A stretch of 36,394 nt of DNA. Source: a virus. Numbering within the stretch: the first letter of the stretch is position 1; each line of letters starts with the position of its first letter. The DNA is taken from IMG/VR virus record IMGVR_UViG_3300047335_000135, positions 1 to 36,394 of that record; one strand, 5' to 3'. Positions 1 through 36,394 of this stretch are shown one piece after another. The notes under the pieces are model-generated. The model was not told the DNA's origin, did no database searches, and saw only the letters and a list, made by a program, of their open reading frames with translations. The position numbers and the translations under genes were made by a program.

Positions 1-127
1 ACGACTCAGAGAAAAAGCTGAGCGAACAGATTATTTGGAAAGAGAACTTGCCCGAGTCATGCAAGAACAACAGCGGTCCAACACTGTATCTCCTGATGAT
101 GGCCCTAGTTTTGCTGACGATGATCTT
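1..127. repeat. Terminal direct repeat copy 1, identical to 36268..36394 (circular closure of the contig)
   Basis: Read directly. Bases 1-127 (acgactcagagaaaaagctg...gctgacgatgatctt) recur exactly as the last 127 bases, and an ORF stays in frame across the junction. Confidence 0.95.
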
Positions 128-586
128 GTTGAGGGGAAGCATCTTAAAAAGGTTAAGCAAGAGTTACGCGATCTCAAAAAAGAAATAGAATCCTATAAGC
201 AAACTAATTCTGCCATGACTGCGGAAGCTCGTATCAAGGCTCAATATAGTGACTTTGATAAAGTGGTAACAAAAGATACTATTGCTAACTTGCGGGAAGA
301 GTATCCTGAAATAGCTGCAACCATAAATTCAAACTCTGATGTATACACCCAGGCAGTAGCAGCCTATACACTGATCAAGAAGCTGAATATAGCGCCCGAT
401 GAACAATATGCAGCTGATAGGAACAGAGTGCAGGCTAATACTGCTAAACCTAGGCCTTTAACTTCTGTATCTCCACAAAGTAGTGATTCTCCTTTATCGC
501 GAGCCAATGCCTTTGCAGAGGGATTAACTCCTGAACTGAAGAAGAATCTTTTTAGAGAGATGCAAGAAGCTAAGAAAAATCGATAA
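2..586 (+). CDS. Scaffolding-like protein, C-terminal part; the ORF starts at 36131 and continues across the circular junction
   Basis: The frame is open from base 2, and RLREKAERTDYLERELARVMQEQ duplicates the end of ORF 36131..36394. The protein is charged and coiled-coil-like with a Ser/Pro-rich tail. It lies in the head module downstream of portal. The function call rests on position and composition only. Confidence 0.45.
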   Translation, partial: RLREKAERTDYLERELARVMQEQQRSNTVSPDDGPSFADDDLVEGKHLKKVKQELRDLKKEIESYKQTNSAMTAEARIKAQYSDFDKVVTKDTIANLREEYPEIAATINSNSDVYTQAVAAYTLIKKLNIAPDEQYAADRNRVQANTAKPRPLTSVSPQSSDSPLSRANAFAEGLTPELKKNLFREMQEAKKNR

Positions 587-612
587 TATTCACTGCTCTC
601 TCCTTATTCATA

Positions 613-643
613 CCCCCAGACATCTCCGCCTGGGGGTTCTTTA
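613..643 (+). terminator. Rho-independent terminator candidate
   Basis: Hairpin ccccca(g)...(c)tggggg followed by ttcttta, directly after the scaffold-like ORF stop. Confidence 0.5.
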
Positions 644-707
644 TACGTATAAAAAACTATATACTAGCTTGAACGGTAATCTTCAAAATATCAAAGGAAT
701 GCTGCAT

Positions 708-959
708 ATGAAGTATTTTCTGTACCTTGCTTGCTACCTACTGTGTTCACCTATTATTGCTTTTAATACTGAAGAATTCTTCGGTGAATGGAAGACTGTT
801 GATAACTATTATGAGCACTGTATTAGTGAACTTAATGATGAAGATGTACAGTTCTTGATAGAGTTAGCAGATAAGGATGGGAACATATACTTTGTAGTGT
901 ATCTTGATGAGACACGGGTTATTATACCGACCAATATTAAGGAGTTAGTACATGAGTGA
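708..959 (+). CDS. Small secreted or membrane-anchored hypothetical protein
   Basis: ATG at 708 lies 9 nt after aaagga. The N-terminus MKYFLYLACYLLCSPIIAF looks like a signal peptide. The ORF track extends to a TTG at 669. Confidence 0.5.
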   Translation: MKYFLYLACYLLCSPIIAFNTEEFFGEWKTVDNYYEHCISELNDEDVQFLIELADKDGNIYFVVYLDETRVIIPTNIKELVHE

Positions 960-1120
960 CTGTTCTATGGGAACCACGCTTTGGAATTTATGATTATTGG
1001 GATAACAAATATGATGGTAAAGCATATTGGCATCAATGTTGTAGCACATGTTGTTGTAATTACTCCTTAGAAAAAGAATTTTATTGGATGGAGTTACCGG
1101 AGATGCCTGATGGAGTATAA
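956..1120 (+). CDS. Small Cys/Trp-rich hypothetical protein (54 aa, GTG start), uncertain
   Basis: GTG overlaps the upstream stop (GTGA) and lies 10 nt after aaggag. My translation is VTVLWEPRFGIYDYWDNKYDGKAYWHQCCSTCCCNYSLEKEFYWMELPEMPDGV. It falls below the ORF-track length cutoff. Confidence 0.25.
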   Translation: MTVLWEPRFGIYDYWDNKYDGKAYWHQCCSTCCCNYSLEKEFYWMELPEMPDGV

Positions 1121-1523
1121 CCGTAATTGTGACATGGACCTGCGTAAAAGGATCGATGATCTATTTCGTAAGATGATTGATACATATGAGCCCAGGATAG
1201 AAGGTGAATATGGATGCATTCCTGTATGCAAAAGTTATGCCCTATTTATTCCAGCGCTTCATGAAGAAAAGTTTAAAAATGGGTGTGCATTTGTACCGAG
1301 GGAAGAAATTTTATTAATGACTGGCACGGTAATTCCCAAAAGATTTTACAGCAACGATTACATTGGTTCTTTGGGCTATTTTGATATATTTACTTCTTTT
1401 ATATTAAAAAACCATTGCCAGGTAGTTATTTATGATCCAAGCGAAGATGATAAAGGTATCCGATACGATGATAGAAAAATCGATACCCATATGGTTCCTA
1501 TGGTAGATCTTATTGATATGTAA
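1110..1523 (+). CDS. Hypothetical protein
   Basis: 137-aa ORF with no motif I recognise. Confidence 0.5.
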   Translation: MEYNRNCDMDLRKRIDDLFRKMIDTYEPRIEGEYGCIPVCKSYALFIPALHEEKFKNGCAFVPREEILLMTGTVIPKRFYSNDYIGSLGYFDIFTSFILKNHCQVVIYDPSEDDKGIRYDDRKIDTHMVPMVDLIDM

Positions 1524-1695
1524 TTATTTCCTGCAAAAACTTCTCGAGCTCATCTCGTTTATAAAGACGATAACCATTGGCTACGTTTCTATGTACCGAT
1601 ATTTTTTTCTTTTTTTCCCAATTTCTCAAAGTATTTTTAGAAATACCTAAAAATTTTGCAGCTTCATTAATATTCATATAGTCACTTATTTTCAT
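1510..1695 (-). CDS. MerR/excisionase-type helix-turn-helix DNA-binding protein
   Basis: MNINEAAKFLGISKNTLRNWEKKKKI...NGYRLYKRDELEKFL matches the MerR-family / excisionase HTH pattern. I chose the start at 1695 (MKISDY) because aaaggag lies 7 nt upstream. The track ORF extends to 1749. Confidence 0.65.
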   Translation of the reverse strand: MKISDYMNINEAAKFLGISKNTLRNWEKKKKISVHRNVANGYRLYKRDELEKFLQEIITYQ

Positions 1696-1755
1696 TACAG
1701 CTCCTTTTACTTTGGGCCATTTTGAGCGAAGTATACCAAAAATTATCACACATCA

Positions 1756-1938
1756 CTATACATTGCATGGATTCAGTCTGAATAAACATTGTTTTTTATG
1801 CTTTACAAGATGATAACGTGTGGTAATGTTGGATATAGTTTGTATGCCAAAAGATAGGCCTATCGTGGTAGCAATATTTACAGCATAACTTTCAAAGAGC
1901 CCTATGGGCCAGGAGTATTCGCATGGGTCATCGATCAT
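1756..1938 (-). CDS. Hypothetical protein, weak
   Basis: 60-aa ORF co-oriented with the HTH gene, with no motif. Confidence 0.3.
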   Translation of the reverse strand: MIDDPCEYSWPIGLFESYAVNIATTIGLSFGIQTISNITTRYHLVKHKKQCLFRLNPCNV

Positions 1939-2065
1939 TTATTTTGGGCTTATGGATAAAAAACCTAAAATATCCCCTATTACAAGAATTAATCAAAATA
2001 TAAACTGTTAAAGAAACCAATAACGATATTTACAAAATTAAACAAGAATCTAAGTAGGAAAATAT

Positions 2066-2656
2066 ATGAAATATTTACGCACTCTTTCGGTAGCATGTTT
2101 GTTGCTTGTAGTGTCTTGTTCTGCTATGGATATGAAAAAACTATCCGTTGTTACTAAGCTCAAAGAACACACTTTTGATAAAAACAGTACTCATTTTTTA
2201 AAAAATAATCTCAGCAAAAGCTTAAAGAAAGATTTTCATACATCATCGTCAAACATATCTTTTGAAAAAAGCACCGAGATTAAGTCATTTGACCTTAATA
2301 AAAAGGGTAAATTTACTTCCATCCTTGCTAAAAAGTATATGAATGACAAAGTCTATATCACTCAAGATGAAAATGGTAAATACTATTGTAATGGTTCAGA
2401 AATTGCAGTAGTTACCAATGGTCCCACTGGTGCTGCCGTAGGAGCATTTGTTGGTTTTTGGGGAACGTATGTTATTTGCCATGGAGTTATATCGGGAGTC
2501 TGTCGGGTTATAGATGTTGTTGTTCCTATAGGGGGCGTTGCTGGAGGAGCTGCTCAGGCTGTTATAGTTAAATCGCTTGAACCTGCTATTGTATTAGCTT
2601 CAAAAAAAGTTGGTATAGCACTTGGTATAGCTGGAGGAGTAGGAACCCCTATTTAA
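2066..2656 (+). CDS. Putative lipoprotein with a glycine-zipper-like hydrophobic C-terminal region
   Basis: Signal peptide plus lipobox: MKYLRTLSVACLLLVVS|C. The C-terminal Gly/Ala/Val-rich stretch (GAAVGAFVGFWG...GGVAGGAAQAV...GIALGIAGGVG) resembles glycine-zipper outer-membrane lipoproteins. The RBS aggaaaa lies upstream. Confidence 0.7.
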   Translation: MKYLRTLSVACLLLVVSCSAMDMKKLSVVTKLKEHTFDKNSTHFLKNNLSKSLKKDFHTSSSNISFEKSTEIKSFDLNKKGKFTSILAKKYMNDKVYITQDENGKYYCNGSEIAVVTNGPTGAAVGAFVGFWGTYVICHGVISGVCRVIDVVVPIGGVAGGAAQAVIVKSLEPAIVLASKKVGIALGIAGGVGTPI

Positions 2657-2720
2657 TATAATTAAGTTGATTAACTCAGTTGTCGATATAATGTCGGCGA
2701 CTGAGATTAGAGGATGAAAT

Positions 2721-2939
2721 ATGTTTATGAAAAAAAGAGAATTAGTATTGCGCGTAGTCTGCATTTGGATATCATATTATATCTTTAGTTTATATTACCC
2801 AATATATTACGGAATGCTGCCCTATGATCATTGCTCTGAGAATATTAGACTTATTATGCTGATCATACTTTTTGTTATGAATATTGTTCTTATAATTATA
2901 CCACTTCAATATCATATATATCTTAAAATAACTAAATAA
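2721..2939 (+). CDS. Small integral membrane protein (2 predicted TM segments)
   Basis: Hydrophobic segments VVCIWISYYIFSLYYPIYY and LIMLIILFVMNIVLIIIPL, with the RBS gaggatgaaat upstream. Confidence 0.5.
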   Translation: MFMKKRELVLRVVCIWISYYIFSLYYPIYYGMLPYDHCSENIRLIMLIILFVMNIVLIIIPLQYHIYLKITK

Positions 2940-2991
2940 TCCCACAGCTGCGCAACTTTTAATACTAACCCTTATAACGAATTAACTTTAT

Positions 2992-3429
2992 ATGTCATGG
3001 ATAAAAACTTCAGATCAATTGCCCCCAAAAGATAGACGATTTATGGCATTAGATGCTCGGTATAATTATGACCCTCATACTATTATTGAGTTTATTGAAA
3101 AAGAAAGGGGGGCTTGTGATGATGAAGAATGCGAAGAATGTCCTGGGCATTATGTAGCACAAAAATATTGTGAAATGGATATATGTAGATGTCGAGAGCA
3201 ATATACTTTAGATGAGTTCTTATACTACTTTCCTTACTGGCAATTGTTGGAAGAGCCACCAAAGGAAATAGAAAGTTTTCACCTCTGTGGTTTTTGTAGA
3301 ATATCCGTACATGCAAAGTTTGTTTCATATTCAAAAGGATCAGATCCTAGAATATACAAAAATAGGCATATATGTGATTATTGTAGAAATCACGAGCGCA
3401 ATAGTAATTACACATTTTACGATCAATAA
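2992..3429 (+). CDS. Cys-rich hypothetical protein with a DUF551-like N-terminus
   Basis: MSWIKTSDQLPPKDRRF resembles the M-x-W-I-x-v-x-D-x-L-P start of DUF551 phage proteins (from memory). It has several CxxC pairs. The same N-terminal motif recurs in the ORF inside intron 3. Confidence 0.5.
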   Translation: MSWIKTSDQLPPKDRRFMALDARYNYDPHTIIEFIEKERGACDDEECEECPGHYVAQKYCEMDICRCREQYTLDEFLYYFPYWQLLEEPPKEIESFHLCGFCRISVHAKFVSYSKGSDPRIYKNRHICDYCRNHERNSNYTFYDQ

Positions 3430-3430
3430 T

Positions 3431-3450
3431 CCCACAACCGTGGGAATTTT
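3431..3450 (+). terminator. Weak terminator-like hairpin
   Basis: cccac-aacc-gtggg followed by aattttat. The stem is only 5 bp. Confidence 0.3.
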
Positions 3451-3645
3451 ATATCGCCTCTTCACACACCATTATTCTTAATGGTATATTCTCTCTGAGC
3501 AGTATCGAAGTGACGCTCGCTTCAACAAACCCCATCGGGCTGTATGAGTTTCGCCCACTCAACGTGCAGTATGCACATTTCTGGCTGTACAAGTCTCGCC
3601 AACTTACGTGTGTTTATGTGAAATAGCATAATGTAAGGTTTTTAC

Positions 3646-3681
3646 ATGCCTATTACAACTACAACCACATTACCTGCGCCT
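3646..3681 (+). CDS. Major capsid protein, exon 1 of 4 (MPITTTTTLPAP)
   Basis: ATG preceded by taaggt. The exon ends at T3681, which can form a U.G pair in a P1 helix: gcgccT 3676-3681 with Gggcgc 3691-3696. Joining to 4181 is in frame and gives LPAP|VQQSFSYKLL, which matches the N-terminal pattern of N4 gp56-type capsid proteins. Confidence 0.7.
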
Positions 3682-4180
3682 AAACGAGATGGGCGCGTTA
3701 AATCTTCTCTAATAGACTTGGAAACCGTAGTGGCGTTAAGTTAACCGGTGACAAGGGGCAAGATTATGAAAAGAAAATGTTCAAGCTGTAAACAGCAAAA
3801 AGAAGAAAATAAGTTTATGAAACCTGACCATAAAACATGCGAAAAATGCATTATGCGTGTTAGAAAATGGGAACGAAGAACTAAACGGTATTACTTTGGA
3901 CATCAAATATGATCAGCCTGAACGTAGCAAGCGAGAAGACTCTAGTGAATGATTGCTGTAAATACATTAGAAAGTTAAATATTTTCATAGAATGGTTGAG
4001 GGCCTGTGATCCAGATCCTAAAACTCGTCATGATATAATATGGGCTACTAATGAATTACACAAACTAGAGATGCGGTGCTCTGAACATTGTGGAAACACA
4101 GTGAGGGAAGCTCAATAAACTTCCTCGCCTAGAAAGTAGTGTGCAATAAGCACACCATAGGTCACAAAAGTAACAGATTG
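3682..4180 (+). mobile_element. Group I intron 1 in the capsid gene (499 nt)
   Basis: P1 / internal-guide pairing with a U.G pair. The conserved block aaatcttctctaatagacttggaaaccgtagtgg (3700-3733) is shared with intron 3. The shared 3' core is cctgaacgtagcaagcgagaagactc...gagatgcggtgctctgaacattg..gaaa..cagtgaggga. The intron ends ggtcacaaaagtaacagattG (omega-G at 4180). Confidence 0.75.
3766..3912 (+). CDS. Intron-1 ORF: 48-aa CxxC...CxxC zinc-ribbon-like protein
   Basis: My translation is MKRKCSSCKQQKEENKFMKPDHKTCEKCIMRVRKWERRTKRYYFGHQI. The ATG follows caaggggcaagatt, the same site where the intron-3 ORF starts. It is below the ORF-track cutoff. Confidence 0.4.
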   Translation: MKRKCSSCKQQKEENKFMKPDHKTCEKCIMRVRKWERRTKRYYFGHQI

Positions 4181-4456
4181 GTCCAACAAAGTTTCAGTTA
4201 CAAACTCTTATCGGTTCCTGTTCCAAACATGATCCATAAGATACCAGCTGAACTTAAAGTCATGCCTAGGAATGGTGGTGTTACGCTGAGAATGCGTAGA
4301 TATAATCCGTTACCAACTGCGTTAGTGCCACTTGGCAATACAGGTGTTACGCCTCCGAGTGTTAATTTGACGGCTATCGATATAGATGCCACCGTTTCAT
4401 TCTACGGTCAGTACATAATCCTTAACGAACAGGTTACTTTACAGAATCAAGACCCT
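4181..4456 (+). CDS. Major capsid protein, exon 2 of 4
   Basis: VQQSFSYKLLSVPVPNMIHKIPAELKVMPRNGGVTLRMRRYNPLPTALVPLGNTGVTPPSVNLTAIDIDATVSFYGQYIILNEQVTLQNQDP matches the conserved N-terminal half of HK97-fold / N4 gp56-type capsid proteins. The MCNKHTIGHKSNRL prefix of track ORF 4139..4477 is intron sequence. Confidence 0.85.
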
Positions 4457-5618
4457 AGACAAGCGATTGTAGCTTAACATTGACAGCGGTAAGTTTTTTC
4501 TGTAGCATAAGTAATATATTTACTTTTATGTGCGGAGAAAACATGAGAAAAGAGGAATTAATGTCATACCTTGCGGGAATAATTGATGGGGATGGAAGTT
4601 TTTCCATACTAAGAAAACAAGAAAAGAAAGACTTGTCTCCTTCATATTATCCATGCATTCAGTTTTCTAAATCATCAAATATACTTCCAAAATTATTACA
4701 TGATAACTTTGGAGGACGACTTTCTTGTGTTGATAGGAAAGAAAAAAGTGTCTTAGAGTATAAGTGGCGACTAGAAAGATCTGAGAAGTGTAGACCATTT
4801 TTAGAAGAAATAAGCCCATACTTACATATTAAGCAAGAGCAGGCTTTTGAATTGATAAGATTTATAGAAGATAATCCATTTAAGCGTGGAATAAGAGTAA
4901 CAAAAGAAGATATTTCATGCAGAGAAAACGCTAGAACTAGGGTTATGAATCTAAATGCTCGAAGGGATACCAAGTCTAAATTGAATAATTCGGTTAATTT
5001 TTCTTATAAGAGTGGTTTATTTTGGTCCTATTTGTCGGGATTATTGGATACTGACGGATCTTTTTCTATAAAGAAAGAGCGACGGGGAATTTATTCTCCT
5101 ATGGTATTGCTAAGTCTTATAAATTCTAAAGCAATCAATTTTATTAAAAACAATTGTAGTGTTGGTTCATTTTTTGTTGTTAAAGCACCACAGTTGCTTC
5201 AAAAGTTTTATTATCGTTTTGGTGTGTACAATAGAGATGAAGTTGTTGTTCTTCTAGATCAAGTAATTCCATATTTACTTCATAAAAAAAATTCTGCGGA
5301 AATCCTTAGAGATTTTTGTAATGGATATGTATCTCAGGGTGGAAGATATCTAAAGACAAAAGAGCAAGATGATTTTCGAGAAAACTGCTATCAAAGTTTG
5401 GTTAAATCAAATGGGGTCTATAAATCTCATCTAATAGACTTGGAACTCTTACCAGGCGATGCTGGAGACAACAGGGCGGAAGCAGCGGAAGCGTGCACCG
5501 TGAACGTAGTAAGCGATGAGACACCGGAAGGTGATGCGGTACTCTGAACTCTATGGAAACATAGAGAGGTAGGCTGAGAAGATCTACCCGCCAGAAATGG
5601 TCATAAAGTAACAGAATG
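4457..5618 (+). mobile_element. Group I intron 2 in the capsid gene (1162 nt), carrying a LAGLIDADG endonuclease gene
   Basis: P1 pairs agacccT (4450-4456) with Ggggtct (5413-5419), giving a U.G pair at the splice site. The guide is followed by aaatctcatctaatagacttggaa, homologous to introns 1 and 3. The 3' core is gaacgtagtaagcgatgagac...gatgcggtactctgaac, and the intron ends ggtcataaagtaacagaatG (5618). Confidence 0.8.
4543..5547 (+). CDS. LAGLIDADG homing endonuclease (double-motif, monomeric type)
   Basis: Two LAGLIDADG motifs: YLAGIIDGDGSF and YLSGLLDTDGSF. I chose the start at ATG 4543 (MRKEEL), 5 nt after ggag. The track ORF starts at 4480 with a non-ATG codon. The 3' end runs into the conserved intron core. 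Confidence 0.9.
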   Translation: MRKEELMSYLAGIIDGDGSFSILRKQEKKDLSPSYYPCIQFSKSSNILPKLLHDNFGGRLSCVDRKEKSVLEYKWRLERSEKCRPFLEEISPYLHIKQEQAFELIRFIEDNPFKRGIRVTKEDISCRENARTRVMNLNARRDTKSKLNNSVNFSYKSGLFWSYLSGLLDTDGSFSIKKERRGIYSPMVLLSLINSKAINFIKNNCSVGSFFVVKAPQLLQKFYYRFGVYNRDEVVVLLDQVIPYLLHKKNSAEILRDFCNGYVSQGGRYLKTKEQDDFRENCYQSLVKSNGVYKSHLIDLELLPGDAGDNRAEAAEACTVNVVSDETPEGDAVL

Positions 5619-5738
5619 GTTTTGAATCAGGCGGCTGAAAGGCTCGGGGTCTCATTGAGACAAACAGAGGATACGCTGACTCGTGATATGCTTGCAGCTA
5701 CAGCGGCCTTCATAAACTGTACTGCTGGTGTCAACGGT
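5619..5738 (+). CDS. Major capsid protein, exon 3 of 4
   Basis: VLNQAAERLGVSLRQTEDTLTRDMLAATAAFINCTAGVNG continues the capsid-family pattern (...DP|VL...G.q....D.ltRd.l.a.t). Both junctions are in frame. Confidence 0.85.
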
Positions 5739-6172
5739 AGAATTGTTGCCGTTGTAAAATCTTCTCTGATAGACTTGGAAACCGTAGTGGTGTTTAACTA
5801 ACCGGCGACAAGGGGCAAGATTATGGAATGGATAAAAGTAACAGATAAGACAAAAATAAGAGCAGATAGATTTTTAGTGTTACTTCCAAATGACTTAGCA
5901 AATGACCAATATTGGCCACACATAGCAAGTAGACATTTTGGAAGCAACATTGAATTCGATATTGATGAATTAGAGTCATGCTCTGGAGAATGGAGATTAT
6001 CTGACTTTGCTTATTATGCCTATCTTTATAATCAGCCTGAACGTAGCAAGCGAGAAGACTCACAGAAATGTGAGATGCGGTGCTCTGAACATTGCAGAAA
6101 TGCAGTGAGGGATAAGTAGAGAAAGTCCCCGCCAAATAGAAATTATTTGGTCACAAAAGTAACAGAAAAATG
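5739..6172 (+). mobile_element. Group I intron 3 in the capsid gene (434 nt)
   Basis: P1 pairs caacggT (5732-5738) with Gccgttg (5748-5754), giving a U.G pair. The block aaatcttctctgatagacttggaaaccgtagtgg (5757-5790) and the 3' core (6033-6112) are near-identical to intron 1. The intron ends ggtcacaaaagtaacagaaaaatG (6172). Confidence 0.8.
5823..6119 (+). CDS. Intron-3 ORF with a DUF551-like N-terminus; its 3' third overlaps the intron core
   Basis: MEWIKVTDKTKIRADRF parallels MSWIKTSDQLPPKDRRF of ORF 2992..3429. The tail QPERSKREDSQKCEMRCSEHCRNAVRDK is read-through of conserved intron RNA, so the true coding extent is uncertain. Confidence 0.4.
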   Translation: MEWIKVTDKTKIRADRFLVLLPNDLANDQYWPHIASRHFGSNIEFDIDELESCSGEWRLSDFAYYAYLYNQPERSKREDSQKCEMRCSEHCRNAVRDK

Positions 6173-6688
6173 GACAACCCTACTGAAATTCAACGACCTG
6201 ATGTTGATACGGTGGTGCGAACATTGCTTGATAACGATGCTTACACCGTATTAGATAACATACAGGGTGAAGACCGTTTCGGTACTGCTCCTGTTCGAGA
6301 TGCGTACTTTGCTCTTTGCAGTACTCAACTTACTGGTAACTTAGATGCAGTTGCTGGATTTATTCATAAGAATAACTATCCATCACCTATGAATGCGTTA
6401 CGAAGCGAGTGGGGCTCCATTGGCAACCTACGTTTCTTGATTTCTAGTATTGGTTCTGCAATTCCTTTTGCATCTGCAAATGGTAATACCGTATACAACA
6501 TATTCTGTGTTGGTATGGAAGCATATGCCTGCGTGGAACAAGATGGATATAGTGCGGCCTTTATATATCGACCACCGATATATGATGGTCCATTGGCTCT
6601 TAATGCGTCTGTTGGGTACAAGTTTGCTGAGGTCCCGCGTATCTTAAATGATGCCTGGGTAATCAATTTACGTGCAACACAAGCCTAA
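6173..6688 (+). CDS. Major capsid protein, exon 4 of 4
   Basis: DNPTEIQ...SEWGSIGNLRFLISS...VYNIFCVGMEAYACVEQDG...PLALNASVGYKFAEVPRILNDAWVINLRAT matches the C-terminal GE.G...g.RF....Vy...v.G..ay..v...g....PL....vG.K......iLn..w pattern of this capsid family. The spliced product is 315 aa. Confidence 0.9.
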   Translation, partial: DNPTEIQRPDVDTVVRTLLDNDAYTVLDNIQGEDRFGTAPVRDAYFALCSTQLTGNLDAVAGFIHKNNYPSPMNALRSEWGSIGNLRFLISSIGSAIPFASANGNTVYNIFCVGMEAYACVEQDGYSAAFIYRPPIYDGPLALNASVGYKFAEVPRILNDAWVINLRATQA

Positions 6689-6697
6689 GGAGTAACT

Positions 6698-7771
6698 ATG
6701 AATAATACTATTACTCTACAAGGTCAATTTACATCAACAGGTGCTAATATCATCATACCTATACCATCGGGTGTAAGTTGGATGAGAGTGCTTAACCAAA
6801 CAGCGCTTACGCAAGCCGCTGCCGTTTTAGGGTATGATTTCTTCTGGCAGGTAGGCATGCCTATTTCCCAGGGTGTTGTGTGGACTAAAAATGGTGGTTT
6901 AGCTAATAACTCGGTTACTGTTGGTGAACTTGCTGCTAATAATGGCTTTACTGTTATTAATACATCTATTGCTACTCCTGGTGTGTCATATGCTATTACT
7001 GGGTTTAGTGCCGCTAATCCTCCAGTTGTTCTCACAGCGACTACTCCTCTTGTGGGTCAGTTTGTACGATTGGCAAACCTCAATAACCAACCGCAATTTG
7101 CAGGTATCGATTTCCAAGTTACTGCAGTTAACCCTGGAGTAAGTTTTACACTTGGTGGTGTTAACGCCGTAGGTACTGTAGTTTCTAACGCGGGTAGTTA
7201 TAGAGTTATTCCTGTATCTCAATGGTATCCAACCCATCGAGCTATTACCTATATGTCAGCTGAAGTAACACCTGTAATCTATACTTCTGTTAGTAGTGGA
7301 TACCAAGTTGGCCAAGAAATACGTCTTAACTTCCCTGGTGGCACTCAAGTCTGGGGTAATTATGCGCTTCTTGATGGTATGCAAACAACTATTCTTGCTG
7401 TGGGTAACGCTCCTGTTATTGTAACCGGTAATGAACCTACAACACTCTTTACTATTACAGTAAATATAGATACATCAGCGTATGGCCCTTGGGCATTTGC
7501 TGGTCCTACGTACTATCCACCTGCTGCTTTAGTTCCGTTCTCTCCCGCTCAAACAACACCGATCGGTGAATATACCTCTATAGCATTACTTAATAACGTT
7601 AACATCCTCAGTGATGCAACGTTAAACACTGCATTTATAGGTATGCAACTTGGTGGTGGTCTGCGCGGAGCCGGCGCTCAAAACGCAGGACCTGCTGGAG
7701 GATTCAATACTGGTACTGGTATTGGTGACTCTATGTTCTGGATGGCTGGTAATACCTTCACGTTTTATTGA
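6698..7771 (+). CDS. Virion structural protein (putative), with two small beta-barrel-like repeats
   Basis: Strong RBS taaggagtaact. It lies immediately after the capsid gene. Segments ANPPVVLTATTPLVGQFVRLANL...FQVTAVNPGVSFTL and VTPVIYTSVSSGYQVGQEIRLNF...TTLFTITVNIDTS resemble the core of ORF 8283..8660. Confidence 0.5.
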   Translation: MNNTITLQGQFTSTGANIIIPIPSGVSWMRVLNQTALTQAAAVLGYDFFWQVGMPISQGVVWTKNGGLANNSVTVGELAANNGFTVINTSIATPGVSYAITGFSAANPPVVLTATTPLVGQFVRLANLNNQPQFAGIDFQVTAVNPGVSFTLGGVNAVGTVVSNAGSYRVIPVSQWYPTHRAITYMSAEVTPVIYTSVSSGYQVGQEIRLNFPGGTQVWGNYALLDGMQTTILAVGNAPVIVTGNEPTTLFTITVNIDTSAYGPWAFAGPTYYPPAALVPFSPAQTTPIGEYTSIALLNNVNILSDATLNTAFIGMQLGGGLRGAGAQNAGPAGGFNTGTGIGDSMFWMAGNTFTFY

Positions 7772-7777
7772 TAATGA

Positions 7778-7800
7778 GGGGGCCCTTAAGGGTCCCCTTT
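7778..7800 (+). terminator. Rho-independent terminator candidate
   Basis: gggggccc-ttaa-gggtcccc forms an 8-bp stem with one G.U pair, followed by ttt. Confidence 0.55.
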
Positions 7801-7813
7801 ACTAGGAGAGACT

Positions 7814-8266
7814 ATGTCACAAAAAGAAACAGTAGAAAAATCACACACTAATCCCCGTAATCTTACTCCATCAAAGCCAGAGCGACGATCCGGTAAAGAC
7901 TGGGCATTTGAGATGCAAAAAGATAAAGAAATGGTTCGTGGCATCTTTAGGTTCCATGAGGTTCCCGGTGGTACAATGAGTTTTGTATATAAGAAGTACC
8001 GCGATGAACCAGTACAGTCGTTTACGCTTATAGATGGCCAAGTATATAATTTACCTCTTGGTGTAGCACGCCATCTCAATAAAAACTGTTGGTATCCTGT
8101 TCATGATTATCTCATGGATGAAATGGGTAGGTTTGGCGGTCAATTTAAAATACAGAAAAAGGTGCGTCGCTGCAGCTTCCAGAGTTTGGAGTTTGTTGAT
8201 ATAGAAGATATCACGCCAGAGGGTGAAGCAACTATCTACACCGCACAGAAGATAGGTATGATGTAA
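7814..8266 (+). CDS. Hypothetical head-module protein
   Basis: 150-aa ORF with the RBS aggaga. The function is not recognised with confidence. Confidence 0.55.
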   Translation: MSQKETVEKSHTNPRNLTPSKPERRSGKDWAFEMQKDKEMVRGIFRFHEVPGGTMSFVYKKYRDEPVQSFTLIDGQVYNLPLGVARHLNKNCWYPVHDYLMDEMGRFGGQFKIQKKVRRCSFQSLEFVDIEDITPEGEATIYTAQKIGMM

Positions 8267-8282
8267 GCTTATAAGGAAAGAT

Positions 8283-8660
8283 ATGCCTGGACCAATACCG
8301 AATCCATACTATATACCATTTCCCGTATTTCTTCCTGCTATGCGTAATATAGGTGCTATTACGCAAGCAACTAATGCGCTTGTAACAACCACTTTTCCGC
8401 ATAGTTATCAAACTGGTGATATTGTGAGACTGCTTGTCCCTCAAGGATGGGGTATGGTTCAGGCTAATACACTTATAGGTGAAATAGTTGTTACGAGTCC
8501 TACGCAGTTCACTATAACTATAGACACTACTAACTTTGATGCTTTTGTAACGCCACCAAATCCATCGCCACAGGTAAATTCGGTAGCGCAAGTTATTCCT
8601 GTGGGAGAAAATAATAATAAGCTCACACAAGCCACTAGGAATGTTTTACCACCATATTAG
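8283..8660 (+). CDS. Small virion protein (putative), single beta-barrel-like domain
   Basis: TQATNALVTTTFPHSYQTGDIVRLLVPQGWGM...VVTSPTQFTITIDT is related to the repeats in ORF 6698..7771. Confidence 0.5.
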   Translation: MPGPIPNPYYIPFPVFLPAMRNIGAITQATNALVTTTFPHSYQTGDIVRLLVPQGWGMVQANTLIGEIVVTSPTQFTITIDTTNFDAFVTPPNPSPQVNSVAQVIPVGENNNKLTQATRNVLPPY

Positions 8661-8668
8661 GAGCAACT

Positions 8669-9718
8669 ATGGCAGATAGTACACTTGCAGCTATAAGAAC
8701 TAAAGTAAGGCGACTTACTCTTTCTCCATCGCCAAACCAATTATCCGATGCTGATATAGATCAATATGTTAATACGTTTATACAATACGACTTTCCTGAA
8801 CATCTAAGACTTTTTAACTTGCGCCAGAAATATACATTCTATACATCGCCAGGTGTTGATGTGTATCAATCTAATGAAATAATCAACGATCCTTTATTTG
8901 AGTTCCAACAGAACTTTCTTACTGTTCACCCACCAGTGTATGTAGACGGTGTAGAAATCAATATGACTCAGTCTGAGAGCGAATTATTTAGATGGTATCC
9001 AAAGAATAGATCGGATATGACTTTAACTATTGGTGATGGAGTAAGTACTACTTATACTGGCTTTATCAATAGTCTTAACTCACCACTAAGTCAGTTTAAT
9101 AGCCAGAATATTAATATACTGCGCAATTATGTGACGATAACTTCTGCGGATGCCGTTAATAACGCTATAGTTATGCAAGATACGCCTTATAATGGCGCAA
9201 CTGGATATCTATATCCGCCAAATACCTATCCTGACCTTACAATGCCACCTGATGCAAATAACACGATTAACTATCTTACCGGACAATATACCGTTACGTT
9301 TCCCACAGCACCTGCGGCAGGTCAAAACATCAATGCGCATGTATTTTACTATCAGCCAGCACGACCAACTATTGTTATGTATTTCCAGAATCAGTTTACT
9401 TTTAGGCCAGTGCCAGACCAGGCATATCCTGTAGATATAGAAGTGTATGTAAGGCCTACGCAGTTATTAGCCGCTGGACAATCTCCGCAATTAGAAGAGT
9501 GGTGGCAGTATATAGCTGCGATGTCGAGCAAGAAAATTCTTGAAGATCGCAGAGACACTGATAGCGTTAATAGGATCCTTCCGCTCTGCAAAGAGCAAGA
9601 GTTGTTGGTGTTACGGAGAACTATTGTACAGAACACTAATGAACGCGTTGCTACAATATATACAGACGCTTTAAATAGCAGTAGCCCAGGATATAACTGG
9701 GGACAGGGGACATTCTAA
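8669..9718 (+). CDS. Virion structural protein, possible head-tail adaptor (position-based)
   Basis: RBS taggagcaact. 349 aa, lying between the capsid genes and the tail-tube-sized genes. Confidence 0.4.
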   Translation: MADSTLAAIRTKVRRLTLSPSPNQLSDADIDQYVNTFIQYDFPEHLRLFNLRQKYTFYTSPGVDVYQSNEIINDPLFEFQQNFLTVHPPVYVDGVEINMTQSESELFRWYPKNRSDMTLTIGDGVSTTYTGFINSLNSPLSQFNSQNINILRNYVTITSADAVNNAIVMQDTPYNGATGYLYPPNTYPDLTMPPDANNTINYLTGQYTVTFPTAPAAGQNINAHVFYYQPARPTIVMYFQNQFTFRPVPDQAYPVDIEVYVRPTQLLAAGQSPQLEEWWQYIAAMSSKKILEDRRDTDSVNRILPLCKEQELLVLRRTIVQNTNERVATIYTDALNSSSPGYNWGQGTF

Positions 9719-10308
9719 TGGCTTTCAACCAAAATATTCCGTTAGCTACCGATAAAATATCACAATCACAGGGCCAGATACTCGGCAACTTCCAATCGCT
9801 TTATACATGGGCAAATGCTAACCATGTAAGTTTCGATCTAACCAATGCGGGTAAGCACATCTATGTACAAATGCCCGTACAGGGGGCTCCTCCAGCGTTT
9901 ACGTTGGGAGAAATAGATCTGTGGAATCAGGCATATGCTACTACCGGCAAGAATGAACTTTTTGTACAAAAAGAGAATCAAGCAGCTGATGTAAGTATAC
10001 CAATGACGGCTTCTATATTGGGAGCAAATCCAGCGCCCGGAGCTACCGGATGGACATTTTTGCCATCAGGTATCCTTCTTAAATGGGGACAGGCCACAAC
10101 AGTAGTGGGAACGGTAGTAGTTAACCTTAATGCCGGCGGGGATCTTGGATCTAACTTCACAGCGCTTTATTCTTGTCAGGTTTCATATGCAGTGATTCCT
10201 GCTCCCGGTGGAACGCTTTCCTGTATACGAGGATTTCCAAATCTCTCTATTAATTCTAATACTGCCGGATCAGTAGTTAATTGGTTCGCAATAGGAACAG
10301 GGGCATAA
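9718..10308 (+). CDS. Tail tubular protein A-like (size and synteny only)
   Basis: 196 aa, ATG overlapping the upstream stop (TAATG), directly before a 759-aa gene. This mirrors the T7 gp11 (196 aa) / gp12 pair. I verified no motif. Confidence 0.35.
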   Translation: MAFNQNIPLATDKISQSQGQILGNFQSLYTWANANHVSFDLTNAGKHIYVQMPVQGAPPAFTLGEIDLWNQAYATTGKNELFVQKENQAADVSIPMTASILGANPAPGATGWTFLPSGILLKWGQATTVVGTVVVNLNAGGDLGSNFTALYSCQVSYAVIPAPGGTLSCIRGFPNLSINSNTAGSVVNWFAIGTGA

Positions 10309-10309
10309 C

Positions 10310-12589
10310 ATGGCTTATGATCGTTTTCTTATAGCTCCTCTCAAATCAGGACTTATAACCGGTATACCACAATGGCAAATACCGGAAGATGCTTTTTACC
10401 AGCTCTATAATGCCTATGTATTTAGAGGAACGGTAAGAAAGCGAGTTGGATCAGAGCTTATGGGATCGGGGGCTACGTCTACTATGACGGCACCCCTATT
10501 ATCGCGCCTACGAGCGCTTGTGGGGACAACAAATGGTGCAGGTAATCTTAGTGGCACTGTTCCTGGTGCTAGCCCTGTCTATAGTACTTTGGGCCAGCAG
10601 TTCTCTATAGGAGGTGAAATATACACAGTATATCTTGCGGGTAACCATCCCATGCTTGACACGGGTGCAACAGTAACTAAAACATTTAACACCGCAAACG
10701 GACAGTTTGTATTTGCTGGTGCTCCTATTAACACTCCGGTGTATTACTATTCAGGCCAGCCTGTTTTAGGTATTTGTAACTATGAAGTAGGGCCTATTAA
10801 TGATCAACCCACTATAGCATTTGATACACAGTTTGCTTACGAGTGGCAAACTAATCAATGGGTACTTATTGACACTACTTCAGTGGGAACCATGCAATGG
10901 CATGGAACCAATCTTAACTATTACTGGACCTGCAATTGGGACGGACCGGCGGATGATGATGTGTATCTTTTTGTAACTAATTTTAACGCTACCATCGGCG
11001 CTCCTGGCCCCACTGATGATCCTATATGGGCCTACGACGGAACCAATTGGAATAATTACAGTAATGCTACTACTTTTTTAGCAGATGGATCATTCATCCA
11101 AACAGCACTGATTATTCTTCCCTTCAAGAATCGTCTTATTATGCTCAATACGATTGAGTTTCTTGATTCAGATATGGAGAACCATGCCTATTCTAATAGA
11201 TGTCGTTATAGCATCAATGGATCTCCTACGGCTACTAATGCATGGTATGAGCCGGGTGTGGTTGTTGGCGGTACTAATGCAGCCGGTGCTGGTTTTATAG
11301 ATGCACCAACAAAAGAAGCCATCGTATCTGCTCAATTCATTAAAGATCGCCTTATTGTACAGTTCGAAAGGTCAACCTGGGAACTTGCATACACGGGTAA
11401 TCAAGTCTTACCTTTTGTATGGCAACAGCTTAATCAAGAGCTCGGTGCCCTGGGTACCTTTTCAACGGTGCCTTTTGATAAGGTAGTTCTGGCTGTAGGT
11501 GATACGGGTGTTCATGCCTGCAACGGATCCAACGTAGAGCGTATAGATAATAATATACCTGATGAGATATTTGAGATAAGTAAACAATCAAATGGATCTA
11601 AGCGAGTGGCGGGTATACGTGACTACTACCCTGAGTTGGTCTATTGGTCTTTTCCATCAGTAGAGATACCATCCGTAAATACCAATCGCTATCCAGATCA
11701 AGTTCTAGTCTATAATTACGCCAATCAGACCTGGGCTCTTTTTGATGATACCTGGCTCTGTTATGGATACTTCTTCCAGTCGACAGATGTAACATGGGCT
11801 GACCTTAATGAGACATGGGAAGACTATGATGCTACGTGGAATGATATGCTTGTACAGGCACAGCAACGACAAGTGCTTGCAGGAAATCAACAGGGATATG
11901 TGCTTATTATCAATAGAGATCTGCCTACTAACGCTCAGTCTCTTACCATAACTAACGTTCCTACTATAGCAGGTAGCATTGTTACTCTTACCGTTATGAG
12001 TCATAGTTTGTCATCAGTTGAGGATCAAGAAGACTATGTATATATCTTGGATCTTAATGGCATTGCAGGATTTGTTCCAGGTATTTACCAGGTATATATG
12101 GTTATTGATCTCAATACTATTCAGGTTATTATACCTGGTCTTGCTGGTGTTTACACTGGTGGGGGGACCATGTTCCTTGTATCTGAGATAGATATCTATT
12201 CTAAGCAATGGAATCCCTATGTATCTAAAGGTCGTAGTTTTTATGTTCCCTATTTAGATTTTTGTGTGCTACGCACCGCAGCCGGTGAAATAACCATAGA
12301 TTACTTTGCCTCGAGCTCGCAACTAGGGCTTGTTCCCCAGGGAATAGCAACAGGAGCTGCGCTAGGAACAAACGTATTAGAAACGAGTCCTTATGCGATA
12401 GTTCCACAAGAGCAACAACAACAGCGATTATGGCATAGGGTCTATTGCCAATCTGATGGTAGCTTTATACAGATACGATTGTATTGGACACAGGAGGAGA
12501 TGATGACTCCGGCGATATCTCTAGAAGGATTTAACCTTGAAGGTATGGTACTCAATTGTACGCCTACCCGCGACGACTTATTAGGATAA
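10310..12589 (+). CDS. Tail tubular protein B-like / nozzle (size and synteny only)
   Basis: 759 aa, the largest structural ORF, lying after the 196-aa gene. Confidence 0.35.
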   Translation: MAYDRFLIAPLKSGLITGIPQWQIPEDAFYQLYNAYVFRGTVRKRVGSELMGSGATSTMTAPLLSRLRALVGTTNGAGNLSGTVPGASPVYSTLGQQFSIGGEIYTVYLAGNHPMLDTGATVTKTFNTANGQFVFAGAPINTPVYYYSGQPVLGICNYEVGPINDQPTIAFDTQFAYEWQTNQWVLIDTTSVGTMQWHGTNLNYYWTCNWDGPADDDVYLFVTNFNATIGAPGPTDDPIWAYDGTNWNNYSNATTFLADGSFIQTALIILPFKNRLIMLNTIEFLDSDMENHAYSNRCRYSINGSPTATNAWYEPGVVVGGTNAAGAGFIDAPTKEAIVSAQFIKDRLIVQFERSTWELAYTGNQVLPFVWQQLNQELGALGTFSTVPFDKVVLAVGDTGVHACNGSNVERIDNNIPDEIFEISKQSNGSKRVAGIRDYYPELVYWSFPSVEIPSVNTNRYPDQVLVYNYANQTWALFDDTWLCYGYFFQSTDVTWADLNETWEDYDATWNDMLVQAQQRQVLAGNQQGYVLIINRDLPTNAQSLTITNVPTIAGSIVTLTVMSHSLSSVEDQEDYVYILDLNGIAGFVPGIYQVYMVIDLNTIQVIIPGLAGVYTGGGTMFLVSEIDIYSKQWNPYVSKGRSFYVPYLDFCVLRTAAGEITIDYFASSSQLGLVPQGIATGAALGTNVLETSPYAIVPQEQQQQRLWHRVYCQSDGSFIQIRLYWTQEEMMTPAISLEGFNLEGMVLNCTPTRDDLLG

Positions 12590-12591
12590 CT

Positions 12592-13134
12592 ATGGCAGTA
12601 TCAAATCCGGAAAACTTTGGCGCGTATATTCCCTCAACCTATGTATGGGATGTTGATCAACTTAAAGATCTCAATATACAACCCCCGGGATTTAAAGAGC
12701 TTCTCATACGCATGTACCAAAACATCAACCAAGTAACCATTGGTGTCAATAACCGCGTATCTGGTTATTTGTACAACCAAGAATTTGTCTCTGGCAAGCA
12801 GTTTTTCCCTGATCCAACGCTTAACTCGCAGACGCCACAAAGTGCTCAGCCAAGACAAATTTATACACTAGTAATAGTAACGGGCCAATTGCCCAATACT
12901 GGCGTAACGACTACACCTCATGGATTAACTCCAAATAGCTCTTGGCAAACGGTAGATATATATGGTGCTGCAAGTGATACCACGGGGTTTAACTACATAA
13001 CATTACCGTATGCATCAGCTACGGGTGCGCCAATCGAGGTATCTATTGATGCAATGAATGTCGTTATAACAACTACCTCTAATAGGTCTAATTTCAACTT
13101 CTCGTATATCATATGGGAATACTTTAAATTTTAA
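12592..13134 (+). CDS. Virion protein (putative)
   Basis: ATG 12592 (MAVSNPENFG) follows the stop of the 759-aa gene directly. The track ORF starts earlier at a non-ATG codon that overlaps that gene. Confidence 0.5.
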   Translation: MAVSNPENFGAYIPSTYVWDVDQLKDLNIQPPGFKELLIRMYQNINQVTIGVNNRVSGYLYNQEFVSGKQFFPDPTLNSQTPQSAQPRQIYTLVIVTGQLPNTGVTTTPHGLTPNSSWQTVDIYGAASDTTGFNYITLPYASATGAPIEVSIDAMNVVITTTSNRSNFNFSYIIWEYFKF

Positions 13135-13143
13135 GGAGATGTT

Positions 13144-13737
13144 ATGGCATTTTTACCTTCTTTATTTGGATCATCGGGGCAACTTAAACAGTTAGATAGA
13201 TTTAATCCCCAACAACAGAATGTACAAAATCAGGCACTTGGTCAGTTTGGTCCTTTATTACAACAACTACAAAAACCTGCTGACATTAATCCTATCCTTA
13301 ATCAGCGTAGGCAGTCATTTCAAACTGACACGTTACCATCTATAGCAGAACGATTTAGTTCACTTGGTGGGAGTGGCCAGCGTTCTAGTGCATTCCAAAA
13401 TGCAGTGGGTAGGGCTGGATCGGACTTAGAAACACAACTAGCATCACTTCAATCACAAGTTGGCTTACAAGATCTTAATCGCCAACAATCGCTTCTCGGA
13501 TTATTGGGCAATATTGGTATGCAACCGTCATTTGAGCACTTCTTTCAACCAGGACAAAATGGCGCTTTATGGAATTTGCTTTCAAGTTTAGGTTCTGGCG
13601 TAGGTTCGGGAATAGGAACAGGACTTGGTTTGGGAGCATTTGGAACTCTTCTTGGAGGAAGGGGTGACCAAGAAACATCTACCGGTGGCAATAATGATAT
13701 ATGGAGTATTTTTAAAACTCTATTTGGGGGTAAGTAA
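13144..13737 (+). CDS. Gln/Gly/Ser-rich internal-virion-like protein
   Basis: RBS aaggagatgtt. Low-complexity Q/G/S-rich 197-aa protein in the position of podovirus internal (ejection) proteins. Confidence 0.4.
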   Translation: MAFLPSLFGSSGQLKQLDRFNPQQQNVQNQALGQFGPLLQQLQKPADINPILNQRRQSFQTDTLPSIAERFSSLGGSGQRSSAFQNAVGRAGSDLETQLASLQSQVGLQDLNRQQSLLGLLGNIGMQPSFEHFFQPGQNGALWNLLSSLGSGVGSGIGTGLGLGAFGTLLGGRGDQETSTGGNNDIWSIFKTLFGGK

Positions 13738-13739
13738 TT

Positions 13740-15455
13740 ATGCCTATAACAATATTGCCCAAAGAAGAATCTGGACTAGAAAAATTCGCCACTAGTATAG
13801 GATCAGGTCTTGGCTCTGGATTTGGAAGGGGGATAGAGGCTCTTGCGCAACACAATCTTGAGGAAATGATTTCTAGAAAACAATCTGCTCAGGCCGCTAA
13901 ACAATTAGAACAATTTTTTCCTAAAGATGTAGCCCAGGCATTATCTCAGTTGCCTCCACAGTTTCAACAAGCAGCATTTAAATCCATTTTACAAGCACCT
14001 ACGCCAACTCTTTGGGAAAATTTATGGGGTGGGGCATCAAAAGTTCCTGATGTTCTTAAAAATGGATTTGGATCATCGCAGGGACAACAACAGGTTGCTT
14101 CTCGTCAGGGAAATCAAGGGAACCAACAATATACTCCTGAGCAACTAGAAGAGGCAGGATATAAGAATCCTGGCTTTGCTGAACGTACTGGCGTTAGATC
14201 TCTTTATGATCTTGCCCATGCAGGAACAGTTCCCGGTGATATTTATAGCACTTTAAGGGGATTGGCTTCTTCGGCAAATACCGGCTTGAGCGATCTATTA
14301 GAATATGTGACAGGACATCGCATACCGGAAGCTCCTAATGCTAAAAAAGGAACATTGCTTGAAAAAGTTCCTGAGCTTGAAGACATTCTTCCAACAAGCA
14401 AGGGGCTAAAGGAATATGCCCAAAATTTAGCAGAGCAACGATATGGTCCCGGAACTGATATATTACAGCCGCGCAACTTTTTGGAAGATACCATTAGCAG
14501 AACGGCGCAGTATGCAATATCGGCAGCTGTTACTGGTGGATCTACGGGATTATTGGGCGCTTTGGGATCCGGCATAGGTGGCGCTGCACTTAAATCTGCC
14601 GGTGCTCCTCCAGGTGCTCAGGCTGTTGGCGAAATAGTTGGAGGATTTTTGCCGGCACTTACGCGCGCTCCTGCTTTATTAAAGAGAGTGCTTGGTGAAT
14701 CAAAATTACAACAGGCAAATGCATTTGAAGCTGGTAAAAAAGCCGGAATGCATATATCGGTCGATAAAGAAAAAGTGGCTCAATCACTTTCTCCAATCTA
14801 TGAAAAAATAGATAAAAACAGATCGGCATACTCTAAACCAATTATTGAATATTTTGACAATCTGCTTAATACGCTTAAAGATCGAAATTCAAAACTCACC
14901 GCTACGGATCTATGGAATTTTAAACAAGATACTAACGGGTTGTTTAAGGGTAGTGTTAATGATACTAAAGTTGCTACTGAATTATATAAAAAACTTAATG
15001 AAGCAGTAAAAACAGCGGGATCAGGAAATAAAAAGTTTCTTAAACTTTATGATAAATCAGCAGGATTAACTAAGGGAATTAAGAATGCGGATCAGGCATA
15101 TGCTCTTTTAGGATTAACTCCAACGAATGAAGGATATAGCAGGTATATTATTCCGGGTCTTTCTTTAGCAACCATGCTGCGTCAAGTAGCTAGCGGCAAG
15201 CCCGCTAATGCCATTAAAACAGCCCTTATAGCTGGAGCGGCTCATGGTTTATGGAAGAAGGTTGTTAATCCAGCAAGGGCAGCCCAAATATTGTATAATG
15301 CTTCACCAGAAATTAAACAGATAACGCAAGCGTTAGCAAGGGCAGAAGTGCGTAAAAACCCTGACGTCGCAGCGCGGCTTGTGCAGCAGCTTTCGAAGAG
15401 TATTGGGGAGAATTTAAACTCTCAATCCACCAATAACCAGCAAGAAGCAAAATAA
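13740..15455 (+). CDS. Internal-virion-like protein (571 aa)
   Basis: Tightly coupled to the upstream gene. Ala/Gly/Gln-rich with predicted helical regions. The call is position-based. Confidence 0.4.
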   Translation: MPITILPKEESGLEKFATSIGSGLGSGFGRGIEALAQHNLEEMISRKQSAQAAKQLEQFFPKDVAQALSQLPPQFQQAAFKSILQAPTPTLWENLWGGASKVPDVLKNGFGSSQGQQQVASRQGNQGNQQYTPEQLEEAGYKNPGFAERTGVRSLYDLAHAGTVPGDIYSTLRGLASSANTGLSDLLEYVTGHRIPEAPNAKKGTLLEKVPELEDILPTSKGLKEYAQNLAEQRYGPGTDILQPRNFLEDTISRTAQYAISAAVTGGSTGLLGALGSGIGGAALKSAGAPPGAQAVGEIVGGFLPALTRAPALLKRVLGESKLQQANAFEAGKKAGMHISVDKEKVAQSLSPIYEKIDKNRSAYSKPIIEYFDNLLNTLKDRNSKLTATDLWNFKQDTNGLFKGSVNDTKVATELYKKLNEAVKTAGSGNKKFLKLYDKSAGLTKGIKNADQAYALLGLTPTNEGYSRYIIPGLSLATMLRQVASGKPANAIKTALIAGAAHGLWKKVVNPARAAQILYNASPEIKQITQALARAEVRKNPDVAARLVQQLSKSIGENLNSQSTNNQQEAK

Positions 15456-15483
15456 TCTCTATAATCATACATGTTCCTCTTTT

Positions 15484-15510
15484 GGGCCGGCAGTACGCCG
15501 GTCTTTTTTA
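15484..15510. terminator. Bidirectional terminator candidate between convergent genes
   Basis: gccggc-agtac-gccggt hairpin followed by cttttttaa. It sits between the stop at 15455 (+) and the stop at 15508 (-). Confidence 0.6.
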
Positions 15511-15741
15511 ATATTTCATAAATATATCAACTCGATGCTCCACCAACTTATCCTGTAAAAATCCATCTCTCATCAATGCTACATACAATAACCGTATAAT
15601 ATACTTAGTCATCGATATATTTCCTGCAGCTGATGCATGATGCAATGCATCGTACATATCCTCAGGCATATTAAATGTTATCTTCGTTATCTTTTTCTTC
15701 TCGCGAACTAAATCACCGCGAGTTATGTTTATTTTCTTCAC
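15508..15741 (-). CDS. Ribbon-helix-helix (Arc/CopG-like) DNA-binding protein, antisense to the late genes
   Basis: KITFNMPEDMYDALHHASAAGNISMTKYIIRLLYVAL fits the beta-strand / helix / helix RHH pattern. Confidence 0.55.
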   Translation of the reverse strand: MKKINITRGDLVREKKKITKITFNMPEDMYDALHHASAAGNISMTKYIIRLLYVALMRDGFLQDKLVEHRVDIFMKY

Positions 15742-15915
15742 TATACCCTCCCTTCTTAAAAAACAGCAGGTTTGTCATCACCACAGGCCTAATAATAGCA
15801 TGTTACTTCTTCGCGCGAAGAATATGCAGTAGTACGATGAAACTGGAAAGCGACTTTATACTAACACATATACTAACAACGTTACACAGTTTGGTAATGT
15901 TTGTAAAGGAATATC

Positions 15916-16854
15916 ATGTCTGTTTCTACATTCAAATACGTGGCATATGGTCAGAATCAGGGCCTTATCACAGAGCCGCCTTATCCTATTGTAGCGAAGC
16001 GTGTTCCAACGGTTAATGATAAAGCACAGGTAGGTACGATATGGGCAGATGTACTGACTAATCAAGCGTTTGTTCTTACATCGGTGCGCAATAATATAGC
16101 TACCTGGATAAATTTTGCTGGTGGTGCTGGACTATTTACGAGCATCACGGTCAATCCTGGGCCATTTACCTTCACAGGAACTGGCGCTTTTACCGTTAAT
16201 ACTACGGGCGCTATTTTAATGGACTCTACTGCTAATTCTCACCTTACGGTTACGAACGCAAATCTTACCGTTGAAACCGTAACGGGCAACCTAACACTTG
16301 AGGCAAATGGTGCAGGTAATACCATTACCATAGATGCTGCCGGTGCTGGTGCTGCTATTGATATTGAATCAAATACAGGCGGTACTACCATTACAAGTAC
16401 GGGCGTTATCAATATCAATAGTGATGATACCGGTGGTAATGCCATTATTATCAATGCTAATGATCCTGGTAATGCGGGTAATATCCTGATGACTACATCC
16501 GGTGGAATAATAGAGCTTTCTACACAAGGAGGAGGCGAAATATTCCTTCAAGCAGTAGAAGTTACAACGGTTGGAGCAGCTGGTAACGCAGCAAGTGCTT
16601 ATATGGGTGTCATGACGCAGACTGGTCTTCTTACTGGTGCTGGGGCATCCCAAGTAATAACTATTACTACAACAGTTGTAACGGTAAATTCAGGAATATT
16701 GGTCAGTGCTGCAAATAAAGGAGCTAATGATGCGCAAATGACGGTGACTCGTGTTGTGCCTGCCGCTGGCTCATTTACTGTAACTGTTAAAAACAATGGC
16801 GCAGCAGCCCTTAATGGCGATCTTATTATCAGTTTTATGATTATATCTGTATAA
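15916..16854 (+). CDS. Tail fibre/spike protein with Gly/Thr/Asn-rich beta-helix-like repeats
   Basis: The N-terminus PPYPIVAKRVPTVNDKAQVGTIWADV...NIATWINF parallels the N-terminus of ORF 20118..22169. The rest is repetitive T/G/N/A-rich sequence. Confidence 0.55.
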   Translation: MSVSTFKYVAYGQNQGLITEPPYPIVAKRVPTVNDKAQVGTIWADVLTNQAFVLTSVRNNIATWINFAGGAGLFTSITVNPGPFTFTGTGAFTVNTTGAILMDSTANSHLTVTNANLTVETVTGNLTLEANGAGNTITIDAAGAGAAIDIESNTGGTTITSTGVININSDDTGGNAIIINANDPGNAGNILMTTSGGIIELSTQGGGEIFLQAVEVTTVGAAGNAASAYMGVMTQTGLLTGAGASQVITITTTVVTVNSGILVSAANKGANDAQMTVTRVVPAAGSFTVTVKNNGAAALNGDLIISFMIISV

Positions 16855-16864
16855 AAGGACAATT

Positions 16865-17032
16865 ATGAACCAAACACTGAGAATACAATTTCATATAGCC
16901 AAAGAAGATCGTGACTATACCTTTACGCTTCCTTATGGCGCTCCCAATGGCGAGATTAATGATGTGCTTCATGAGATGAGAGCAGAAGTTATTAAGATCA
17001 TGCAGGAAGCTATTAATAAAGAAAGGGAGTAA
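16865..17032 (+). CDS. Small hypothetical protein (55 aa)
   Basis: My translation is MNQTLRIQFHIAKEDRDYTFTLPYGAPNGEINDVLHEMRAEVIKIMQEAINKERE. RBS aaggacaatt. It fills the gap between neighbouring genes exactly. Confidence 0.5.
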   Translation: MNQTLRIQFHIAKEDRDYTFTLPYGAPNGEINDVLHEMRAEVIKIMQEAINKERE

Positions 17033-17033
17033 G

Positions 17034-17396
17034 ATGTCATCAGCGAATAGCTCTAGGGCAGTACATCTTCCCGTTTATTCTCTTGCTTTTGGGGGTATAG
17101 GCGCAGGCTATGCTCATCTTGTAAATGCTGCTGGAGCATTTGCCATACCCTATCCAGCTCGTATTGTAGCAGTACAAAATTATACCGATGTAGATGTCAT
17201 GATCTCCTATAATGGCATCGATGATCATTACCCTGTAAGATCAGGCTTTATCTGGGATTATTCTTCTGATACTGCTACCAATGCTGGAGGATTTTATCTT
17301 CCTTCAAATACCATATTTTATGTTAAGCAACTTACAGGTGCTGCCGCTACCCTTGGTGGCGTGTATATTTCAGTCGTTGTTGGCGAAGACATATAA
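17034..17396 (+). CDS. Hypothetical fibre-module protein
   Basis: 120-aa ORF with the RBS agggagtaag. Confidence 0.5.
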   Translation: MSSANSSRAVHLPVYSLAFGGIGAGYAHLVNAAGAFAIPYPARIVAVQNYTDVDVMISYNGIDDHYPVRSGFIWDYSSDTATNAGGFYLPSNTIFYVKQLTGAAATLGGVYISVVVGEDI

Positions 17397-17404
17397 GGAG
17401 TATT

Positions 17405-17890
17405 ATGAGCCAAATTTTAACGCTTAATGGCGGTGGTGGCGGTGGTGGTACTGCCGTTACCAAGATACAGGGCGATGTAGGTGGACCTGTATCTCCTACG
17501 GGTGCCGGCATCATCGATCTTTTTGGTGGAACGGGAATTCTTGTTACGGGCAATCCGGGTGCTAACACGGTTACTATTGCAACAACCGGCACAACAACCG
17601 TTGCTTATCACCGAGTAAATGCCTCACCTTATATCGTAAATGTTTTGACCGATGAGTTTCTTGGCGCGGATGTTACGGGTATTCCTATCAATATACAGCT
17701 GCCCAATCTTCCTCCAGTAGGCCGAGTGTTTATGATCAAAGATATTTTTGGTAACGCCGCAGCTAACAATATTACCATAACTGTTGTGGGCGGGATCACC
17801 CTTATAGATGGTGTAGCAGCTTATGTCATGAACACTAATTTCTCTTCTGTTCAGGTCGTGTTTGATGGTGTTTTTTATTCAGTCTTTTAA
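17405..17890 (+). CDS. Fibre protein paralogue A (Gly7 run near the N-terminus)
   Basis: The C-terminal domain ...MIKDIFGNAAANNITITVVGGITLIDGVAAYVMNTNFSSVQVVFDGVFYSVF is paralogous to the C-terminus of ORF 17906..18445. Confidence 0.6.
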   Translation: MSQILTLNGGGGGGGTAVTKIQGDVGGPVSPTGAGIIDLFGGTGILVTGNPGANTVTIATTGTTTVAYHRVNASPYIVNVLTDEFLGADVTGIPINIQLPNLPPVGRVFMIKDIFGNAAANNITITVVGGITLIDGVAAYVMNTNFSSVQVVFDGVFYSVF

Positions 17891-17905
17891 TATTAAGGAA
17901 CTTCC

Positions 17906-18445
17906 ATGGCATATAAAAGAATTAGTCCACAACCAGTTAATGAAGGCGGTACTGGCGCTCTTACCTTTACAGCTCATTCAGTATTGTTGGGACAAGGAAC
18001 CTCAGCCGTTACTGCGCTAGGTGCTGCTACGAACGGACAACTGGTAATTGGATCGGCAGGAGCTAACCCGGTACTTGCAACATTAACGGCAGGGAGTGGT
18101 GTATCAATATCAAATGGTTCAGGATCTATTACTATATCAGCTACAGGAACTTCTACTTTTAATTATACAGCTGTGAGCACTACACCTTATGCTGTAGCAG
18201 CTACTGATGATTATTTGGGCGTAACAACAACAGTTCTCGCTATAACTATTCAGTTGCCCAATGCTCCAGCAACCGGCAGATCATATATTATTAAAGATAC
18301 TTCCGGATCTGCTGCTACAAATAATGTAACGGTTACCACAGTAGGCGGTGCGGTTACTATTGATGGTGCTACCACATTTATAATGAATACTGCTTATCAA
18401 TCCATTGAGGTTATATTCAATGGTGTTTCATACGAAGTATTTTAA
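17906..18445 (+). CDS. Fibre protein paralogue B
   Basis: N-terminal anchor motif MAYKRISPQPVNEGGTGA. The C-terminus ...IIKDTSGSAATNNVTVTTVGGAVTIDGATTFIMNTAYQSIEVIFNGVSYEVF matches ORF 17405..17890. Confidence 0.6.
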   Translation: MAYKRISPQPVNEGGTGALTFTAHSVLLGQGTSAVTALGAATNGQLVIGSAGANPVLATLTAGSGVSISNGSGSITISATGTSTFNYTAVSTTPYAVAATDDYLGVTTTVLAITIQLPNAPATGRSYIIKDTSGSAATNNVTVTTVGGAVTIDGATTFIMNTAYQSIEVIFNGVSYEVF

Positions 18446-18454
18446 GGAGATAGT

Positions 18455-19426
18455 ATGGGCTATAAACGAATAACGCCTATGCCGGTAGTCGAAGGTGGTA
18501 CCGGCGATTCAACTCTAGGATCAACACAGATTCTTATAGGTAATGGCACATCCGGTATTGCTTCTACATCTAATGCAACCATAAATACAGGAACGGGTGC
18601 AATAACACTCAATAGTGGAACTGGTGCTTTAGGTATATCTACCGATGCGTCTGCCACAACGGTTAGCATTGGAACGGGCGGAGCTGCTAAAACTGTATCT
18701 TTGGGAAGTACCAATACTACATCTACTACGACAGTTCAAAGTGGTTCTGGTGGCATATCTGTTGCCACATCAACAAATGGTACTATTGCCCTTACTTCGG
18801 GCACGGGTGCGATTAATATTGGAACTGATGCTAATGCTAAAACGATAACTATAGGAAATACGACTACAAGTACTGCTACTAATATTAATCTTGGCACTGG
18901 CAATATGACGGTGGCATCTGCTACTGGTACGCTCATTACACAAAAATCTACCGGAGAAATGACTCGGCCTTTGCAGCCGGCATTTTTCTATTATCAAGCC
19001 AGTAATTCATCGGGAGTTACCGGCAATAACACTACGTATACATTTGGATCTTCTACGGCATTAACAAAGCTTTTTGATCAGGGTAATAACTGTACGACTG
19101 CGGGCGTTTTTACGGCACCCGTTACCGGTATATACATGTTTAATGCGTGTATGCGTTTAACGAGCATTACTACCGCTATGACCCAAGGTAAAATTACGAT
19201 AGGAACTTCAATATCAAGCAATGCTGTACTAACTAACTATAATCCTGGTGCGACGATTGATAACTCTGGTCAATTAAGTATGCAGGTAAGCGGACTTATA
19301 CAAGTAACCGCATCATCAACTATTAGTGTATTTATTGTACTTATTAATGGAGCAAGCAACGCAGCAGTTATTCAAGGTTCATCGGGAAATTATCTCAGTT
19401 ATTTTTCTGGCTATCTCGTATGTTAA
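18455..19426 (+). CDS. Fibre protein with a C1q/TNF-like globular C-terminal domain
   Basis: N-terminal anchor MGYKRITPMPVVEGGTGD. The C-terminus ...LFDQGNNCTTAGVFTAPVTGIYMFNACMRL...YFSGYLVC fits the C1q pattern (N.G...tG.FtaPv.G.Y.F ... FsGfL). Confidence 0.6.
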   Translation: MGYKRITPMPVVEGGTGDSTLGSTQILIGNGTSGIASTSNATINTGTGAITLNSGTGALGISTDASATTVSIGTGGAAKTVSLGSTNTTSTTTVQSGSGGISVATSTNGTIALTSGTGAINIGTDANAKTITIGNTTTSTATNINLGTGNMTVASATGTLITQKSTGEMTRPLQPAFFYYQASNSSGVTGNNTTYTFGSSTALTKLFDQGNNCTTAGVFTAPVTGIYMFNACMRLTSITTAMTQGKITIGTSISSNAVLTNYNPGATIDNSGQLSMQVSGLIQVTASSTISVFIVLINGASNAAVIQGSSGNYLSYFSGYLVC

Positions 19427-19435
19427 GGAAATATC

Positions 19436-19477
19436 ATGTCAAATAAAGCGCACGGTACTAATTACGAAGTATTTTAA
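19436..19477 (+). pseudogene. 13-codon remnant of a fibre-gene 3' end (MSNKAHGTNYEVF*)
   Basis: Its last codons and the following spacer (tacgaagtattttaaggagatagt) are identical to the 3' end and spacer of ORF 17906..18445 at 18431-18454. Confidence 0.55.
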
Positions 19478-19486
19478 GGAGATAGT

Positions 19487-20110
19487 GTGAGTTATAAACG
19501 CATAACACCTCAGCCAATTGTCGAGGGCGGCACTAATGCCTCTTCTATGACCAATACGGATGGTGTTGTTTACTATGATGGAAGTAAATTAAATACAACA
19601 ACAGTGGGAACTGCTGGTCAAGTGCTTACATCAAATGGTGCTGGAGTTGCGCCAACATTTCAAGCTGGTGGTGGAGGTAGTAATCCAGCAGCAAATTGTT
19701 CGTTTGTTGCTCATGCTTCTGCTGGAAGTCAAACAGTAACTGCTGGAAATATTACTACAGTAACATTTGGAACTGTTGTTACTAATAACGGATCTGTTTT
19801 TGCAGGTAATACATTTACAGTTCCAACATCAGGAAAGCTTTATTATCTTTCTTTTGGGATTACCGCACAAACAGCATCTACAGTCGATTCCGCCTACATT
19901 AATGTAAATGGCACTCAGATAATATATACACATAACGTATCAACAATTGCCACAGGATATTTTACTTTTTCAGGATCAATTGTTGTTCCGCTTACGTCTG
20001 GAGATACCGTTACTATTAGCTATCAAAACGGAAGCGGAACAACAAGTGCAACACTCCTTGGAGATGCAGCTATTTATTATACGTATTTTGTAGGATATCA
20101 ACTTACATAG
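19487..20110 (+). CDS. Fibre protein with a C1q/TNF-like C-terminal domain (GTG start)
   Basis: N-terminal anchor MSYKRITPQPIVEGGTNA. The C-terminus VTFGTVVTNNGSVFAGNTFTVPTSGKLYYLSF...TYFVGYQL fits the C1q-like pattern. Confidence 0.6.
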   Translation: MSYKRITPQPIVEGGTNASSMTNTDGVVYYDGSKLNTTTVGTAGQVLTSNGAGVAPTFQAGGGGSNPAANCSFVAHASAGSQTVTAGNITTVTFGTVVTNNGSVFAGNTFTVPTSGKLYYLSFGITAQTASTVDSAYINVNGTQIIYTHNVSTIATGYFTFSGSIVVPLTSGDTVTISYQNGSGTTSATLLGDAAIYYTYFVGYQLT

Positions 20111-20117
20111 GAATTTT

Positions 20118-22169
20118 ATGGCAAATAAAGCACGACGTCTTTCGGGTATTAATACCCTCGCCTATATGGGCATAGATCCCATAACTGCCCCCTACCTCGT
20201 AGTAGAGCAGCGCATACCCACACAAAATGATCTCGTTGGTATGCAAATAGGTGCCATATGGATACTTGAAGAGAACTTTGAAAATAATGTCCCTCCGCGC
20301 ATATTCTTCCTTTGTGGCCTTAATCGAAATATAGCAGACTGGATAGAGATACTTACCGCAGGTGCAGGTGTCGCTGAAGAATTTGTTACTGATAATGGCG
20401 ATGTATTTCCTGCTGTGGGAGTTATTAATGTAAATGGTGGCATATCTACTGGTGGAGCTGCTACCAATATTAATACATACGCCAATCCTGCAAATAGCAA
20501 CAATCTTGTAGTAGCTCTTAATAATTCTATTTCTCAACCTAATACCTCAGCTGATGGCACCAAAGGGCTTTATAGCCTTGGTGGTCAGCCATTTCTTTAT
20601 AACTATGGCACACGCAATACTTTTGTAGGATCTAATGCTGGTAATCTTACATTAACTACTGCATCCGCTACCGACAACACCTTTGTGGGATCATTTGCGG
20701 GCAATGCTGTTACCACGGGCAATCAAAATACATTTGTTGGATCTAGTGCTGGAAGTCTGGTTACATCATCAGCCGGAAACACTGCCTTGGGCTTCCAGGC
20801 TTTAAGTGTTGATACTAACGTTGCTGGCGCCAATGTGGCTGTGGGATGGAATGCTTTTGGTGCCGTTACGGCCGCTTCTTCATCAGTTGCCATAGGTTAT
20901 AATGCTGCAAATGCAAATAATAATGCCAACAACGATGTTTGTATTGGCTTTAGGGCTATGCAAAATGCAGCAACTGCGGTAGGTGTATCGGGCAATACTG
21001 TTGTGGGTGCACAAGCACTTCAAAATGTAACTTCTTTCGGTAATACAGCAGTTGGCAAAGGATCATTACAAGCATTAACATCGGGAACTGGAACCGCTGT
21101 CGGCATCAATGCATTACAATCTGAAACAACCGGCCCACATAATATAGCTATTGGTAATGGTGCAGGGCAAGCACAAAATGGTGCTAGTAATAATCTTTAT
21201 ATTGGAGATGCTGCTGGAGCAAATAATCAATCCTCTACCGTTATGGCAATTGGTTATAATGCTTTAAATGCCGCTGCTAATTTAAGTACTTCAATAGCAA
21301 TTGGCAACGCGGCTGCACAAAACTCTGGACCACTTCTGGCCGCACTTATAATTGGCCATGGTACCGCGGGTACTATTAATAATGGTAATGTAGGAACTAC
21401 AAATAACAATATATTCATAGGTCATGATTCGTTACAAGCAGCAGGTTTAGTTGGTGGACAGGATATTGTTATTGGAAACTTTGCTGGCAATTCTATGACG
21501 ACGGCTACACAAACTACCTGTGTTTCTCATCTTGGATTTGGCGCTCTCACCACAGGAGTCCACAATACCGGAATAGGCCATCAAGTGGCAAGTGCTCTTG
21601 TTACCGGTAGTAACAACTGCTTTATGGGATATATAGCCGGCGAAAACTATACGGGAGCAGAAAGCAATAATATATGTATTGGCGCATCAGTAACGGGAAC
21701 CGTGGGTGAAAGCAATACCACCCGTATCGGTGTACAAGGCACACAAACTAAGTGCGTTATAGCAGGCATACGTGGTGTTACTACGGGCAATGCTGACGCT
21801 ATTGCAGTCTTAGTTGATAGTGCTGGCCAACTTGGAACCATATCCTCATCTCGTCGTTATAAAGAAAATATAGATGATATGGATGATGCAAGTGATGCTC
21901 TCTATAAGCTACGCCCTGTAGTGTTTAACTACAAATCAGATGAAACAAAGCGCATGCAATATGGTCTCATAGCAGAAGAAGTAGAAGAGGCGATGCCGCG
22001 CCTTGTAGTATATAACGAAGATGGATTACCAGAAACGGTAAAATATCATGATCTACCTGTGCTTTTACTTAATGAAATCCAACTACTTAATGCGCGGATA
22101 ACTGATTTAGAGGATGCTAGAATATCGCGCAGATCACCTTGCAAAGAATGTAGCATTTCGATACAGTAG
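20118..22169 (+). CDS. Large tail fibre/spike with a C-terminal intramolecular chaperone (peptidase S74-type) domain
   Basis: Repeats of NTFVGSNAGN / NTFVGSFAGN / NTFVGSSAGS type, resembling YadA-head or fibre repeats. The C-terminal ISSSRRYKENIDDM...LRPVVFNYK...YGLIAEEVEE..P.LV...DG.PETVKYHDL matches the auto-cleaving chaperone domain of endosialidase-type fibres. Confidence 0.75.
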   Translation: MANKARRLSGINTLAYMGIDPITAPYLVVEQRIPTQNDLVGMQIGAIWILEENFENNVPPRIFFLCGLNRNIADWIEILTAGAGVAEEFVTDNGDVFPAVGVINVNGGISTGGAATNINTYANPANSNNLVVALNNSISQPNTSADGTKGLYSLGGQPFLYNYGTRNTFVGSNAGNLTLTTASATDNTFVGSFAGNAVTTGNQNTFVGSSAGSLVTSSAGNTALGFQALSVDTNVAGANVAVGWNAFGAVTAASSSVAIGYNAANANNNANNDVCIGFRAMQNAATAVGVSGNTVVGAQALQNVTSFGNTAVGKGSLQALTSGTGTAVGINALQSETTGPHNIAIGNGAGQAQNGASNNLYIGDAAGANNQSSTVMAIGYNALNAAANLSTSIAIGNAAAQNSGPLLAALIIGHGTAGTINNGNVGTTNNNIFIGHDSLQAAGLVGGQDIVIGNFAGNSMTTATQTTCVSHLGFGALTTGVHNTGIGHQVASALVTGSNNCFMGYIAGENYTGAESNNICIGASVTGTVGESNTTRIGVQGTQTKCVIAGIRGVTTGNADAIAVLVDSAGQLGTISSSRRYKENIDDMDDASDALYKLRPVVFNYKSDETKRMQYGLIAEEVEEAMPRLVVYNEDGLPETVKYHDLPVLLLNEIQLLNARITDLEDARISRRSPCKECSISIQ

Positions 22170-22208
22170 ATTTACCTATTGTATGGTGAGAGATCACCGT
22201 TTTTCATC

Positions 22209-22234
22209 GGGGGGAGAGTTAAGCCTCCCCCTTT
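22209..22234. terminator. Bidirectional terminator candidate between convergent late and early operons
   Basis: gggggag-agttaagc-ctccccc followed by tttgtg, with a run of A on the other side in antisense. Confidence 0.6.
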
Positions 22235-22237
22235 GTG

Positions 22238-22897
22238 TTATGAGCTCTTTCTTTGATTTACCGTAGTGCGTATTTTGTCTATGGTCTTGAGATATTGATC
22301 TTTAGGTATGTCGCTCATTTTCTGTATATTAAACTGTTTCAGTATTTTTTCTGCTATATCAGTATGTTCGCCTATTTCAAACATAATGTTCTTGATATTA
22401 TCTGAGCTTACTCTCTCGTAATTATCTCTGAGTATTGGTGCATTACCTAGCTTAGGCGTATCAGGTTTGGTCTGTATTTTTTCTTGATCTTCTCTCTCTT
22501 CTTCTCCGTCGTTGTCCTTATCTCCGTGTATCCCAAAAACAAGGCTGATGAGGCTCTTTTTCCTATATGTGAGATGCGATCCCCATGCTTGATCTTGAGT
22601 TTGTTGTTTGTTGGGTTGCACATCGTTTTCTAAAGGCATAAAACACTTTATCCATTGACCACTAGAGTGTAGCAGCATGATATAGAGAGTTTTTCCATAG
22701 TTATCACGTTCTACATCTTTTATAAAAGCTATACCATACTTTGATAGTGGGGCTCTTATAGTATCAAGGAAATCATTTGCCTGAGCGTATGTATATTTTC
22801 CAAATGGGTTAATTGCATGTGTTCCAGGGTTATGCATTTCTCCCTGGGCCTTTGCAAGCGCAGTAGCTATTTCATTTATATGTTCGCTGTGGGTCAT
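22238..22897 (-). CDS. erf: ERF-family single-strand annealing recombinase
   Basis: INEIATALAKAQGEM...GKYTYAQANDFLDTIRAPLSKYGIAF...LLHSSGQW...QAWGSHLTYRKKSLISLVFGI follows the ERF superfamily pattern (ALAKAQ...YA.L..v.d.v.p.L...Gi...H.SG....G...TY.rRY.l....gi). Confidence 0.75.
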   Translation of the reverse strand: MTHSEHINEIATALAKAQGEMHNPGTHAINPFGKYTYAQANDFLDTIRAPLSKYGIAFIKDVERDNYGKTLYIMLLHSSGQWIKCFMPLENDVQPNKQQTQDQAWGSHLTYRKKSLISLVFGIHGDKDNDGEEEREDQEKIQTKPDTPKLGNAPILRDNYERVSSDNIKNIMFEIGEHTDIAEKILKQFNIQKMSDIPKDQYLKTIDKIRTTVNQRKSS

Positions 22898-23340
22898 TAA
22901 TTTTCCTTGTTCTTATCAGCAGCAAACTTCTTCTCGAGCACGCCATGCAGATTATGGATGCTCTTCATCCACTTATAGAGATCGGCATATTCTGGTAGAT
23001 CTTCTGCTACCTCTTTTTGTATAGGCTCCATGGCTATACTTATCAGCGTAACGTGGTTGATCAGGCTGATCATTTCAGCATCAAGTGGTATCTTAGCCGC
23101 ATCCCCTTCATGTTCTTTATCTGCGCGCATTTTTACCGCATGATAGGATCCTGAAAGATGCCTATTAAAAAGATCTATGGAGTTGTAGAAAAAGGCTGAT
23201 GCCTGCTCCTGTGTAATGCGTTGGATGGCATAGGCTGGAGCATCTTCCTGTGAAGTAACCTGAGGAGCTACTTGTGGAGCAACCTTTTTCTTTGGATAAG
23301 CTCTTTTTTTCTGCATAGTCTTACGCACTGCGTCTACCAT
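22897..23340 (-). CDS. Hypothetical early protein (start uncertain: 23340, 23316 or 23403)
   Basis: The ORF is open to 23403. ATG 23340 lies 7-8 nt after agggaga. The stop overlaps the erf start (ATGA-type junction). Confidence 0.45.
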   Translation of the reverse strand: MVDAVRKTMQKKRAYPKKKVAPQVAPQVTSQEDAPAYAIQRITQEQASAFFYNSIDLFNRHLSGSYHAVKMRADKEHEGDAAKIPLDAEMISLINHVTLISIAMEPIQKEVAEDLPEYADLYKWMKSIHNLHGVLEKKFAADKNKEN

Positions 23341-23527
23341 AAACTGGTCTCCCTGGCATATCTTTTTCACGTTGTGGACAAACACCGTTCTTAATATAGT
23401 CATTTTGTAGATAAGTTCTAAATGCTATTTCTATGATATGACTGAAAGCAACACGATCACGGTAGGCTATATCTTTGAGATTATCTATAATGGATGATTC
23501 CATATAGAGGTTTACTGTTTTCTTCAT
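23321..23527 (-). CDS. Ribbon-helix-helix-like small DNA-binding protein
   Basis: KKTVNLYMESSIIDNLKDIAYRDRVAFSHIIEIAFRTYL fits a strand-helix-helix pattern. The start overlaps the upstream stop. Confidence 0.45.
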   Translation of the reverse strand: MKKTVNLYMESSIIDNLKDIAYRDRVAFSHIIEIAFRTYLQNDYIKNGVCPQREKDMPGRPVYGRRSA

Positions 23528-23814
23528 TTTCTATTACATTCTTTTTCTGCTCGGCTCATTTTATCTAAAAACATTAGTGCCATTGCATCGTTTTCCATAT
23601 TTGGAATATTTTTTTTTATGCTCTGCATTTTTTTATCAAAAAGTTCTGCTTGCACATCTGCTTCTATTTGGTATCTATATTTTGGATAGATAGTATCTCT
23701 AATGAATATGTATAATCCTCCTAATACCACAAGGGATCCTGCTATAATTAGCAATCCCAAAAACCACGCGAATGCCTTTTCATCGGGAGTACAATCTTTA
23801 TATTCTTTCATCAT
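23524..23814 (-). CDS. Small single-pass membrane protein
   Basis: I chose the start at 23814 (MMKEYKD), 5 nt after gagga. The TM segment is AFAWFLGLLIIAGSLVVLGGLYIFI. Confidence 0.5.
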   Translation of the reverse strand: MMKEYKDCTPDEKAFAWFLGLLIIAGSLVVLGGLYIFIRDTIYPKYRYQIEADVQAELFDKKMQSIKKNIPNMENDAMALMFLDKMSRAEKECNRK

Positions 23815-23919
23815 TTTATTCCTCGGTTTTCTGTGATGCAATTATCATTTCTGCTACTTTTATCGCAAATTTCTCACTACTATCGAATTCGACATCATTT
23901 TGTATATTTTCTATAAGCT

Positions 23920-24066
23920 TTATGTTAGATATAACAGATCATCTATGTTTCCACCGTTATATACGTATATAAAAGTTCCAATAAACCATGCTATTATTGC
24001 CGCTATTGCAAAATAAACCATGACTTCAACTGCCTGGCAAAATATACGTTCAAATAAAGGTCGCAT
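23920..24066 (-). CDS. Small membrane protein (48 aa)
   Basis: My translation is MRPLFERIFCQAVEVMVYFAIAAIIAWFIGTFIYVYNGGNIDDLLYLT. The RBS aggag lies 5 nt upstream. Below the track cutoff. Confidence 0.45.
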   Translation of the reverse strand: MRPLFERIFCQAVEVMVYFAIAAIIAWFIGTFIYVYNGGNIDDLLYLT

Positions 24067-24074
24067 GTATTCTC

Positions 24075-24155
24075 CTAATGACAATCACATAACCTATTAT
24101 AAATACAGACCATTTCACACTCTTCGCACACACCACAAGGTATCATTTTGCTCAT
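24075..24155 (-). CDS. Tiny Cys-rich ORF (26 aa), uncertain
   Basis: My translation is MSKMIPCGVCEECEMVCIYNRLCDCH. The RBS aggag lies 5 nt upstream. Confidence 0.3.
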   Translation of the reverse strand: MSKMIPCGVCEECEMVCIYNRLCDCH

Positions 24156-24163
24156 ATCGTCTC

Positions 24164-24436
24164 CTAATACAGTACCTTAAAACGCCATGTTTCTATTTCG
24201 CCACTTCTATAACTATCCAGATCTACAGTAGCTAACTCAGGTATCTTGTTGTATTGCACAGTTCCCTTACGAGTTTCACACACGAATGAAAACCTGCCGC
24301 ATTCAAACGATTTGTTATCCTGGAGTAGTTTTAGCTGTGCCTTGATATTTTCTTCTTCTAGCTCGTATTTTTTGCGTTGTGCTATAGTTTGAGATAGTTG
24401 GTTGGCTAGATTAAGCCATGTGTTGTTGTTAATCAT
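24164..24436 (-). CDS. Hypothetical coiled-coil early protein (90 aa)
   Basis: ATG 24436 overlaps the stop of the upstream Cys-rich ORF (ATGATTAA), which suggests translational coupling. The protein starts MINNNTWLNLANQLSQ... The longer track ORF (to 24613) overlaps the Cys-rich ORF in another frame. Confidence 0.45.
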   Translation of the reverse strand: MINNNTWLNLANQLSQTIAQRKKYELEEENIKAQLKLLQDNKSFECGRFSFVCETRKGTVQYNKIPELATVDLDSYRSGEIETWRFKVLY

Positions 24437-24707
24437 GGAGTGCTGCCTTGGTGAGTGCTGCTCCTGTATTGCCACGTGATGCATCAAAGCAATTAAAGCA
24501 ACCATAATGATGCTCGCCATCAGCGCAGTCCAAACACCAAAATGCTTCCACTGTCCACGCGCACTCCATCGAGCACACTTCTGGATTAAGCCTGTAGCAA
24601 GACCTATTAACATATGACTCCCTGCAATTTATGCAGCTGTTCTTGATTTCCATGAGACACCCTTTCGTATGCAGCACCCCTGCTGCGTTTTCATCTACTA
24701 CTATCAT
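24429..24707 (-). CDS. Cys-rich (zinc-binding-like) early protein
   Basis: CINC...C...CSMEC...CLDCADGEHHYGCFNC. ATG at 24707; the track ORF starts at TTG 24731. Confidence 0.4.
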   Translation of the reverse strand: MIVVDENAAGVLHTKGCLMEIKNSCINCRESYVNRSCYRLNPEVCSMECAWTVEAFWCLDCADGEHHYGCFNCFDASRGNTGAALTKAALHD

Positions 24708-24829
24708 ATACTTGAATATGTTGAGTGTCAAGTATATTTTTGATATAGTTGGATAATGATTGGCATGGTTGACTGGGATGCTCTTACTGCATCAAGGTAC
24801 GGTAATAGGAAATTTTCCTTTTGGGGATA

Positions 24830-25082
24830 GTACCCAAGCTTTTTTGGTTGCATACTGCCATGAATCCCGGAAAACGATACGGACTGAAGATGTGACAAAG
24901 CGTCACGAACTGAGAGCGGTACCCAAGCTCAAACCAAAGCGGTACCCAAGCTCAAACCAAAGCGGTACCCAAGCTCAAACCAAAGCGGTACCCAAGCTTT
25001 TTTCCCTAGAATAAAGGCTTTTTTGGGTGCATAATGCCATGAATCCCGGAAAATTGTGTATGAGTGCGTGACAAAACGTCAC
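24830..25082. repeat. Two copies of a roughly 80-nt module flanking a tandem array
   Basis: Each module contains gtacccaagctttttt (24830; 24988), the exact 19-mer tgccatgaatcccggaaaa (24856-24874; 25035-25053), and a palindrome gtgacaaaRcgtcac (24892-24906; 25068-25082). Confidence 0.85.
24916..24999. repeat. Tandem repeat, 23-bp unit gcggtacccaagctcaaaccaaa x 3.6 (iteron-like)
   Basis: Three perfect units (24916-24938, 24939-24961, 24962-24984) plus a 14-15 nt partial fourth unit, read directly. Confidence 0.95.
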
Positions 25083-25136
25083 GGGTTGAAACTTGCAACA
25101 GTTGCTGCAAAAATAAGAAATAAGAAAAGTAGGGTG

Positions 25137-25448
25137 TTAGAGAATTGAATGGGTAGTAGCATCTACCTGGCGCCAATTAGTTTTTTTGCCGACTCTATTT
25201 ATCGCGATAAATAGAGTACTTTTAACCTCGTTGATACAAAATGTTCCGCAATATGCTATGTCACTTTCTGTGGGGTCTCTATCTAATATTATAAGGTGGG
25301 GAGCGGCTGTATAATAATCTAATGATGCTTTATATGGCTTAATACATGCAAAGTTAAATGTCTTTTTATGGCCGCGCTCTTTTCTAGTTTTATTCCATTC
25401 TCTTAATCGTACCTTGGTATGAAATACGATAATTTTGTTTTTATTCAC
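25137..25448 (-). CDS. Hypothetical protein, first gene of the leftward operon
   Basis: 103-aa ORF with no motif recognised. Confidence 0.5.
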   Translation of the reverse strand: MNKNKIIVFHTKVRLREWNKTRKERGHKKTFNFACIKPYKASLDYYTAAPHLIILDRDPTESDIAYCGTFCINEVKSTLFIAINRVGKKTNWRQVDATTHSIL

Positions 25449-25510
25449 AGAATTCCCTATATTTTAGAAGTGCGTTGGCCGTAGTGCCGCGACGGACTGT
25501 ATCGGTAAAA

Positions 25511-25595
25511 AAAATAGCCAGTATCTAGTACTAGCTATTTTCTCTTCAACTGGTAATCTATAAGAAAAAAAAACTAGCAGGATGCTAGCTATTTT
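25511..25595. promoter_or_regulatory. Two hairpins in the divergent control region, each ending in ctagctatttt
   Basis: aaaatagc...ctagtactag...gctatttt (25511-25541, with an inner 10-bp perfect palindrome) and ctagca-gga-tgctag + ctatttt (25574-25595). They lie between the divergent genes 25448(-) and 25689(+). Confidence 0.45.
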
Positions 25596-25688
25596 AGTTG
25601 AAATTTATTGTGTTTTTAATTATTTATGCTGTTTTTGACTCCCCAGTCCCGCATAAGTAATCATACATAACCCCTAACGAAGGTTTAC

Positions 25689-27032
25689 GTGAATACAAAT
25701 CTACCAAACAAACCCCGACAACGCAAGCAAAAAGAAAAGAACAAATATTTTCAGCTTGTGTGGGCATCAAATCAAAACGCCGTTAAATGGCTAATTAATC
25801 CAACTAGCTTCTTTTCTCATGGAAAGAACCGTGGGCTCGTTCAATTCGTCAATGCACTCATTGGTTATGGCAATGTGTTTAACAATATCCATCCTTCTCA
25901 GCAAACACTCTCTCATAAATCTGATGTGTCTTTACGTCAGGGTCATAGACTAGCACAAAAAGCCTGTGATCTAGGCATTGCCATAAAAGTTCGTAGGTTT
26001 GTTAAGGGTACCTATAAAGAACTTACCTGCACGTACTATCTTCATCCAGCTTTCTATGATGTTAATTTCAGAAAGAAATTAACTGAGTTGATGCCATCTT
26101 GTTGGTATTTACCACTCACTCTCTTAATGGCCATATATACCACCAATACAGGCTCTCAGACGCAATGTGGCGTACAAGATAATCTAAGAGATATGTATAA
26201 TAATATTAATTATACAACTGAGTCTGAGAATAATACTAAAACGAGAGAAGAATATATCGAACGCCGTCTTTTCTATCAAAAAAATCTAGGAGAGTACATG
26301 AAAGCAGACCCTGTGTTGTTAGATCACTTCCTGTCTCCCCCTGTGAAAGCTTTGAGAGAGACTTTATCGCTCACTCCATCGGGTTGTATATGGCTCTCTT
26401 CCTATCCTGATGCGGTGCTCGATGCTTCGCTGATTGCTTTAAAAAGCTCTAAAGTACCGATACATAAACCGTATCCATGGATAGTAGCCTTTTGCAATAA
26501 TCTGTGTGCAGAGAAGGGTATCGAAGTAACCTTCGCCTATTCCCACCAGATAGCAGAGCAGACTGGTATAGAGATAAAGTTTACTCCGAGTGTGTACACT
26601 GAAGGAAAACGCATGAGAGATCCTATTAAGCATAGTCCTTTCAAAGAAGAAAGCGGTGCGACTTTATCCGCTGTAGGTTTCGATAATATGAAAAAACTAA
26701 TTAACAGTGGAGCTATGGAGAATGCGTTTCACGAAGCTCAACAGAAAAGACACCCACAACAAACAGGGTATGCTTCGCCATCGTACTATGCTCAGCGTTC
26801 TCCTCGTAACGTTAGTTATAAACCTCAAAGAGATACGACAAGCGACAACCTCAAAGCAGCACGATCATGGATGGAACAGGAAACACCTGAGCAAGAATCG
26901 GAAAGGCTACGCGTGAAACAAGAATGTGTAGATCAGCTTATGAAAACGCTCACCACTATGAGTGTAGCCCCATCTTCTGGGCTTACGGACGAGCAACGAC
27001 GAGCTAAGCTCAAGCAGCGACTAGGATTGTAA
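25689..27032 (+). CDS. Putative replication initiator / winged-helix DNA-binding protein (GTG start)
   Basis: It is the first gene of the rightward operon. IHPSQQTLSHKSDVSLRQGHRLAQKACDLGIAIKVRR resembles the wHTH segment of phage/plasmid initiators. The assignment is weak. Confidence 0.35.
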   Translation: MNTNLPNKPRQRKQKEKNKYFQLVWASNQNAVKWLINPTSFFSHGKNRGLVQFVNALIGYGNVFNNIHPSQQTLSHKSDVSLRQGHRLAQKACDLGIAIKVRRFVKGTYKELTCTYYLHPAFYDVNFRKKLTELMPSCWYLPLTLLMAIYTTNTGSQTQCGVQDNLRDMYNNINYTTESENNTKTREEYIERRLFYQKNLGEYMKADPVLLDHFLSPPVKALRETLSLTPSGCIWLSSYPDAVLDASLIALKSSKVPIHKPYPWIVAFCNNLCAEKGIEVTFAYSHQIAEQTGIEIKFTPSVYTEGKRMRDPIKHSPFKEESGATLSAVGFDNMKKLINSGAMENAFHEAQQKRHPQQTGYASPSYYAQRSPRNVSYKPQRDTTSDNLKAARSWMEQETPEQESERLRVKQECVDQLMKTLTTMSVAPSSGLTDEQRRAKLKQRLGL

Positions 27033-27033
27033 C

Positions 27034-27180
27034 ATGCTTTCAAATTTGCTTATCCTTGCACGATTTCATTCTGATGACCCAATATGCATATGTCCTTATT
27101 TTCTGCTGTATGCAGCCATTTTTATTGTTGTAGGAGCACTCGTTATTTTGCCTATGGTTTGCTATTATAAGGCGAAGTAA
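27034..27180 (+). CDS. Small membrane protein (48 aa), uncertain
   Basis: My translation is MLSNLLILARFHSDDPICICPYFLLYAAIFIVVGALVILPMVCYYKAK. It starts 2 nt after the upstream stop. Confidence 0.35.
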   Translation: MLSNLLILARFHSDDPICICPYFLLYAAIFIVVGALVILPMVCYYKAK

Positions 27181-27210
27181 TTAGTTCTATACCAGTAGAG
27201 GAGAGAATAC

Positions 27211-27897
27211 TTGGTAAAAACGAAGAAAAAAGTTGTTAAGCGACTCAGCCCTGAGCAGCTTGCCGGCGGCCTACGCCAAGCCACGAAAGATGCTCATCCT
27301 ACAGGGGCGACTGAGGGAAAATCTACAGTAACGTACTCAAAGAAGCAGTACATCCTTGATTCGAGCGAAAAACCAACTAATACTACTCTATCAAAAAATA
27401 AAAAGCATATTACCGAGAAGTTGCTTATCAATGAGGAGTATGTGCATGCATTCATGCCTATGATGGAGAAGGTAGTGCGCCGCCTTACTGATGAAGGATA
27501 TAAGTATTTTGAGGAAAATGACGACGCTCTTACGCTACAGCAGTTCTATGTCCGTGAACGCATAACACCTCGCATTATAGAGACTGAGTTTAAGAAATAT
27601 CCTTTTTGGGTAGAGTTTATTGAATATGCAAAAATGATTATAGCTATGCGCCGAGAATATGGTGGTTTGACCAAGAAATATGATTCTGGTCTTGTTCGCT
27701 GGACTGCTCCTCTTTACAGTGCTGAGATGCGTAGGCACGTTGAGTGGCAGGCGAGTCTTAAAGAGAAAGTGGCGGCAGCCGGTAGGCCAAGTGTAGTTAT
27801 GGTAGAGACTCCTACTTTTTTTAATACCGTTGCTGAAAATTCAACTGAAGTGATAATAGCCAAGAAGGGGGACAGATATGCTGATAAAGCAGACTGA
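27211..27897 (+). CDS. Putative small terminase subunit (position-based; TTG start)
   Basis: TTG lies 7 nt after gaggag. Basic N-terminus, upstream of terL in the same operon. I verified no motif. Confidence 0.3.
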   Translation: MVKTKKKVVKRLSPEQLAGGLRQATKDAHPTGATEGKSTVTYSKKQYILDSSEKPTNTTLSKNKKHITEKLLINEEYVHAFMPMMEKVVRRLTDEGYKYFEENDDALTLQQFYVRERITPRIIETEFKKYPFWVEFIEYAKMIIAMRREYGGLTKKYDSGLVRWTAPLYSAEMRRHVEWQASLKEKVAAAGRPSVVMVETPTFFNTVAENSTEVIIAKKGDRYADKAD

Positions 27898-28126
27898 TGA
27901 AGAGATGACCTATGAATACATACAAGAACTTCACGATCTTTTTGATATGTTTGATAACGAGCGAGAAGAGTATATAGAAAGCTTAAGCGAAGAAGAGCGT
28001 CAGCAGCTAGCTAAGCGCATGATAACAACACTCAAGATGATATTTGGTAGTTGTAGGATACATGTAGAGGGTGAGCAGCCATTAACAATTAAACTTGTAT
28101 TGGGTAATTGTGAACAGATCGACTAA
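27878..28126 (+). CDS. Acidic hypothetical protein
   Basis: RBS aaggggga. 82 aa, rich in Glu/Asp. Confidence 0.5.
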   Translation: MLIKQTDEEMTYEYIQELHDLFDMFDNEREEYIESLSEEERQQLAKRMITTLKMIFGSCRIHVEGEQPLTIKLVLGNCEQID

Positions 28127-28180
28127 ACAACCTATTTATATGCCACAAGATGACGAACTTGCACAAATGGTGATTGAGTA

Positions 28181-28645
28181 ATGATTCTGTTGGGCATAGA
28201 TCCAGGAACGCAGTACTTGGGCTTCTCTCTATTAACTGACCCAAAGAAGCCAAAACTATTACAGTATGGTTGCCTTAAGCTCAATCCCAAATCGAGTATC
28301 CCTGATCGCCTGGAAGAGATACATACGTTCTTTGCTGCTAAGATACTGAGCGATGAAGTAACGCATATGGCTATAGAGACACCATTTTTGGGTAAGAACA
28401 TACAATCATTTATGAAGCTATGCTATGTGCGTGGCATACTCTATCTCCTAGCAACACAAAACGATTTGGTGCTGTACGAATACTCACCGACAGAAGTAAA
28501 GAAGGCTATATGTACCTTTGGTGGTGCTCCTAAAGAACAAGTAGCACGCGTATTATGGCATATGTTTAAGGGGCTAGAGTCAGATCTTCGTGATGATATA
28601 ACGGATGCTATAGCAGTAGGGTTGTGCGGATTATGGAAGAAGTAG
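28181..28645 (+). CDS. ruvC: RuvC-type Holliday junction resolvase
   Basis: MILLGIDPGTQYLGF (Asp), MAIETPF (Glu), K..YVRG, P.EVKKA..G.G.A.KEQV and DDITDAIAVG (Asp/Asp) reproduce the bacterial RuvC catalytic tetrad and spacing. Confidence 0.85.
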   Translation: MILLGIDPGTQYLGFSLLTDPKKPKLLQYGCLKLNPKSSIPDRLEEIHTFFAAKILSDEVTHMAIETPFLGKNIQSFMKLCYVRGILYLLATQNDLVLYEYSPTEVKKAICTFGGAPKEQVARVLWHMFKGLESDLRDDITDAIAVGLCGLWKK

Positions 28646-29985
28646 GAAGACTAGAAGCGCGTATTAAGTTAGATAGGTTTAAGCCACGGGAGTTTCAAAT
28701 ACCTCTTATCAATGCATTAGAGAGAGATAAAAAGAAACGTTTGTTAGCAATATGGCCTCGTCGTGCCGGCAAGGATATATGCGCACTAAACATTATGCTT
28801 AGAGCAGCATTGCGTCAAGTGGGTAACTATTTCTATCTACTACCGACTGGTGTTCAAGCTCGGCGTACGGTGTTTGAAGGTATGACGATTGATGGTATGC
28901 AGTTCTTGGACTATATACCTGTAGAGCTTATAGAGAAAAAGAACATAGCTGAAATGAAACTTGTTCTCATTAACGGATCACAAATCCAGTTTGCTGGTAG
29001 CGATTCGTATGATAGGCTCATGGGTATCAGTGCCAATGGCATTATATTTAGTGAATATGCTTTGCAGGACCCTCGTGCCTATTCTTATTTGCGTCCAGCG
29101 CTCACAGCTGCTGATGCTTGGGCTCTGTTCATATCAACACCCCGCGGCCACAATCACCTTTATACTATGTATCAGGTAGCTAAAGAATCTCCAGACTGGT
29201 TCTGTTCGCATCTGACCGTGGAAGATACTAAGCACATATCTCTTTTCGATATACAAAAAGAAATATCTTTAGGAGAAATCTCCGAGGATCTGTCCAAGCA
29301 GGAATACTACACATCGTTTGACATGGGTATACAGGGCTCATATTACATGAAGTACATAGATAGACTGCGGTTAAATAATCAGATAACTGATGTGCCATGG
29401 GAGCCAAGTCATCCAGTGTATTCAAGTTGGGATATAGGTGTACGAGATAGTACCTCGATCATATTATTTCAGGTTATTGGTCAGACCGTAAGAATTTTAC
29501 AGGTATATGAAAAGAATAAAGAAGGACTTGAGCATTACATCAACTTTATAAAGTCACAGCCCTATACGTATGCTAAGCATTTTGCTCCTCACGATATGAA
29601 GCAAATGGAGTTTGGTTCAGGTATGACCCGTTGGGCCAAGGCTTATGATCTTGGGGTTAACTTCACTGTTGTAGATAACATTCCCATTGTTGATGGTATT
29701 GAGGTAGTGCGCAGTGTATTACCACGTTGCTGGTTTAATGAAGCTACAACAAGGCCGCTTATTAGGGCTTTAGAGAACTATCGACAAGAGTTTGATACCA
29801 AACACAATGTGTATAAAGGATCACCAGTGCATGACCAATACAGCCACTTTGCAGATAGTTTTAGGTATCTAGCAGTTGGATTGCGCCATGCACAAAAAAG
29901 CACATCGCCTGAAGAACTAGAGCGTAGATATCATGAAGCAACTTATGGCGATCAGCAGTTTACTGGATTTTTTAGGCAACAATAA
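28624..29985 (+). CDS. terL: Terminase large subunit
   Basis: Walker A-like WPRRAGKD, then ...LINGSQIQFAGSD (ATPase coupling region), and a C-terminal RNase H-like nuclease segment (SWDIGVRDSTSIILFQV...HDM...D.F). The start is GTG 28624 or ATG 28633 and overlaps the ruvC end. Confidence 0.8.
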   Translation: MRIMEEVGRLEARIKLDRFKPREFQIPLINALERDKKKRLLAIWPRRAGKDICALNIMLRAALRQVGNYFYLLPTGVQARRTVFEGMTIDGMQFLDYIPVELIEKKNIAEMKLVLINGSQIQFAGSDSYDRLMGISANGIIFSEYALQDPRAYSYLRPALTAADAWALFISTPRGHNHLYTMYQVAKESPDWFCSHLTVEDTKHISLFDIQKEISLGEISEDLSKQEYYTSFDMGIQGSYYMKYIDRLRLNNQITDVPWEPSHPVYSSWDIGVRDSTSIILFQVIGQTVRILQVYEKNKEGLEHYINFIKSQPYTYAKHFAPHDMKQMEFGSGMTRWAKAYDLGVNFTVVDNIPIVDGIEVVRSVLPRCWFNEATTRPLIRALENYRQEFDTKHNVYKGSPVHDQYSHFADSFRYLAVGLRHAQKSTSPEELERRYHEATYGDQQFTGFFRQQ

Positions 29986-30013
29986 TTGACATGCCAATAT
30001 GCCGTGATATATT
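29986..30013 (+). promoter_or_regulatory. Sigma70-like promoter candidate directly after the terL stop
   Basis: TTGACA (29986-29991), a 16-nt spacer, then TATATT (30008-30013). Confidence 0.5.
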
Positions 30014-30025
30014 TATGCCAACATT

Positions 30026-30255
30026 GCTCATGTATCTACCTTAGATATATATAATAGCTCACTGAGAGTGAAAGGCTCATAATATTTATAAATAGATGGT
30101 CATGAATTTTTATTAATGCTTAATTAAGCGCTCAACAGCAACCCATGAAATGCTCACGTGGTTTAAAGAATTAGCGCAATGTTGAATGCTCATATCATAG
30201 AATTGCAATAAAGGCTCAAGTTTTATAATCATTATAAATACTCACAGAAGGCTCA
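30026..30255 (+). repeat. Strand-asymmetric cluster of the GCTCA motif (8 exact copies plus 1 ACTCA) in the leader of the TnpB-like gene
   Basis: GCTCA starts at 30026, 30057, 30075, 30130, 30152, 30188, 30214 and 30251, with ACTCA at 30240. The contexts are WRGCTCAYR, three of them as aaggctca. I saw no TGAGC in this interval. Confidence 0.85.
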
Positions 30256-30265
30256 CGTTAACTAA

Positions 30266-31375
30266 ATGATACAAGTACAACTGAAACTTAAACTTACACG
30301 CAAACAAGAAACTATGATCCAAGAATGGTTTCCTATTCTAACGTCCATATGGAACTGGGCGATAAAGAAGATAGAATGGGATGCTGCTGATCATATCTAT
30401 TACAATAAGTTTGAGTTTGTTAATATGTTGGCTGGTCATAATAAGCGCTTGGGTATACCATCACATACTATTCAGGCAATGCTCAAAGATGCACATACCA
30501 CATGGCAGCGTTGTTTTAAGAAACTAGCAAGAGCACCACGACTTAAGGGGCAAAGAAATAGGCTCACATCCGTATCTTTTCCTGATCCTATAAAAAAAGC
30601 TCATGTTAATAGTACATCAATTGAATTGCCTTATTTGGGCAAACTTAAGTTTCATAAACAAATAATACCTTCGGGCAATATTAAATGTGCCCGTATAGTA
30701 AAGCGTGCTTCGGGTTTTTATCTTTGTTTGTTTATAGATGCTCAATCAAACAGAATTGCTCATAAGGGCTGTGAAGCGATAGGCATACAGCTCAGCGTTG
30801 ATGGTCGTATGGCATTATCTAATGGTGATATTATTCAACGCGAAGCACAGTTGCAAAAACATCTCAATAGATTGGCTCAAGCACAGCGCGGTGGTAATAA
30901 AAAGCTAGTAGCTCGATTGCATGAACGCATAGCCAATTGCCGTAAAGACGCCAATCATAAACTGTCTCGCAAGATGGTAGAGCAGTATGATACGATAGTG
31001 GTTAATAAAGATGACCTCAAGCAAAGAGCTCGTAATCTAGGCCTTTTGGTTGCTGATTCTGCCAATTACCAGCTACGTTTGATGATGTGTTATAAGAGTG
31101 AGAATAATGATAGAAAATATATAGAAGTTGCATCCAACACTAGTACTGCTGGTGCTACAATTTCCACCGTGACATGTTCAGTATGTAGATCACCTTCGGG
31201 TCCTGCATCATTGACATGTCTGAAGGTAAGGGAATGGGTTTGTGTGAGCTGTGGAACTCTTCATGATCGCGATGTAAATACCGCGAAAAACACACTTATT
31301 TCCGGGCTTGGAGCGAGCCACGAGAGCGATGCGAGTCGCGTCCGAAATTTATTGACTAATCGTTATGAGCTATAA
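30266..31375 (+). CDS. tnpB: TnpB-like (IS200/IS605 OrfB family) protein with the RuvC-I Asp replaced by Gln; predicted nuclease-inactive
   Basis: TnpB landmarks are present: VQLKLKLTRKQETMIQEWF..IWNWAI, AIGIQLSVDGRMALSNGD (RuvC-I position is Q), HERIANCRKDANHKLSRKMVEQYDTIVVNKDDLK (RuvC-II region), a CSVC...CVSC zinc ribbon, and HDRDVNTAKN (RuvC-III). Confidence 0.8.
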   Translation: MIQVQLKLKLTRKQETMIQEWFPILTSIWNWAIKKIEWDAADHIYYNKFEFVNMLAGHNKRLGIPSHTIQAMLKDAHTTWQRCFKKLARAPRLKGQRNRLTSVSFPDPIKKAHVNSTSIELPYLGKLKFHKQIIPSGNIKCARIVKRASGFYLCLFIDAQSNRIAHKGCEAIGIQLSVDGRMALSNGDIIQREAQLQKHLNRLAQAQRGGNKKLVARLHERIANCRKDANHKLSRKMVEQYDTIVVNKDDLKQRARNLGLLVADSANYQLRLMMCYKSENNDRKYIEVASNTSTAGATISTVTCSVCRSPSGPASLTCLKVREWVCVSCGTLHDRDVNTAKNTLISGLGASHESDASRVRNLLTNRYEL

Positions 31376-31641
31376 GCATGAGTTCAACCTTAATAGTTTC
31401 TATACCATGAGTTCGTCTTTGTAGTTAGTGATCATGGGCTCGTGCTTGAAGAAAAATAGCGGGGCTGGCAAAACAGTTCATATGGATGGCATAATCTCAT
31501 AAAATATGTCTAAATAGCTCACTCACGATCATTGAATTCAGTTAAACTCATAGATAGAAATAGGCTCATATAACCTATCCGCTCATTCAAGACATTTGTC
31601 ATATTAAGATCGCAGATCGGGTTTGTAGAAATAGGAAATAA
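31376..31641 (+). other. 266-nt non-coding tail of the TnpB-like gene; candidate omega/guide RNA region
   Basis: No ORF is present. It holds three CATGRGYTCR repeats (31377, 31406, 31433) and further GCTCA copies (31517, 31564, 31581). In canonical TnpB loci the omega RNA overlaps the 3' end of the gene and extends downstream. Confidence 0.35.
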
Positions 31642-31779
31642 ATGGATGAAATTAGAATTAGTGTTTTTTTACCTCAAGAACTCTACGAAATATTGAGAAG
31701 AATGGCGTTTGAACAAAGGATAACGCAAAAAGAAATAATCGTAGCGGCTTTAACAGAGTACATCAACAACGGCAATTAG
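31642..31779 (+). CDS. Ribbon-helix-helix (CopG/Arc-like) protein, 45 aa
   Basis: My translation is MDEIRISVFLPQELYEILRRMAFEQRITQKEIIVAALTEYINNGN, a textbook strand-helix-helix. The RBS aggaaataa lies upstream. Below the track cutoff. Confidence 0.6.
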   Translation: MDEIRISVFLPQELYEILRRMAFEQRITQKEIIVAALTEYINNGN

Positions 31780-31794
31780 ATTTCCTTATAGTTG

Positions 31795-31830
31795 AGGTCC
31801 AGTCAGTAGCGTATGCTGCTGGGCCTTTTT
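31795..31830 (+). terminator. Rho-independent terminator candidate
   Basis: Long imperfect stem aggtccag(t)cag...ctgctgggcct followed by ttttt. Confidence 0.6.
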
Positions 31831-31896
31831 CACCTCTTGCATTATTCCCCTTATATTTAGTAAGATGCTCTATGCAAATGGTATAGACAGAAAAAA

Positions 31897-31994
31897 TACC
31901 CGGTAGCTCAGCGGTAGAGTGATTGCCAGTAAAACGAGATTATTAGTTGTAATTTTGGGCAATTGGGACGTTGGTTCGAATCCAACTCGGGTTT
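31897..31994 (+). tRNA. tRNA-like gene with about 25 extra nt in the anticodon arm; identity undetermined
   Basis: The acceptor tacccgg / tcgggtt has a 1:72 mismatch. The D arm is gctc-agcggta-gagt and the T arm is gttgg-ttcgaat-ccaac. The anticodon stem halves attgc (31922-31926) and gcaat (31959-31963) are separated by 32 nt instead of 7. Confidence 0.55.
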
Positions 31995-32034
31995 TTTGAC
32001 TGATGGCGTGCACGCTACATTACGACATACTCTT

Positions 32035-32074
32035 GGTCCGGGTTTTTATATTTTTGTTCCCGGGCCTTCTTTTC
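32035..32074 (+). terminator. Hairpin plus T-tract between the two tRNA genes
   Basis: ggtccggg (32035-32042) pairs with cccgggcc (32059-32066) around a T-rich loop, followed by ttcttttc. Confidence 0.35.
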
Positions 32075-32079
32075 AAGTT

Positions 32080-32153
32080 GACCTGTTAGTTTATTGGTAG
32101 AACCCTGGGTTTTCAGCCCAGAGGAAAAGGTTCGATTCCTTTACAGGTTGCCA
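32080..32153 (+). tRNA. tRNA-Glu (anticodon UUC) with encoded CCA
   Basis: Folded manually. Acceptor gacctgt / acaggtt, D arm gttt-attggta-gaac, anticodon arm ctggg-ttTTCag-cccag, variable agga, T arm aaagg-ttcgatt-ccttt, discriminator g, then cca. Confidence 0.75.
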
Positions 32154-32203
32154 AAATAGTTACCCACCACTTCTTGTATTCTTATTATTTTTAGTTCTAT
32201 GTT

Positions 32204-32240
32204 TTCCTATGGAGCTCCATCCCTCTATATTCCATAGGAA
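32204..32240 (+). promoter_or_regulatory. Perfect 10-bp inverted repeat overlapping the portal RBS
   Basis: ttcctatgga (32204-32213) and tccataggaa (32231-32240). The 3' arm contains aggaa, 9 nt before ATG 32249. Confidence 0.4.
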
Positions 32241-32248
32241 GTAGCAAT

Positions 32249-34333
32249 ATGATATTTCCCCAACTCATGCCCGAATACGCGGATGAGAAAGATCGTCCAC
32301 TCTTATACCGAATGACAGACTTCTACTCTGAAAGCATTACGCTTAACCAGTCCTTTTGGGCTGAAGCAGACATAGATAATAGATTTATCTCAGGTGAAGT
32401 TAATCTCTGGTCGGAACTCTACCCAAATGTTCCTGCCAATCGTCGCAGGTTATTCAATTTTAATCGCATACGACGCGTTATTAACATGATCTCTGGCCAT
32501 CAGCGGCGTACGCGCAAGTCTATGATTGCTGTTCCCATAGAAAATGCTGATGATGCTACTGCAGATCAATTCACAAAAGTACTGATGCATGTAGCCCATC
32601 AAGATGGCATTCTTGAGACCATATCTGATGCCTTTTATGGGTCTCTTACAACAGGTATGACATTGCTTGAAGTATGGAACGATTTCCGTAAAGATCCCGT
32701 ATCAGGAACCCTACGAGTCAATAAATGTGAATATAATGAGTTTCTTATAGATCCCTATTTCCGCAAGCCAGATCTATCTGATTGCCGTGGTATATGGAAA
32801 CGCTCCTATATGACCAAGCGTGAGATCATTTCACTCATGCCTGACAAAGAGGATGAGATCATGTCCATTATGGTCAATGCTGCAGCTCCATCCAAGGATG
32901 CCAAGTTCCAATACATGCCAGAAAACTATGGTTGGTCATATAAAAATCTCATGGCCTATGACGAGTTCCATTACCAAGACTTTAGGCAACAAAAACTACT
33001 GGTAGATTCGCAAACAGGTGAAACAACTGAATGGCGCTCACAAGATGAAGATCGTTTGAAGGAGTTTCTACGCACATACCCACAAGTAACTGTTATAGAA
33101 ACAACGATTCCTACCGTCAAAGTAGGCATAGTTGTACAAGGCAAGGTGCTCTACGACGGCCCCAATACGCTTGGCATAGATCGTTATCCATTTGTTCCAG
33201 TACTGACCTACTATAATCCACAGTCACCTTATTATTATTTGCGCATACAAGGCGTGGTACGAGGACTCCGTGATGCTCAGTATCTTTATAGCAGACGTAA
33301 GGTTATAGAACTTGATATACTCGAGTCACAAATAAACTCAGGTTGGATCTACAAAGAGAACGCGCTTGTTAACCCTAAAGATGTTTTCCTGTCTAATCAG
33401 GGTCGTGGATTGGCGCTGAAGGACTCAGCTTTGATGACTGATGTGATGCAGATCCCAGCACCACAGATTCCTCCTTCTATGTTCCAATTATCTGAAGGCC
33501 TAGCTAACGAAATTAATCAGATCTCGGGCGTGAACGAAGAACTTTTGGGCAGCGCGATGGACGACAAAGCAGGCGTATTATCTATGCTCCGACAAGGTGC
33601 AGGACTTACAACATTACAACCTTTATTTGATCAATTAGACCAGTCTCAGAAGTTATTGGGCCGCATTCTTATTGAAGCAGTTCAATCTAATTACACTCCC
33701 GGCAAGATACAAAAGATCCTTAAGGAACAACCCTCTGATCAATTCTACAACAAGGCTTTTGGTATCTATGACTGTGTGGTTGAAGATGGCCTTAACACTG
33801 CCACCCAAAAACAGATGGAATTTGCACAACTCTTACAGCTACGTGAACTGGGTGTGCCTATACCGGACGAGTCGCTTGTTGAATCGGCTACTCTACAAAA
33901 TAAGAAAAAACTCATTGAAATCATGCAGAAGAATCAACAGCAGCAGCAACAGATGCAGCAGATGCAGATGCAGGCCGCTATCCAAGAACAACAGGCCCGT
34001 ACTGAACTTGCGCAAGCACGAACAGTTGCCGATCAGGGGCTTGGCGTAGAGCGTATGAGCAGAGTACAAGAGAACCAAGCATTGGCTACTGAGCGTAAGG
34101 CACAAGCAGAGCGTGATCACTATGCATCGCTATTAGACTTCGTTAAAGCACTTAAAGAACTAGAAGGCATTGATATTGCCAACTTAGGAAATTTGATCTC
34201 TCTTGCTAAAGGTTTGTCTATGGAAAGTGAACGCGGTGTACAGCATAATCCATCTCAGGCTGCTCCGAAGCGGGCACCTGCAAACAAACAAGAGAGATCG
34301 TTAGATGTATTGCAGGGATTAACTCCTGCGTAG
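32249..34333 (+). CDS. Portal protein (size and position-based)
   Basis: 694 aa and the first large head gene after terL. It has a Gln-rich coiled C-terminal barrel-like segment (QKNQQQQQQMQQMQMQAAIQEQQ). Confidence 0.6.
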   Translation: MIFPQLMPEYADEKDRPLLYRMTDFYSESITLNQSFWAEADIDNRFISGEVNLWSELYPNVPANRRRLFNFNRIRRVINMISGHQRRTRKSMIAVPIENADDATADQFTKVLMHVAHQDGILETISDAFYGSLTTGMTLLEVWNDFRKDPVSGTLRVNKCEYNEFLIDPYFRKPDLSDCRGIWKRSYMTKREIISLMPDKEDEIMSIMVNAAAPSKDAKFQYMPENYGWSYKNLMAYDEFHYQDFRQQKLLVDSQTGETTEWRSQDEDRLKEFLRTYPQVTVIETTIPTVKVGIVVQGKVLYDGPNTLGIDRYPFVPVLTYYNPQSPYYYLRIQGVVRGLRDAQYLYSRRKVIELDILESQINSGWIYKENALVNPKDVFLSNQGRGLALKDSALMTDVMQIPAPQIPPSMFQLSEGLANEINQISGVNEELLGSAMDDKAGVLSMLRQGAGLTTLQPLFDQLDQSQKLLGRILIEAVQSNYTPGKIQKILKEQPSDQFYNKAFGIYDCVVEDGLNTATQKQMEFAQLLQLRELGVPIPDESLVESATLQNKKKLIEIMQKNQQQQQQMQQMQMQAAIQEQQARTELAQARTVADQGLGVERMSRVQENQALATERKAQAERDHYASLLDFVKALKELEGIDIANLGNLISLAKGLSMESERGVQHNPSQAAPKRAPANKQERSLDVLQGLTPA

Positions 34334-34383
34334 TTAGAGGTAGTTTTATTAACCTGGGCACAGCCCATTTCTACGAGGGTATT

Positions 34384-34671
34384 ATGGCAAAGAAACATTA
34401 CCACCACGGCAGTAAAGCGGATGGATTTAAGCACCGCGAAATGTATGCTGGCAAAACAATGCGATCTGAAATGGATCGTGAAAATTCACACATGATTGGC
34501 GAAGATCACCACGCCATAGCAAATATGCCACAGCATGTTGTTATGCGTAGCTGGCCAAAGGGATATGATTACGTTGATTATCATCTTAATGATACCATCT
34601 CCGGTATTGATACACAGCGTAAAAGTGATTCTAAGTTTAAAAAGCAAAGAGCACATCCTGAAATGTTCTAA
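34384..34671 (+). CDS. Small His-rich head-module protein, paralogue 1
   Basis: MIGEDHHAIANMPQHVVM shares the ED..AIAN.PQ motif with the next ORF. Confidence 0.5.
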   Translation: MAKKHYHHGSKADGFKHREMYAGKTMRSEMDRENSHMIGEDHHAIANMPQHVVMRSWPKGYDYVDYHLNDTISGIDTQRKSDSKFKKQRAHPEMF

Positions 34672-34680
34672 GGAGAACCT

Positions 34681-35010
34681 ATGCGCGCTAAAGTCCCAAA
34701 ATTCCCACAACATGCCCCTAAACTAAACAGGGATAATTCTCCTGTTATGAAAGAGGCGCCTGTTGACAAACGCATGGACGCCAATGCATTACGCAAGCGT
34801 GCAATGGAAATGCAACAAGGCAACATGATCCAGAATATGGATATGCGTAATATATTTTATGAAGCAGGTGATCCTCGTCGGCGCAATGAGCGCCTCGACA
34901 GCAATCTTGTTCATGAAGATGAGCGCGCTATAGCCAATCTTCCACAACAAGAGTATCAAACTATGTTCCGTGGCCGTCGTCATCAAAAGATGATGAATAT
35001 GGATTCATGA
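34681..35010 (+). CDS. Small head-module protein, paralogue 2
   Basis: LVHEDERAIANLPQQEYQ, with the RBS aaggagaacct. Confidence 0.5.
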   Translation: MRAKVPKFPQHAPKLNRDNSPVMKEAPVDKRMDANALRKRAMEMQQGNMIQNMDMRNIFYEAGDPRRRNERLDSNLVHEDERAIANLPQQEYQTMFRGRRHQKMMNMDS

Positions 35011-35162
35011 TGCCTGCTATGCCACGGCCTAATAAGAAGGCCACTAAGATAGCATTTAAGATTATAGGCGTTCCTCCTTGCATGCAGAAGGTTAAAGAAA
35101 TGCCTAAGAAGCGACGCCAGCGACGAGAGCTTGATGCAGAAGATAGTAGATTTATAAGGTAG
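35010..35162 (+). CDS. Small basic protein (50 aa)
   Basis: My translation is MPAMPRPNKKATKIAFKIIGVPPCMQKVKEMPKKRRQRRELDAEDSRFIR. The ATG overlaps the upstream stop (ATGATG). Confidence 0.4.
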   Translation: MPAMPRPNKKATKIAFKIIGVPPCMQKVKEMPKKRRQRRELDAEDSRFIR

Positions 35163-35186
35163 GGGTTATCCCCTGCCTTGTTTTTT
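35156..35186 (+). terminator. Rho-independent terminator candidate
   Basis: aaggtagggg-ttat-cccctgcctt forms a 10-bp stem with one G.U pair, followed by gtttttt. Confidence 0.65.
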
Positions 35187-35223
35187 AACCATAAAACAGC
35201 ATAAACTACCCGGAAAAAGAACC

Positions 35224-35511
35224 ATGAAGAAAAAAAAACGAGAAGTTACCGTCGCCAAAGGTGTTAAAGTTTCCCGAGGAAAAGAAGAAAAACTCAAAGA
35301 TAAAAAAGGCGGGTCTAATACAGGACGCTATAAGACGGTTAACCCTAAGGAGTTTGCAGGGAAAGCGGGTGGGACCAGTAAGTATAGTTTTCCCATTAAT
35401 ACTCTTGCAAGGGCTCGCAATGCACTTGCTCGGGCACACTATGCGCCTAATCCTGAAGGGATACGAGCTTCTGTTCACCGCAAATACCCTCAACTTAAAA
35501 AAGGAAAGTAA
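35224..35511 (+). CDS. Small basic hypothetical protein
   Basis: 95 aa. FPINTLARARNALARAHYAPNPEGIRASVHRKYP resembles a conserved small phage protein family whose function I do not know. Confidence 0.5.
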   Translation: MKKKKREVTVAKGVKVSRGKEEKLKDKKGGSNTGRYKTVNPKEFAGKAGGTSKYSFPINTLARARNALARAHYAPNPEGIRASVHRKYPQLKKGK

Positions 35512-35624
35512 TGGCTAAGCAAAAAGTTAAGAAACCTAAATCTAAAAAGATGCATACTGGTAAATGTGATTGTGGTAAATGCATGAGCATGCCATCAAAA
35601 CATATGCCTATGAAGAAAAAATAA
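35511..35624 (+). CDS. Tiny Lys/Cys-rich protein (37 aa)
   Basis: My translation is MAKQKVKKPKSKKMHTGKCDCGKCMSMPSKHMPMKKK. TAATG overlaps the upstream stop. Confidence 0.35.
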   Translation: MAKQKVKKPKSKKMHTGKCDCGKCMSMPSKHMPMKKK

Positions 35625-35643
35625 GCCCTGTAAGCGGAGATAC

Positions 35644-36123
35644 ATGGATAAGACCACTACATTAGGATCTCTTGCATATGACGCTCTTTTAAAGGAGCCT
35701 GAATCAAGAGATCCTATAGAATTACAAAGAGAGCTTCAGAAGAAATATATAGATGAGCTGGTAGATTGTGTCGAGAACTATAAAAAGATTCGACCACGAT
35801 CCTTTTTTGTTTGCGTTGTAACTAAGCGCGAGAAGTTACTCCAGCCAATTCTGCGTAATTACTTTATAGCTCGTGACTCATGCCCAACTCCTGATTACGA
35901 TCAAGCAGTCTATAAATATAACCATGAGAGTGAACAGATTGAGTATCTCTGGTGTATACCGGATAGAGAAGCGTGTCTTACCTATAGAGAAAATGCACTA
36001 CAGGTTGTACCCGAAGAACGGCAACTACTCCAACATATATTAGACTTTGCCGATGGAACCCTCTATCGATTATCAAAAAAACTGAATAAAGAGCAGACAG
36101 ATTCACCCCTTTTAGAAATCTAG
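35644..36123 (+). CDS. Hypothetical head-module protein
   Basis: 159-aa ORF with the RBS gcggagatac. Confidence 0.5.
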   Translation: MDKTTTLGSLAYDALLKEPESRDPIELQRELQKKYIDELVDCVENYKKIRPRSFFVCVVTKREKLLQPILRNYFIARDSCPTPDYDQAVYKYNHESEQIEYLWCIPDREACLTYRENALQVVPEERQLLQHILDFADGTLYRLSKKLNKEQTDSPLLEI

Positions 36124-36130
36124 GAGAAGT

Positions 36131-36394
36131 ATGGAAGAACAAAATTTAGATCAAGTAATAGAAAATGTAGCTGACAATGGAGAGCAACTTGAGCAGTCTG
36201 CACCGGTGGATGTTGCAACACAGCCCACGCCACCTGCACAAGCAAATTCATACGAACAAAACCTTAAACGACTCAGAGAAAAAGCTGAGCGAACAGATTA
36301 TTTGGAAAGAGAACTTGCCCGAGTCATGCAAGAACAACAGCGGTCCAACACTGTATCTCCTGATGATGGCCCTAGTTTTGCTGACGATGATCTT
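36131..36394 (+). CDS. Scaffolding-like protein, N-terminal part (continues at base 128 after circularisation)
   Basis: ATG 36131 follows aggagaagt. The segment is 264 nt, or 88 whole codons to the window end. Base 128 is in the same frame as ORF 35..586. Confidence 0.5.
   Translation, partial: MEEQNLDQVIENVADNGEQLEQSAPVDVATQPTPPAQANSYEQNLKRLREKAERTDYLERELARVMQEQQRSNTVSPDDGPSFADDDL
36268..36394. repeat. Terminal direct repeat copy 2, identical to 1..127
   Basis: Same 127-nt string as the window start. Confidence 0.95.

Follow-up and report, generated by a model that had tools for sequence, protein, structure and literature searches.

The two ends of the window (the whole 36,394-nt stretch of DNA analysed, from an uncultured phage) carry an exact direct repeat of 127 nt (1-127 = 36268-36394), and the window therefore represents a complete genome of 36,267 bp, in line with the 36-kb size given in the initial annotation. 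Positions 3646-6688 (3,043 nt) hold four segments of a capsid reading frame separated by three insertions (Table 1), and the scanned ORFs of the genome include no second capsid gene. As read from its sequence, this region is very probably the phage's one gene for a major capsid protein (N4-gp56 / HK97-type), interrupted by three group I introns that are paralogous and measure 499, 1162 and 434 nt. Among the late genes it presumably also has the highest expression. Phage genes with group I introns are of an already known kind; the concentration of this intron family on one capsid gene and the layout of its ORFs are unusual.

Table 1. Coordinates of exons, introns, RNA helices and intron ORFs in the window
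Feature	Position	Strand	Remarks
Exon 1, capsid gene	3646..3681	+	Codons 1-12, MPITTTTTLPAP; same as N-terminus of uninterrupted homolog P0001
Intron 1, group I	3682..4180	+	499 nt; terminal G 4180; helices P1-P9.2
Intron 1 P1	3675-3681/3691-3697	+	Last 7 nt of exon 1 with guide
Intron 1 P3	3703-3709/3933-3939	+	
Intron 1 P4	3717-3720/3752-3755	+	
Intron 1 P5	3724-3727/3746-3749	+	
Intron 1 P6	3756-3759/3916-3919	+	
Intron 1 ORF	3766..3912	+	48 aa, CxxC...CxxC zinc-ribbon-like; inside P6 loop
Intron 1 P7	3924,3926-3929/4077-4081	+	
Intron 1 P8	3940-3945/4065-4070	+	119-nt loop
Intron 1 J8/7	4071-4076	+	
Intron 1 P9	4086-4092/4097-4103	+	GAAA loop
Intron 1 P9.1	4105-4110/4120-4125	+	
Intron 1 P9.2	4128-4131/4158-4161	+	
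Exon 2, capsid gene	4181..4456	+	Codons 13-104; homolog residues 13-104, TIGR04387 positions 8-100
Intron 2, group I	4457..5618	+	1162 nt; endonuclease gene within P1 loop; terminal G 5618
Intron 2 P1	4450-4456/5413-5419	+	Closes 956-nt loop
LAGLIDADG homing endonuclease gene	4543..5547	+	334 aa; motifs LAGIIDGDGSF, LSGLLDTDGSF
Intron 2 P3	5425-5431/5515-5521	+	TCTCATC/GATGAGA, compensatory relative to introns 1 and 3
Intron 2 P4	5439-5442/5472-5475	+	
Intron 2 P5	5452-5455/5462-5465	+	
Intron 2 P6	5476-5479/5498-5501	+	
Intron 2 P7	5506,5508-5511/5540-5544	+	U-A in place of C-G of introns 1 and 3
Intron 2 P8	5522-5525/5530-5533	+	
Intron 2 P9	5549-5555/5560-5566	+	GAAA loop
Intron 2 P9.1	5568-5572/5584-5588	+	
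Intron 2 P9.2	5591-5593/5598-5600	+	
Exon 3, capsid gene	5619..5738	+	Codons 105-144; residues 105-144 of uninterrupted homologs
Intron 3, group I	5739..6172	+	434 nt; terminal G 6172
Intron 3 P1	5732-5738/5748-5754	+	
Intron 3 P10	6173-6177/5743-5747	+	5 bp
Intron 3 P3	5760-5766/6052-6058	+	
Intron 3 P4	5774-5777/5809-5812	+	
Intron 3 P5	5782-5784/5803-5805	+	
Intron 3 P6	5813-5816/6035-6038	+	
Intron 3 ORF	5823..6119	+	98 aa; starts directly after P6 5' strand; in frame across P6', P7, P3', P8, P9 into P9.1
Intron 3 P7	6043,6045-6048/6081-6085	+	
Intron 3 P8	6059-6064/6069-6074	+	
Intron 3 J8/7	6075-6080	+	
Intron 3 P9	6090-6096/6101-6107	+	GAAA loop
Intron 3 P9.1	6109-6113/6125-6129	+	
Intron 3 P9.2	6132-6138/6144-6150	+	
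Exon 4, capsid gene	6173..6688	+	Codons 145-315 and stop; homolog residues 145-315, TIGR04387 positions 149-320

Capsid reading frame in four exons

Three ORFs in which the initial annotation had recognised pieces of one capsid protein (4139..4477, 5616..5801 and 6170..6688) are all present, and the four exons that it had proposed to join are in frame and translate to the 315-aa protein it had given. The exon lengths (36, 276, 120 and 516 nt) are each divisible by 3, and the initiating ATG at 3646 is preceded, 8 nt upstream, by a Shine-Dalgarno-like AAGG motif. The junctions, P12/V13, P104/V105 and G144/D145, all lie in invariant columns, and each restores the family pattern as expected. The same annotation had considered that uninterrupted homologs might disagree with the predicted junctions; on the contrary, these match contiguous sequence, the spliced product aligning without gaps to more than 100 uninterrupted N4-gp56-type capsid proteins of 314-317 aa (81-90% identity). 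For homologs that are themselves 315 aa long, identity is 82-90%. The exons, 90% identical to intact homologs, are free of frameshifts and stops. At the DNA level, an intron-less allele in a syntenic contig (L120) gives large alignment gaps at the three predicted sites, within a few nucleotides. Protein and DNA alignments to intron-less homologs independently fix the terminal G proposed for each intron.

Profile searches lead to the same protein. Full-length matching above the curated cut-off places the spliced product in the N4-gp56 family of major capsid proteins (TIGR04387 / PF25209): TIGR04387 gives 139 bits (cut-off 60) over residues 4-310, and this uninterrupted match takes in profile positions 1-320 of 324 and all three junctions. 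This cut-off is passed by the spliced product only, the fragment ORFs reaching 42.9 and 53.5 bits. Moreover, phrog_1357 matches residues 3-276 (E 3e-28), also in one stretch over all three junctions, and PF25209 covers residues 44-212 (31.6 bits, cut-off 27), spanning junctions 2 and 3.

Probable group I architecture of the insertions

Each 5' splice site follows a T that forms the predicted U.G pair closing P1: gcgccT (3676-3681) with Gggcgc (3691-3696) in intron 1, agacccT with Ggggtct in intron 2 and caacggT with Gccgttg in intron 3. The sequence blocks described as common to the three insertions are likewise found in all of them. For example, GATGCGGTRCTCTGAAC occurs in the window in 3 copies, where shuffling gives an expectation of 0.09 (3 being reached in 0/100 shuffles), and GAACGTAGYAAGCGA in 3 exact copies; no further copies of the shared blocks were found elsewhere in the genome, all lying within 3646-6688.

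The group I identity proposed at the outset is supported by comparative evidence on the predicted RNA, namely P1 and P10 that vary together with the insertion site, and covariation from P3 to P9.1. P1 was scored in 58 members of the intron family: the guide comes in 40 variants, and in 52 members it pairs with the member's own exon over 6-7 bp up to the closing U.G, whereas non-self guide-exon pairings average 3.2 bp. On the other side of the site, the mean P10 of the family is 3.85 bp, compared with 1.38 bp in swapped controls, and introns 1, 2 and 3 have 3, 4 and 5 bp, respectively. The core follows the order P3-P4-P5-P6-P7-P3'-P8-P7'-P9 with the P3/P7 pseudoknot; P9, P9.1 and P9.2 are present in each window intron, with GAAA as L9. 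P2 is absent, P3 starting 5 nt past the guide, and no helix separates P3' from P8. The family lacks P2 and P7.1/P7.2, in contrast to the Twort and T4 introns, which belong to subgroup IA and carry such extra helices.

Covariation was scored over P3-P9.1 in 49 family members, where 97.3% of 2009 cells are paired. Both sides are altered in 26 of the 41 core pairs, every helix having at least one such pair, so that compensatory changes back eight core helices, including those of the P3/P7 pseudoknot. The observed values were reached in 0/500 shuffles, and slid registers are only 38-48% paired. In four divergent members, the 5' strand of P3 was deduced from an altered P3' strand and found at the expected place. 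Intron 2 is the most divergent of the three window copies, and a minimum-free-energy fold of its core without any input recovers P3, P4, P5, P6, P8, P9, P9.1 and P9.2. P7 reads G[U]AGCA/UGCUC, with an invariant G-C and one covarying pair (C-G / U-A, 7 sequences); the bulged U is missing in one family member. Because an A-U rather than a G-C directly follows the bulged U, the invariant G-C one step further in is only a candidate for the guanosine-binding pair.

The initial annotation had counted the lack of a group I covariance-model hit against its reading. Rfam RF00028 Intron_gpI indeed gave no match in the window at gathering score or with E up to 10, nor in the 206-nt contiguous core of intron 2, nor in another carrier of the intron family (L117) whose intron is only 232 nt. 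A positive control indicates that this test was badly chosen: the proven T4 td intron is weakly detected, at 40.3 bits under the gathering score of 50, and T4 nrdB is missed. Since the same search misses or underscores these introns, its sensitivity to phage introns is too low for the missing match to refute group I identity. By comparison, R1, a covariance model derived from 21 members of the intron family, all metagenomic and with no window sequence included, matches the genome in exactly three places, the three introns: 6035-6169 (146 bits, E 7e-42) in intron 3, 5498-5618 (104 bits, E 2e-29) in intron 2, and 4002-4180 (67 bits, E 2e-18) together with 3916-3984 (28.5 bits) in intron 1.

Intron ORFs, proposed splicing and alternative readings

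Intron 2 encodes a predicted LAGLIDADG enzyme with two motifs in one chain and an acidic residue in each. It matches Pfam PF00961 LAGLIDADG_1 (E 9e-9, 36.6 bits, cut-off 23.1) and, at the second motif, PF14528 (22.6 bits, cut-off 22.5). Its start ATG at 4543 has GGAG upstream, and the ORF crosses the guide and P3-P8 to end at a TGA within the P7 3'/J7/9 sequence. Homologous ORFs occupy the same intron position at the same capsid site in three further cases (L017, L084 and L094). The ORFs of introns 1 and 3 are small, lie in the P6 loop and have no recognisable endonuclease. That of intron 1 gives only weak zinc-finger matches in Pfam (E 8e-4, under cut-off) and ends just ahead of the P6 3' strand, whereas ORFs of the family normally continue in frame into the core; it may be decaying. 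The intron 3 ORF has the typical in-frame passage (...NQPERSKREDSQKCEMRCSEHC...) and an N-terminus, MEWIKVTDK..., similar to the DUF551-type N-termini of other family members; it has no match of its own in Pfam or PHROG. In related metagenomic phages, the family occupies the capsid gene at 27 positions or more, with up to five introns per gene. Its P6-loop ORFs, found at no fewer than 27 sites, read in frame into the ribozyme core, and 45 of their N-termini sort into 38 clusters that are unrelated to one another and contain no known nuclease domain.

In the late pre-mRNA, the internal guide of each intron would form P1 with the 6-7 nt at the end of the upstream exon. Free guanosine held in P7 would then attack and cleave the bond directly after the U.G wobble. 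The terminal G of the intron (4180, 5618, 6172) would next occupy the same P7 pocket, the downstream exon would pair by its first 3-5 nt beside the guide as P10, and the released exon end would be ligated to the next exon. Three such reactions would give a 948-nt reading frame for the 315-aa capsid protein. During co-infection, the intron 2 enzyme would presumably cleave, at codon 104/105, capsid alleles that lack the intron, allowing it to be copied in. The 956-nt loop that P1 of intron 2 has to close is a point against this scheme. Moreover, ribosomes leaving the exons would continue for about 20 codons within introns 1 and 3, across P1', P3 and P4, and stop in L5 (stops 3742-3744 and 5799-5801), which could interfere with folding.

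It is unlikely, given this evidence, that the insertions derive from group I introns which no longer self-splice, whether because splicing depends on a protein (such as a product of the intron ORFs or a host factor) or because the genome is a defective, helper-dependent variant. Catalysis is here a prediction from sequence, the intron 1 ORF has left the usual frame of the family, the P8 of that intron has a 119-nt loop, and ORFs overlapping the core set ribosomes in competition with folding. Nevertheless, compensatory changes maintain all core helices in the three copies, including divergent intron 2; the exons are intact and the genome is complete. One to five such introns are also found in the same essential gene of dozens of related genomes, which is hard to reconcile with dead alleles. 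Far less probable still is a capsid pseudogene broken by three copies of a MITE- or IS-like mobile repeat with an incidental likeness to introns. Three similar repeats within 3 kb, one with a nuclease gene, might suggest it, but the insertions are nucleotide-exact, with neither target duplication nor loss of exon sequence, and retain their structure through covariation. Moreover, the 7-nt guide of each copy matches its own upstream exon, for which a DNA transposon offers no reason.

There is a similarly minute chance that the insertions are of another class: group II introns, another ribozyme, or inteins removed at the protein level. In favour of this reading, LAGLIDADG domains are found in inteins too, and Rfam leaves the RNA without a group I label; against it stand the two-sided exon-guide pairing and the P3/P7 pseudoknot, which are the group I signature. 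Protein splicing is impossible because each insertion has an in-frame stop (exon-frame stops at 3742, 4475 and 5799, 7-21 codons past the junctions) and none of the three lengths is a multiple of 3; with no Hint or intein domain found in the Pfam search, inteins were rejected. Group II introns were rejected as well: the boundaries are U/A...G/ (A(A/G)A...UG; slashes mark junctions), not GUGYG...AY, and no group II family is among the Rfam matches listed (E up to 10).

Relation to known intron-bearing viral genes

A close arrangement is that of orf142 of Staphylococcus phage Twort (Landthaler & Shub 1999, PMC22036, as cited in PMC6669764), a single protein gene in which three self-splicing group I introns are related to one another; a crystal structure of the Twort ribozyme exists (cited in PMC3984707). 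Both cases involve paralogous introns at different sites of one phage protein gene. They differ in that the host gene here encodes the major capsid protein in a podovirus-like genome of 36 kb, that of Twort belonging to a large myovirus, and in that relatives of the present phage reach five introns per gene. The ORFs of HMU-phage introns are HNH endonucleases located at a single site in one gene, unlike the 38 ORF clusters at 27 or more sites seen here. These SPO1-like phages carry group I introns in DNA polymerase genes (Goodrich-Blair & Shub 1994, PMC308352, via PMC10580990) and resemble the present case in having near-alike ribozyme cores with highly divergent ORFs in the same loop.

The td, nrdB and nrdD (sunY) introns of T4 interrupt essential phage genes (PMC2988022). 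As in the present introns, the endonuclease ORF occupies a peripheral loop and the 5' splice site is followed by an in-frame stop; they differ in lying one per gene in nucleotide-metabolism genes and in encoding GIY-YIG or HNH endonucleases. Jug jumbo gut phages have numerous group I introns in terL, nrdD and DNA polymerase genes; their endonucleases include LAGLIDADG enzymes, and splicing was confirmed by metatranscriptomes (PMC12880540). They are likewise metagenomic phages with essential genes divided by such introns, but their genomes measure 360-402 kb, and the roughly 18 short introns, detected by means of published subtype models, are scattered across many genes (PMC12880540); here the genome is small and all introns are of one family in the capsid gene. 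In Faustovirus and other giant viruses, the major capsid gene is also fragmented into many exons, and group I introns have been discussed (PMC6247863). Nevertheless, Faustovirus belongs to the giant viruses of eukaryotes; its capsid protein has a double jelly-roll fold and its splicing is complex, and neither is homologous to the present gene or introns. An experimentally shown intron-encoded endonuclease is gp210 of PhiPA3, in a jumbo-phage RNA polymerase gene (PMC11620839); by analogy, a gp210-like role is plausible for the LAGLIDADG enzyme of intron 2.

The capsid gene and its exon junctions

The initial annotation had read three ORFs of the region as pieces of a single capsid protein padded with unrelated residues. 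All three ORFs are present, flanked on one or both sides by a few unrelated residues, and joining the four exons yields a 948-nt frame encoding the 315-aa protein originally quoted. The intervening stretches have a G+C content of 35-38%, lower than the 44% of the exons. After splicing, the protein aligns with phrog_1357 ('major head protein') in a single stretch (residues 3-276), scores above the cut-off of PF25209, and reaches 139 bits against TIGR04387, the NCBIfam equivalog for the 'N4-gp56 family major capsid protein' (cut-off 60; profile positions 1-320 of 324). Taken by themselves, the two large fragment ORFs score 42.9 and 53.5 bits, below this cut-off. Searching 5.8 billion proteins yielded 2,613 relatives. 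The top 120 are 304-317 aa long and share 81-90% identity, almost every one of them spanning 96-100% of the query.

The predicted junctions correspond to contiguous sequence in uninterrupted homologs. An 11-sequence alignment has no gap at any junction, and the junction flanks LPAP-VQQ, QDP-(V/A)LN and G-D.PTE (the hyphen marks the junction) are invariant or nearly so. One uninterrupted homolog, P0002, is encoded at 4001-4948 of L120, a 32.6-kb contig whose gene order matches that of the window (portal, small genes, capsid). Aligned to the window, its gene shows a large gap at each predicted position; the junction codons there are CCA-GTT, CCA-GCT and GGT-GAT versus CCT-GTC, CCT-GTT and GGT-GAC in the window. 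Taken together, the protein and DNA alignments fix the junctions independently of any RNA model. Gene callers report the locus as three capsid fragments below cut-off together with 'hypothetical' ORFs, and the true 315-aa capsid emerges only after splicing.

No match to window positions 3400-6900 was found by blastn among 50,697 phage records, and the best identity obtained with the capsid protein by tblastn was 27%; these searches gave no cultured relative and no host. A PDB sequence search with the spliced protein returned nothing, and its AlphaFold2 model, built from the 11-sequence alignment, was unusable (pLDDT 30).

Coordinates of the features discussed (R1 is the family covariance model; L-numbers are related loci)
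Feature	Record	Positions	Strand	Remark
Terminal repeat	window	1-127 and 36268-36394		exact direct repeat, 127 nt
Free-standing gene	window	2992-3429	+	145 aa; immediately upstream of capsid gene
Capsid exons 1-4	window	3646-3681, 4181-4456, 5619-5738, 6173-6688		36, 276, 120 and 516 nt
Introns 1-3 (predicted)	window	3682-4180, 4457-5618, 5739-6172		499, 1162 and 434 nt
Fragment ORFs	window	4139-4477, 5616-5801, 6170-6688		
P6-loop ORF, intron 1	window	3766-3912		deviates from the fixed ORF layout
P6-loop ORF, intron 3	window	5823-6119		fits the fixed ORF layout
LAGLIDADG gene	window	4543-5547	+	double-motif, 334 aa; in 956-nt P1 loop of intron 2
R1 matches, intron 1	window	3916-3984 and 4002-4180		28.5 bits; 67 bits, E 2e-18
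R1 match, intron 2	window	5498-5618		104 bits, E 2e-29
R1 match, intron 3	window	6035-6169		146 bits, E 7e-42
Direct repeat	window	18431-18501 and 19463-19533		71 nt, 82% identical
Adjacent genes	window	18455-19426 and 19487-20110		
Tail-spike-like gene	window	20118-22169		
tRNA match	window	31897-31994	+	Rfam 41 bits, gathering score 29; 31-nt insertion in anticodon arm
tRNA-Glu(UUC)	window	32080-32153		ARAGORN
Capsid gene, six exons	L024	2250-4850	-	
Capsid gene, five exons	L092	510-3035		
Capsid gene, five exons	L049	2412-4598		
Capsid gene, five exons	L025	3003-6334		
Capsid gene, five exons	L021			

Group I architecture of the insertions

The sequence blocks that the three insertions had been said to share are real: GATGCGGTRCTCTGAAC occurs three times in the window against 0.09 expected by chance, and no copies of the blocks were found in the window outside the capsid gene. 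A 15-nt core pattern identified relatives in at least 119 IMG/VR loci. Among the matches listed, 60 of the 119 loci have two or all of the other three motifs as well, and in 61 instances, including the three window introns, the core5, core3 and 3'-tail motifs follow one another in this order. The P1 helix proposed for the window recurs throughout the family. The guide, the 7 nt located 5' of a conserved block, pairs with the end of the 5' exon over 6-7 bp, terminated by U.G, in 52 of 58 instances; four of the six exceptions hold an ORF inside the P1 loop, like intron 2. There are 40 different guides, each fitting its own exon; with the exons of other members they form a mean of 3.2 bp. P10, between the start of the 3' exon and the nucleotides just 5' of the guide, averages 3.85 bp versus 1.38 bp in swapped controls (3, 4 and 5 bp in introns 1, 2 and 3, respectively).

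Covariation supports the core of the fold. In an alignment of 'mini-introns' from 49 members, with loop inserts excised, helices P3, P4, P5, P6, P7, P8, P9 and P9.1 were assigned in canonical group I order, with P3 crossing P7. Standard pairs fill 97.3% of the 2009 cells of this alignment, and both-sided changes are seen at 26 of 41 pairs, at least one of them in every helix. None of 500 shuffles reaches the observed values, and sliding the partner strand by 1-3 columns leaves pairing at 38-48%. Since P3 and P4 vary little in the 49-member set, a P3-specific prediction was tested on four divergent members with altered P3' strands (GAAGAGA, GAGAGGA, GAGAAGG and GAAAAGA). The exact complementary heptamer is located at the expected upstream place in all four, and two also have compensated changes in P4. 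An ORF-less member of about 190 nt has a P7 without the bulged U, as expected of a bulge. RNAfold recovers unaided all the non-pseudoknotted helices of the contiguous intron 2 core, with an energy z-score of -1.44 that is not significant alone. Possible partners for the invariant tail AAGUAACAGA and the 7-nt J3/4 (ACUU of P4 with 4 bp, CUG/CAG as P9.0, and GAC/GUC) were dropped because they involve invariant bases or clash with the covariation-supported P4. A longer P3 of 8-9 bp was also rejected, the next pair being U-C.

Introns 1-3 share a common layout: P1, no P2, then P3 to P9, P9.1 and P9.2, with a GAAA tetraloop as L9, a J8/7 of 6 nt, and a 3' end in which 2-5 nt separate the invariant tail UCA(N)AAAGUAACAGA from the terminal G. 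The ORFs of introns 1 and 3 lie in the P6 loop, and intron 1 has in addition a 119-nt P8 loop; the LAGLIDADG gene of intron 2 reads across the guide and the greater part of the core, its TGA lying in J7/9. Read on from the preceding exon, introns 1, 2 and 3 show an in-frame stop after 21, 7 and 21 codons, respectively. The intron load is 2.1 kb in a 0.95-kb gene, or 5.8% of the genome.

The check proposed in the initial annotation, a search with the Rfam Intron_gpI model, gave no match on the window at the gathering score or at E values up to 10, and none on L117, a related locus whose intron is just 232 nt long. Phage T4 (NC_000866, 137955-145112) served as positive control. With Rfam 15 Intron_gpI, its proven td intron scores 40.3 bits, under the gathering score of 50, and its proven nrdB intron is not found at E up to 1. 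The Rfam test is therefore uninformative for phage introns and does not constitute a refutation; the control also calls for caution with scans for phage group I introns resting on this model. The family model R1, trained on 3' domains from 21 metagenomic members and on nothing from the window, and run over the whole genome with filters off, matches all three introns, the domain of intron 1 appearing in two halves split by its P8 insert. Nothing further was found in the genome below E 0.1. The family alignment and R1 together provide a detector for these introns. On comparative sequence grounds, the insertions are very probably three group I introns splitting the capsid gene, as first interpreted.

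Standard two-step group I splicing at the three sites, as the anatomy suggests, would restore the capsid message. The exact terminal repeat bears out the 36-kb phage and shows the window to be complete: a genome of 36,267 bp, either terminally redundant or closed into a circle. Because this genome is complete and no second capsid gene was detected among the window ORFs scanned, splicing appears to be biologically required. Virion production is predicted to need three ribozyme reactions in one message; capsid supply would then respond to RNA folding, ribosome traffic and the competition of intron-plus with intron-minus relatives.

Distribution of the intron family

Nearly all members of the family reside in one capsid gene family, down to capsid genes about 40% identical to that of the window; a few are found in a portal-like gene or a divergent capsid. 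Over spliced junctions, tblastn places them at 25 or more distinct codon positions, with two further ones ending at a junction (residues 126 and 186). R1 detects 146 copies in 100 loci among the matches listed. The source environments are peat, fen, soil and lake, with SRR12949905 as one example of the samples. Since several relatives have four or five introns per capsid gene, three is mid-range for the clade; these relatives face the same mis-annotation, and Rfam will not flag them. A search of 185,579 reference genomes produced seven matches, all in the same capsid gene. The genomes concerned (L124-L130) carry MAG labels of Nitrososphaeria, Chlamydiia, Babeliales, three Bacteroidota and Actinomycetota. 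These labels were rejected as host indications, being unrelated phyla that are mutually inconsistent. The MAG-binned contigs are probably mostly mis-binned phage contigs, and L130 (CAVYKV010000002.1, a 546-kb contig labelled Actinomycetota) could be an integrated or chimeric copy.

Intron similarity does not track insertion site. Mean identity is 0.74 between introns at the same site in different genomes and 0.76 for all other pairs; at different sites of the same genome it is 0.80, reaching 0.93, for seven pairs only. New positions might be reached through an altered 7-nt guide, mostly without a classical homing endonuclease, with reverse splicing or recombination between copies as plausible routes of retargeting. 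That the introns form a specialised lineage, almost confined to the capsid gene of one uncultured clade, guide-retargeted and with unusual P6-loop cargo, is a tentative reading that we regard as possible but rather unlikely. How group I introns reach new sites is usually argued from rDNA phylogenies. A single core present in one small gene at no fewer than 27 sites, with at least 40 guide variants, offers a natural experiment on the spread of group I introns between sites.

That group I introns interrupt essential phage genes is well established (PMC3984707, PMC2988022), and intron-rich metagenomic phages have been described (PMC12880540). Three introns in a single phage gene are on record for orf142 of Twort (PMC22036, as cited in PMC6669764). 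The kind of finding is therefore not new. The closest precedent is provided by the DNA polymerase introns of HMU phages, which have similar cores and divergent ORFs (PMC308352, cited in PMC10580990). What is unusual here is the capsid as host gene, the intron density, the near-confinement of the family to a single gene (in no fewer than 27 sites), the layout of the ORFs, and the blindness of the standard library model to the family. No description of the intron family or of a capsid-gene hot spot was found in the literature covered, a scope outside which most subscription journals fall.

Intron-borne reading frames and other genome features

Homing of intron 2 into intron-less alleles, at codon 104/105, is most likely the work of the LAGLIDADG enzyme. 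This is the sole site at which homologous introns with an endonuclease are found (L017, L084 and L094); introns without one occupy it too (L075, L078 and L129).

The P6-loop ORFs are of another kind. Among related loci (L001-L119), 51 non-redundant introns have an insert in the P6 loop; in 44 of them an ATG comes no more than 15 nt after the P6 5' strand, preceded by a Shine-Dalgarno-like AAGGGG made by P4/P6. The ORFs then cross P6', J6/7, P7 and P3' in one fixed frame, reading ...QPERSKRED..., and past P8 they terminate in any of the three frames. Their N-terminal parts are hypervariable (45 sequences form 38 unrelated clusters), and CxxC pairs or zinc-ribbon-like patterns look common. Pfam and PHROG searches with 45 of these ORFs gave DUF551 (three ORFs), DUF6980, DUF6300 and weak zinc-finger matches only; no known endonuclease was found, and an assignment to known homing endonucleases was rejected. 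The conserved C-terminal peptide MRCSEHCGNTVRDK was discarded as a catalytic module because the tail is read in three frames across members. The ORFs may represent a novel type of intron cargo, or may serve to couple translation to splicing of the capsid message. The free-standing gene that precedes the capsid gene encodes a product with a Cys/His-rich C-terminus and a weak DUF551 match at its N-terminus (MSWIKTSDQLPP, E 0.003); it resembles the DUF551-type N-termini of several intron ORFs.

Elsewhere in the genome, the Rfam tRNA match may correspond to a tRNA-like element or to a tRNA gene interrupted by a short intervening sequence; ARAGORN made no call at this position, its sole report being the tRNA-Glu(UUC). 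The 71-nt direct repeat takes in the ribosome-binding site and opening codons of each of two adjacent genes upstream of the tail-spike-like gene; the two are probably paralogues with a structural or tail function.

Follow-up and report, generated by a model that had tools for sequence, protein, structure and literature searches.

Several described systems bear on the locus reported here. In the T4 td intron with I-TevI, the open reading frame (ORF) lies in a peripheral loop and can extend into the core, while group I introns of fungal mitochondria house rps3 and other host or non-nuclease genes. Landthaler and Shub are said to have described, in 1999, a single gene with three related group I introns, orf142 of the Staphylococcus phage Twort; to our knowledge, these introns have not been reported to carry diverse passenger genes. 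The ORFs of bacterial and phage group I introns have been described as homing endonucleases, and the Twort introns are cited in the same source (PMC3984707). For introns lacking an ORF, two routes are on record: collaborative (trans) homing, and ectopic spread by reverse splicing (PMC3984707; PMC1299323).

The window analysed here is the complete 36.4 kb genome of an uncultured phage, in which an N4-gp56-type capsid gene is interrupted by three related group I introns (I1, I2 and I3). Against cultured phages in the GenBank phage collection, the capsid protein reaches no more than 26% identity, and the collection contained no DNA match to the locus. Exon and intron limits were set by tblastn of an uninterrupted 315-aa homologue, P0001, against the window:

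2992..3429, + strand: 145-aa DUF551-like gene standing alone in the variable region that separates the scaffold-like gene from the capsid gene
3646-3681, + strand: capsid exon E1 (12 codons, last base T), by tblastn of P0001; joined directly to exon 2 in the related phage L084
3682-4180, + strand: intron I1 (499 nt, group I, capsid site 12/13), last base G
3766..3912, + strand: I1 cargo ORF1, 48 aa, in the P6 loop with its own TGA stop; predicted basic CxxC..CxxC zinc ribbon
3909..4118, + strand: I1 ORF2, 69 aa, its ATG overlapping the ORF1 stop (ATGA)
4181-4456, + strand: capsid exon E2, by tblastn of P0001
4457-5618, + strand: intron I2 of the same intron family, the family HMM matching its core at 5400-5625
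4543-5547: I2 ORF, double-motif LAGLIDADG, in the P1 loop (Pfam LAGLIDADG_1, E 9e-9)
5619-5738, + strand: capsid exon E3, by tblastn of P0001
5739-6172, + strand: intron I3 (434 nt, group I, capsid site 144/145), last base G
5823..6119, + strand: I3 cargo ORF, 98 aa, a P6-loop insert running into the core
6173-6688, + strand: capsid exon E4, by tblastn; 90% identity to P0001

I1 and I3 are probably copies of a mobile group I intron lineage specialised on the capsid gene in this group of uncultured phages, whose P6 loop would be a cassette slot for small non-nuclease accessory genes. With the T4 td/I-TevI-type introns they share the setting, an essential phage gene interrupted by a predicted self-splicing group I intron, as well as an ORF in a loop protruding from the core (the P6 region) that may run into the core, and a ribosome-binding region overlapping RNA structure. 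The known ORFs of the T4 type, however, are site-tied homing endonucleases, whereas the present lineage carries dozens of unrelated non-nuclease genes, which are uncoupled from the site and almost all without a stop codon of their own. As in Twort orf142, several closely related group I introns are crowded into one phage gene; unlike those, the present family, taken over a whole phage population, is found at > 20 sites of one capsid gene and is missed by Rfam.

Rfam returned no group I match at E <= 1 for positions 3000-7500 of the window, nothing at the gathering score for 12 loci, and nothing at E <= 10 for an ORF-less 215-nt intron (L042:5770-6020); hence, we relied on a covariation analysis of our own, covering 21 introns. 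The ribozyme comprises P1 and P3-P9, with P2 absent. Across these introns, pairing is complete (100%) in P3 (7/7), P4, P6, the P7 pseudoknot and P8, and 20 of the 24 pairs in these five helices change on both sides. Overall, 91.5% of paired cells are satisfied, versus 40-48% with slid partners, the observed score being reached by none of 500 shuffles; the covariation score is 0.56, against 0.07-0.15 for slid partners. This covariation among aligned sequences demonstrates a group I architecture. In P7, one unpaired column lies between an invariant G-C pair (columns 131/192) and a covarying pair (129/193): the G-C pair next to the bulged nucleotide fits a putative guanosine-binding site. The intron sequence ..A[C]GACUAA resembles the R element of Tetrahymena. 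The guide sequences are GGGCGC in I1 (3691-3696), pairing with exon GCGCCT; GGGGTCT in I2 (5412-5418), with the P1 pairing AGACCCU/GGGGUCU; and GCCGTTG in I3 (5748-5754), pairing with exon CAACGGT. The last base of the 5' exon is T opposite a guide G, forming the U.G wobble of P1, in the 15 introns inspected (with the L085 boundary shifted by one base for this count), and a 3'-terminal G (omega G) directly precedes the exon in I1, I2, I3 and 12 other introns listed.

The earlier note on this DNA regarded I1 and I3 as near-copies resulting from recent duplication or spread within a single gene. The blocks 3700-3765 and 5757-5822, said to differ at few positions, are indeed identical at 60 of 66 positions (91%) without gaps, and the P6'-P7-P3' stretch (~3913-3941 versus 6035-6063) is identical. 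The 3' cores (4062-4180 versus 6066-6172) were likewise called near-identical: this holds for their first ~45 nt, but is overstated for the last ~70 nt, as overall identity is 67% and the two introns diverge in the peripheral hairpins. In the hairpin called P9, two compensatory pair changes separate them. The extra nucleotides ascribed to I1 are real, amounting to 126 nt at 3942-4067 in the P8 loop, and the two ORFs do begin at the same internal point, with an ATG directly after ..caaggggcaagatt at 3766 and 5823; by the predicted fold, the shared site is the P6 loop (L6). The cores of I1 and I3 are 88% identical to each other, while the nearest relative of the I1 core is the same-site intron in L029 (96%), and that of the I3 core an intron at another site (184/185) in L058 (92%). 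The comparison supports I1 and I3 as sibling copies of one intron type, and the single-gene reading only in part: each has a closer relative in other phages, and L084, a ~90%-identical phage, lacks I1 yet has I3 with 0/434 differences. Hence, the spread has been across the phage population and many capsid sites.

Intron-less capsid alleles are common, with an uninterrupted gene at many loci. The survey of related capsid genes that had been proposed found an exact I1-minus junction in L084, where window positions 3681|4181 are contiguous at 2477/2478 and I3 is kept. I3 shows no differences over its 434 nt from L084, L085 and L087, while exon 3 differs from that lineage at 13/78 positions (17%) and exon 4 at 7/112 (6%), the first differences lying 10 nt before the 5' splice site and 6 nt after the 3' one (conversion tracts < 10 nt). 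An identical intron between exons that differ by 6-17% points to recent horizontal spread of I3, and conservation is far higher in the introns than in the exons around them. Of 94 cores of this intron type, 90 are located within or next to exons of this same capsid gene, and the cores precede > 20 different capsid exon starts. Sites 12/13 and 184/185 have in common CTGCGCCT|GTTC and the guide GGGCGC; as in spread by reverse splicing, related introns thus occur at different sites of one gene with the same guide-paired short 5' exon sequence. The lineage also resembles both collaborative homing and reverse splicing in that introns without their own nuclease nevertheless spread. Unlike in collaborative homing, no partner nuclease was found, and I3 moved without co-converting the exon toward the LAGLIDADG site of I2; we reject hitch-hiking of I3 by co-conversion from that site, because the intervening exon differs at 13 of 78 positions while I3 is identical. 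Among the 10 further ORFs scanned, there was no reverse transcriptase.

The P6-loop slot was surveyed across IMG/VR using 70 distinct inserts of >= 80 nt (30% GC, mean 173 nt). A single fixed frame, the QPER frame, is open and runs into the ribozyme core in 68 of them; the other frames are open in 0 and 3 (sense) and in 3-8 (antisense). An ATG falls within the first 9 nt in 66/70, immediately after the P4'/P6 strand, whose AAGGGG sits 7 nt upstream and is ribosome-binding-site-like. The cassettes normally have no stop of their own and read on into the core (..QPERSKRED..), I1 being an exception. More than 60 unrelated cargoes are found on one intron chassis, dozens of them non-nuclease genes of 30-85 aa (zinc ribbons, DUF551), and ORF-less members of the family, ~200 nt long, also exist.

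ORF1 of I1, with AAGGGG 7 nt upstream of its ATG, has cysteines spaced C5-x2-C8-x16-C25-x2-C28. Its earlier description as a 48-aa CxxC...CxxC zinc-ribbon peptide is borne out by a free-standing homologue (L088:2584-2739, 68% protein identity), in which C5, C8, C25 and C28 are invariant, and which persists in a related phage with an intron-free capsid gene. The two CxxC knuckles are those of a zinc ribbon or treble-clef small protein, for which metal binding is putative. Pfam gave only weak RING/zinc-ribbon matches (E about 1e-3, below cut-offs) and an atlas feature search gave a weak Stc1/double-zinc-ribbon lead (score 0.88-0.90); the AlphaFold model (pLDDT 64) is too poor for a fold search. 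Nothing was returned by a word-indexed homologue search, the GenBank phage collection held no match, a metagenome scan found no further relatives, and a PDB sequence search was likewise without a match. Between ORF1 and the L088 homologue, synonymous sites are saturated (Sd 22.2 over 22.0 sites), with Nd 24.8 over 119 non-synonymous sites and pN 0.21, in a test comprising one pair and 47 codons. Four of five other cargo pairs have dN/dS of 0.14-0.33 or pS 0.93 versus pN 0.15, and the close pair L058 versus L029 has dN/dS of about 1. By these substitution patterns, the cargo families, that of I1 ORF1 included, are under coding selection. The reading path of ORF2 of I1 passes through core, the 126-nt P8-loop insert and core again. 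The P8-loop module is homologous to P0127, a 136-aa intron ORF of L085 (BLASTP 2e-14, core-encoded tail included), and by itself shows pS 0.60 versus pN 0.37 over 33 codons; ORF2 is possibly coding.

The strict frame through P6'-P7-P3'-P8-P9 in 68 of 70 inserts is unexplained by cargo function alone, and could mean that the cargo or its translation through the core serves the intron, as a maturase-like RNA chaperone or as a translation/splicing switch. Another frame would stop at once (GCC TGA), and basic zinc ribbons often bind nucleic acid. We think it very unlikely all the same: the ~200-nt members without an ORF interrupt an essential gene and have to splice without help, the cargoes show no relation to one another, and ORF1 of I1 stops before the core and has its free-standing homologue where the capsid gene has no intron.

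In the I3 ORF, residues 1-69 (5823-6029) come from the P6-loop insert and the C-terminal 29 (QPERSKRED..) from the ribozyme core. Its N-terminus is DUF551-like, lacking the LP and HWMPLP motifs of DUF551, and the resemblance noticed earlier to the free-standing gene 2992..3429 was recovered by BLASTP (E 2e-4, 31% over 65 aa). That gene, which matches Pfam DUF551 at E 0.0027 and 19 bits (under the cut-off of 22) and the profile of DUF551 cargo ORFs at 79% over residues 1-23 (hhalign), is probably paralogous to the N-terminal portion of the I3 cargo. The I3 ORF matches the same profile at 86% and E 5e-6 over residues 1-21 only, has no Pfam match at E <= 1 and no PHROG match, and falls outside DUF551 (PF04448) as defined by the gathering score and a full-length domain with the HWMPLP-type C-terminal motif. 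Its structure neighbours in the atlas include three DUF551 clusters (TM 0.55-0.58, from a poor model), and its AlphaFold model (pLDDT 48) is too poor for a fold search. Two large protein libraries contained no true homologue, and the word-indexed search retrieved only the ORF itself. Exhaustive phmmer with residues 1-72 gave five non-self matches, all long repeat proteins, which we rejected as artefacts: summed weak matches to CUB/BRCA2 repeats and an 814-aa tandem-repeat protein. No sequence variants were found among the copies of the I3 ORF, which could be a decaying copy. In sibling introns, five slot ORFs contain DUF551 at the Pfam gathering score. λ Ea22 was considered as a solved DUF551 structure and set aside, because DUF551 belongs, according to the paper, to another variant of Ea22 (PMC10834534).

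An I3 ORF with neither homologues nor variants, of which about 30% is core-encoded, would suit untranslated ORFs: the inserts would then be RNA extensions of P6 and the open frames incidental, with AAGGGG conserved for RNA pairing, as it is in the ORF-less introns too. This is highly improbable given 68/70 AT-rich inserts open in one frame, 66/70 beginning with ATG, protein conservation alongside saturated synonymous change, and Pfam-significant DUF551 domains in the slot. The small protein genes of I1 and I3 are apparently real.

One cargo family occurs at four sites (12/13, 172/173, 181/182 and 184/185), and sites 12/13 and 144/145 each carry different cargoes: as far as the sampled alleles go, cargo and insertion site are uncoupled, unlike a homing endonuclease ORF, which co-varies with its insertion site. 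Cargo-type genes also stand alone in the variable region that separates scaffold from capsid, and one phage carries a further cargo family together with its free-standing paralogue (L068:3744-3908). In this they resemble phage 'morons' and hyperplastic small-gene regions, with small, fast-turnover accessory genes whose families stand free between scaffold and capsid, and differ from them in that a ribozyme encloses them and its core supplies the tails to which they are fused. Such free-standing copies, comparable to free-standing homing genes, also suit cargoes acting as new mobility factors, i.e. tiny nucleases or DNA-binding adaptors that recruit a host or phage nuclease to intron-less alleles, as do the many predicted zinc-binding and basic cargoes and the evident mobility of introns without an endonuclease gene (an identical I3, tracts < 10 nt, many sites). 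Such a role is unlikely, however, with the same cargo at four sites, different cargoes at one site, > 60 unrelated cargoes on one chassis, no nuclease motif in the cargo, and a homologue of the I1 ORF retained in a phage with an intron-less capsid gene.

Neither the I1 and I3 ORFs (Pfam, PHROGs) nor about 30 sibling cargo ORFs (Pfam) matched any nuclease family; the profile search that had been named as a check thus agrees with the absence of LAGLIDADG, GIY-YIG, HNH and His-Cys motifs reported before. The earlier note had offered two explanations, decayed endonuclease remnants or a different kind of intron passenger. In sibling introns, the same P6 loop does hold single-motif LAGLIDADG genes of 157-176 aa, read from the opposite strand; I2 has its LAGLIDADG gene in P1, and loss of endonuclease genes is a known stage of the intron life cycle (PMC3984707). 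Nevertheless, that the small ORFs are decayed leftovers of homing endonuclease genes once present in the loop is extremely improbable: ten LAGLIDADG genes of the family and the I2 gene, compared with the I1 and I3 inserts by tblastn and blastn, gave, in a tiny search space, nothing below E 0.16; the cargo is sense-strand sequence with a fixed ATG and one frame open in 68/70 inserts; no nuclease profile matches it; and the I1 ORF has a conserved free-standing homologue. That homologue, the signs of selection and the variety of cargo favour the passenger explanation.

On the preferred reading, that of a capsid-specialised lineage with a cassette slot, the ribozyme would remove itself from the late capsid transcript, and its P6 loop would serve as a slot for small protein genes. 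The passengers would be ordinary small phage accessory proteins (zinc ribbons, DUF551-type) rather than the homing nuclease. Recombination in the conserved core sequence on either side may swap cassettes from one intron copy to another, a process beside which we place the phage-encoded ERF annealing protein and RuvC, whose genes are present in the window; the introns themselves would pass from phage to phage through an event at the DNA level, with hardly any conversion of the flanks. Translation of the cargo would be late, from the precursor or the excised intron. The putative ribosome-binding site belongs to P4'/P6, where folding of the ribozyme would sequester it. Like fungal mitochondrial rps3, which is expressed from its intron, the cargo is a non-endonuclease protein gene housed in a group I intron loop, with expression here proposed from sequence; unlike rps3, a single conserved housekeeping gene fixed in one intron, the viral cassettes are hypervariable, exchangeable and have free-standing homologues. 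A bolder suggestion, which we advance tentatively and regard as doubtful, is that the lineage may be a gene-cassette vehicle that captures variable-region genes, expresses them from the strongest late gene, and spreads and reshuffles them from phage to phage without its own nuclease. The fixed frame through the catalytic core would then imply either coupling of translation and splicing or a common core-encoded tail on every passenger; speculatively, the passengers might be late-made, possibly virion-packaged, host-interference proteins.

If this reading is true, > 60 unrelated, selected non-nuclease mini-genes in one loop would make self-splicing introns carriers and expression platforms of accessory genes. 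DUF551 and several orphan zinc-ribbon families would gain a new genomic context, and how a nuclease-less intron moves so precisely between diverged phages would become a tractable question. None of this compact class of ~200-nt introns is picked up by the Rfam group I models, so that capsid genes split in this manner will be mis-annotated in viromes.

The window carries direct terminal repeats and is the whole IMG/VR virus record (36,394 bp). Its capsid protein shows at most 26% identity to that of any cultured phage in the GenBank phage collection, and the capsid locus finds no DNA match in that collection: the phage belongs to an uncultured lineage. The split gene is a major capsid gene of the N4-gp56 family, whose uninterrupted homologues are about 315 aa long. 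A tblastn search with one of these (P0001) locates four exons and thereby sets the limits of three introns, which agree with the coordinates of the earlier note.

Capsid exons (from tblastn of P0001) and introns (from the exon limits) in the window
3646-3681, exon 1
3682-4180, intron I1
4181-4456, exon 2
4457-5618, intron I2
5619-5738, exon 3
5739-6172, intron I3
6173-6688, exon 4

No Rfam 15 family fits any of these three introns, and an ORF-less 215-nt relative (L042:5789-6003) gives no Rfam match even at E <= 10; the structure was therefore tested directly. Across a survey of 80 related capsid loci a single intron family occupies at least 15 sites in the capsid gene, with many intron-less alleles and a minimal form of 190-215 nt. 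A structure written by hand on 21 minimal introns comprises P3, P4, P5, P6, the P7 pseudoknot, P8 and two 3' hairpins. Its positions pair in 91.5% of cases, as against 40-48% after the partners have been shifted by 1-3 columns; P3, P4, P6, P7 and P8 are 100% paired, with changes on both sides in 20 of 24 pairs, and the observed covariation lies above that of all 500 shuffles. P7 has an invariant G-C pair, one unpaired column away from a covarying pair, within a GACUA-like element. The last base of each 5' exon is T, which faces a guide-sequence G, and that of each intron is G. A precise intron-minus allele is found in L084, a roughly 90%-identical phage from an NCBI metagenome contig, which joins window position 3681 to 4181. 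From these sequence features we class the family with the group I introns, as a compact (~200 nt) type without P2, missed by current Rfam models and predicted to be self-splicing. Since Rfam 15 is blind to this compact class, split capsid genes of this kind are missed by standard annotation. The canonical 11-nt GAAA-tetraloop receptor (CCUAAG..UAUGG) is seen in P5 of some members (L065:4404-4618, L029:2038-2232, L004:4181-4415), and P8 and the 3' hairpins contain GAAA loops; together these suggest a long-range dock similar to that of the Azoarcus-type introns.

The earlier note had described I1 and I3 as near-copies, and its central observation holds: 3700-3765 and 5757-5822 are identical at 60 of 66 positions without a gap, and the P6'-P7-P3' core stretch is the same in both. 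The near-identity it reported for the 3' cores extends to their first half; overall they share 67% identity, the peripheral hairpins having diverged, with two compensatory pair changes in the hairpin termed P9 here. Both cargo ORFs, the 48-aa zinc-ribbon ORF1 of I1 and the 98-aa ORF of I3, indeed open from an ATG directly after ..caaggggcaagatt, and I1 does contain the additional 126 nt (3942-4067), located in the P8 loop. The family has a third member in I2, which holds a LAGLIDADG gene in the P1 loop; about 950 nt separate the guide sequence of I2 from the splice site.

The likeness of I1 and I3 had been attributed to duplication within this one gene, a reading which is not favoured: their cores are 88% identical, each is closer to some intron elsewhere, and I3 recurs in another lineage (L084/L085/L087) with 0 differences in 434 nt. 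In this lineage I1 is absent, the I2 site holds a different intron, and a fourth intron is present at site 181/182. Its exons around I3 have diverged from those of the window, with 13 differences in 78 nt of exon 3 and 7 in 112 at the start of exon 4, the nearest lying 10 nt upstream and 6 nt downstream of the splice sites. An identical intron amid diverged exons indicates that I3 moved between phages recently, by itself. Transport of I3 by co-conversion starting at the endonuclease site of I2 was considered and rejected on the same counts for exon 3 and I3. If guide-sequence pairing, or a loosely specific nuclease, chooses new sites, a shared site sequence is the expected pattern (PMC3984707). 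Sites 12/13 and 184/185 have in common the 12-nt sequence CTGCGCCT|GTTC (window 3673-3685 + 4181-4184; L058:5545-5552 + 5928-5931), and the introns at the two sites also agree in their guide sequence, GGGCGC, while those of L029 and L058 carry the same cargo. Together these matches may record ectopic spread in which P1 pairing was the guide.

An HMM built from the ORF-less introns places nearly all insertions in a single spot, the P6 loop, and the borders of the inserted cassettes are constant and sharp. The occupants are of three kinds: an antisense LAGLIDADG gene, nothing at all, or a small sense-strand ORF starting from the junction ATG, the last being present in all sampled members of the subclade that holds I1 and I3.

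Single-motif LAGLIDADG genes (157-176 aa) in the P6 loop, on the minus strand of each locus, antisense to intron and capsid gene; 12 others were found
L005:5098-5628, minus strand
L008:3328-3831, minus strand
L011:1876-2379, minus strand
L017:5198-5677, minus strand

We know of no phage examples of antisense intron endonuclease genes. As for the sense cargoes, the intron at site 12/13 in L029 has a core 96% identical to that of I1 and a different cargo; this cargo is 90% identical to that at site 184/185 in L058, with relatives at 172/173 and 181/182. Conversely, site 144/145 is occupied by the I3 cargo in the window and by an unrelated Cys-rich ORF in L019, and there is no cargo there in L042. 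Cargo is not coupled to site, which is evidence against the cargo acting as a homing enzyme specific to its site.

In a wider sample an exact 27-nt core motif matched 84 IMG/VR contigs, and of the 94 cores 90 are located within or next to exons of this capsid gene, where they precede over 20 different exon starts. The sample contains 70 distinct inserts in the P6 loop that reach 80 nt or more (30% GC, mean 173 nt). In 68 of these the frame that leads on into the core, reading QPERSKRED there, is open over the full length; the other two sense frames are open in 0 and 3, and 66 have an ATG within the first 9 nt. RNA extensions arising by chance would not do this. The ORF of I1 has a free-standing homologue, a 51-aa gene (68% identical, all four cysteines kept) directly after a scaffold-like gene in a related phage with an uninterrupted capsid gene (L047/L088). 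In this one pair of 47 codons synonymous changes are saturated (22.2 changes/22.0 sites) and non-synonymous changes number 24.8/119, a clear signal that the protein is under constraint in two different genomic contexts. Most other cargo families give dN/dS of 0.14-0.33, or pS of 0.93 versus pN of 0.15; one close pair is near 1. An 89-aa small Cys-rich gene (L088:2726-2995) adjoins the free-standing homologue, and one cargo family has a free-standing paralogue in the same phage, upstream of the capsid gene.

One of the three cassette frames would stop at once (GCC TGA), yet 68 of 70 cassettes use the frame which takes the ribosome through P6', P7, P3', P8 and P9. I1 is among the exceptions: ORF1 has its own TGA, overlapping the ATG (ATGA) of a putative 69-aa ORF2 that reads the P8-loop module. 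Translation of ORF2 is uncertain; the module is homologous to one in L085 that is in frame with the cargo.

Fourth intron of close relatives
L085:788-1326 (also in L084 and L087), site 181/182, equivalent to window position 6284, with a 136-aa ORF (P0127)

P0127 reads in order the P6-loop cargo, the core, the P8-loop module and the core again, and is a protein built from loop-encoded and ribozyme-encoded segments. The frame of exon 1 (window 3646-3744) runs 20 codons into I1, to a TAA stop at 3742-3744 inside P5; being open as far as P5, it would let ribosomes on unspliced RNA unwind P1-P5.

The earlier note had left two options for the passengers, decayed endonucleases or a different kind of cargo. 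No nuclease family was found for the I1 and I3 ORFs in Pfam or PHROGs, nor for 30 sibling cargo ORFs in Pfam, and neither the I1 nor the I3 insert resembles the LAGLIDADG genes of the family itself; endonuclease remnants are hence not favoured. With cargo also held open in one frame, the second option is preferred. About 20 of 62 distinct cargoes have a DUF551-type start (M.WI..) and about 13 at least two CxxC pairs; five cargo ORFs pass the Pfam gathering score for DUF551 (four among the 62, plus that of L036), a portable phage domain of unknown function (PMC10834534). The I3 ORF falls below assignment to DUF551, only its first 21 residues aligning to a profile of the DUF551 cargoes (86%). 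It matches the free-standing gene at 2992-3429 (BLASTP E 2e-4), its structural neighbours in the Atlas include DUF551 clusters at TM 0.55-0.58 from a weak model, and two very large libraries yielded no true homologue. Possibly it is a DUF551-type gene that has diverged or is decaying. A 54-aa Cys-rich ORF at window 956-1120, whose C-terminus (YWMELPEMP) is similar to the DUF551 C-terminal motif, may be another small DUF551-related gene of the scaffold-capsid variable region.

In these phages the interval between scaffold and capsid genes has the look of a reservoir for tiny zinc-binding genes. We infer that cassettes are exchanged by recombination across their conserved flanks, which fits the uncoupling of cargo and site. 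Along with a P22-type portal, the window genome encodes two recombination proteins.

Recombination genes in the window
22238-22897, minus strand, ERF-family single-strand annealing protein
28181-28645, plus strand, RuvC resolvase

These possibly provide the phage with a means of short-homology recombination for the exchange of introns and cassettes.

Follow-up and report, generated by a model that had tools for sequence, protein, structure and literature searches.

A same-strand GCTCA array fills the presumed leaders of two conserved promoter-like sites flanking a domesticated phage tnpB gene

The window analysed here, 36,394 nucleotides long (IMG/VR record IMGVR_UViG_3300047335_000135, positions 1 to 36,394), is a complete circular podophage genome. 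Between terL and a block of RHH, tRNA and portal genes it holds an island (29986-31641) that is a domesticated IS200/IS605-type TnpB element, with no TnpA and no recognisable left end; tnpB is present as a single copy in the genome. A predicted sigma-70-type promoter for the TnpB leader (29986..30013, + strand; TTGACA, 16 nt, TATATT, TG upstream; 11/12 matches) begins straight after the terL stop codon, and is followed by the TnpB-like ORF (30266..31375, + strand; 369 aa, OrfB_IS605 with a Cas12f1-like zinc ribbon). Downstream lie a second promoter-like site (31477..31505, + strand; TTCATA, 17 nt, TAAAAT), presumed to drive the RHH-tRNA-portal transcript, weak against the consensus at 9/12 matches and supported mainly by its conservation in all three phages, and a gene for a 45-aa ribbon-helix-helix (RHH, Arc/CopG-like) protein (31642..31779, + strand), 98-100% identical across the three phages.

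The related-phage set comprised this phage, L001 and L068, which carry tnpB and arrays and have the terL / TnpB / RHH-tRNA-portal synteny in common, together with L002, compared in the leader, and L063, a TnpB-less relative in which an RHH orthologue (49% identical) lies upstream of the portal gene with no array. The block of the first promoter is near-invariant across the three phage variants and L002. Searches for more relatives, by scanning viral and metagenome contigs and by a 24-nt leader pattern, returned only the same three variants.

The protein matches PF01385 (32 bits) and PF07282 (41.8 bits), both over the cut-off and corresponding to the OrfB_IS605 core and the C-terminal zinc-ribbon TNB, and TnpB entries of the PDB at E=1e-12 to 1e-17. 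A total of 1359 homologues were found, those in isolated phages being at 30% identity or less only, and the locus is a previously undescribed phage-borne TnpB lineage in which one catalytic residue has changed. Where the family has its RuvC-I catalytic Asp, a position placed by alignment to GvDLG of solved or designed TnpB, the phage protein has Gln175 (codon 30788..30790, + strand), within GIQLSV in place of the family GIDPGF; the substitution occurs in all three phage variants, GIDxGF being found in every other homologue examined, and the altered codons themselves generate the GCTCA at 30790. The canonical RuvC-II Glu is Lys throughout the clade, its function having probably moved to the invariant E220, and the RuvC-III HDRD motif and the zinc finger are kept. 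In an AF2 model, strand 170-176 bears Q175, and D179, four residues on, sits in the next loop (pLDDT 67.7). Judged from this single residue, the phage TnpB has probably been inactivated as a nuclease. It is under strong purifying selection, with dN/dS of 0.08-0.11 among the three phage variants and a lower dS in the 3' half (the omega-RNA half); the loss of the RuvC-I Asp under purifying selection is a new point, absent from the first-pass annotation, a reading of the letters alone.

The right end is retained as a relic and putative AU-rich 3' omega-RNA scaffold (31218..31387, + strand; start approximate) that includes an AU-rich form of the family terminal hairpin with its GAA/UUC closing helix and ends at 31387 with the terminus GAGTTCAA. 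In the phage rows, both sides of the predicted hairpin have changed with pairing preserved, and a 12-nt insertion is present. The CATGRGYTCR variants reported earlier downstream of the gene were found as three CATGRGYTC motifs (31377..31442, + strand; starts 31377, 31406, 31433), the first being the right-end terminus proper and the other two terminus-like repeats; they carry TGAGT or TGGGC, near-complements of the array motif, and the first two are kept in the three phages.

Directly 3' of the terminus lies a putative guide segment (31388..31407, + strand), placed from the family right-end boundary, whose sequence varies among the three phages. It had no match in the whole window at ≤4 mismatches in 16 nt, a self-targeting scan (three registers, seven offsets; the window and TAM-adjacent sequences of the three phages) found none either, and at the 16-18 array-adjacent sites compared with the guide the 12-nt mean match and the contiguous seed lengths equalled background in each phage. 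Guide-directed self-targeting was rejected on these scans, and since no guide match lies beside any GCTCA, the array copies are not ordinary TnpB targets. On the left side, nhmmer with a 16-member left-end profile gave no match in any phage leader; a GCGCAAT 7-mer at 30174 was rejected as a left-end relic, as L001 lacks it and no TGARC stands as far from it as expected, and the leader was rejected as a decayed tnpA after tblastn and blastn with the family TnpA and left end found nothing.

Same-strand GCTCA fills the presumed transcribed leaders of both promoter-like sites. The leader array (30026..30255, + strand) contains eight copies (30026, 30057, 30075, 30130, 30152, 30188, 30214, 30251) and the decayed copies GGTCA (30098) and ACTCA (30240), with a spacing of 11-36 nt (mode 22-23) and every copy on the + strand. 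Seven more lie in the ORF (30481..30879, + strand; 30481, 30562, 30599, 30740, 30758, 30790, 30875), those at 30599, 30740 and 30758 being present in all three phages and the last two forming an 18-nt-spaced pair. The RHH-leader array (31517..31585, + strand) has GCTCA at 31517, 31564 and 31581 and ACTCA at 31521 and 31546, at a spacing of 17-18 nt, all downstream of the second promoter-like site. This gives about 18 same-strand copies around tnpB (8 leader, 7 ORF, 3 RHH leader), with an overall spacing of 11-55 nt and modes of 17-18 and 22-23 nt; 17-18-nt pairs recur within each sub-array of each phage. Both arrays begin 12-13 nt past the -10 hexamer of their promoter-like sites, and across the three phages 11/11 RHH-leader copies are downstream of the conserved promoter block, with 0 in the 100-135 nt upstream of it. 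Every position given by the first-pass annotation was correct on recount. The same holds for its statement that the leader lacks TGAGC: 30026-30879 contains 15 GCTCA and 0 TGAGC, and no TGAGC was found between 29530 and 31244. The repeat it had seen on both sides of the gene appears as the 11-mer AATAGCTCACT, at 30053 and 31513.

The excess and strand bias of GCTCA in the island stand out from background when counted per strand over the whole genome, the comparison on which the earlier observation hinged. The window holds 58 GCTCA and 30 TGAGC, with 40 and 28 outside the island, or ~1.1 per kb per strand, and a compositional or genome-wide strand effect is thereby ruled out as the source of the excess. 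In the leader, 8 GCTCA were observed where the rate in the remaining genome predicts 0.32 (Poisson 2e-9), and 5000 dinucleotide shuffles of the leader gave a mean of 0.36 and a maximum of 4; GCTCA is the top-ranked 5-mer both there and in the 5' half of the ORF. The coding sequence has 7 copies against 3.3 expected given the amino-acid sequence and phage codon usage (p=0.009), 3.1 of these being expected within the first 625 nt and about 0.2 beyond. The asymmetry described for the ORF is thus accurate as a count, but the excess is modest and the empty 3' half is expected from the protein sequence. Most of the in-ORF excess follows from the encoded protein, and motif excess in an ORF needs to be judged against the protein sequence, which here removes half of it. 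A suggested link to the 23-bp tandem repeat at 24915-24998 was dropped: GCTCA there is one part of a longer unit, whose core GGTACCCAAGCT is also found close by with the CA missing, and the segment holding the repeat (24768-25458) has no aligned counterpart in L001, so its occurrence in the repeat is probably coincidental.

All three RuvC-I-mutant phage variants bear the array, which is absent from 42 other TnpB loci (34 genomic, 8 viral or metagenomic), all with intact GIDxGF, and from the TnpB-less L063. The homologous tnpB leaders contain 8 (L001), 6 (L068) and 9 (L002) GCTCA copies, and the RHH leaders 3 (L001) and 5 (L068), with these RHH-leader copies mostly at non-homologous positions. 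In pairwise comparison of the tnpB leaders, 4-5 of 6-8 sites were kept against <1 expected from average leader identity, and insertions particular to one lineage (L002, L068) hold new copies. Of 10 leader units, 8 have a perfect 5-nt core, with the rest of the unit barely alignable and flanks at ≤0.7 bits. Decay is also visible: GGTCA 30098 aligns to GCTCA in L001, an L001 ACTCA aligns to GCTCA 30188, and L068 has deleted about 150 nt of leader holding 4-5 copies. A column-by-column test across the three, flanks included, found motif columns no more conserved than the others, and with only three related genomes as the basis, selection on the motif copies is not firmly established.

Clade element ends were defined from multi-copy genomes. 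Among 25 family copies the sequence flanking the left end is TGAAC in 21 and TGAGC in 4; an additional copy, L015, has TGAAT. These boundaries, a new point, show TGAAC or TGAGC as the putative TAM of the clade. The minority form, TGAGC, is known from 4 copies, all in one metagenome-assembled genome, and GCTCA is its exact reverse complement. For the top 5-mer to equal either TAM variant in either orientation by chance has a probability of about 4/1024, and coincidence was put at about 0.4-3%. The proposal of a TAM-like motif is therefore borne out as a sequence match to the clade TGAGC, but at no site does the motif precede a guide match. Covariation of TGAGC with GCAAC was rejected as proof of base pairing, being not strict (two TGAAC copies also have GCAAC). 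At the putative TAM-reading residues the phage has RNRLTS, resembling the TGAGC-type copies (T, A or I) at a position that is N in most TGAAC-type copies; that position can also be S or G, and other positions side with the TGAAC type.

The start-proximal copy, AGGCTCAAC, occurs ≤60 nt before the start codon in two non-phage family members, L011 and L070, and also in the phages L001 and L068; among 28 loci this upstream placement was seen in 2, against 0.006 expected. The right-end terminus of L011, GGGGAGGCTCA, is GCTCA-type and tandemly duplicated. The copy in two non-phage members and the L011 terminus lend some support to the idea of a transposon-end relic; no left-end or tnpA relic is detectable.

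The reading that we favour, tentatively and at a probability of roughly one in three, is that the array derives from IS-element ends and provides the resident dead TnpB with docking sites. It would have been born in the phage lineage by tandem amplification (17-18 and 22-23 nt units) of a short IS-end sequence, and the 5-nt core would have been kept because it alone is the DNA sequence read directly by the TnpB family. The copies would then be guide-independent, low-affinity docking sites for the nuclease-dead TnpB RNP, and many weak sites just past two promoters could give feedback on tnpB and on the RHH-tRNA-portal transcript. In an RNA variant, the GCUCA copies would mimic the end of the omega-RNA scaffold (GGUUCA; GGCUCA in one relative) and titrate TnpB on its own mRNA. 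Several points count against docking. With no guide match, TnpB would have to bind the array through the TAM alone, a mode of binding that in Cas9 and Cas12 relatives is weak and transient and for which we know of no regulatory role; with the TAMs on the template strand, RNA polymerase would meet a bound RNP from the TAM-distal side, the weak roadblock orientation in Cas12 systems; and the recurrence of pairs at 17-18 nt points to a protein that binds as a dimer more than to a monomeric TnpB. The fuller proposition, that a dead TnpB placed clade-TAM arrays around both its own gene and the late-gene promoter beside it for guide-independent docking or titration, as DNA TAMs or as omega-RNA-end mimics, is one that we hold to be unlikely.

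Those pairs, which recur in every sub-array, fit an operator array for the adjacent 45-aa Arc/CopG-like repressor or another phage DNA-binding protein, whose cooperative binding past both promoters would keep tnpB repressed and put the RHH-tRNA-portal operon under autoregulation, the TAM likeness being a coincidence or a by-product of the IS end. We regard this as doubtful, even though the RHH gene lies directly downstream, is almost unchanged in the three array-bearing phages and matches Arc-like and CopG-like repressor families, the start of both arrays just after the -10 hexamer fits an RHH operator, and the predicted DNA-facing strand has Arg5 where the orthologue of the array-less L063 has Gly. 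The RHH proteins omega (pSM19035; heptads) and ParG (TP228; ACTC boxes) bind short asymmetric boxes in direct arrays that are contiguous, of 7-8 bp period and in both orientations. The phage array resembles these in its short asymmetric boxes in many copies, located in promoter regions beside a small RHH gene, and the ParG ACTC box overlaps its (G/A)CTCA, but its spacing is irregular (11-55 bp, against contiguous boxes at 7-11 bp in the minimal RHH arrays known) and its orientation uniform, and a two-fold symmetric RHH dimer gives no reason for 18/18 copies to share one orientation. Moreover, the leader of the L063 orthologue is short and free of any repeat array, and the exact clade-TAM match would be left to chance, at the 0.4-3% given above. 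Uniform orientation would follow from tandem duplication if the array were a decaying, non-functional relic, in which slippage or an aberrant transposase amplified an IS-end piece in an ancestor shared by the three phages, leaving copies that now drift. L011, with its duplicated terminus and one copy before the start codon, shows this pattern on a small scale, and the decayed copies, the L068 deletion and the outcome of the column test agree with it; the perfect core amid a barely alignable remainder, the site retention far above average leader identity, the new copies in separate lineages, the sharing of one core by two arrays of different unit length, and the in-ORF excess (p=0.009) all go against drift, which we think improbable.

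Action at the RNA level, in which GCUCA in two 5' UTRs and the early CDS is bound by an RNA-binding protein or paired with the conserved UUAUGAGCUAU of the omega-RNA tail to control translation or stability, appears quite unlikely. All copies are sense and downstream of the two promoter-like sites, with none in the stretch upstream of the second, and an 8-nt complementarity (GCUCAUAA / UUAUGAGC) is present in all three phages, but such a match is easy by chance with 18 cores in AT-rich flanks, and a candidate RNA-binding protein is lacking. Leader folding is no stronger than that of shuffles (z=+0.82), which would suit a single-stranded binding platform, but in predicted ensembles the motif positions are no more accessible than control GC-rich windows. 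The first-pass suggestion of a leader RNA, taken as a structured RNA, finds no backing in Rfam or folding energy: a structured RNA, riboswitch or intron was rejected, the only Rfam matches (gathering threshold and E<=5) being two tRNAs and motif accessibility being neutral. Nothing plausible was found among small ORFs in the leader. The very improbable alternative of a packaging (pac), replication (iteron) or Chi-like polar element lying next to TnpB by chance draws on the location of the array region directly after terL, on a 22-23 bp spacing, in part of the array, typical of iterons, and on a strict polarity that suits a Chi-like or translocase signal. It is opposed by the absence of an array from L063 despite the same terL-RHH-portal layout, by the homology of the start-proximal copy to IS rather than phage sequence, by the missing L001 counterpart of the tandem-repeat GCTCA cluster, and by the failure to find an initiator gene or an AT-rich unwinding element. 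No GC-skew inflection occurs at the island; an origin of replication there was rejected for this reason, and the initiator-site option raised earlier is not supported.

Compared with the TAM of IS200/IS605 TnpB, the array motif is likewise 5 nt and identical to the clade TGAGC variant on the bottom strand, but the usual TAM acts as a single copy beside a guide-matched target, whereas here at least 18 copies, none beside a guide match, lie inside leaders and coding sequence, every one of them in the orientation opposite to the gene. The closest described relatives are the TldRs, TnpB-like nuclease-dead repressors (Wiegand et al., PMC10705468). The phage TnpB resembles them as a TnpB homologue with a deteriorated RuvC (here D175Q), no TnpA or transposon context, a fixed place in phage synteny, a putative omega-RNA-like tail and purifying selection (dN/dS about 0.1 here), and the combination by which TldRs are recognised, RuvC deterioration with loss of transposon context and a new conserved neighbourhood, is found here. 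It differs in that only one canonical catalytic residue is changed beyond the clade, with zinc finger and RuvC-III intact, that the putative guide is variable among three phages with no TAM-flanked target in the phage genome, and that no description of a TldR locus includes an array of the protein's TAM surrounding the gene. Autoregulation is mentioned in that paper only for Cas9, where a long-form tracrRNA binds the effector's own promoter without cleavage (PMC10705468). The docking reading shares with this case an RNA-guided effector that feeds back on its own promoter, which stays uncut, but Cas9 autoregulation uses a partial guide match, and none was seen at this locus.

If the RHH protein binds the array, a phage repressor would have co-opted a transposon-end sequence. 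If the copies are docking sites for the dead TnpB, RNA-guided effectors could regulate through TAM or PAM recognition alone, and the locus would be a simple testable system, in which one protein and one small RHH face two promoters. Cas12 descends from TnpB, which has repeatedly been converted to RNA-guided repressors (TldR). A TnpB that ringed its own gene with TAM arrays would, if this is true, follow a regulatory logic for which TnpB, TldR and Cas12 proteins offer no described example, and would mark a stage between transposon nuclease and transcription factor.

Counting on both strands gave 58 GCTCA versus 30 TGAGC in the whole window, and 15 versus 0 in 30026-30879. Outside the island carrying the TnpB-like gene and its flanks (29986-31641), 40 GCTCA and 28 TGAGC were found, ~1.1 per kb on each strand, so the array is local and reflects no genome-wide bias. 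The coordinates in the first-pass annotation were all correct, and the effect it had named as fatal, a motif similarly frequent and strand-biased everywhere, was not seen. The 280-nt tnpB leader holds 8 copies where the remainder of the genome predicts 0.32 (Poisson 2e-9), and dinucleotide-preserving shuffles of this leader (5000) averaged 0.36 copies, with 4 as the maximum, excluding chance or composition as the source. GCTCA was the top over-represented 5-mer of the leader, and likewise of the 5' ORF half, with little information in its flanks except A-richness at -4 to -2. Three more plus-strand copies lie downstream of tnpB (31517, 31564 and 31581). Typical spacings are 22-23 nt within the tnpB leader and 17-18 nt within the ribbon-helix-helix (RHH) leader, and each sub-array again contains 18-nt-spaced pairs, among them the in-ORF pair 30740/30758, kept in 3/3 phages. 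The array is thus real and local.

The window ends are identical over 127 nt (1-127 = 36268-36394), and the assembly is therefore circularly closed, giving a 36,267-bp phage genome; the contig of a related phage, L001, runs straight across the junction. The large terminase (terL, 28624-29985), a P22-like portal (32249-34333), RuvC, an Erf-type annealing protein and an HNH endonuclease are encoded, and no close relative was found among isolated phages. The TnpB-like ORF (30266-31375, plus strand) has terL on its upstream side; downstream follows a block comprising a 45-aa RHH gene, a pair of tRNA-like genes and the portal gene. Directly after the terL stop, a strong sigma-70-type promoter is predicted (29986-30013), and a weaker promoter-like site (31477-31505) lies within a block conserved among relatives; at both, the first GCTCA falls 12-13 nt past the -10 hexamer. 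The tRNA-like gene at 31897-31994 scored 41 bits in Rfam yet received no ARAGORN call; with normal acceptor, D and T arms and ~27 extra nt in the anticodon region, it is either intron-containing or disrupted, and is followed by a normal tRNA-Glu(UUC) at 32080-32153. Cargo varies in the slot between terL and the portal gene, with TnpB in the window and unrelated ORFs, one of them 453 aa long, in the relative L063 (7345-10700), and the several homing-type or cargo genes of the group include the HNH endonuclease (window 4480-5547) and a LAGLIDADG ORF (L001 19751-20395).

The island occupies the same place in three phage variants, namely the window, L001 (~84% nucleotide identity; recovered also as L064, L065 and L069) and L068 (~90%; with partial L066). 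Copies in the tnpB leader number 8, 8 and 6, respectively, with 9 in the contig L002, and those in the RHH leader, which L002 does not cover, number 3, 3 and 5. These leaders are set apart by large indels, some copies are non-homologous in position or lie in lineage-specific insertions, and decayed copies (GGTCA, ACTCA) were seen. Taken by itself, the tnpB leader retained 4-5 of 6-8 sites between phages versus <1 expected from its average identity, and a three-way column test including conserved flanks showed no excess conservation of the motif columns; this mixed evidence from three genomes suggests selection on the sites. No similar array was found in 34 genomic and 8 viral or metagenomic TnpB-homologue loci, and the array is specific to this phage lineage. 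L063, which lacks TnpB, has the same terL, RHH, portal order with different cargo, six GCTCA in 13 kb, and a short RHH leader free of repeats. L002 joins 96%-identical phage sequence (1-1152; window 29872-30992, 40% GC) abruptly, mid-TnpB ORF, to 62%-GC bacterial DNA (1153-9455), which most likely makes it a chimera of assembly; one extra GCTCA lies in its leader, within a 30-nt insertion.

Element ends of the TnpB clade were defined from multi-copy genomes (Waddliaceae, Acidoferrales) and a left-end profile. The left end reads TGAAC or TGAGC, ~11 nt, GCGCAA(T/C), a CCCC...GGGG hairpin and TCAAG, and the right end GGAAT, a hairpin and AGGTTCAA. The left-end pentamer was TGAAC in 21/25 copies and TGAGC in 4/25 (one genome only), with TGAAT in one further copy (L015); conserved outside the element, it is the site that the transposase targets, which makes it the target-adjacent motif (TAM). 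The right-end consensus folds into a terminal hairpin with compensatory changes and a GGA/UUC closing helix, both kept in the phage rows with AU-rich pairs and a 12-nt insertion. The phage right-end relic terminates in GAGTTCAA at 31387, and the three CATGRGYTCR motifs of the first-pass annotation are this terminus and two terminus-like repeats.

Read on the opposite strand, GCTCA is exactly TGAGC; it is also one base off the right-end terminal GTTCA. L011, an ordinary family copy from a Desulfuromonadales MAG, has the tandemly duplicated right-end terminus GGGGAGGCTCA, and carries GAGGCTCAACC directly before the tnpB ATG; TTAGGCTCAAC lies 15 nt before the start codon in the homologue locus L070, and AAAGGCTCAACC 5 nt before it in phages L001 and L068. 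In 2/28 other loci this start-proximal 9-mer occurred no more than 60 nt before the start codon, versus 0.006 expected. From this recurrence, the L011 terminus and the likeness to TGAGC and GTTCA, we infer that the array motif derives from insertion-sequence (IS) end sequence. In L011 (features at 2990-3000 and 4085-4112), the duplicated GCTCA-type terminus reads GGGGAGGCTCAG GGGAGGCTCAAT in tandem, and the element, with 6 GCTCA and 0 TGAGC, parallels the phage arrays on a small scale. Another homologue, P0003 (54% identity, among the closest outside the phage lineage; RuvC-I motif intact), lies on the phage-like contig L079 (JGI Ga0181352_1000502), where three 31-nt direct repeats (GATTCYTATCGCGYGTGCGYGGGRGTC; 2819-2968) with unrelated 27-30-nt spacers precede the gene, in what looks like a mini CRISPR-like array; the gene is missing both its right-end tail and ~20 residues at the C terminus.

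For the in-ORF copies, synonymous codons were resampled for the same protein, with usage taken from the phage or from the gene itself. The 7 copies observed compare with 3.3 expected (p=0.009), 3.1 of these in the first 625 nt, so the copies are less striking than at first sight: the excess is modest and the empty 3' half is simply expected from the protein sequence. As to the proposed link to the 23-bp tandem repeat (24915-24998), the GCTCA of this repeat is part of a longer unit whose core, GGTACCCAAGCT, also turns up close by minus the CA, L001 offers no aligned counterpart of the stretch, and the resemblance is probably coincidental. Around this repeat (24820-25090), two copies of a ~75-nt segment each end in a GTGAC-N5-GTCAC palindrome (~24893, ~25069) in a divergent early-gene control region, and look like operators.

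Judged by its sequence, the ORF is a genuine TnpB. Its RuvC-I motif is GIDPGF in all homologues (~55% identity) versus GIQLSV in the three phage variants, the phage Gln falling on the catalytic Asp when aligned to solved and designed TnpB structures; in an AlphaFold model of moderate quality (pLDDT 67.7), Q175 lies in the strand that normally bears Asp, and D179 in the next loop. The canonical RuvC-II Glu position is Lys across the whole clade, active-looking multi-copy elements included (SKDN, versus VEDL in ISDra2), and the catalytic Glu may have moved to the invariant E220 (in LHERI), a complication noted before for this family (PMC10705468). Among phage variants dN/dS was 0.08-0.11, which indicates a functional protein, and dS was markedly lower in the 3' half (0.32 vs 0.74, window vs L001), which fits an overlapping RNA constraint.

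The reading ranked highest, at a probability of roughly 0.35, is that the array arose from the element's ends and that its conserved core serves the resident, probably dead TnpB RNP, the only IS-derived factor left. On DNA, the copies would form clusters of TAM-type docking sites; alternatively, as RNA, they would mimic the scaffold end. Either way, the two flanking promoters would be under feedback. The earlier suggestion of a TAM-like motif is supported at the level of sequence identity, and does not extend to ordinary guided targets, which were ruled out: neither the putative guide (from 31388 on) nor either of two alternative registers had a match with <=4 mismatches in 16 nt in the genome, and guide matches beside 16-18 bottom-strand TAMs were no better than background in each of three phages. 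This missing guide match, the template-strand orientation of the TAMs and the low strength known for TAM-only binding are weak points of TnpB docking. The 17-18-nt pairing also counts against docking and suggests a dimeric binder; arrays of RHH or other operators are a lesser contender.

Equally doubtful is a drifting relic of end duplications: the start-proximal copies in L011 and L070 and the L011 terminus lend some support to the earlier idea of a transposon-end origin, but no left end or tnpA relic was detected in the phage. An RNA-level element is somewhat less probable still. The leader is neither a known nor a strongly folded RNA, and it encodes no plausible peptide. Signals of pac, ori or Chi type are very improbable, and GC skew gave no sign of an origin. 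The regulatory mechanism is a proposal. By sequence, GCTCA coincides with the pentamer recognised in duplex DNA by this protein family, and the phage-borne TnpB lineage with a mutated RuvC-I is new, with the array linked to that lineage.

Follow-up and report, generated by a model that had tools for sequence, protein, structure and literature searches.

Wiegand et al. (10.1101/2023.11.30.569447) described TldRs as TnpB homologues in which one, two or three acidic residues are mutated and many of which are truncated. The nuclease-dead TnpBs are polyphyletic, and one clade, associated with fliC, is found on temperate phages (10.1101/2023.11.30.569447). Altae-Tran et al. 2023 (PMC10691335) reported further TnpB branches that are catalytically rearranged or inactivated, among them a class altered in RuvC-I that was named 'RIr'. 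The same study described a linkage of TnpB with RHH/MazE, which is archaeal, has the RHH or AbrB gene upstream and shows a change of the RuvC-III Asp to His (PMC10691335). Phage-encoded nuclease-dead TnpBs and RuvC-I-altered branches are already published, and the concept itself is not new. Here we analyzed a tnpB-like gene of an uncultured phage. The window, that is, the whole stretch of DNA analyzed, comprises the 36,394 nucleotides of IMG/VR record IMGVR_UViG_3300047335_000135, and its features are listed in Table 1.

Table 1. Coordinates of the tnpB cassette and its surroundings in the window
Feature	Position	Strand	Remarks
Sigma-70-type promoter	29986..30013	+	TTGACA-16-TG-TATATT, directly after the terL stop
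Predicted transcribed leader	30020..30265	+	eight same-strand GCTCA copies; leader status inferred from promoter position
Upstream GCTCA copies	30026, 30057, 30075, 30130, 30152, 30188, 30214, 30251	+	
tnpB-like gene	30266..31375	+	369 aa
Q175 codon	30788-30790	+	replaces the RuvC-I Asp; CAG in the window, CAA in L088
E220 codon	30923-30925	+	invariant in family and phage
D249 codon	31010-31012	+	invariant in family and phage
Zinc-ribbon Cys C304/C307/C326/C329	within 30266..31375	+	4/4 kept
Predicted omega-RNA scaffold	31192..31387	+	covers the ORF's final ~185 nt; ends at GAGTTCAA
D336 codon	31271-31273	+	equals ISDra2 D361 (RuvC-III), kept
Putative tandem scaffold termini	31369-31385 GCTATAAGCATGAGTTC; 31399-31414 TCTATACCATGAGTTC	+	sequence reading, three-phage alignment
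Candidate guide	starts 31388	+	directly after the scaffold; differs between phages
Second promoter-like site	31477..31505	+	TTCATA, 17 nt, TAAAAT; before the RHH gene
RHH-leader GCTCA copies	31517, 31564, 31581 (31517..31585)	+	three, same strand
Ribbon-helix-helix (RHH; CopG/Arc-like) gene	31642..31779	+	45 aa
Terminator-like hairpin and T-run	31803..31832	+	closes the cassette

The peptides quoted in the initial annotation of this DNA (AIGIQLSVDGRMALSNG, IVVNKDDLK and HDRDVNTAKN) are all present in the translation of the tnpB-like ORF. The TnpB architecture claimed for it was borne out by family and structure matches. NCBIfam guided_TnpB scored 145.1 bits (cutoff 100), Pfam matched OrfB_IS605 and Cas12f1-like_TNB, and an AF2 model (pLDDT 88.7) found 8iaz (ISFba1 TnpB) and 8h1j (ISDra2 TnpB) by Foldseek with TM scores of 0.78 and 0.75. 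The ORF is full length and has the TnpB fold and domain order (WED/REC, RuvC, zinc ribbon). It also resembles the ISDra2 and ISFba1 proteins in its DRDxN RuvC-III motif and in the predicted position of the omega-RNA over the 3' end of the gene. The phage TnpB differs from them in having no TnpA, no left-end hairpin and no RuvC-I Asp, and in being a single copy inherited vertically with the phage. Among 50,697 cultured phage records, there was no DNA match, and the best protein match was 29.5% identical.

The central claim of the initial annotation was that Gln occupies the position of the catalytic RuvC-I Asp, D191 of ISDra2. A HMMER alignment to the ISDra2-numbered PDB chain agreed with it, placing Q175 on D191 without gaps and D179 opposite the Lys of GIK. 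An alignment of homologues, proposed earlier as a check on the conservation of Q, showed Q in all three phage versions (the window, L088 and L089/L001) and D in the other 82 of 85 related loci. The change from D to Q is thus known from three closely related sequences, all phage, in which the family motif GIDPGF has become GIQLSV. An Asn had also been placed at the RuvC-II Glu position, and indeed ISDra2 E278 aligns with N247 of the phage, but this does not serve as evidence of inactivation: the whole family carries Ser there, including multi-copy members linked to TnpA. Because the active TnpA-linked family all lacks the Glu, the RuvC-II difference belongs to the family as a whole (a 'rearranged catalytic site') and adds no evidence of inactivation. 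The RuvC-III Asp of HDRDVNTAKN and the zinc ribbon are kept, as had been stated.

The complete RuvC catalytic set is absent from the phage TnpB, in which Q175 stands for the Asp while E220, D249 and D336 are present. Of 102 family columns conserved at 95% or more, the phage retains 91, and its non-conservative changes cluster in RuvC-I (D175Q, P176L, G177S), on the RuvC-II strand (S247N) and in the next helix (S261L, H267N). Two acidic residues near the catalytic center, D179 (Lys in the family) and D250 (Asn in the family), are gains of the phage clade. To our knowledge, the beta-1 Asp is essential in every RNase H-fold guide-dependent nuclease that has been tested (ISDra2 D191A, Cas12a D908A, Cas9 D10A). 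Judged from its sequence, the phage TnpB has probably lost cleavage. The acquisition of D179 and D250 by the phage clade close to this site makes a re-wired active site conceivable, and this alternative is weighed below.

The parent clade, about 55% identical to the phage TnpB, is linked to a Y1 TnpA and has the DRDxN motif in RuvC-III together with the rearranged RuvC-II. It fits the 'RuvC-II rearranged' type of PMC10691335 in that the Glu is lost and other acidic residues are invariant. The family is a genuine active IS, with TnpA directly upstream and copies with sharp ends, in which the left flank is TGAAC or TGAGC and the right end, GGGGAGGTTCAA, is followed by variable DNA. Searching the 36-kb window by tblastn with eight family TnpAs gave no TnpA (best E = 0.6), in accordance with the earlier statement that the genome has none. 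The spacer upstream of tnpB contains no left-end hairpin, no TGARC was seen at the left junction on reading the sequence, and no integrase was found among the phage ORFs scanned. Annotation of the neighboring ORFs identified terL and portal as the flanks of tnpB, as had been reported. In L168, whose terL is 70% identical, the same junction holds other cargo, and therefore the terL-portal junction is a variable spot.

Within the phage clade, tnpB is a single-copy gene whose location is shared by three diverged phages, and the window, L001/L005 and L088 all have the gene order terL/tnpB/RHH/tRNAs/portal. Among the three versions of tnpB, dS is 0.18-0.58 and dN/dS is 0.08-0.11 (0.084-0.113), without any frameshift or stop, and a synonymous change has occurred in the Gln codon itself (CAG vs CAA). 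Phage tnpB has been under purifying selection after the change from D to Q. A lone TnpB with Gln, without TnpA or left end but with its own promoter, the same place in three phages, purifying selection and a retained scaffold makes domestication, the reading of the initial annotation, much likelier than decay. Another contig, L002, matches part of the window, and its GC content rises from 0.36 to about 0.65 at the end of that match; this jump marks it as chimeric, and it was rejected as a clue to the host.

An omega-RNA scaffold is predicted at the 3' end of tnpB. Covariance model R1, derived from 40 loci of the family, matched the phage scaffold over all 188 positions with 101.7 bits (E = 3e-28). 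In the family, 96.6% of cells were paired (slid controls, 33-48%), and 18 of the 29 pairs showed double changes. Among the three phages, dS falls to 0.15 in tnpB codons 301-369, and a hairpin that reads GCGA/TCGC in the window reads GCGC/GCGC in L088, a compensatory change. In the phage, the scaffold's terminal hairpin is far weaker than its counterpart in the family. Rfam gave only tRNAs on the window and matched no curated omega-RNA family.

At the end of the scaffold, the three-phage alignment revealed tandem versions of its terminus, and duplicated right-end termini also occur in family loci L132 and L137. TRF detected no CRISPR array near tnpB, and the ~16-nt terminus sequence is present in just two copies. 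The DNA between them (31386-31398, ~13-14 nt) varies among the three phages. In the three-phage alignment, the variation after the scaffold sits in the first, seed-side half, and no guide conserved among the phages was found. Variable seed-side guide DNA is unexpected for a fixed regulatory guide. Self-targets were sought by comparing all 11-mers and 16-mers of 31376-31641 with the window, allowing 2 mismatches at most, and by matching every site flanked by TGA[AG][CA] on either strand to each of the candidate guide starts. Self-targeting within the phage genome was rejected, as both searches gave matches at chance level only. In viral contigs, the 14-mer CCTTAATAGTTTCT had at least 120 matches, none of them TAM-flanked, TGARC followed by GTCTTTGTAGTTAG had no match, and TGARC followed by AACCTTAATAGTT had 3 matches, in unrelated contigs and at about the number estimated by chance.

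The sigma70-like promoter attributed to tnpB was supported: it matches at 11 of 12 positions with an extended -10, and the first ~95 nt after terL, promoter included, are conserved in L001. The spacer between this promoter and tnpB is rich in GCTCA, its most enriched 5-mer (8 observed vs 0.39 expected, p = 9e-9), and the last copy (GAAGGCTCA) provides a Shine-Dalgarno-like AAGG. The array is retained in L001 and L088 though the DNA between the copies has diverged. The second promoter-like site lies in a block conserved in all three phages, and GCTCA arrays follow closely after both promoters. Read on the opposite strand, GCTCA gives TGAGC, the TAM-like flank of the family, and it is one base off the right-end terminus GGTTCA. 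The arrays are not a general feature of the terL-portal junction, since L168 shows no enrichment, and they were not seen in the RHH-linked bacterial relatives. A 23-bp repeat at 24915-24998 includes GCTCA but is a perfect tandem repeat of another kind, and was rejected as a member of this motif system.

The gene behind the second promoter-like site matches Pfam RHH_1 (21.9 bits, cutoff 20.5) and a PHROGs Arc-like repressor. Its protein is identical past the start codon in the three phages, yet dS is 0.46-1.2. An RHH gene lies directly upstream of tnpB in three bacterial family loci (L132, L152 and L160). The phage RHH protein is probably a partner or transcriptional regulator of the tnpB cassette.

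With somewhat better than even confidence, we propose that the phage TnpB is an immobilised, domesticated RNA-guided DNA binder of the TldR type. An IS605-type element of the Y1-TnpA-linked clade would have inserted at the variable terL-portal junction of a phage ancestor and subsequently shed TnpA and its left end. RuvC-I would then have been altered from GIDPGF to GIQLSV, while selection preserved the zinc ribbon and the remainder of the protein as well as the omega-RNA scaffold. Transcription of tnpB would be driven by its own strong promoter, and the 3'-end RNA would load into TnpB and guide it to DNA beside a TGARC-like motif. Without the metal-binding Asp, TnpB would bind and not cut, acting as a roadblock or repressor as TldRs do, and the downstream RHH protein may regulate its transcription or be its partner. 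Put forward here as predictions are the loss of cleavage, the loading of RNA, binding to DNA, the TAM, the part played by RHH and any target. Speaking against a binder of this kind are the lack of a target match in the phage itself and in viral contigs, the variable guide start, the weak terminal hairpin, the gains of D179 and D250 and the small number of sequences with the substitution, three close relatives.

These two gains also bear on the alternative that the protein is still a nuclease, a homing or anti-competitor RNA-guided endonuclease in which D250, adjoining the invariant D249, or D179 replaces D175. Both residues are specific to the phage clade, E220, D249 and D336 are all kept with zinc ribbon and RuvC-III intact, tnpB is under strong purifying selection, and conserved catalytic alterations, 'RIr' included, have been treated as possibly active (PMC10691335). 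However, D179 lines up with a Lys that is conserved at the beta1-beta2 hairpin tip and is not a metal ligand, and further conserved residues surrounding the site have been lost. With no left end and no TGARC at the left junction, the 'empty site' logic of TAM plus guide is missing. The nucleases of this fold mentioned above need the beta-1 Asp, and we regard continued cleavage as improbable. A freshly broken selfish element, useless to the phage and with decay yet to set in, would account for the lack of a guide target in the phage genome and in viral contigs. Lone, TnpA-less tnpB genes are very common, a TnpB homologue occurs in 272 cultured phage records, and ~15% of Y1-linked TnpBs have catalytic replacements (PMC10691335). 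We nevertheless hold this to be very unlikely, given the low dN/dS over the dS range observed, the reading frame free of frameshifts and stops, the synonymous change in the Gln codon, and the conservation of promoter, scaffold and RHH gene alike.

The RHH gene and tnpB might instead form a functional unit, either a toxin-antitoxin-like addiction module or an RHH protein acting on the GCTCA boxes with a guide-independent TnpB. The two genes adjoin, the RHH protein is unchanged past its start codon in three phages, RHH takes the place of TnpA in L132, L152 and L160, GCTCA arrays lie just past both promoters, and the archaeal RHH/MazE-TnpB pairing was proposed as a TA system (PMC10691335). The published pairs, however, have RHH upstream and a predicted active toxin TnpB whose RuvC-III Asp is His, whereas in the phage the RHH gene follows tnpB behind its own promoter-like site and the residue lost is that of RuvC-I, D336 being present. 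GCTCA arrays are also missing from the bacterial family loci linked to RHH, and a toxin without the catalytic Asp is hard to picture; such a unit is unlikely, in our view. We give similarly little credence to a self-contained RNA-guided circuit of an undescribed kind, and rate it as doubtful as continued cleavage. In such a circuit, the TnpB would be cleavage-deficient, 31369-31414 would be a repeat-spacer-repeat mini-array with more than one short, fast-evolving guide, and the GCTCA arrays of the tnpB and RHH leaders would be functional TnpB-related sites for autoregulation or the loading of alternative guides, not ordinary RHH operators.

The TldR-type binder that we favor shares with TldRs an origin from a mobile IS605-type TnpB, the loss of a RuvC active-site residue, the loss of transposon ends and TnpA, a fixed position beside a conserved accessory gene, a guide-RNA scaffold that is predicted to be kept, and carriage by a phage. 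D175Q provides the one or more mutated RuvC acidic residues by which TldRs are defined, and the conserved order terL/tnpB/RHH/tRNAs/portal corresponds to their immobilisation. In contrast to TldRs, the phage case is of independent origin, from a ~55%-identical clade with an already rearranged RuvC-II. Its neighbor is an RHH gene and not fliC, oppF or csrA, it lies between terL and portal of an uncultured phage, and no conserved guide or promoter target was found for it, repression being predicted only. The phage TnpB also keeps the full C-terminal zinc ribbon and RuvC-III. The initial annotation had set it apart from TldRs on this account, a contrast that does not hold in general because only 'many' TldRs are truncated (10.1101/2023.11.30.569447). 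From the RHH/MazE-TnpB pairs it differs in being phage-borne, with RHH downstream behind its own promoter-like site, D336 kept and RuvC-I changed to Gln. Like Cas12k and Cas12m, it is TnpB-derived and is proposed to use a guide RNA for DNA binding without cutting; unlike it, those are much larger proteins with CRISPR arrays. In place of the array of a type V CRISPR-Cas system, the phage has two copies of the scaffold terminus separated by a ~13-nt spacer.

If our proposal is true, this locus would add another independent example of domestication by a phage, in which a transposon nuclease was converted into an RNA-guided DNA binder. Both the TnpB clade and the kind of phage would differ from those of the enterobacterial fliC-TldR prophages, and the known range of natural 'CRISPRi-like' regulators would become wider. 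The early stage of the phage protein, which is full length with RuvC-III and zinc ribbon intact, together with an active family 55% identical to it, could show which changes turn a cutter into a binder. The recurring link with RHH and the TAM-complement GCTCA arrays would offer testable leads on how the cassette is controlled.

The TnpB-like reading frame of the initial annotation is present in the window (Table) and contains the peptides quoted there. Its product scored 145.1 bits against the NCBIfam model guided_TnpB (cutoff 100) and matched Pfam OrfB_IS605 and Cas12f1-like_TNB. An AlphaFold2 model, for which 120 homologues served as input, was confident (pLDDT 88.7, pTM 0.78), with ISFba1 TnpB (8iaz, TM 0.78) and ISDra2 TnpB (8h1j, TM 0.75) as top PDB matches. 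A HMMER alignment without gaps to a PDB chain in ISDra2 numbering placed Q175 at ISDra2 D191, confirming that Gln replaces the RuvC-I Asp; D179, downstream of Q175, aligned with the Lys of the GIK motif. The RuvC-III Asp (D336, ISDra2 D361) and all four zinc-ribbon cysteines were retained, as had been reported.

Features of the phage genome and of related loci
Feature	Source	Position	Strand	Details
tnpB-like ORF	window	30266-31375	+	369 aa
omega-RNA scaffold	window	31192-31387		101.7 bits, end to end, covariance model; overlapping CDS adds to score
Scaffold terminus copy 1	window	31369-31385		GCTATAAGCATGAGTTC
Scaffold terminus copy 2	window	31399-31414		TCTATACCATGAGTTC
Promoter	window	29986-30013		TTGACA-16 nt-TG-TATATT, near-consensus; directly 3' of terL
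Second promoter-like site	window	31477-31505		in conserved block 5' of RHH gene
GCTCA arrays	window	30026-30251; 31517-31581	+	
GCTCA arrays	L001	9077-9275; 10623-10696		
GCTCA arrays	L088	1373-1490; 2751-2884		
RHH gene	L152; L160; L132	245-373; ~487-623; ~1350-1500		~43-50 aa
Cargo	L168	7345-10745		82-, 127- and 453-aa genes; no Pfam family over curated cut-off
Repeat region	window	24826-25085		divergent early region
23-bp tandem repeat	window	24915-24998		AGCGGTACCCAAGCTCAAACCAA, perfect, 3.7 copies
~35-nt direct repeat	window	24841-24875; 25020-25054		
tRNA-like gene	window	31897-31994		98 nt; Rfam 41 bits
tRNA-Glu(TTC)	window	32080-32153		normal
LAGLIDADG gene	window	4480-5547		Pfam LAGLIDADG_1, E = 1e-8
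RuvC resolvase gene	window	28181-28645		overlaps terL start by 22 nt
terL	window	28624-29985		GTG start

About 1,360 database relatives of the phage TnpB were found, about 50-58% identical to it except for three at 91-97%. Among 85 loci from genomes and metagenomes, position 175 was Asp in 82 and Gln in three, namely the window and the loci of two phage relatives, L088 (97%) and L089/L001 (91%). At the canonical RuvC-II Glu position the whole TnpA-linked family has Ser, and the phage has Asn; E220, D249, D334 and D336 were invariant across the family, phage included. The suggestion that loss of the RuvC-II Glu is a further lesion was thus withdrawn, because the active family itself has Ser there. 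A rearranged catalytic site is a trait of several TnpB clades (PMC10691335), and the absent Glu is this trait and no second lesion; the sole phage-specific catalytic loss is the one in RuvC-I. In many family copies a Y1 TnpA gene ends just 5' of tnpB, near-identical copies lie in differing flanks with sharp ends, and the right end is invariably ...GGGGAGGTTCAA, followed by unrelated DNA. The five left-flanking bases were TGAAC or TGAGC in about 40 family loci and differed among copies of one element, apparently behaving as a TAM (the short motif beside the target) would. The family is thus an active IS.

The three Gln carriers are related phages with tnpB at the same site, and the gene order in all of them is terL, tnpB, a 45-aa ribbon-helix-helix (RHH) gene, two tRNA-like genes and portal, in agreement with the annotated position between terL and portal. 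As a Logan contig showed, the window represents a complete genome that is circularly permuted. For the three phage pairs, tnpB dN/dS was 0.084, 0.104 and 0.113 at a dS of 0.18-0.58, and the Gln175 codon was CAG in two lineages and CAA in the third. The low dN/dS and the synonymous change of the Gln codon show that selection has maintained both the protein and Gln175 since the D-to-Q change. At family columns at least 95% conserved, the phage retained 91 of 102, and eight losses were non-conservative: D175Q, P176L and G177S in RuvC-I, S247N on the RuvC-II strand, S261L and H267N on the next helix, and G315S and G318C in the loop of the Zn ribbon. Such a pattern would be expected if catalysis had been abandoned and folding and nucleic-acid binding retained. 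The reported lack of TnpA was borne out by tblastn over the whole phage genome (best E = 0.6), and no left-end hairpin was found 5' of the phage tnpB; the transposon parts have been lost.

The proposal that the protein is cleavage-dead stood only in part: Q175 occupies the RuvC-I position, but two new aspartates have arisen in the phage clade, D179 where the family carries Lys and D250 where it carries Asn. D250 adjoins the invariant D249 and lies where the neighbouring strand ends. D179 is an unlikely metal ligand, because the secondary structure of the model puts it at the beta1-beta2 hairpin tip and it aligns with an ISDra2 Lys. Published surveys regard conserved catalytic-site alterations, one RuvC-I class included, as possibly active.

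The final 190 nt of 40 family elements were used to build a covariance model; 96.6% of cells were paired in its structure, compared with 33-48% in slid controls, and 18 of 29 pairs showed double-sided changes. The same model gave 104 bits for L088 and 97 bits for L001, scores to which the overlapping coding sequence contributes. Independent of the score, dS fell to 0.15 in codons 301-369 of tnpB (0.35-1.3 elsewhere), and one scaffold hairpin showed a compensatory change (GCGA/TCGC versus GCGC/GCGC), both being signs of the scaffold. The terminal hairpin, strong and GC-rich in the family, is weak and AU-rich in the phage, and the phage tnpB ORF extends through it. L107 and L150, AT-rich family members with a variant right end (...CATATAAGGAGTTTAGTATATGAGTCTCAA), scored 101-104 bits, similar to the phage, and may be the closest relatives of its scaffold.

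The scaffold terminus is duplicated, and the copies are separated by 13-14 nt that vary from phage to phage. The duplicated stretch (31369-31414) resembles a repeat-spacer-repeat. Because comparable right-end duplications occur in the family loci L132 and L137, it may simply be the leftover of a tandem insertion. By analogy with the family, a candidate guide would begin at 31388 (CCTTAATAGTTTCTAT...) or, past the second terminus, at 31415. The first half of the candidate guide differs among the three phages; no TAM-flanked match was found within the phage genome, and viral contigs yielded only chance-level matches. An ENA contig, L002, was considered as a phage-bacterial junction: positions 1-1152 are phage DNA 96% identical to the window (GC 0.36), 1153-9455 hold bacterial genes (GC ~0.65), and the two parts meet within tnpB. 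Almost certainly, L002 is an assembly chimera rather than a prophage junction.

The annotated sigma70-like promoter of tnpB was recovered as a near-consensus site within sequence that is conserved in L001. The RHH protein past its start codon is identical in all three phages, at a dS of 0.46-1.2. In three bacterial family members (L132, L152 and L160) an RHH gene lies between the left end and tnpB, the usual place of TnpA; the phage and L152 RHH proteins are 26% identical. The RHH-TnpB link in family loci resembles the archaeal RHH/MazE-TnpB pairing, but gene order and catalytic changes differ. L168, a phage whose terL is 70% identical, lacks tnpB at the terL-portal junction and carries unrelated genes there; this junction is a hot spot for cargo.

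GCTCA was more strongly over-represented than any other 5-mer in the two tnpB-flanking spacers, with 11 copies against 0.72 expected in the window (p = 3.5e-10) and 11 against 0.91 in L001. All copies are on the + strand, frequently as A(A/T)AGGCTCA, and both arrays begin shortly 3' of a promoter-like site. They are present in all three phages despite diverged DNA between copies; neither L168 nor the bacterial elements with a linked RHH gene have such arrays. One possible role is that of RHH operator boxes. GCTCA is also the reverse complement of a TAM-like left flank, TGAGC, of which the family has two kinds, and is one base off the right-end terminus GGTTCA; the arrays may instead be sites related to TnpB or, at the RNA level, a motif complementary to the scaffold-terminus repeats AUGAG(C/U).

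Other features of the genome were recorded. The 23-bp tandem repeat is flanked by the direct repeat and two GTGACAAARCGTCAC palindromes, and its region resembles an origin of the iteron type or a regulatory site. The tRNA-like gene, missed by ARAGORN, seems to have ~25 nt inserted near its anticodon, within the anticodon region, and is kept in L001; the tRNA-Glu lies 3' of it. The LAGLIDADG homing-endonuclease gene is a second selfish element of the same phage, and the L001 end also bears one. The resolvase is of the Holliday-junction type, and the terL start next to it is uncertain, related contigs having shorter calls.

TldRs derive from TnpB, carry one to three mutated acidic residues and have lost the transposon ends; they adjoin a conserved partner gene and repress promoters through a retained guide RNA, and one clade is carried by phage (10.1101/2023.11.30.569447). 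The proposed likeness to TldRs held for the mutated acidic residue and the immobilised state; a conserved guide that matches a target, and repression, would be predictions for the phage TnpB. The phage protein lies outside the published fliC, oppF and csrA lineages and is an independent offshoot from a different clade. In function, TldR is the best analogy. Taken together, we lean slightly towards the phage TnpB being a selected, cleavage-deficient RNA-guided binder.

What the first reader, a model, noticed from the sequence alone, without database searches (positions are those of the whole stretch)
31376..31641. 266-nt non-coding tail after the TnpB-like gene is a candidate omega/guide RNA locus, followed by an RHH gene
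Canonical TnpB omega RNAs start inside the 3' end of tnpB and extend about 100-200 nt downstream, ending in the guide.

Here the gene is followed by 266 nt with no credible ORF. The tail contains three evenly spaced CATGRGYTCR elements (31377, 31406 and 31433; 27-29 nt apart) and then GCTCA copies. A 45-aa ribbon-helix-helix gene (31642..31779) and a strong terminator (31795..31830) come next, so TnpB-like gene, RNA and RHH gene look like one transcription unit.

A guide at the 3' end of such an RNA, somewhere in roughly 31560-31640, would define the target. The pairing of a dead TnpB with an RHH repressor-like protein is not an arrangement I recognise.
Basis: inference. Interest (0 to 1): 0.65.

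Follow-up and report, generated by a model that had tools for sequence, protein, structure and literature searches.

The report
Guide RNA of a phage dead-TnpB
A small uncultured phage carries a probably nuclease-dead TnpB that has kept its guide RNA under selection, but that RNA ends 12 bases after the gene, so most of the 266-base "tail" is something else: a fast-changing spacer with a promoter for the next gene.

Summary
Positions 31376-31641 are non-coding, the three CATGRGYTCR elements sit where stated, and an RHH gene and a terminator follow.

An omega-RNA scaffold is present, but it lies mostly inside the gene.
- A covariance model built from 23 active relatives hits 31206-31387 (96 bits, E 2e-25). 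The hit ends exactly at GTTCAA, the right-end terminus at which multi-copy relatives diverge.
- The guide would therefore start at 31388 (CCTTAATAGTTTCTAT), not at 31560-31640.
- The first CATGAGTTCA is the scaffold's 3' end.

Selection on the RNA is shown two ways across four phage lineages. Synonymous change drops about 3-fold over the overlap, and hairpin 2 carries two compensatory pair changes.

The guides differ between lineages. No TGAAC-flanked target exists in the complete 36.4-kb phage genome, and the host is unknown.

In lineage L095 the RHH gene starts 27 nt after the scaffold, so the long tail is an expansion. It holds a conserved right-end duplicate, a conserved sigma-70-like promoter (31477-31505) and GCTCA motifs.

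Best reading: an independent TldR-like domestication (dead TnpB, guide RNA, a private RHH gene) whose target is unknown. No RNA data could be obtained.

The parts
29986..30013 (+). Sigma-70-like promoter (TTGACA, 16 nt spacer, TG-TATATT) just after terL. It is the likely start of the TnpB-like/omega-RNA transcript.
   Evidence: 11 of 12 matches plus an extended TG. The sequence is conserved in L001, L057 and L068. Function is inferred.
30266..31375 (+). TnpB-like gene (369 aa). The RuvC-I Asp is replaced by Gln (GIQLSV versus GIDPGF in active relatives).
   Evidence: Pfam OrfB_IS605 and Cas12f1-like_TNB. Alignments to relatives and to ISDra2-type structures. dN/dS about 0.1.
31206..31387 (+). 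Omega-RNA scaffold, the retained transposon right end. The 5' limit is only the limit of the model.
   Evidence: Model R1 built from 23 active relatives: 96.3 bits, E 1.7e-25, full length. Reduced synonymous change over this stretch.
31302..31323 (+). Scaffold hairpin 1 (CCGGGCUUGGAGCGAGCC.CG).
   Evidence: 100% paired in four phage lineages. Ten GC<->CG swaps at one pair among active relatives.
31326..31339 (+). Scaffold hairpin 2 (GCGAU-GCGA-GUCGC).
   Evidence: Two compensatory double changes within the phage lineages: A-U to C-G in L057, and C-G to U-A in L095.
31382..31387 (+). GTTCAA, the right-end terminus and scaffold-guide junction. UUC (31383-31385) pairs with GAA (31344-31346).
   Evidence: Six Waddliaceae and four Acidoferrales copies diverge immediately after GGTTCAA. 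The pairs are invariant.
31388..31403 (+). Putative 16-nt guide, CCTTAATAGTTTCTAT. The length is assumed from TnpB/TldR precedent.
   Evidence: Position follows from the junction. The sequence is lineage-specific: L057 CCCTAATACCGTCTAT, L095 TACACTCATTGCTTAT. No target found.
31399..31415 (+). Island TCTATACCATGAGT, invariant in three lineages (31399-31412), extended here to the end of the second CATGAGTTCG (31406-31415), a duplicate of the right-end terminus.
   Evidence: Function unknown. The island is absent from L095.
31433..31442 (+). Third element, CATGGGCTCG. It is degenerate and not conserved in relatives.
31472..31512 (+). Conserved block holding a sigma-70-like promoter (TTCATA, 17 nt spacer, TAAAAT, at 31477-31505). 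It is a candidate promoter of the RHH gene.
   Evidence: 9 of 12 matches. Nearly invariant in window, L057 and L001 while the flanks are unalignable. Function is inferred.
31513..31641 (+). Fast-evolving, GCTCA-rich stretch: GCTCA at 31517, 31564 and 31581; CTCA at 31496 (just upstream of this stretch) and 31547. It would be the 5' UTR of the RHH gene.
   Evidence: Copy number and spacing differ in every lineage.
31642..31779 (+). RHH (CopG/Arc-like) gene, 45 aa.
   Evidence: The protein is unchanged apart from a GTG start in L001, while dS is 0.46. The only homologues among 5.8 billion proteins are in this phage group.
31803..31830 (+). Intrinsic-terminator-like hairpin plus T-run that closes the unit.

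Best explanation
The phage carries a domesticated IS200/IS605 right half. It consists of a TnpB-like gene whose RuvC-I aspartate is glutamine, and that gene's own omega-RNA.

**Where the RNA is**
- The scaffold is encoded at about 31206-31387, mostly inside the 3' end of the gene.
- It ends at GTTCAA.
- The next 16 nt or so (31388-31403) are the guide.

**How it most likely works (inferred)**
- The RNA is made as the 3' part of the TnpB-like mRNA from the strong promoter at 29986-30013.
- The protein binds and protects it.
- The complex then binds, probably without cutting, DNA that carries the family's TAM 5'-TGAAC followed by a guide match. This would make it a TldR-like RNA-guided repressor.
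- The target is outside the phage, presumably in the unknown host or a competitor.

**The rest of the tail (31404-31641)** is not omega RNA. It is a lineage-specific expansion between the guide and the co-inherited RHH gene. It holds a conserved duplicate of the right-end terminus, a conserved sigma-70-like promoter for RHH, and copies of the GCTCA motif that also fills the leader.

**Shown:** scaffold homology, the junction, the TAM of relatives, selection on protein and RNA, and the linkage to RHH.
**Inferred:** transcription, processing, loss of nuclease activity, DNA binding, repression and the target.
For: **Right end and TAM defined in active relatives**
- Six 99%-identical Waddliaceae copies and four Acidoferrales copies end at ...GGAAT-hairpin-AGGTTCAA and diverge immediately afterwards.
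- Their left ends abut TGAAC. So do 46%-identical copies carried by other phages.

**Scaffold structure and its match in the phage**
- The scaffold structure has 18 pairs with compensatory changes among 23 relatives.
- Model R1 hits only 31206-31387 in the window (96.3 bits, E 1.7e-25). It hits the equivalent place in L001, L057 and L095 (93-118 bits).

**Selection**
- dN/dS is about 0.1.
- Third-position differences fall from 28-31% to 11% over the RNA overlap (p = 0.0045 and 0.0011).
- Against L095, synonymous differences are 41/88 upstream and 5/36 in the overlap (p = 5e-4).
- Hairpin 2 keeps pairing through A-U to C-G and C-G to U-A changes that alter the encoded amino acids. In L095 the ORF stops earlier, yet the scaffold continues to GTTCAA.

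**Loss of nuclease and of transposon context**
- RuvC-I D to Q, aligned to ISDra2-type D191.
- No tnpA and no left-end remnant.

**The tail**
- It is 266, 317 and about 340 nt long in three lineages and 27 nt in L095.
- Only the islands at 31399-31412 and 31472-31512 are conserved.
- A promoter-like site lies at 31477-31505.
Against: - There are no RNA data.
- No TAM-flanked target was found in the complete phage genome. Hits in viral contigs are at chance level.
- The guide region changes at about the neutral rate or faster (4 of 16 between phages with dS 0.18). That also fits a guide that no longer matters.
- Only one canonical catalytic residue is lost. The family's RuvC-II site is non-canonical even in active copies, so 'dead' is likely but untested.
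- The terminal hairpin is long and weak in the window lineage: 33 nt against 23, and the single-sequence fold z-score is about 0.
- Helices 1-3 of the model pair poorly in the phages, at 60-85%.
- These phages are mosaic, so part of the low divergence could come from recombination.
- The invariant island at 31399-31412 and the GCTCA arrays remain unexplained.
Confidence: 0.62

Rival explanations
1. Relic right end with a guide that no longer matters. The protein is kept for some role that still needs the scaffold RNA (folding, stability, or TAM-only binding). The 3' 'guide' is just drifting spacer in front of the RHH gene, and no specific target exists.
For: - The guide region differs in every lineage and evolves at least as fast as synonymous sites.
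- No target was found.
- In L095 the would-be guide runs into the RHH ribosome-binding site.
Against: - The junction motif GTTCAA and the scaffold are strictly kept in four lineages.
- In active elements guides are by nature different at every insertion, so variability alone says little.
- The host genome could not be searched.
Confidence: 0.22
2. The whole 266-nt tail is one long omega/guide RNA with the guide near 31560-31640.
For: - No terminator lies between the gene and RHH.
- The tail is non-coding.
Against: - The model hit ends at 31387.
- Relatives' right ends stop at GTTCAA.
- 31404-31641 is unalignable among close phages and missing from L095.
- Rfam finds nothing in the tail at E up to 10.
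Confidence: 0.03
3. Mini guide array. The right-end terminus plus its flank was duplicated (units at 31377, 31406 and 31433, perhaps also the GCTCA-headed units), giving several alternative guides. This would be a proto-CRISPR-like arrangement.
For: - Units 1 and 2 share CATGAGTTC and about half of the following 20 nt.
- The unit-2 repeat is invariant in three lineages.
- An active relative (L012) has a tandem duplicate of its terminus, GGGGAGGCTCA.
- The motif RGCTCA resembles the terminus AGGYTCA.
Against: - A guide must be contiguous with the scaffold. Only 3 bp tie the terminus to the rest of the scaffold, so a split RNA has no anchor.
- Unit 3 is not conserved.
- Spacing is irregular (17-55 nt).
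- TRF finds no array.
- L095 has none of this between scaffold and RHH.
Confidence: 0.06
4. The tail is simply the promoter, operator and 5' UTR of the RHH gene. The GCTCA and CATGAG repeats are binding sites for the RHH repressor, unrelated to TnpB.
For: - A conserved promoter-like block lies at 31477-31505.
- RHH proteins typically bind short repeated sites (general knowledge of the Arc, CopG and Omega repressors).
- In L095 two TAAATGCTCA copies lie next to the RHH gene.
Against: - This does not account for 31376-31403, which is scaffold end plus guide.
- The motifs also fill the leader and the 5' half of the TnpB-like gene, far from RHH.
- This reading is compatible with the best explanation for 31404-31641, so it is not a true alternative there.
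Confidence: 0.3

Closest known systems
TldR, TnpB-like nuclease-dead repressors (Wiegand et al., PMC10705468; Xiao et al., bioRxiv 10.64898/2026.09.22.753285)
   Same: - TnpB homologue with a damaged RuvC site.
- No TnpA and no left end.
- A guide RNA encoded at or after the 3' end of the gene, found here by the same method those authors used: a covariance model from related active TnpBs, which fixes the scaffold-guide junction.
- A new conserved neighbour gene.
- Phage-borne, like the fliCP-associated clade.
   Different: - An independent clade: nearest relatives are active IS elements at 45-57% identity with TAM TGAAC.
- Only one canonical catalytic residue is lost, and the zinc finger and RuvC-III are intact. 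The published screen required two or more mutations.
- The partner is a private 45-aa RHH protein, not fliC, oppF or csrA.
- Guides differ between close lineages and no target is known.
- The locus lies between terL and the portal gene of a 36-kb phage and is surrounded by GCTCA arrays.
Canonical IS200/IS605 TnpB omega RNA (e.g. ISDra2)
   Same: - The scaffold overlaps the 3' end of tnpB and spans the right end.
- The guide is the first ~16 nt beyond the right end.
- The TAM flanks the left end.
   Different: - This copy is not mobile: no left end and no tnpA.
- RuvC-I is mutated.
- The ORF has read through into the scaffold, giving a 17-aa extension encoded by RNA-constrained sequence.
Type V CRISPR origins from TnpB by omega-RNA splitting (TranC; PDB 9jfo and 9jfq appear among the hits)
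   Same: Repeats derived from the 3' end of the scaffold next to short unique segments resemble what units 1-3 look like superficially.
   Different: There is no anti-repeat, no regular array and no adaptation genes. The units look like a decayed tandem duplication.

Membership tests
TnpB omega RNA (IS200/IS605 right-end RNA) | Sequence-and-structure match to the omega RNAs of related active TnpBs, overlapping the 3' end of the gene | tested here: met
   Model R1: 96.3 bits, E 1.7e-25, full length, at 31206-31387. It is the only hit in the genome.
TnpB omega RNA (IS200/IS605 right-end RNA) | Scaffold ends at the transposon right-end boundary, which is defined by divergence of multi-copy elements | tested here: met
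   The boundary ...AGGTTCAA| holds in 10 copies of two species. The phage has GTTCAA at 31382-31387 at the model's last positions.
TnpB omega RNA (IS200/IS605 right-end RNA) | Base pairs maintained by selection | tested here: met
   - 18 pairs covary in the family.
- Two compensatory changes in hairpin 2 among four phage lineages; 87% of cells paired against 35-53% when the partners are slid.
- Synonymous-site suppression.
TnpB omega RNA (IS200/IS605 right-end RNA) | A stable RNA of that extent is made and bound by the protein | not testable with these tools
This needs RNA-seq or RIP-seq.
TldR (nuclease-dead TnpB repressor) | RuvC DED triad inactivated (the published screen required at least two mutated residues) | tested here: inconclusive
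   - RuvC-I D to Q.
- RuvC-III HDRD is intact.
- The RuvC-II position is Ser/Asn in the whole family, including transposing copies, so it cannot be counted.
TldR (nuclease-dead TnpB repressor) | Loss of transposon context (no TnpA, no left end) and a new conserved gene association | tested here: met
   - No tnpA.
- No left-end match at E up to 10.
- RHH follows in all four lineages and is found nowhere else.
TldR (nuclease-dead TnpB repressor) | Guide complementary to a TAM-flanked site in a promoter | tested here: inconclusive
   None exists in the complete phage genome or in the fetched relatives. Viral-contig hits are at chance level, and the best one lies inside a coding gene. The host genome is unknown.
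TldR (nuclease-dead TnpB repressor) | RNA-guided binding represses transcription without cleavage | not testable with these tools
   This needs plasmid-interference, ChIP-seq and reporter assays.
CRISPR-like or split-guide array | Regular repeats separated by unrelated spacers, with a complementary anti-repeat | tested here: not met
   - TRF finds no array.
- The 'spacers' of units 1 and 2 are about 50% alike.
- Unit 3 is not conserved.
- No anti-repeat: only 3 bp link the terminus to the scaffold.

The most novel reading that the evidence does not exclude
A phage-private regulatory module. A dead TnpB with a fast-retargeting guide, an RHH repressor translated from the same transcript (27 nt after the guide in L095), and arrays of GCTCA would work together. 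GCTCA is the reverse complement of TGAGC, one base away from the family TAM TGAAC, and it also resembles the right-end terminus. One possibility is that the TAM-like arrays, or duplicated right-end units, recruit or titrate the RNA-protein complex at its own locus. That would be a form of TnpB-derived regulation not yet described.
Probability: 0.15. Interest if true: 0.8.

Novelty: new member of a known kind. Interest (0 to 1): 0.5.

Why it matters
TldRs show that transposon nucleases can become RNA-guided transcription factors, and one clade is used by temperate phages to rewire host flagella. This locus would be another, independent domestication:
- in a different TnpB clade;
- in a small phage between its terminase and portal genes;
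- with the RNA demonstrably under selection;
- with a different partner, an RHH protein;
- with guides that change between close relatives.

If the targets can be found once the host is known, they would show what a phage gains by carrying a reprogrammable repressor. The case also shows how to place the guide correctly, by taking the right-end boundary from multi-copy active relatives.

Tried and rejected
- **Rfam:** an E-value scan of 29500-32600 found only the two tRNA-type hits.
- **Known phages:** blastn against GenBank phages found no match. tblastn gave only TnpBs at 31% identity or less.
- **Self-targets:** I scanned for TGAAC plus guides g1-g3 and the guides of the other lineages, with 9-, 11-, 12- and 16-nt windows. 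Nothing was TAM-flanked. One 12/16 match for 'guide 3' after TTGAAC, inside the portal gene (33679, minus strand), was judged chance: low complexity and mismatches at positions 6, 9, 12 and 16.
- **Exact TAM+11 nt scans of IMG/VR:** 21 and 3 hits, by my own rough estimate about the number expected by chance. The best (L076/L088, TAM+15 nt) is antisense inside a structural gene of an unrelated phage.
- **Left-end remnant:** nhmmer found none.
- **Empty-site comparison:** the only TerL relative without the module (L069, 70% identity) has unrelated genes there, so no clean empty site exists.
- **L068:** a 246-aa 'truncated' homologue that turned out to be a chimeric assembly.
- **Long hairpin 31373-31448:** formed by the CATG-containing units. 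Its z-score is -0.6 and it is not conserved, so I dropped it.
- **Internal promoter at 31079-31108:** not conserved in L001.

Full report
**Setting.** The window is a complete 36,394-bp viral genome with direct terminal repeats. The finding lies between the large terminase gene (28624-29985) and a P22-like portal gene (32249-34333). In between are a 280-nt leader, a 369-aa TnpB-like ORF (30266-31375; Pfam OrfB_IS605 and Cas12f1-like_TNB), the 266-nt tail, a 45-aa RHH ORF (31642-31779), a terminator, and two tRNA-type genes.

**Observation.**
- No ORF longer than 27 aa lies in 31376-31641 on either strand.
- CATGRGYTCR occurs only at 31377, 31406 and 31433 in the whole genome.
- GCTCA occurs at 31517, 31564 and 31581.
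- The RHH call passes Pfam's threshold.
- A terminator-like hairpin with a T-run follows at 31803-31830.

**Where the omega RNA of this family ends.**
- The protein has about 1,360 relatives. Nearly all of the best 120 are 50-56% identical and carry GIDPGF at RuvC-I.
- A scan of species genomes gave 51 loci. These include six 99%-identical copies in one Waddliaceae MAG and four in an Acidoferrales MAG.
- In both sets the copies are identical up to ...CCGGAAT-[hairpin]-AGGTTCAA and unrelated from the next base on. This is the right end, about 45 nt past the stop codon, so the guide starts right after GTTCAA.
- On the left side every copy abuts TGAAC, mostly TTGAAC. The same ATGAAC flanks the left ends of 45-47%-identical copies carried by other phages.
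- The family TAM is therefore 5'-TGAAC.

**The scaffold is conserved in the phage.**
- An alignment of 23 non-redundant right ends (110 nt of gene plus the right end) gives a consensus structure of 36 pairs. Eighteen of these show compensatory changes.
- The covariance model built from it, with no phage sequence included, has one hit in the genome: 31206-31387, 96.3 bits, E 1.7e-25, full length, ending on GUUCAA.
- Part of the score comes from shared coding sequence. But hairpin 2, GUCCGAAAU and GUUCAA lie beyond the region where the proteins are alignable.
- The phage ORF simply reads on through them. One relative, P0006, gives a similar read-through peptide in the same frame.

**The RNA is under selection in the phage lineage.** Four lineages of the module exist: the window; L001/L058 (91% aa); L002/L057 (97-98%); and L095, a 1.7-kb contig found through its RHH homologue (76% aa over the C-terminal 159 residues).
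- The gene has dN/dS of about 0.1 at dS 0.18-0.57.
- Third-codon-position differences drop from 28-31% to 11% over the scaffold overlap in the two deeper pairs (p = 0.0045 and 0.0011). These two pairs share a branch.
- Against L095, codons with identical amino acids differ synonymously in 41/88 cases upstream and in 5/36 over the overlap (p = 5e-4).
- Hairpin 2 is GCGAU...GUCGC in the window, GCGCU...AGCGC in L057 and GUGAU...GUCAC in L095. These are two independent double changes that keep the pairs and that alter the encoded residues.
- In L095 a C-to-T change makes a stop codon inside GUCUGAAAU, yet the sequence still runs 33 nt further to GTTCAA. What is conserved there is the RNA (or DNA), not the protein.
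- Weaker points:
  - Model helices 1-3 pair poorly in the phages, at 60-85%.
  - The terminal hairpin is 33 nt and AU-rich in the window lineage.
  - Single-sequence folding energies are no better than shuffles.

**The guide.**
- From the junction, the guide begins at 31388: CCTTAATAGTTTCTAT.
- The other lineages have CCCTAATACCGTCTAT (L057), TACACTCATTGCTTAT (L095) and an indel-shifted sequence (L001).
- No TGAAC-flanked match to any of these exists in the phage genome or the fetched relatives.
- Exact scans of 2.9 million viral contigs return roughly chance numbers, by my own estimate of the collection's size. The longest match (TAM+15 nt) lies antisense inside a structural gene of an unrelated phage.
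- The host is unknown and could not be searched. Whether the guide is functional is therefore open: its variability fits both retargeting and drift.

**The rest of the tail.**
- Between phages whose flanking genes are 91-97% identical, the tail is 266, 317 and about 340 nt long and largely unalignable.
- There are two conserved islands:
  - TCTATACCATGAGT (31399-31412), which includes the second element, a duplicate of the right-end terminus.
  - 31472-31512, which contains TTCATA, a 17-nt spacer and TAAAAT.
- The third element is not conserved.
- In L095 the RHH start codon lies 27 nt after GTTCAA, with two TAAATGCTCA copies after the RHH gene instead.
- So 31404-31641 is an expansion that is dispensable for the module. 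Its best-supported role is promoter and 5' UTR of the RHH gene, plus carrier of GCTCA motifs.
- Those motifs are part of a strand-specific excess: 18 of 58 genomic copies lie within 1.55 kb. The excess also covers the leader and the 5' half of the gene, in two reading frames.
- Copy number and spacing differ in every lineage. Active relatives, including those carried by other phages, have no such arrays.
- GCTCA is the reverse complement of TGAGC, one transition from the TAM. It also resembles the right-end terminus AGGYTCA; relative L012 has GGGGAGGCTCA twice. I could not decide between these resemblances.

**Is the protein dead?**
- RuvC-I Asp is Gln in the three lineages where it can be read. 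It aligns with the Asp of GVDLGIK in a designed ISDra2-type nuclease (PDB 9yyg), which corresponds to D191 of ISDra2 TnpB.
- RuvC-III HDRD and the zinc-finger cysteines are intact.
- The canonical RuvC-II Glu is absent from the whole family, including copies that are evidently transposing. The family presumably uses a relocated Glu, and E220 is invariant.
- The TldR authors warn about exactly this flexibility (PMC10705468). Inactivation is therefore likely, on one residue, but untested.
- The helix that aligns with ISDra2 K76/F77/Q80 reads PSHTxQ in both the family and the phage. By my recollection of the ISDra2 structures, that helix contacts the TAM. This is weak support for an unchanged TAM.

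**Verdict.**
- What is there is best described as a new, independent TldR-like module: dead TnpB, conserved guide-RNA scaffold, lineage-specific guide and a private RHH gene.
- Its target is unknown, and its flanking motif arrays are unexplained.
- The procedure used here (right end from active relatives, covariance model, junction, guide) is the one published for TldRs (PMC10705468).

Noticed in passing
30026-31581 (leader, 5' half of the gene, tail); L095:697-725: There is a strand-specific GCTCA excess: 18 of the genome's 58 copies. Copy number and spacing differ in all four lineages. L068 has an extra duplicated unit in the leader, and L095 has two TAAATGCTCA copies after the RHH gene. Active relatives, including phage-borne ones, lack such arrays. 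The motif is one base from the reverse complement of the family TAM (TGAAC), and it resembles the right-end terminus AGGYTCA.
   Followed up: partly
31897-31994: A tRNA-like gene scores 41 bits against Rfam tRNA, with about 31 nt in place of the anticodon loop. ARAGORN does not call it. It is conserved in L001 and L057 and absent from L095.
   Followed up: no
24900-25000: A perfect 23-nt tandem repeat (GCGGTACCCAAGCTCAAACCAAA, about 3.6 copies) sits in a gene-free stretch, flanked by duplicated ~80-nt modules. It looks like an iteron or origin.
   Followed up: no
L005, L006, L009, L015, L036, L038 (Waddliaceae MAG); L010, L027, L030, L035, L043, L044, L050 (other Chlamydiae): The active IS200/IS605 relatives (tnpA + tnpB, TAM TGAAC) are multi-copy and 99% identical within one Waddliaceae genome. 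They are widespread in environmental Chlamydiae MAGs, which suggests recent transposition there.
   Followed up: partly
L068:1150-4325: This ENA contig joins the phage TnpB-like gene, in mid-codon, to high-GC bacterial sequence. It is most likely an assembly chimera, so its 246-aa 'truncated homologue' (P0002) is not real.
   Followed up: partly
window vs L057: 30266-31779: The phages are mosaic. The TnpB-like gene has dS 0.18 between window and L057, but the adjacent RHH gene has dS 0.46 and the tail between them is unalignable. A recombination breakpoint therefore lies in the tail.
   Followed up: partly
L012:2580-2612: An active relative carries a tandem duplication of its right-end terminus (GGGGAGGCTCA GGGGAGGCTCAA). 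Terminus duplications like units 1 and 2 of the phage tail therefore also arise in mobile copies.
   Followed up: no
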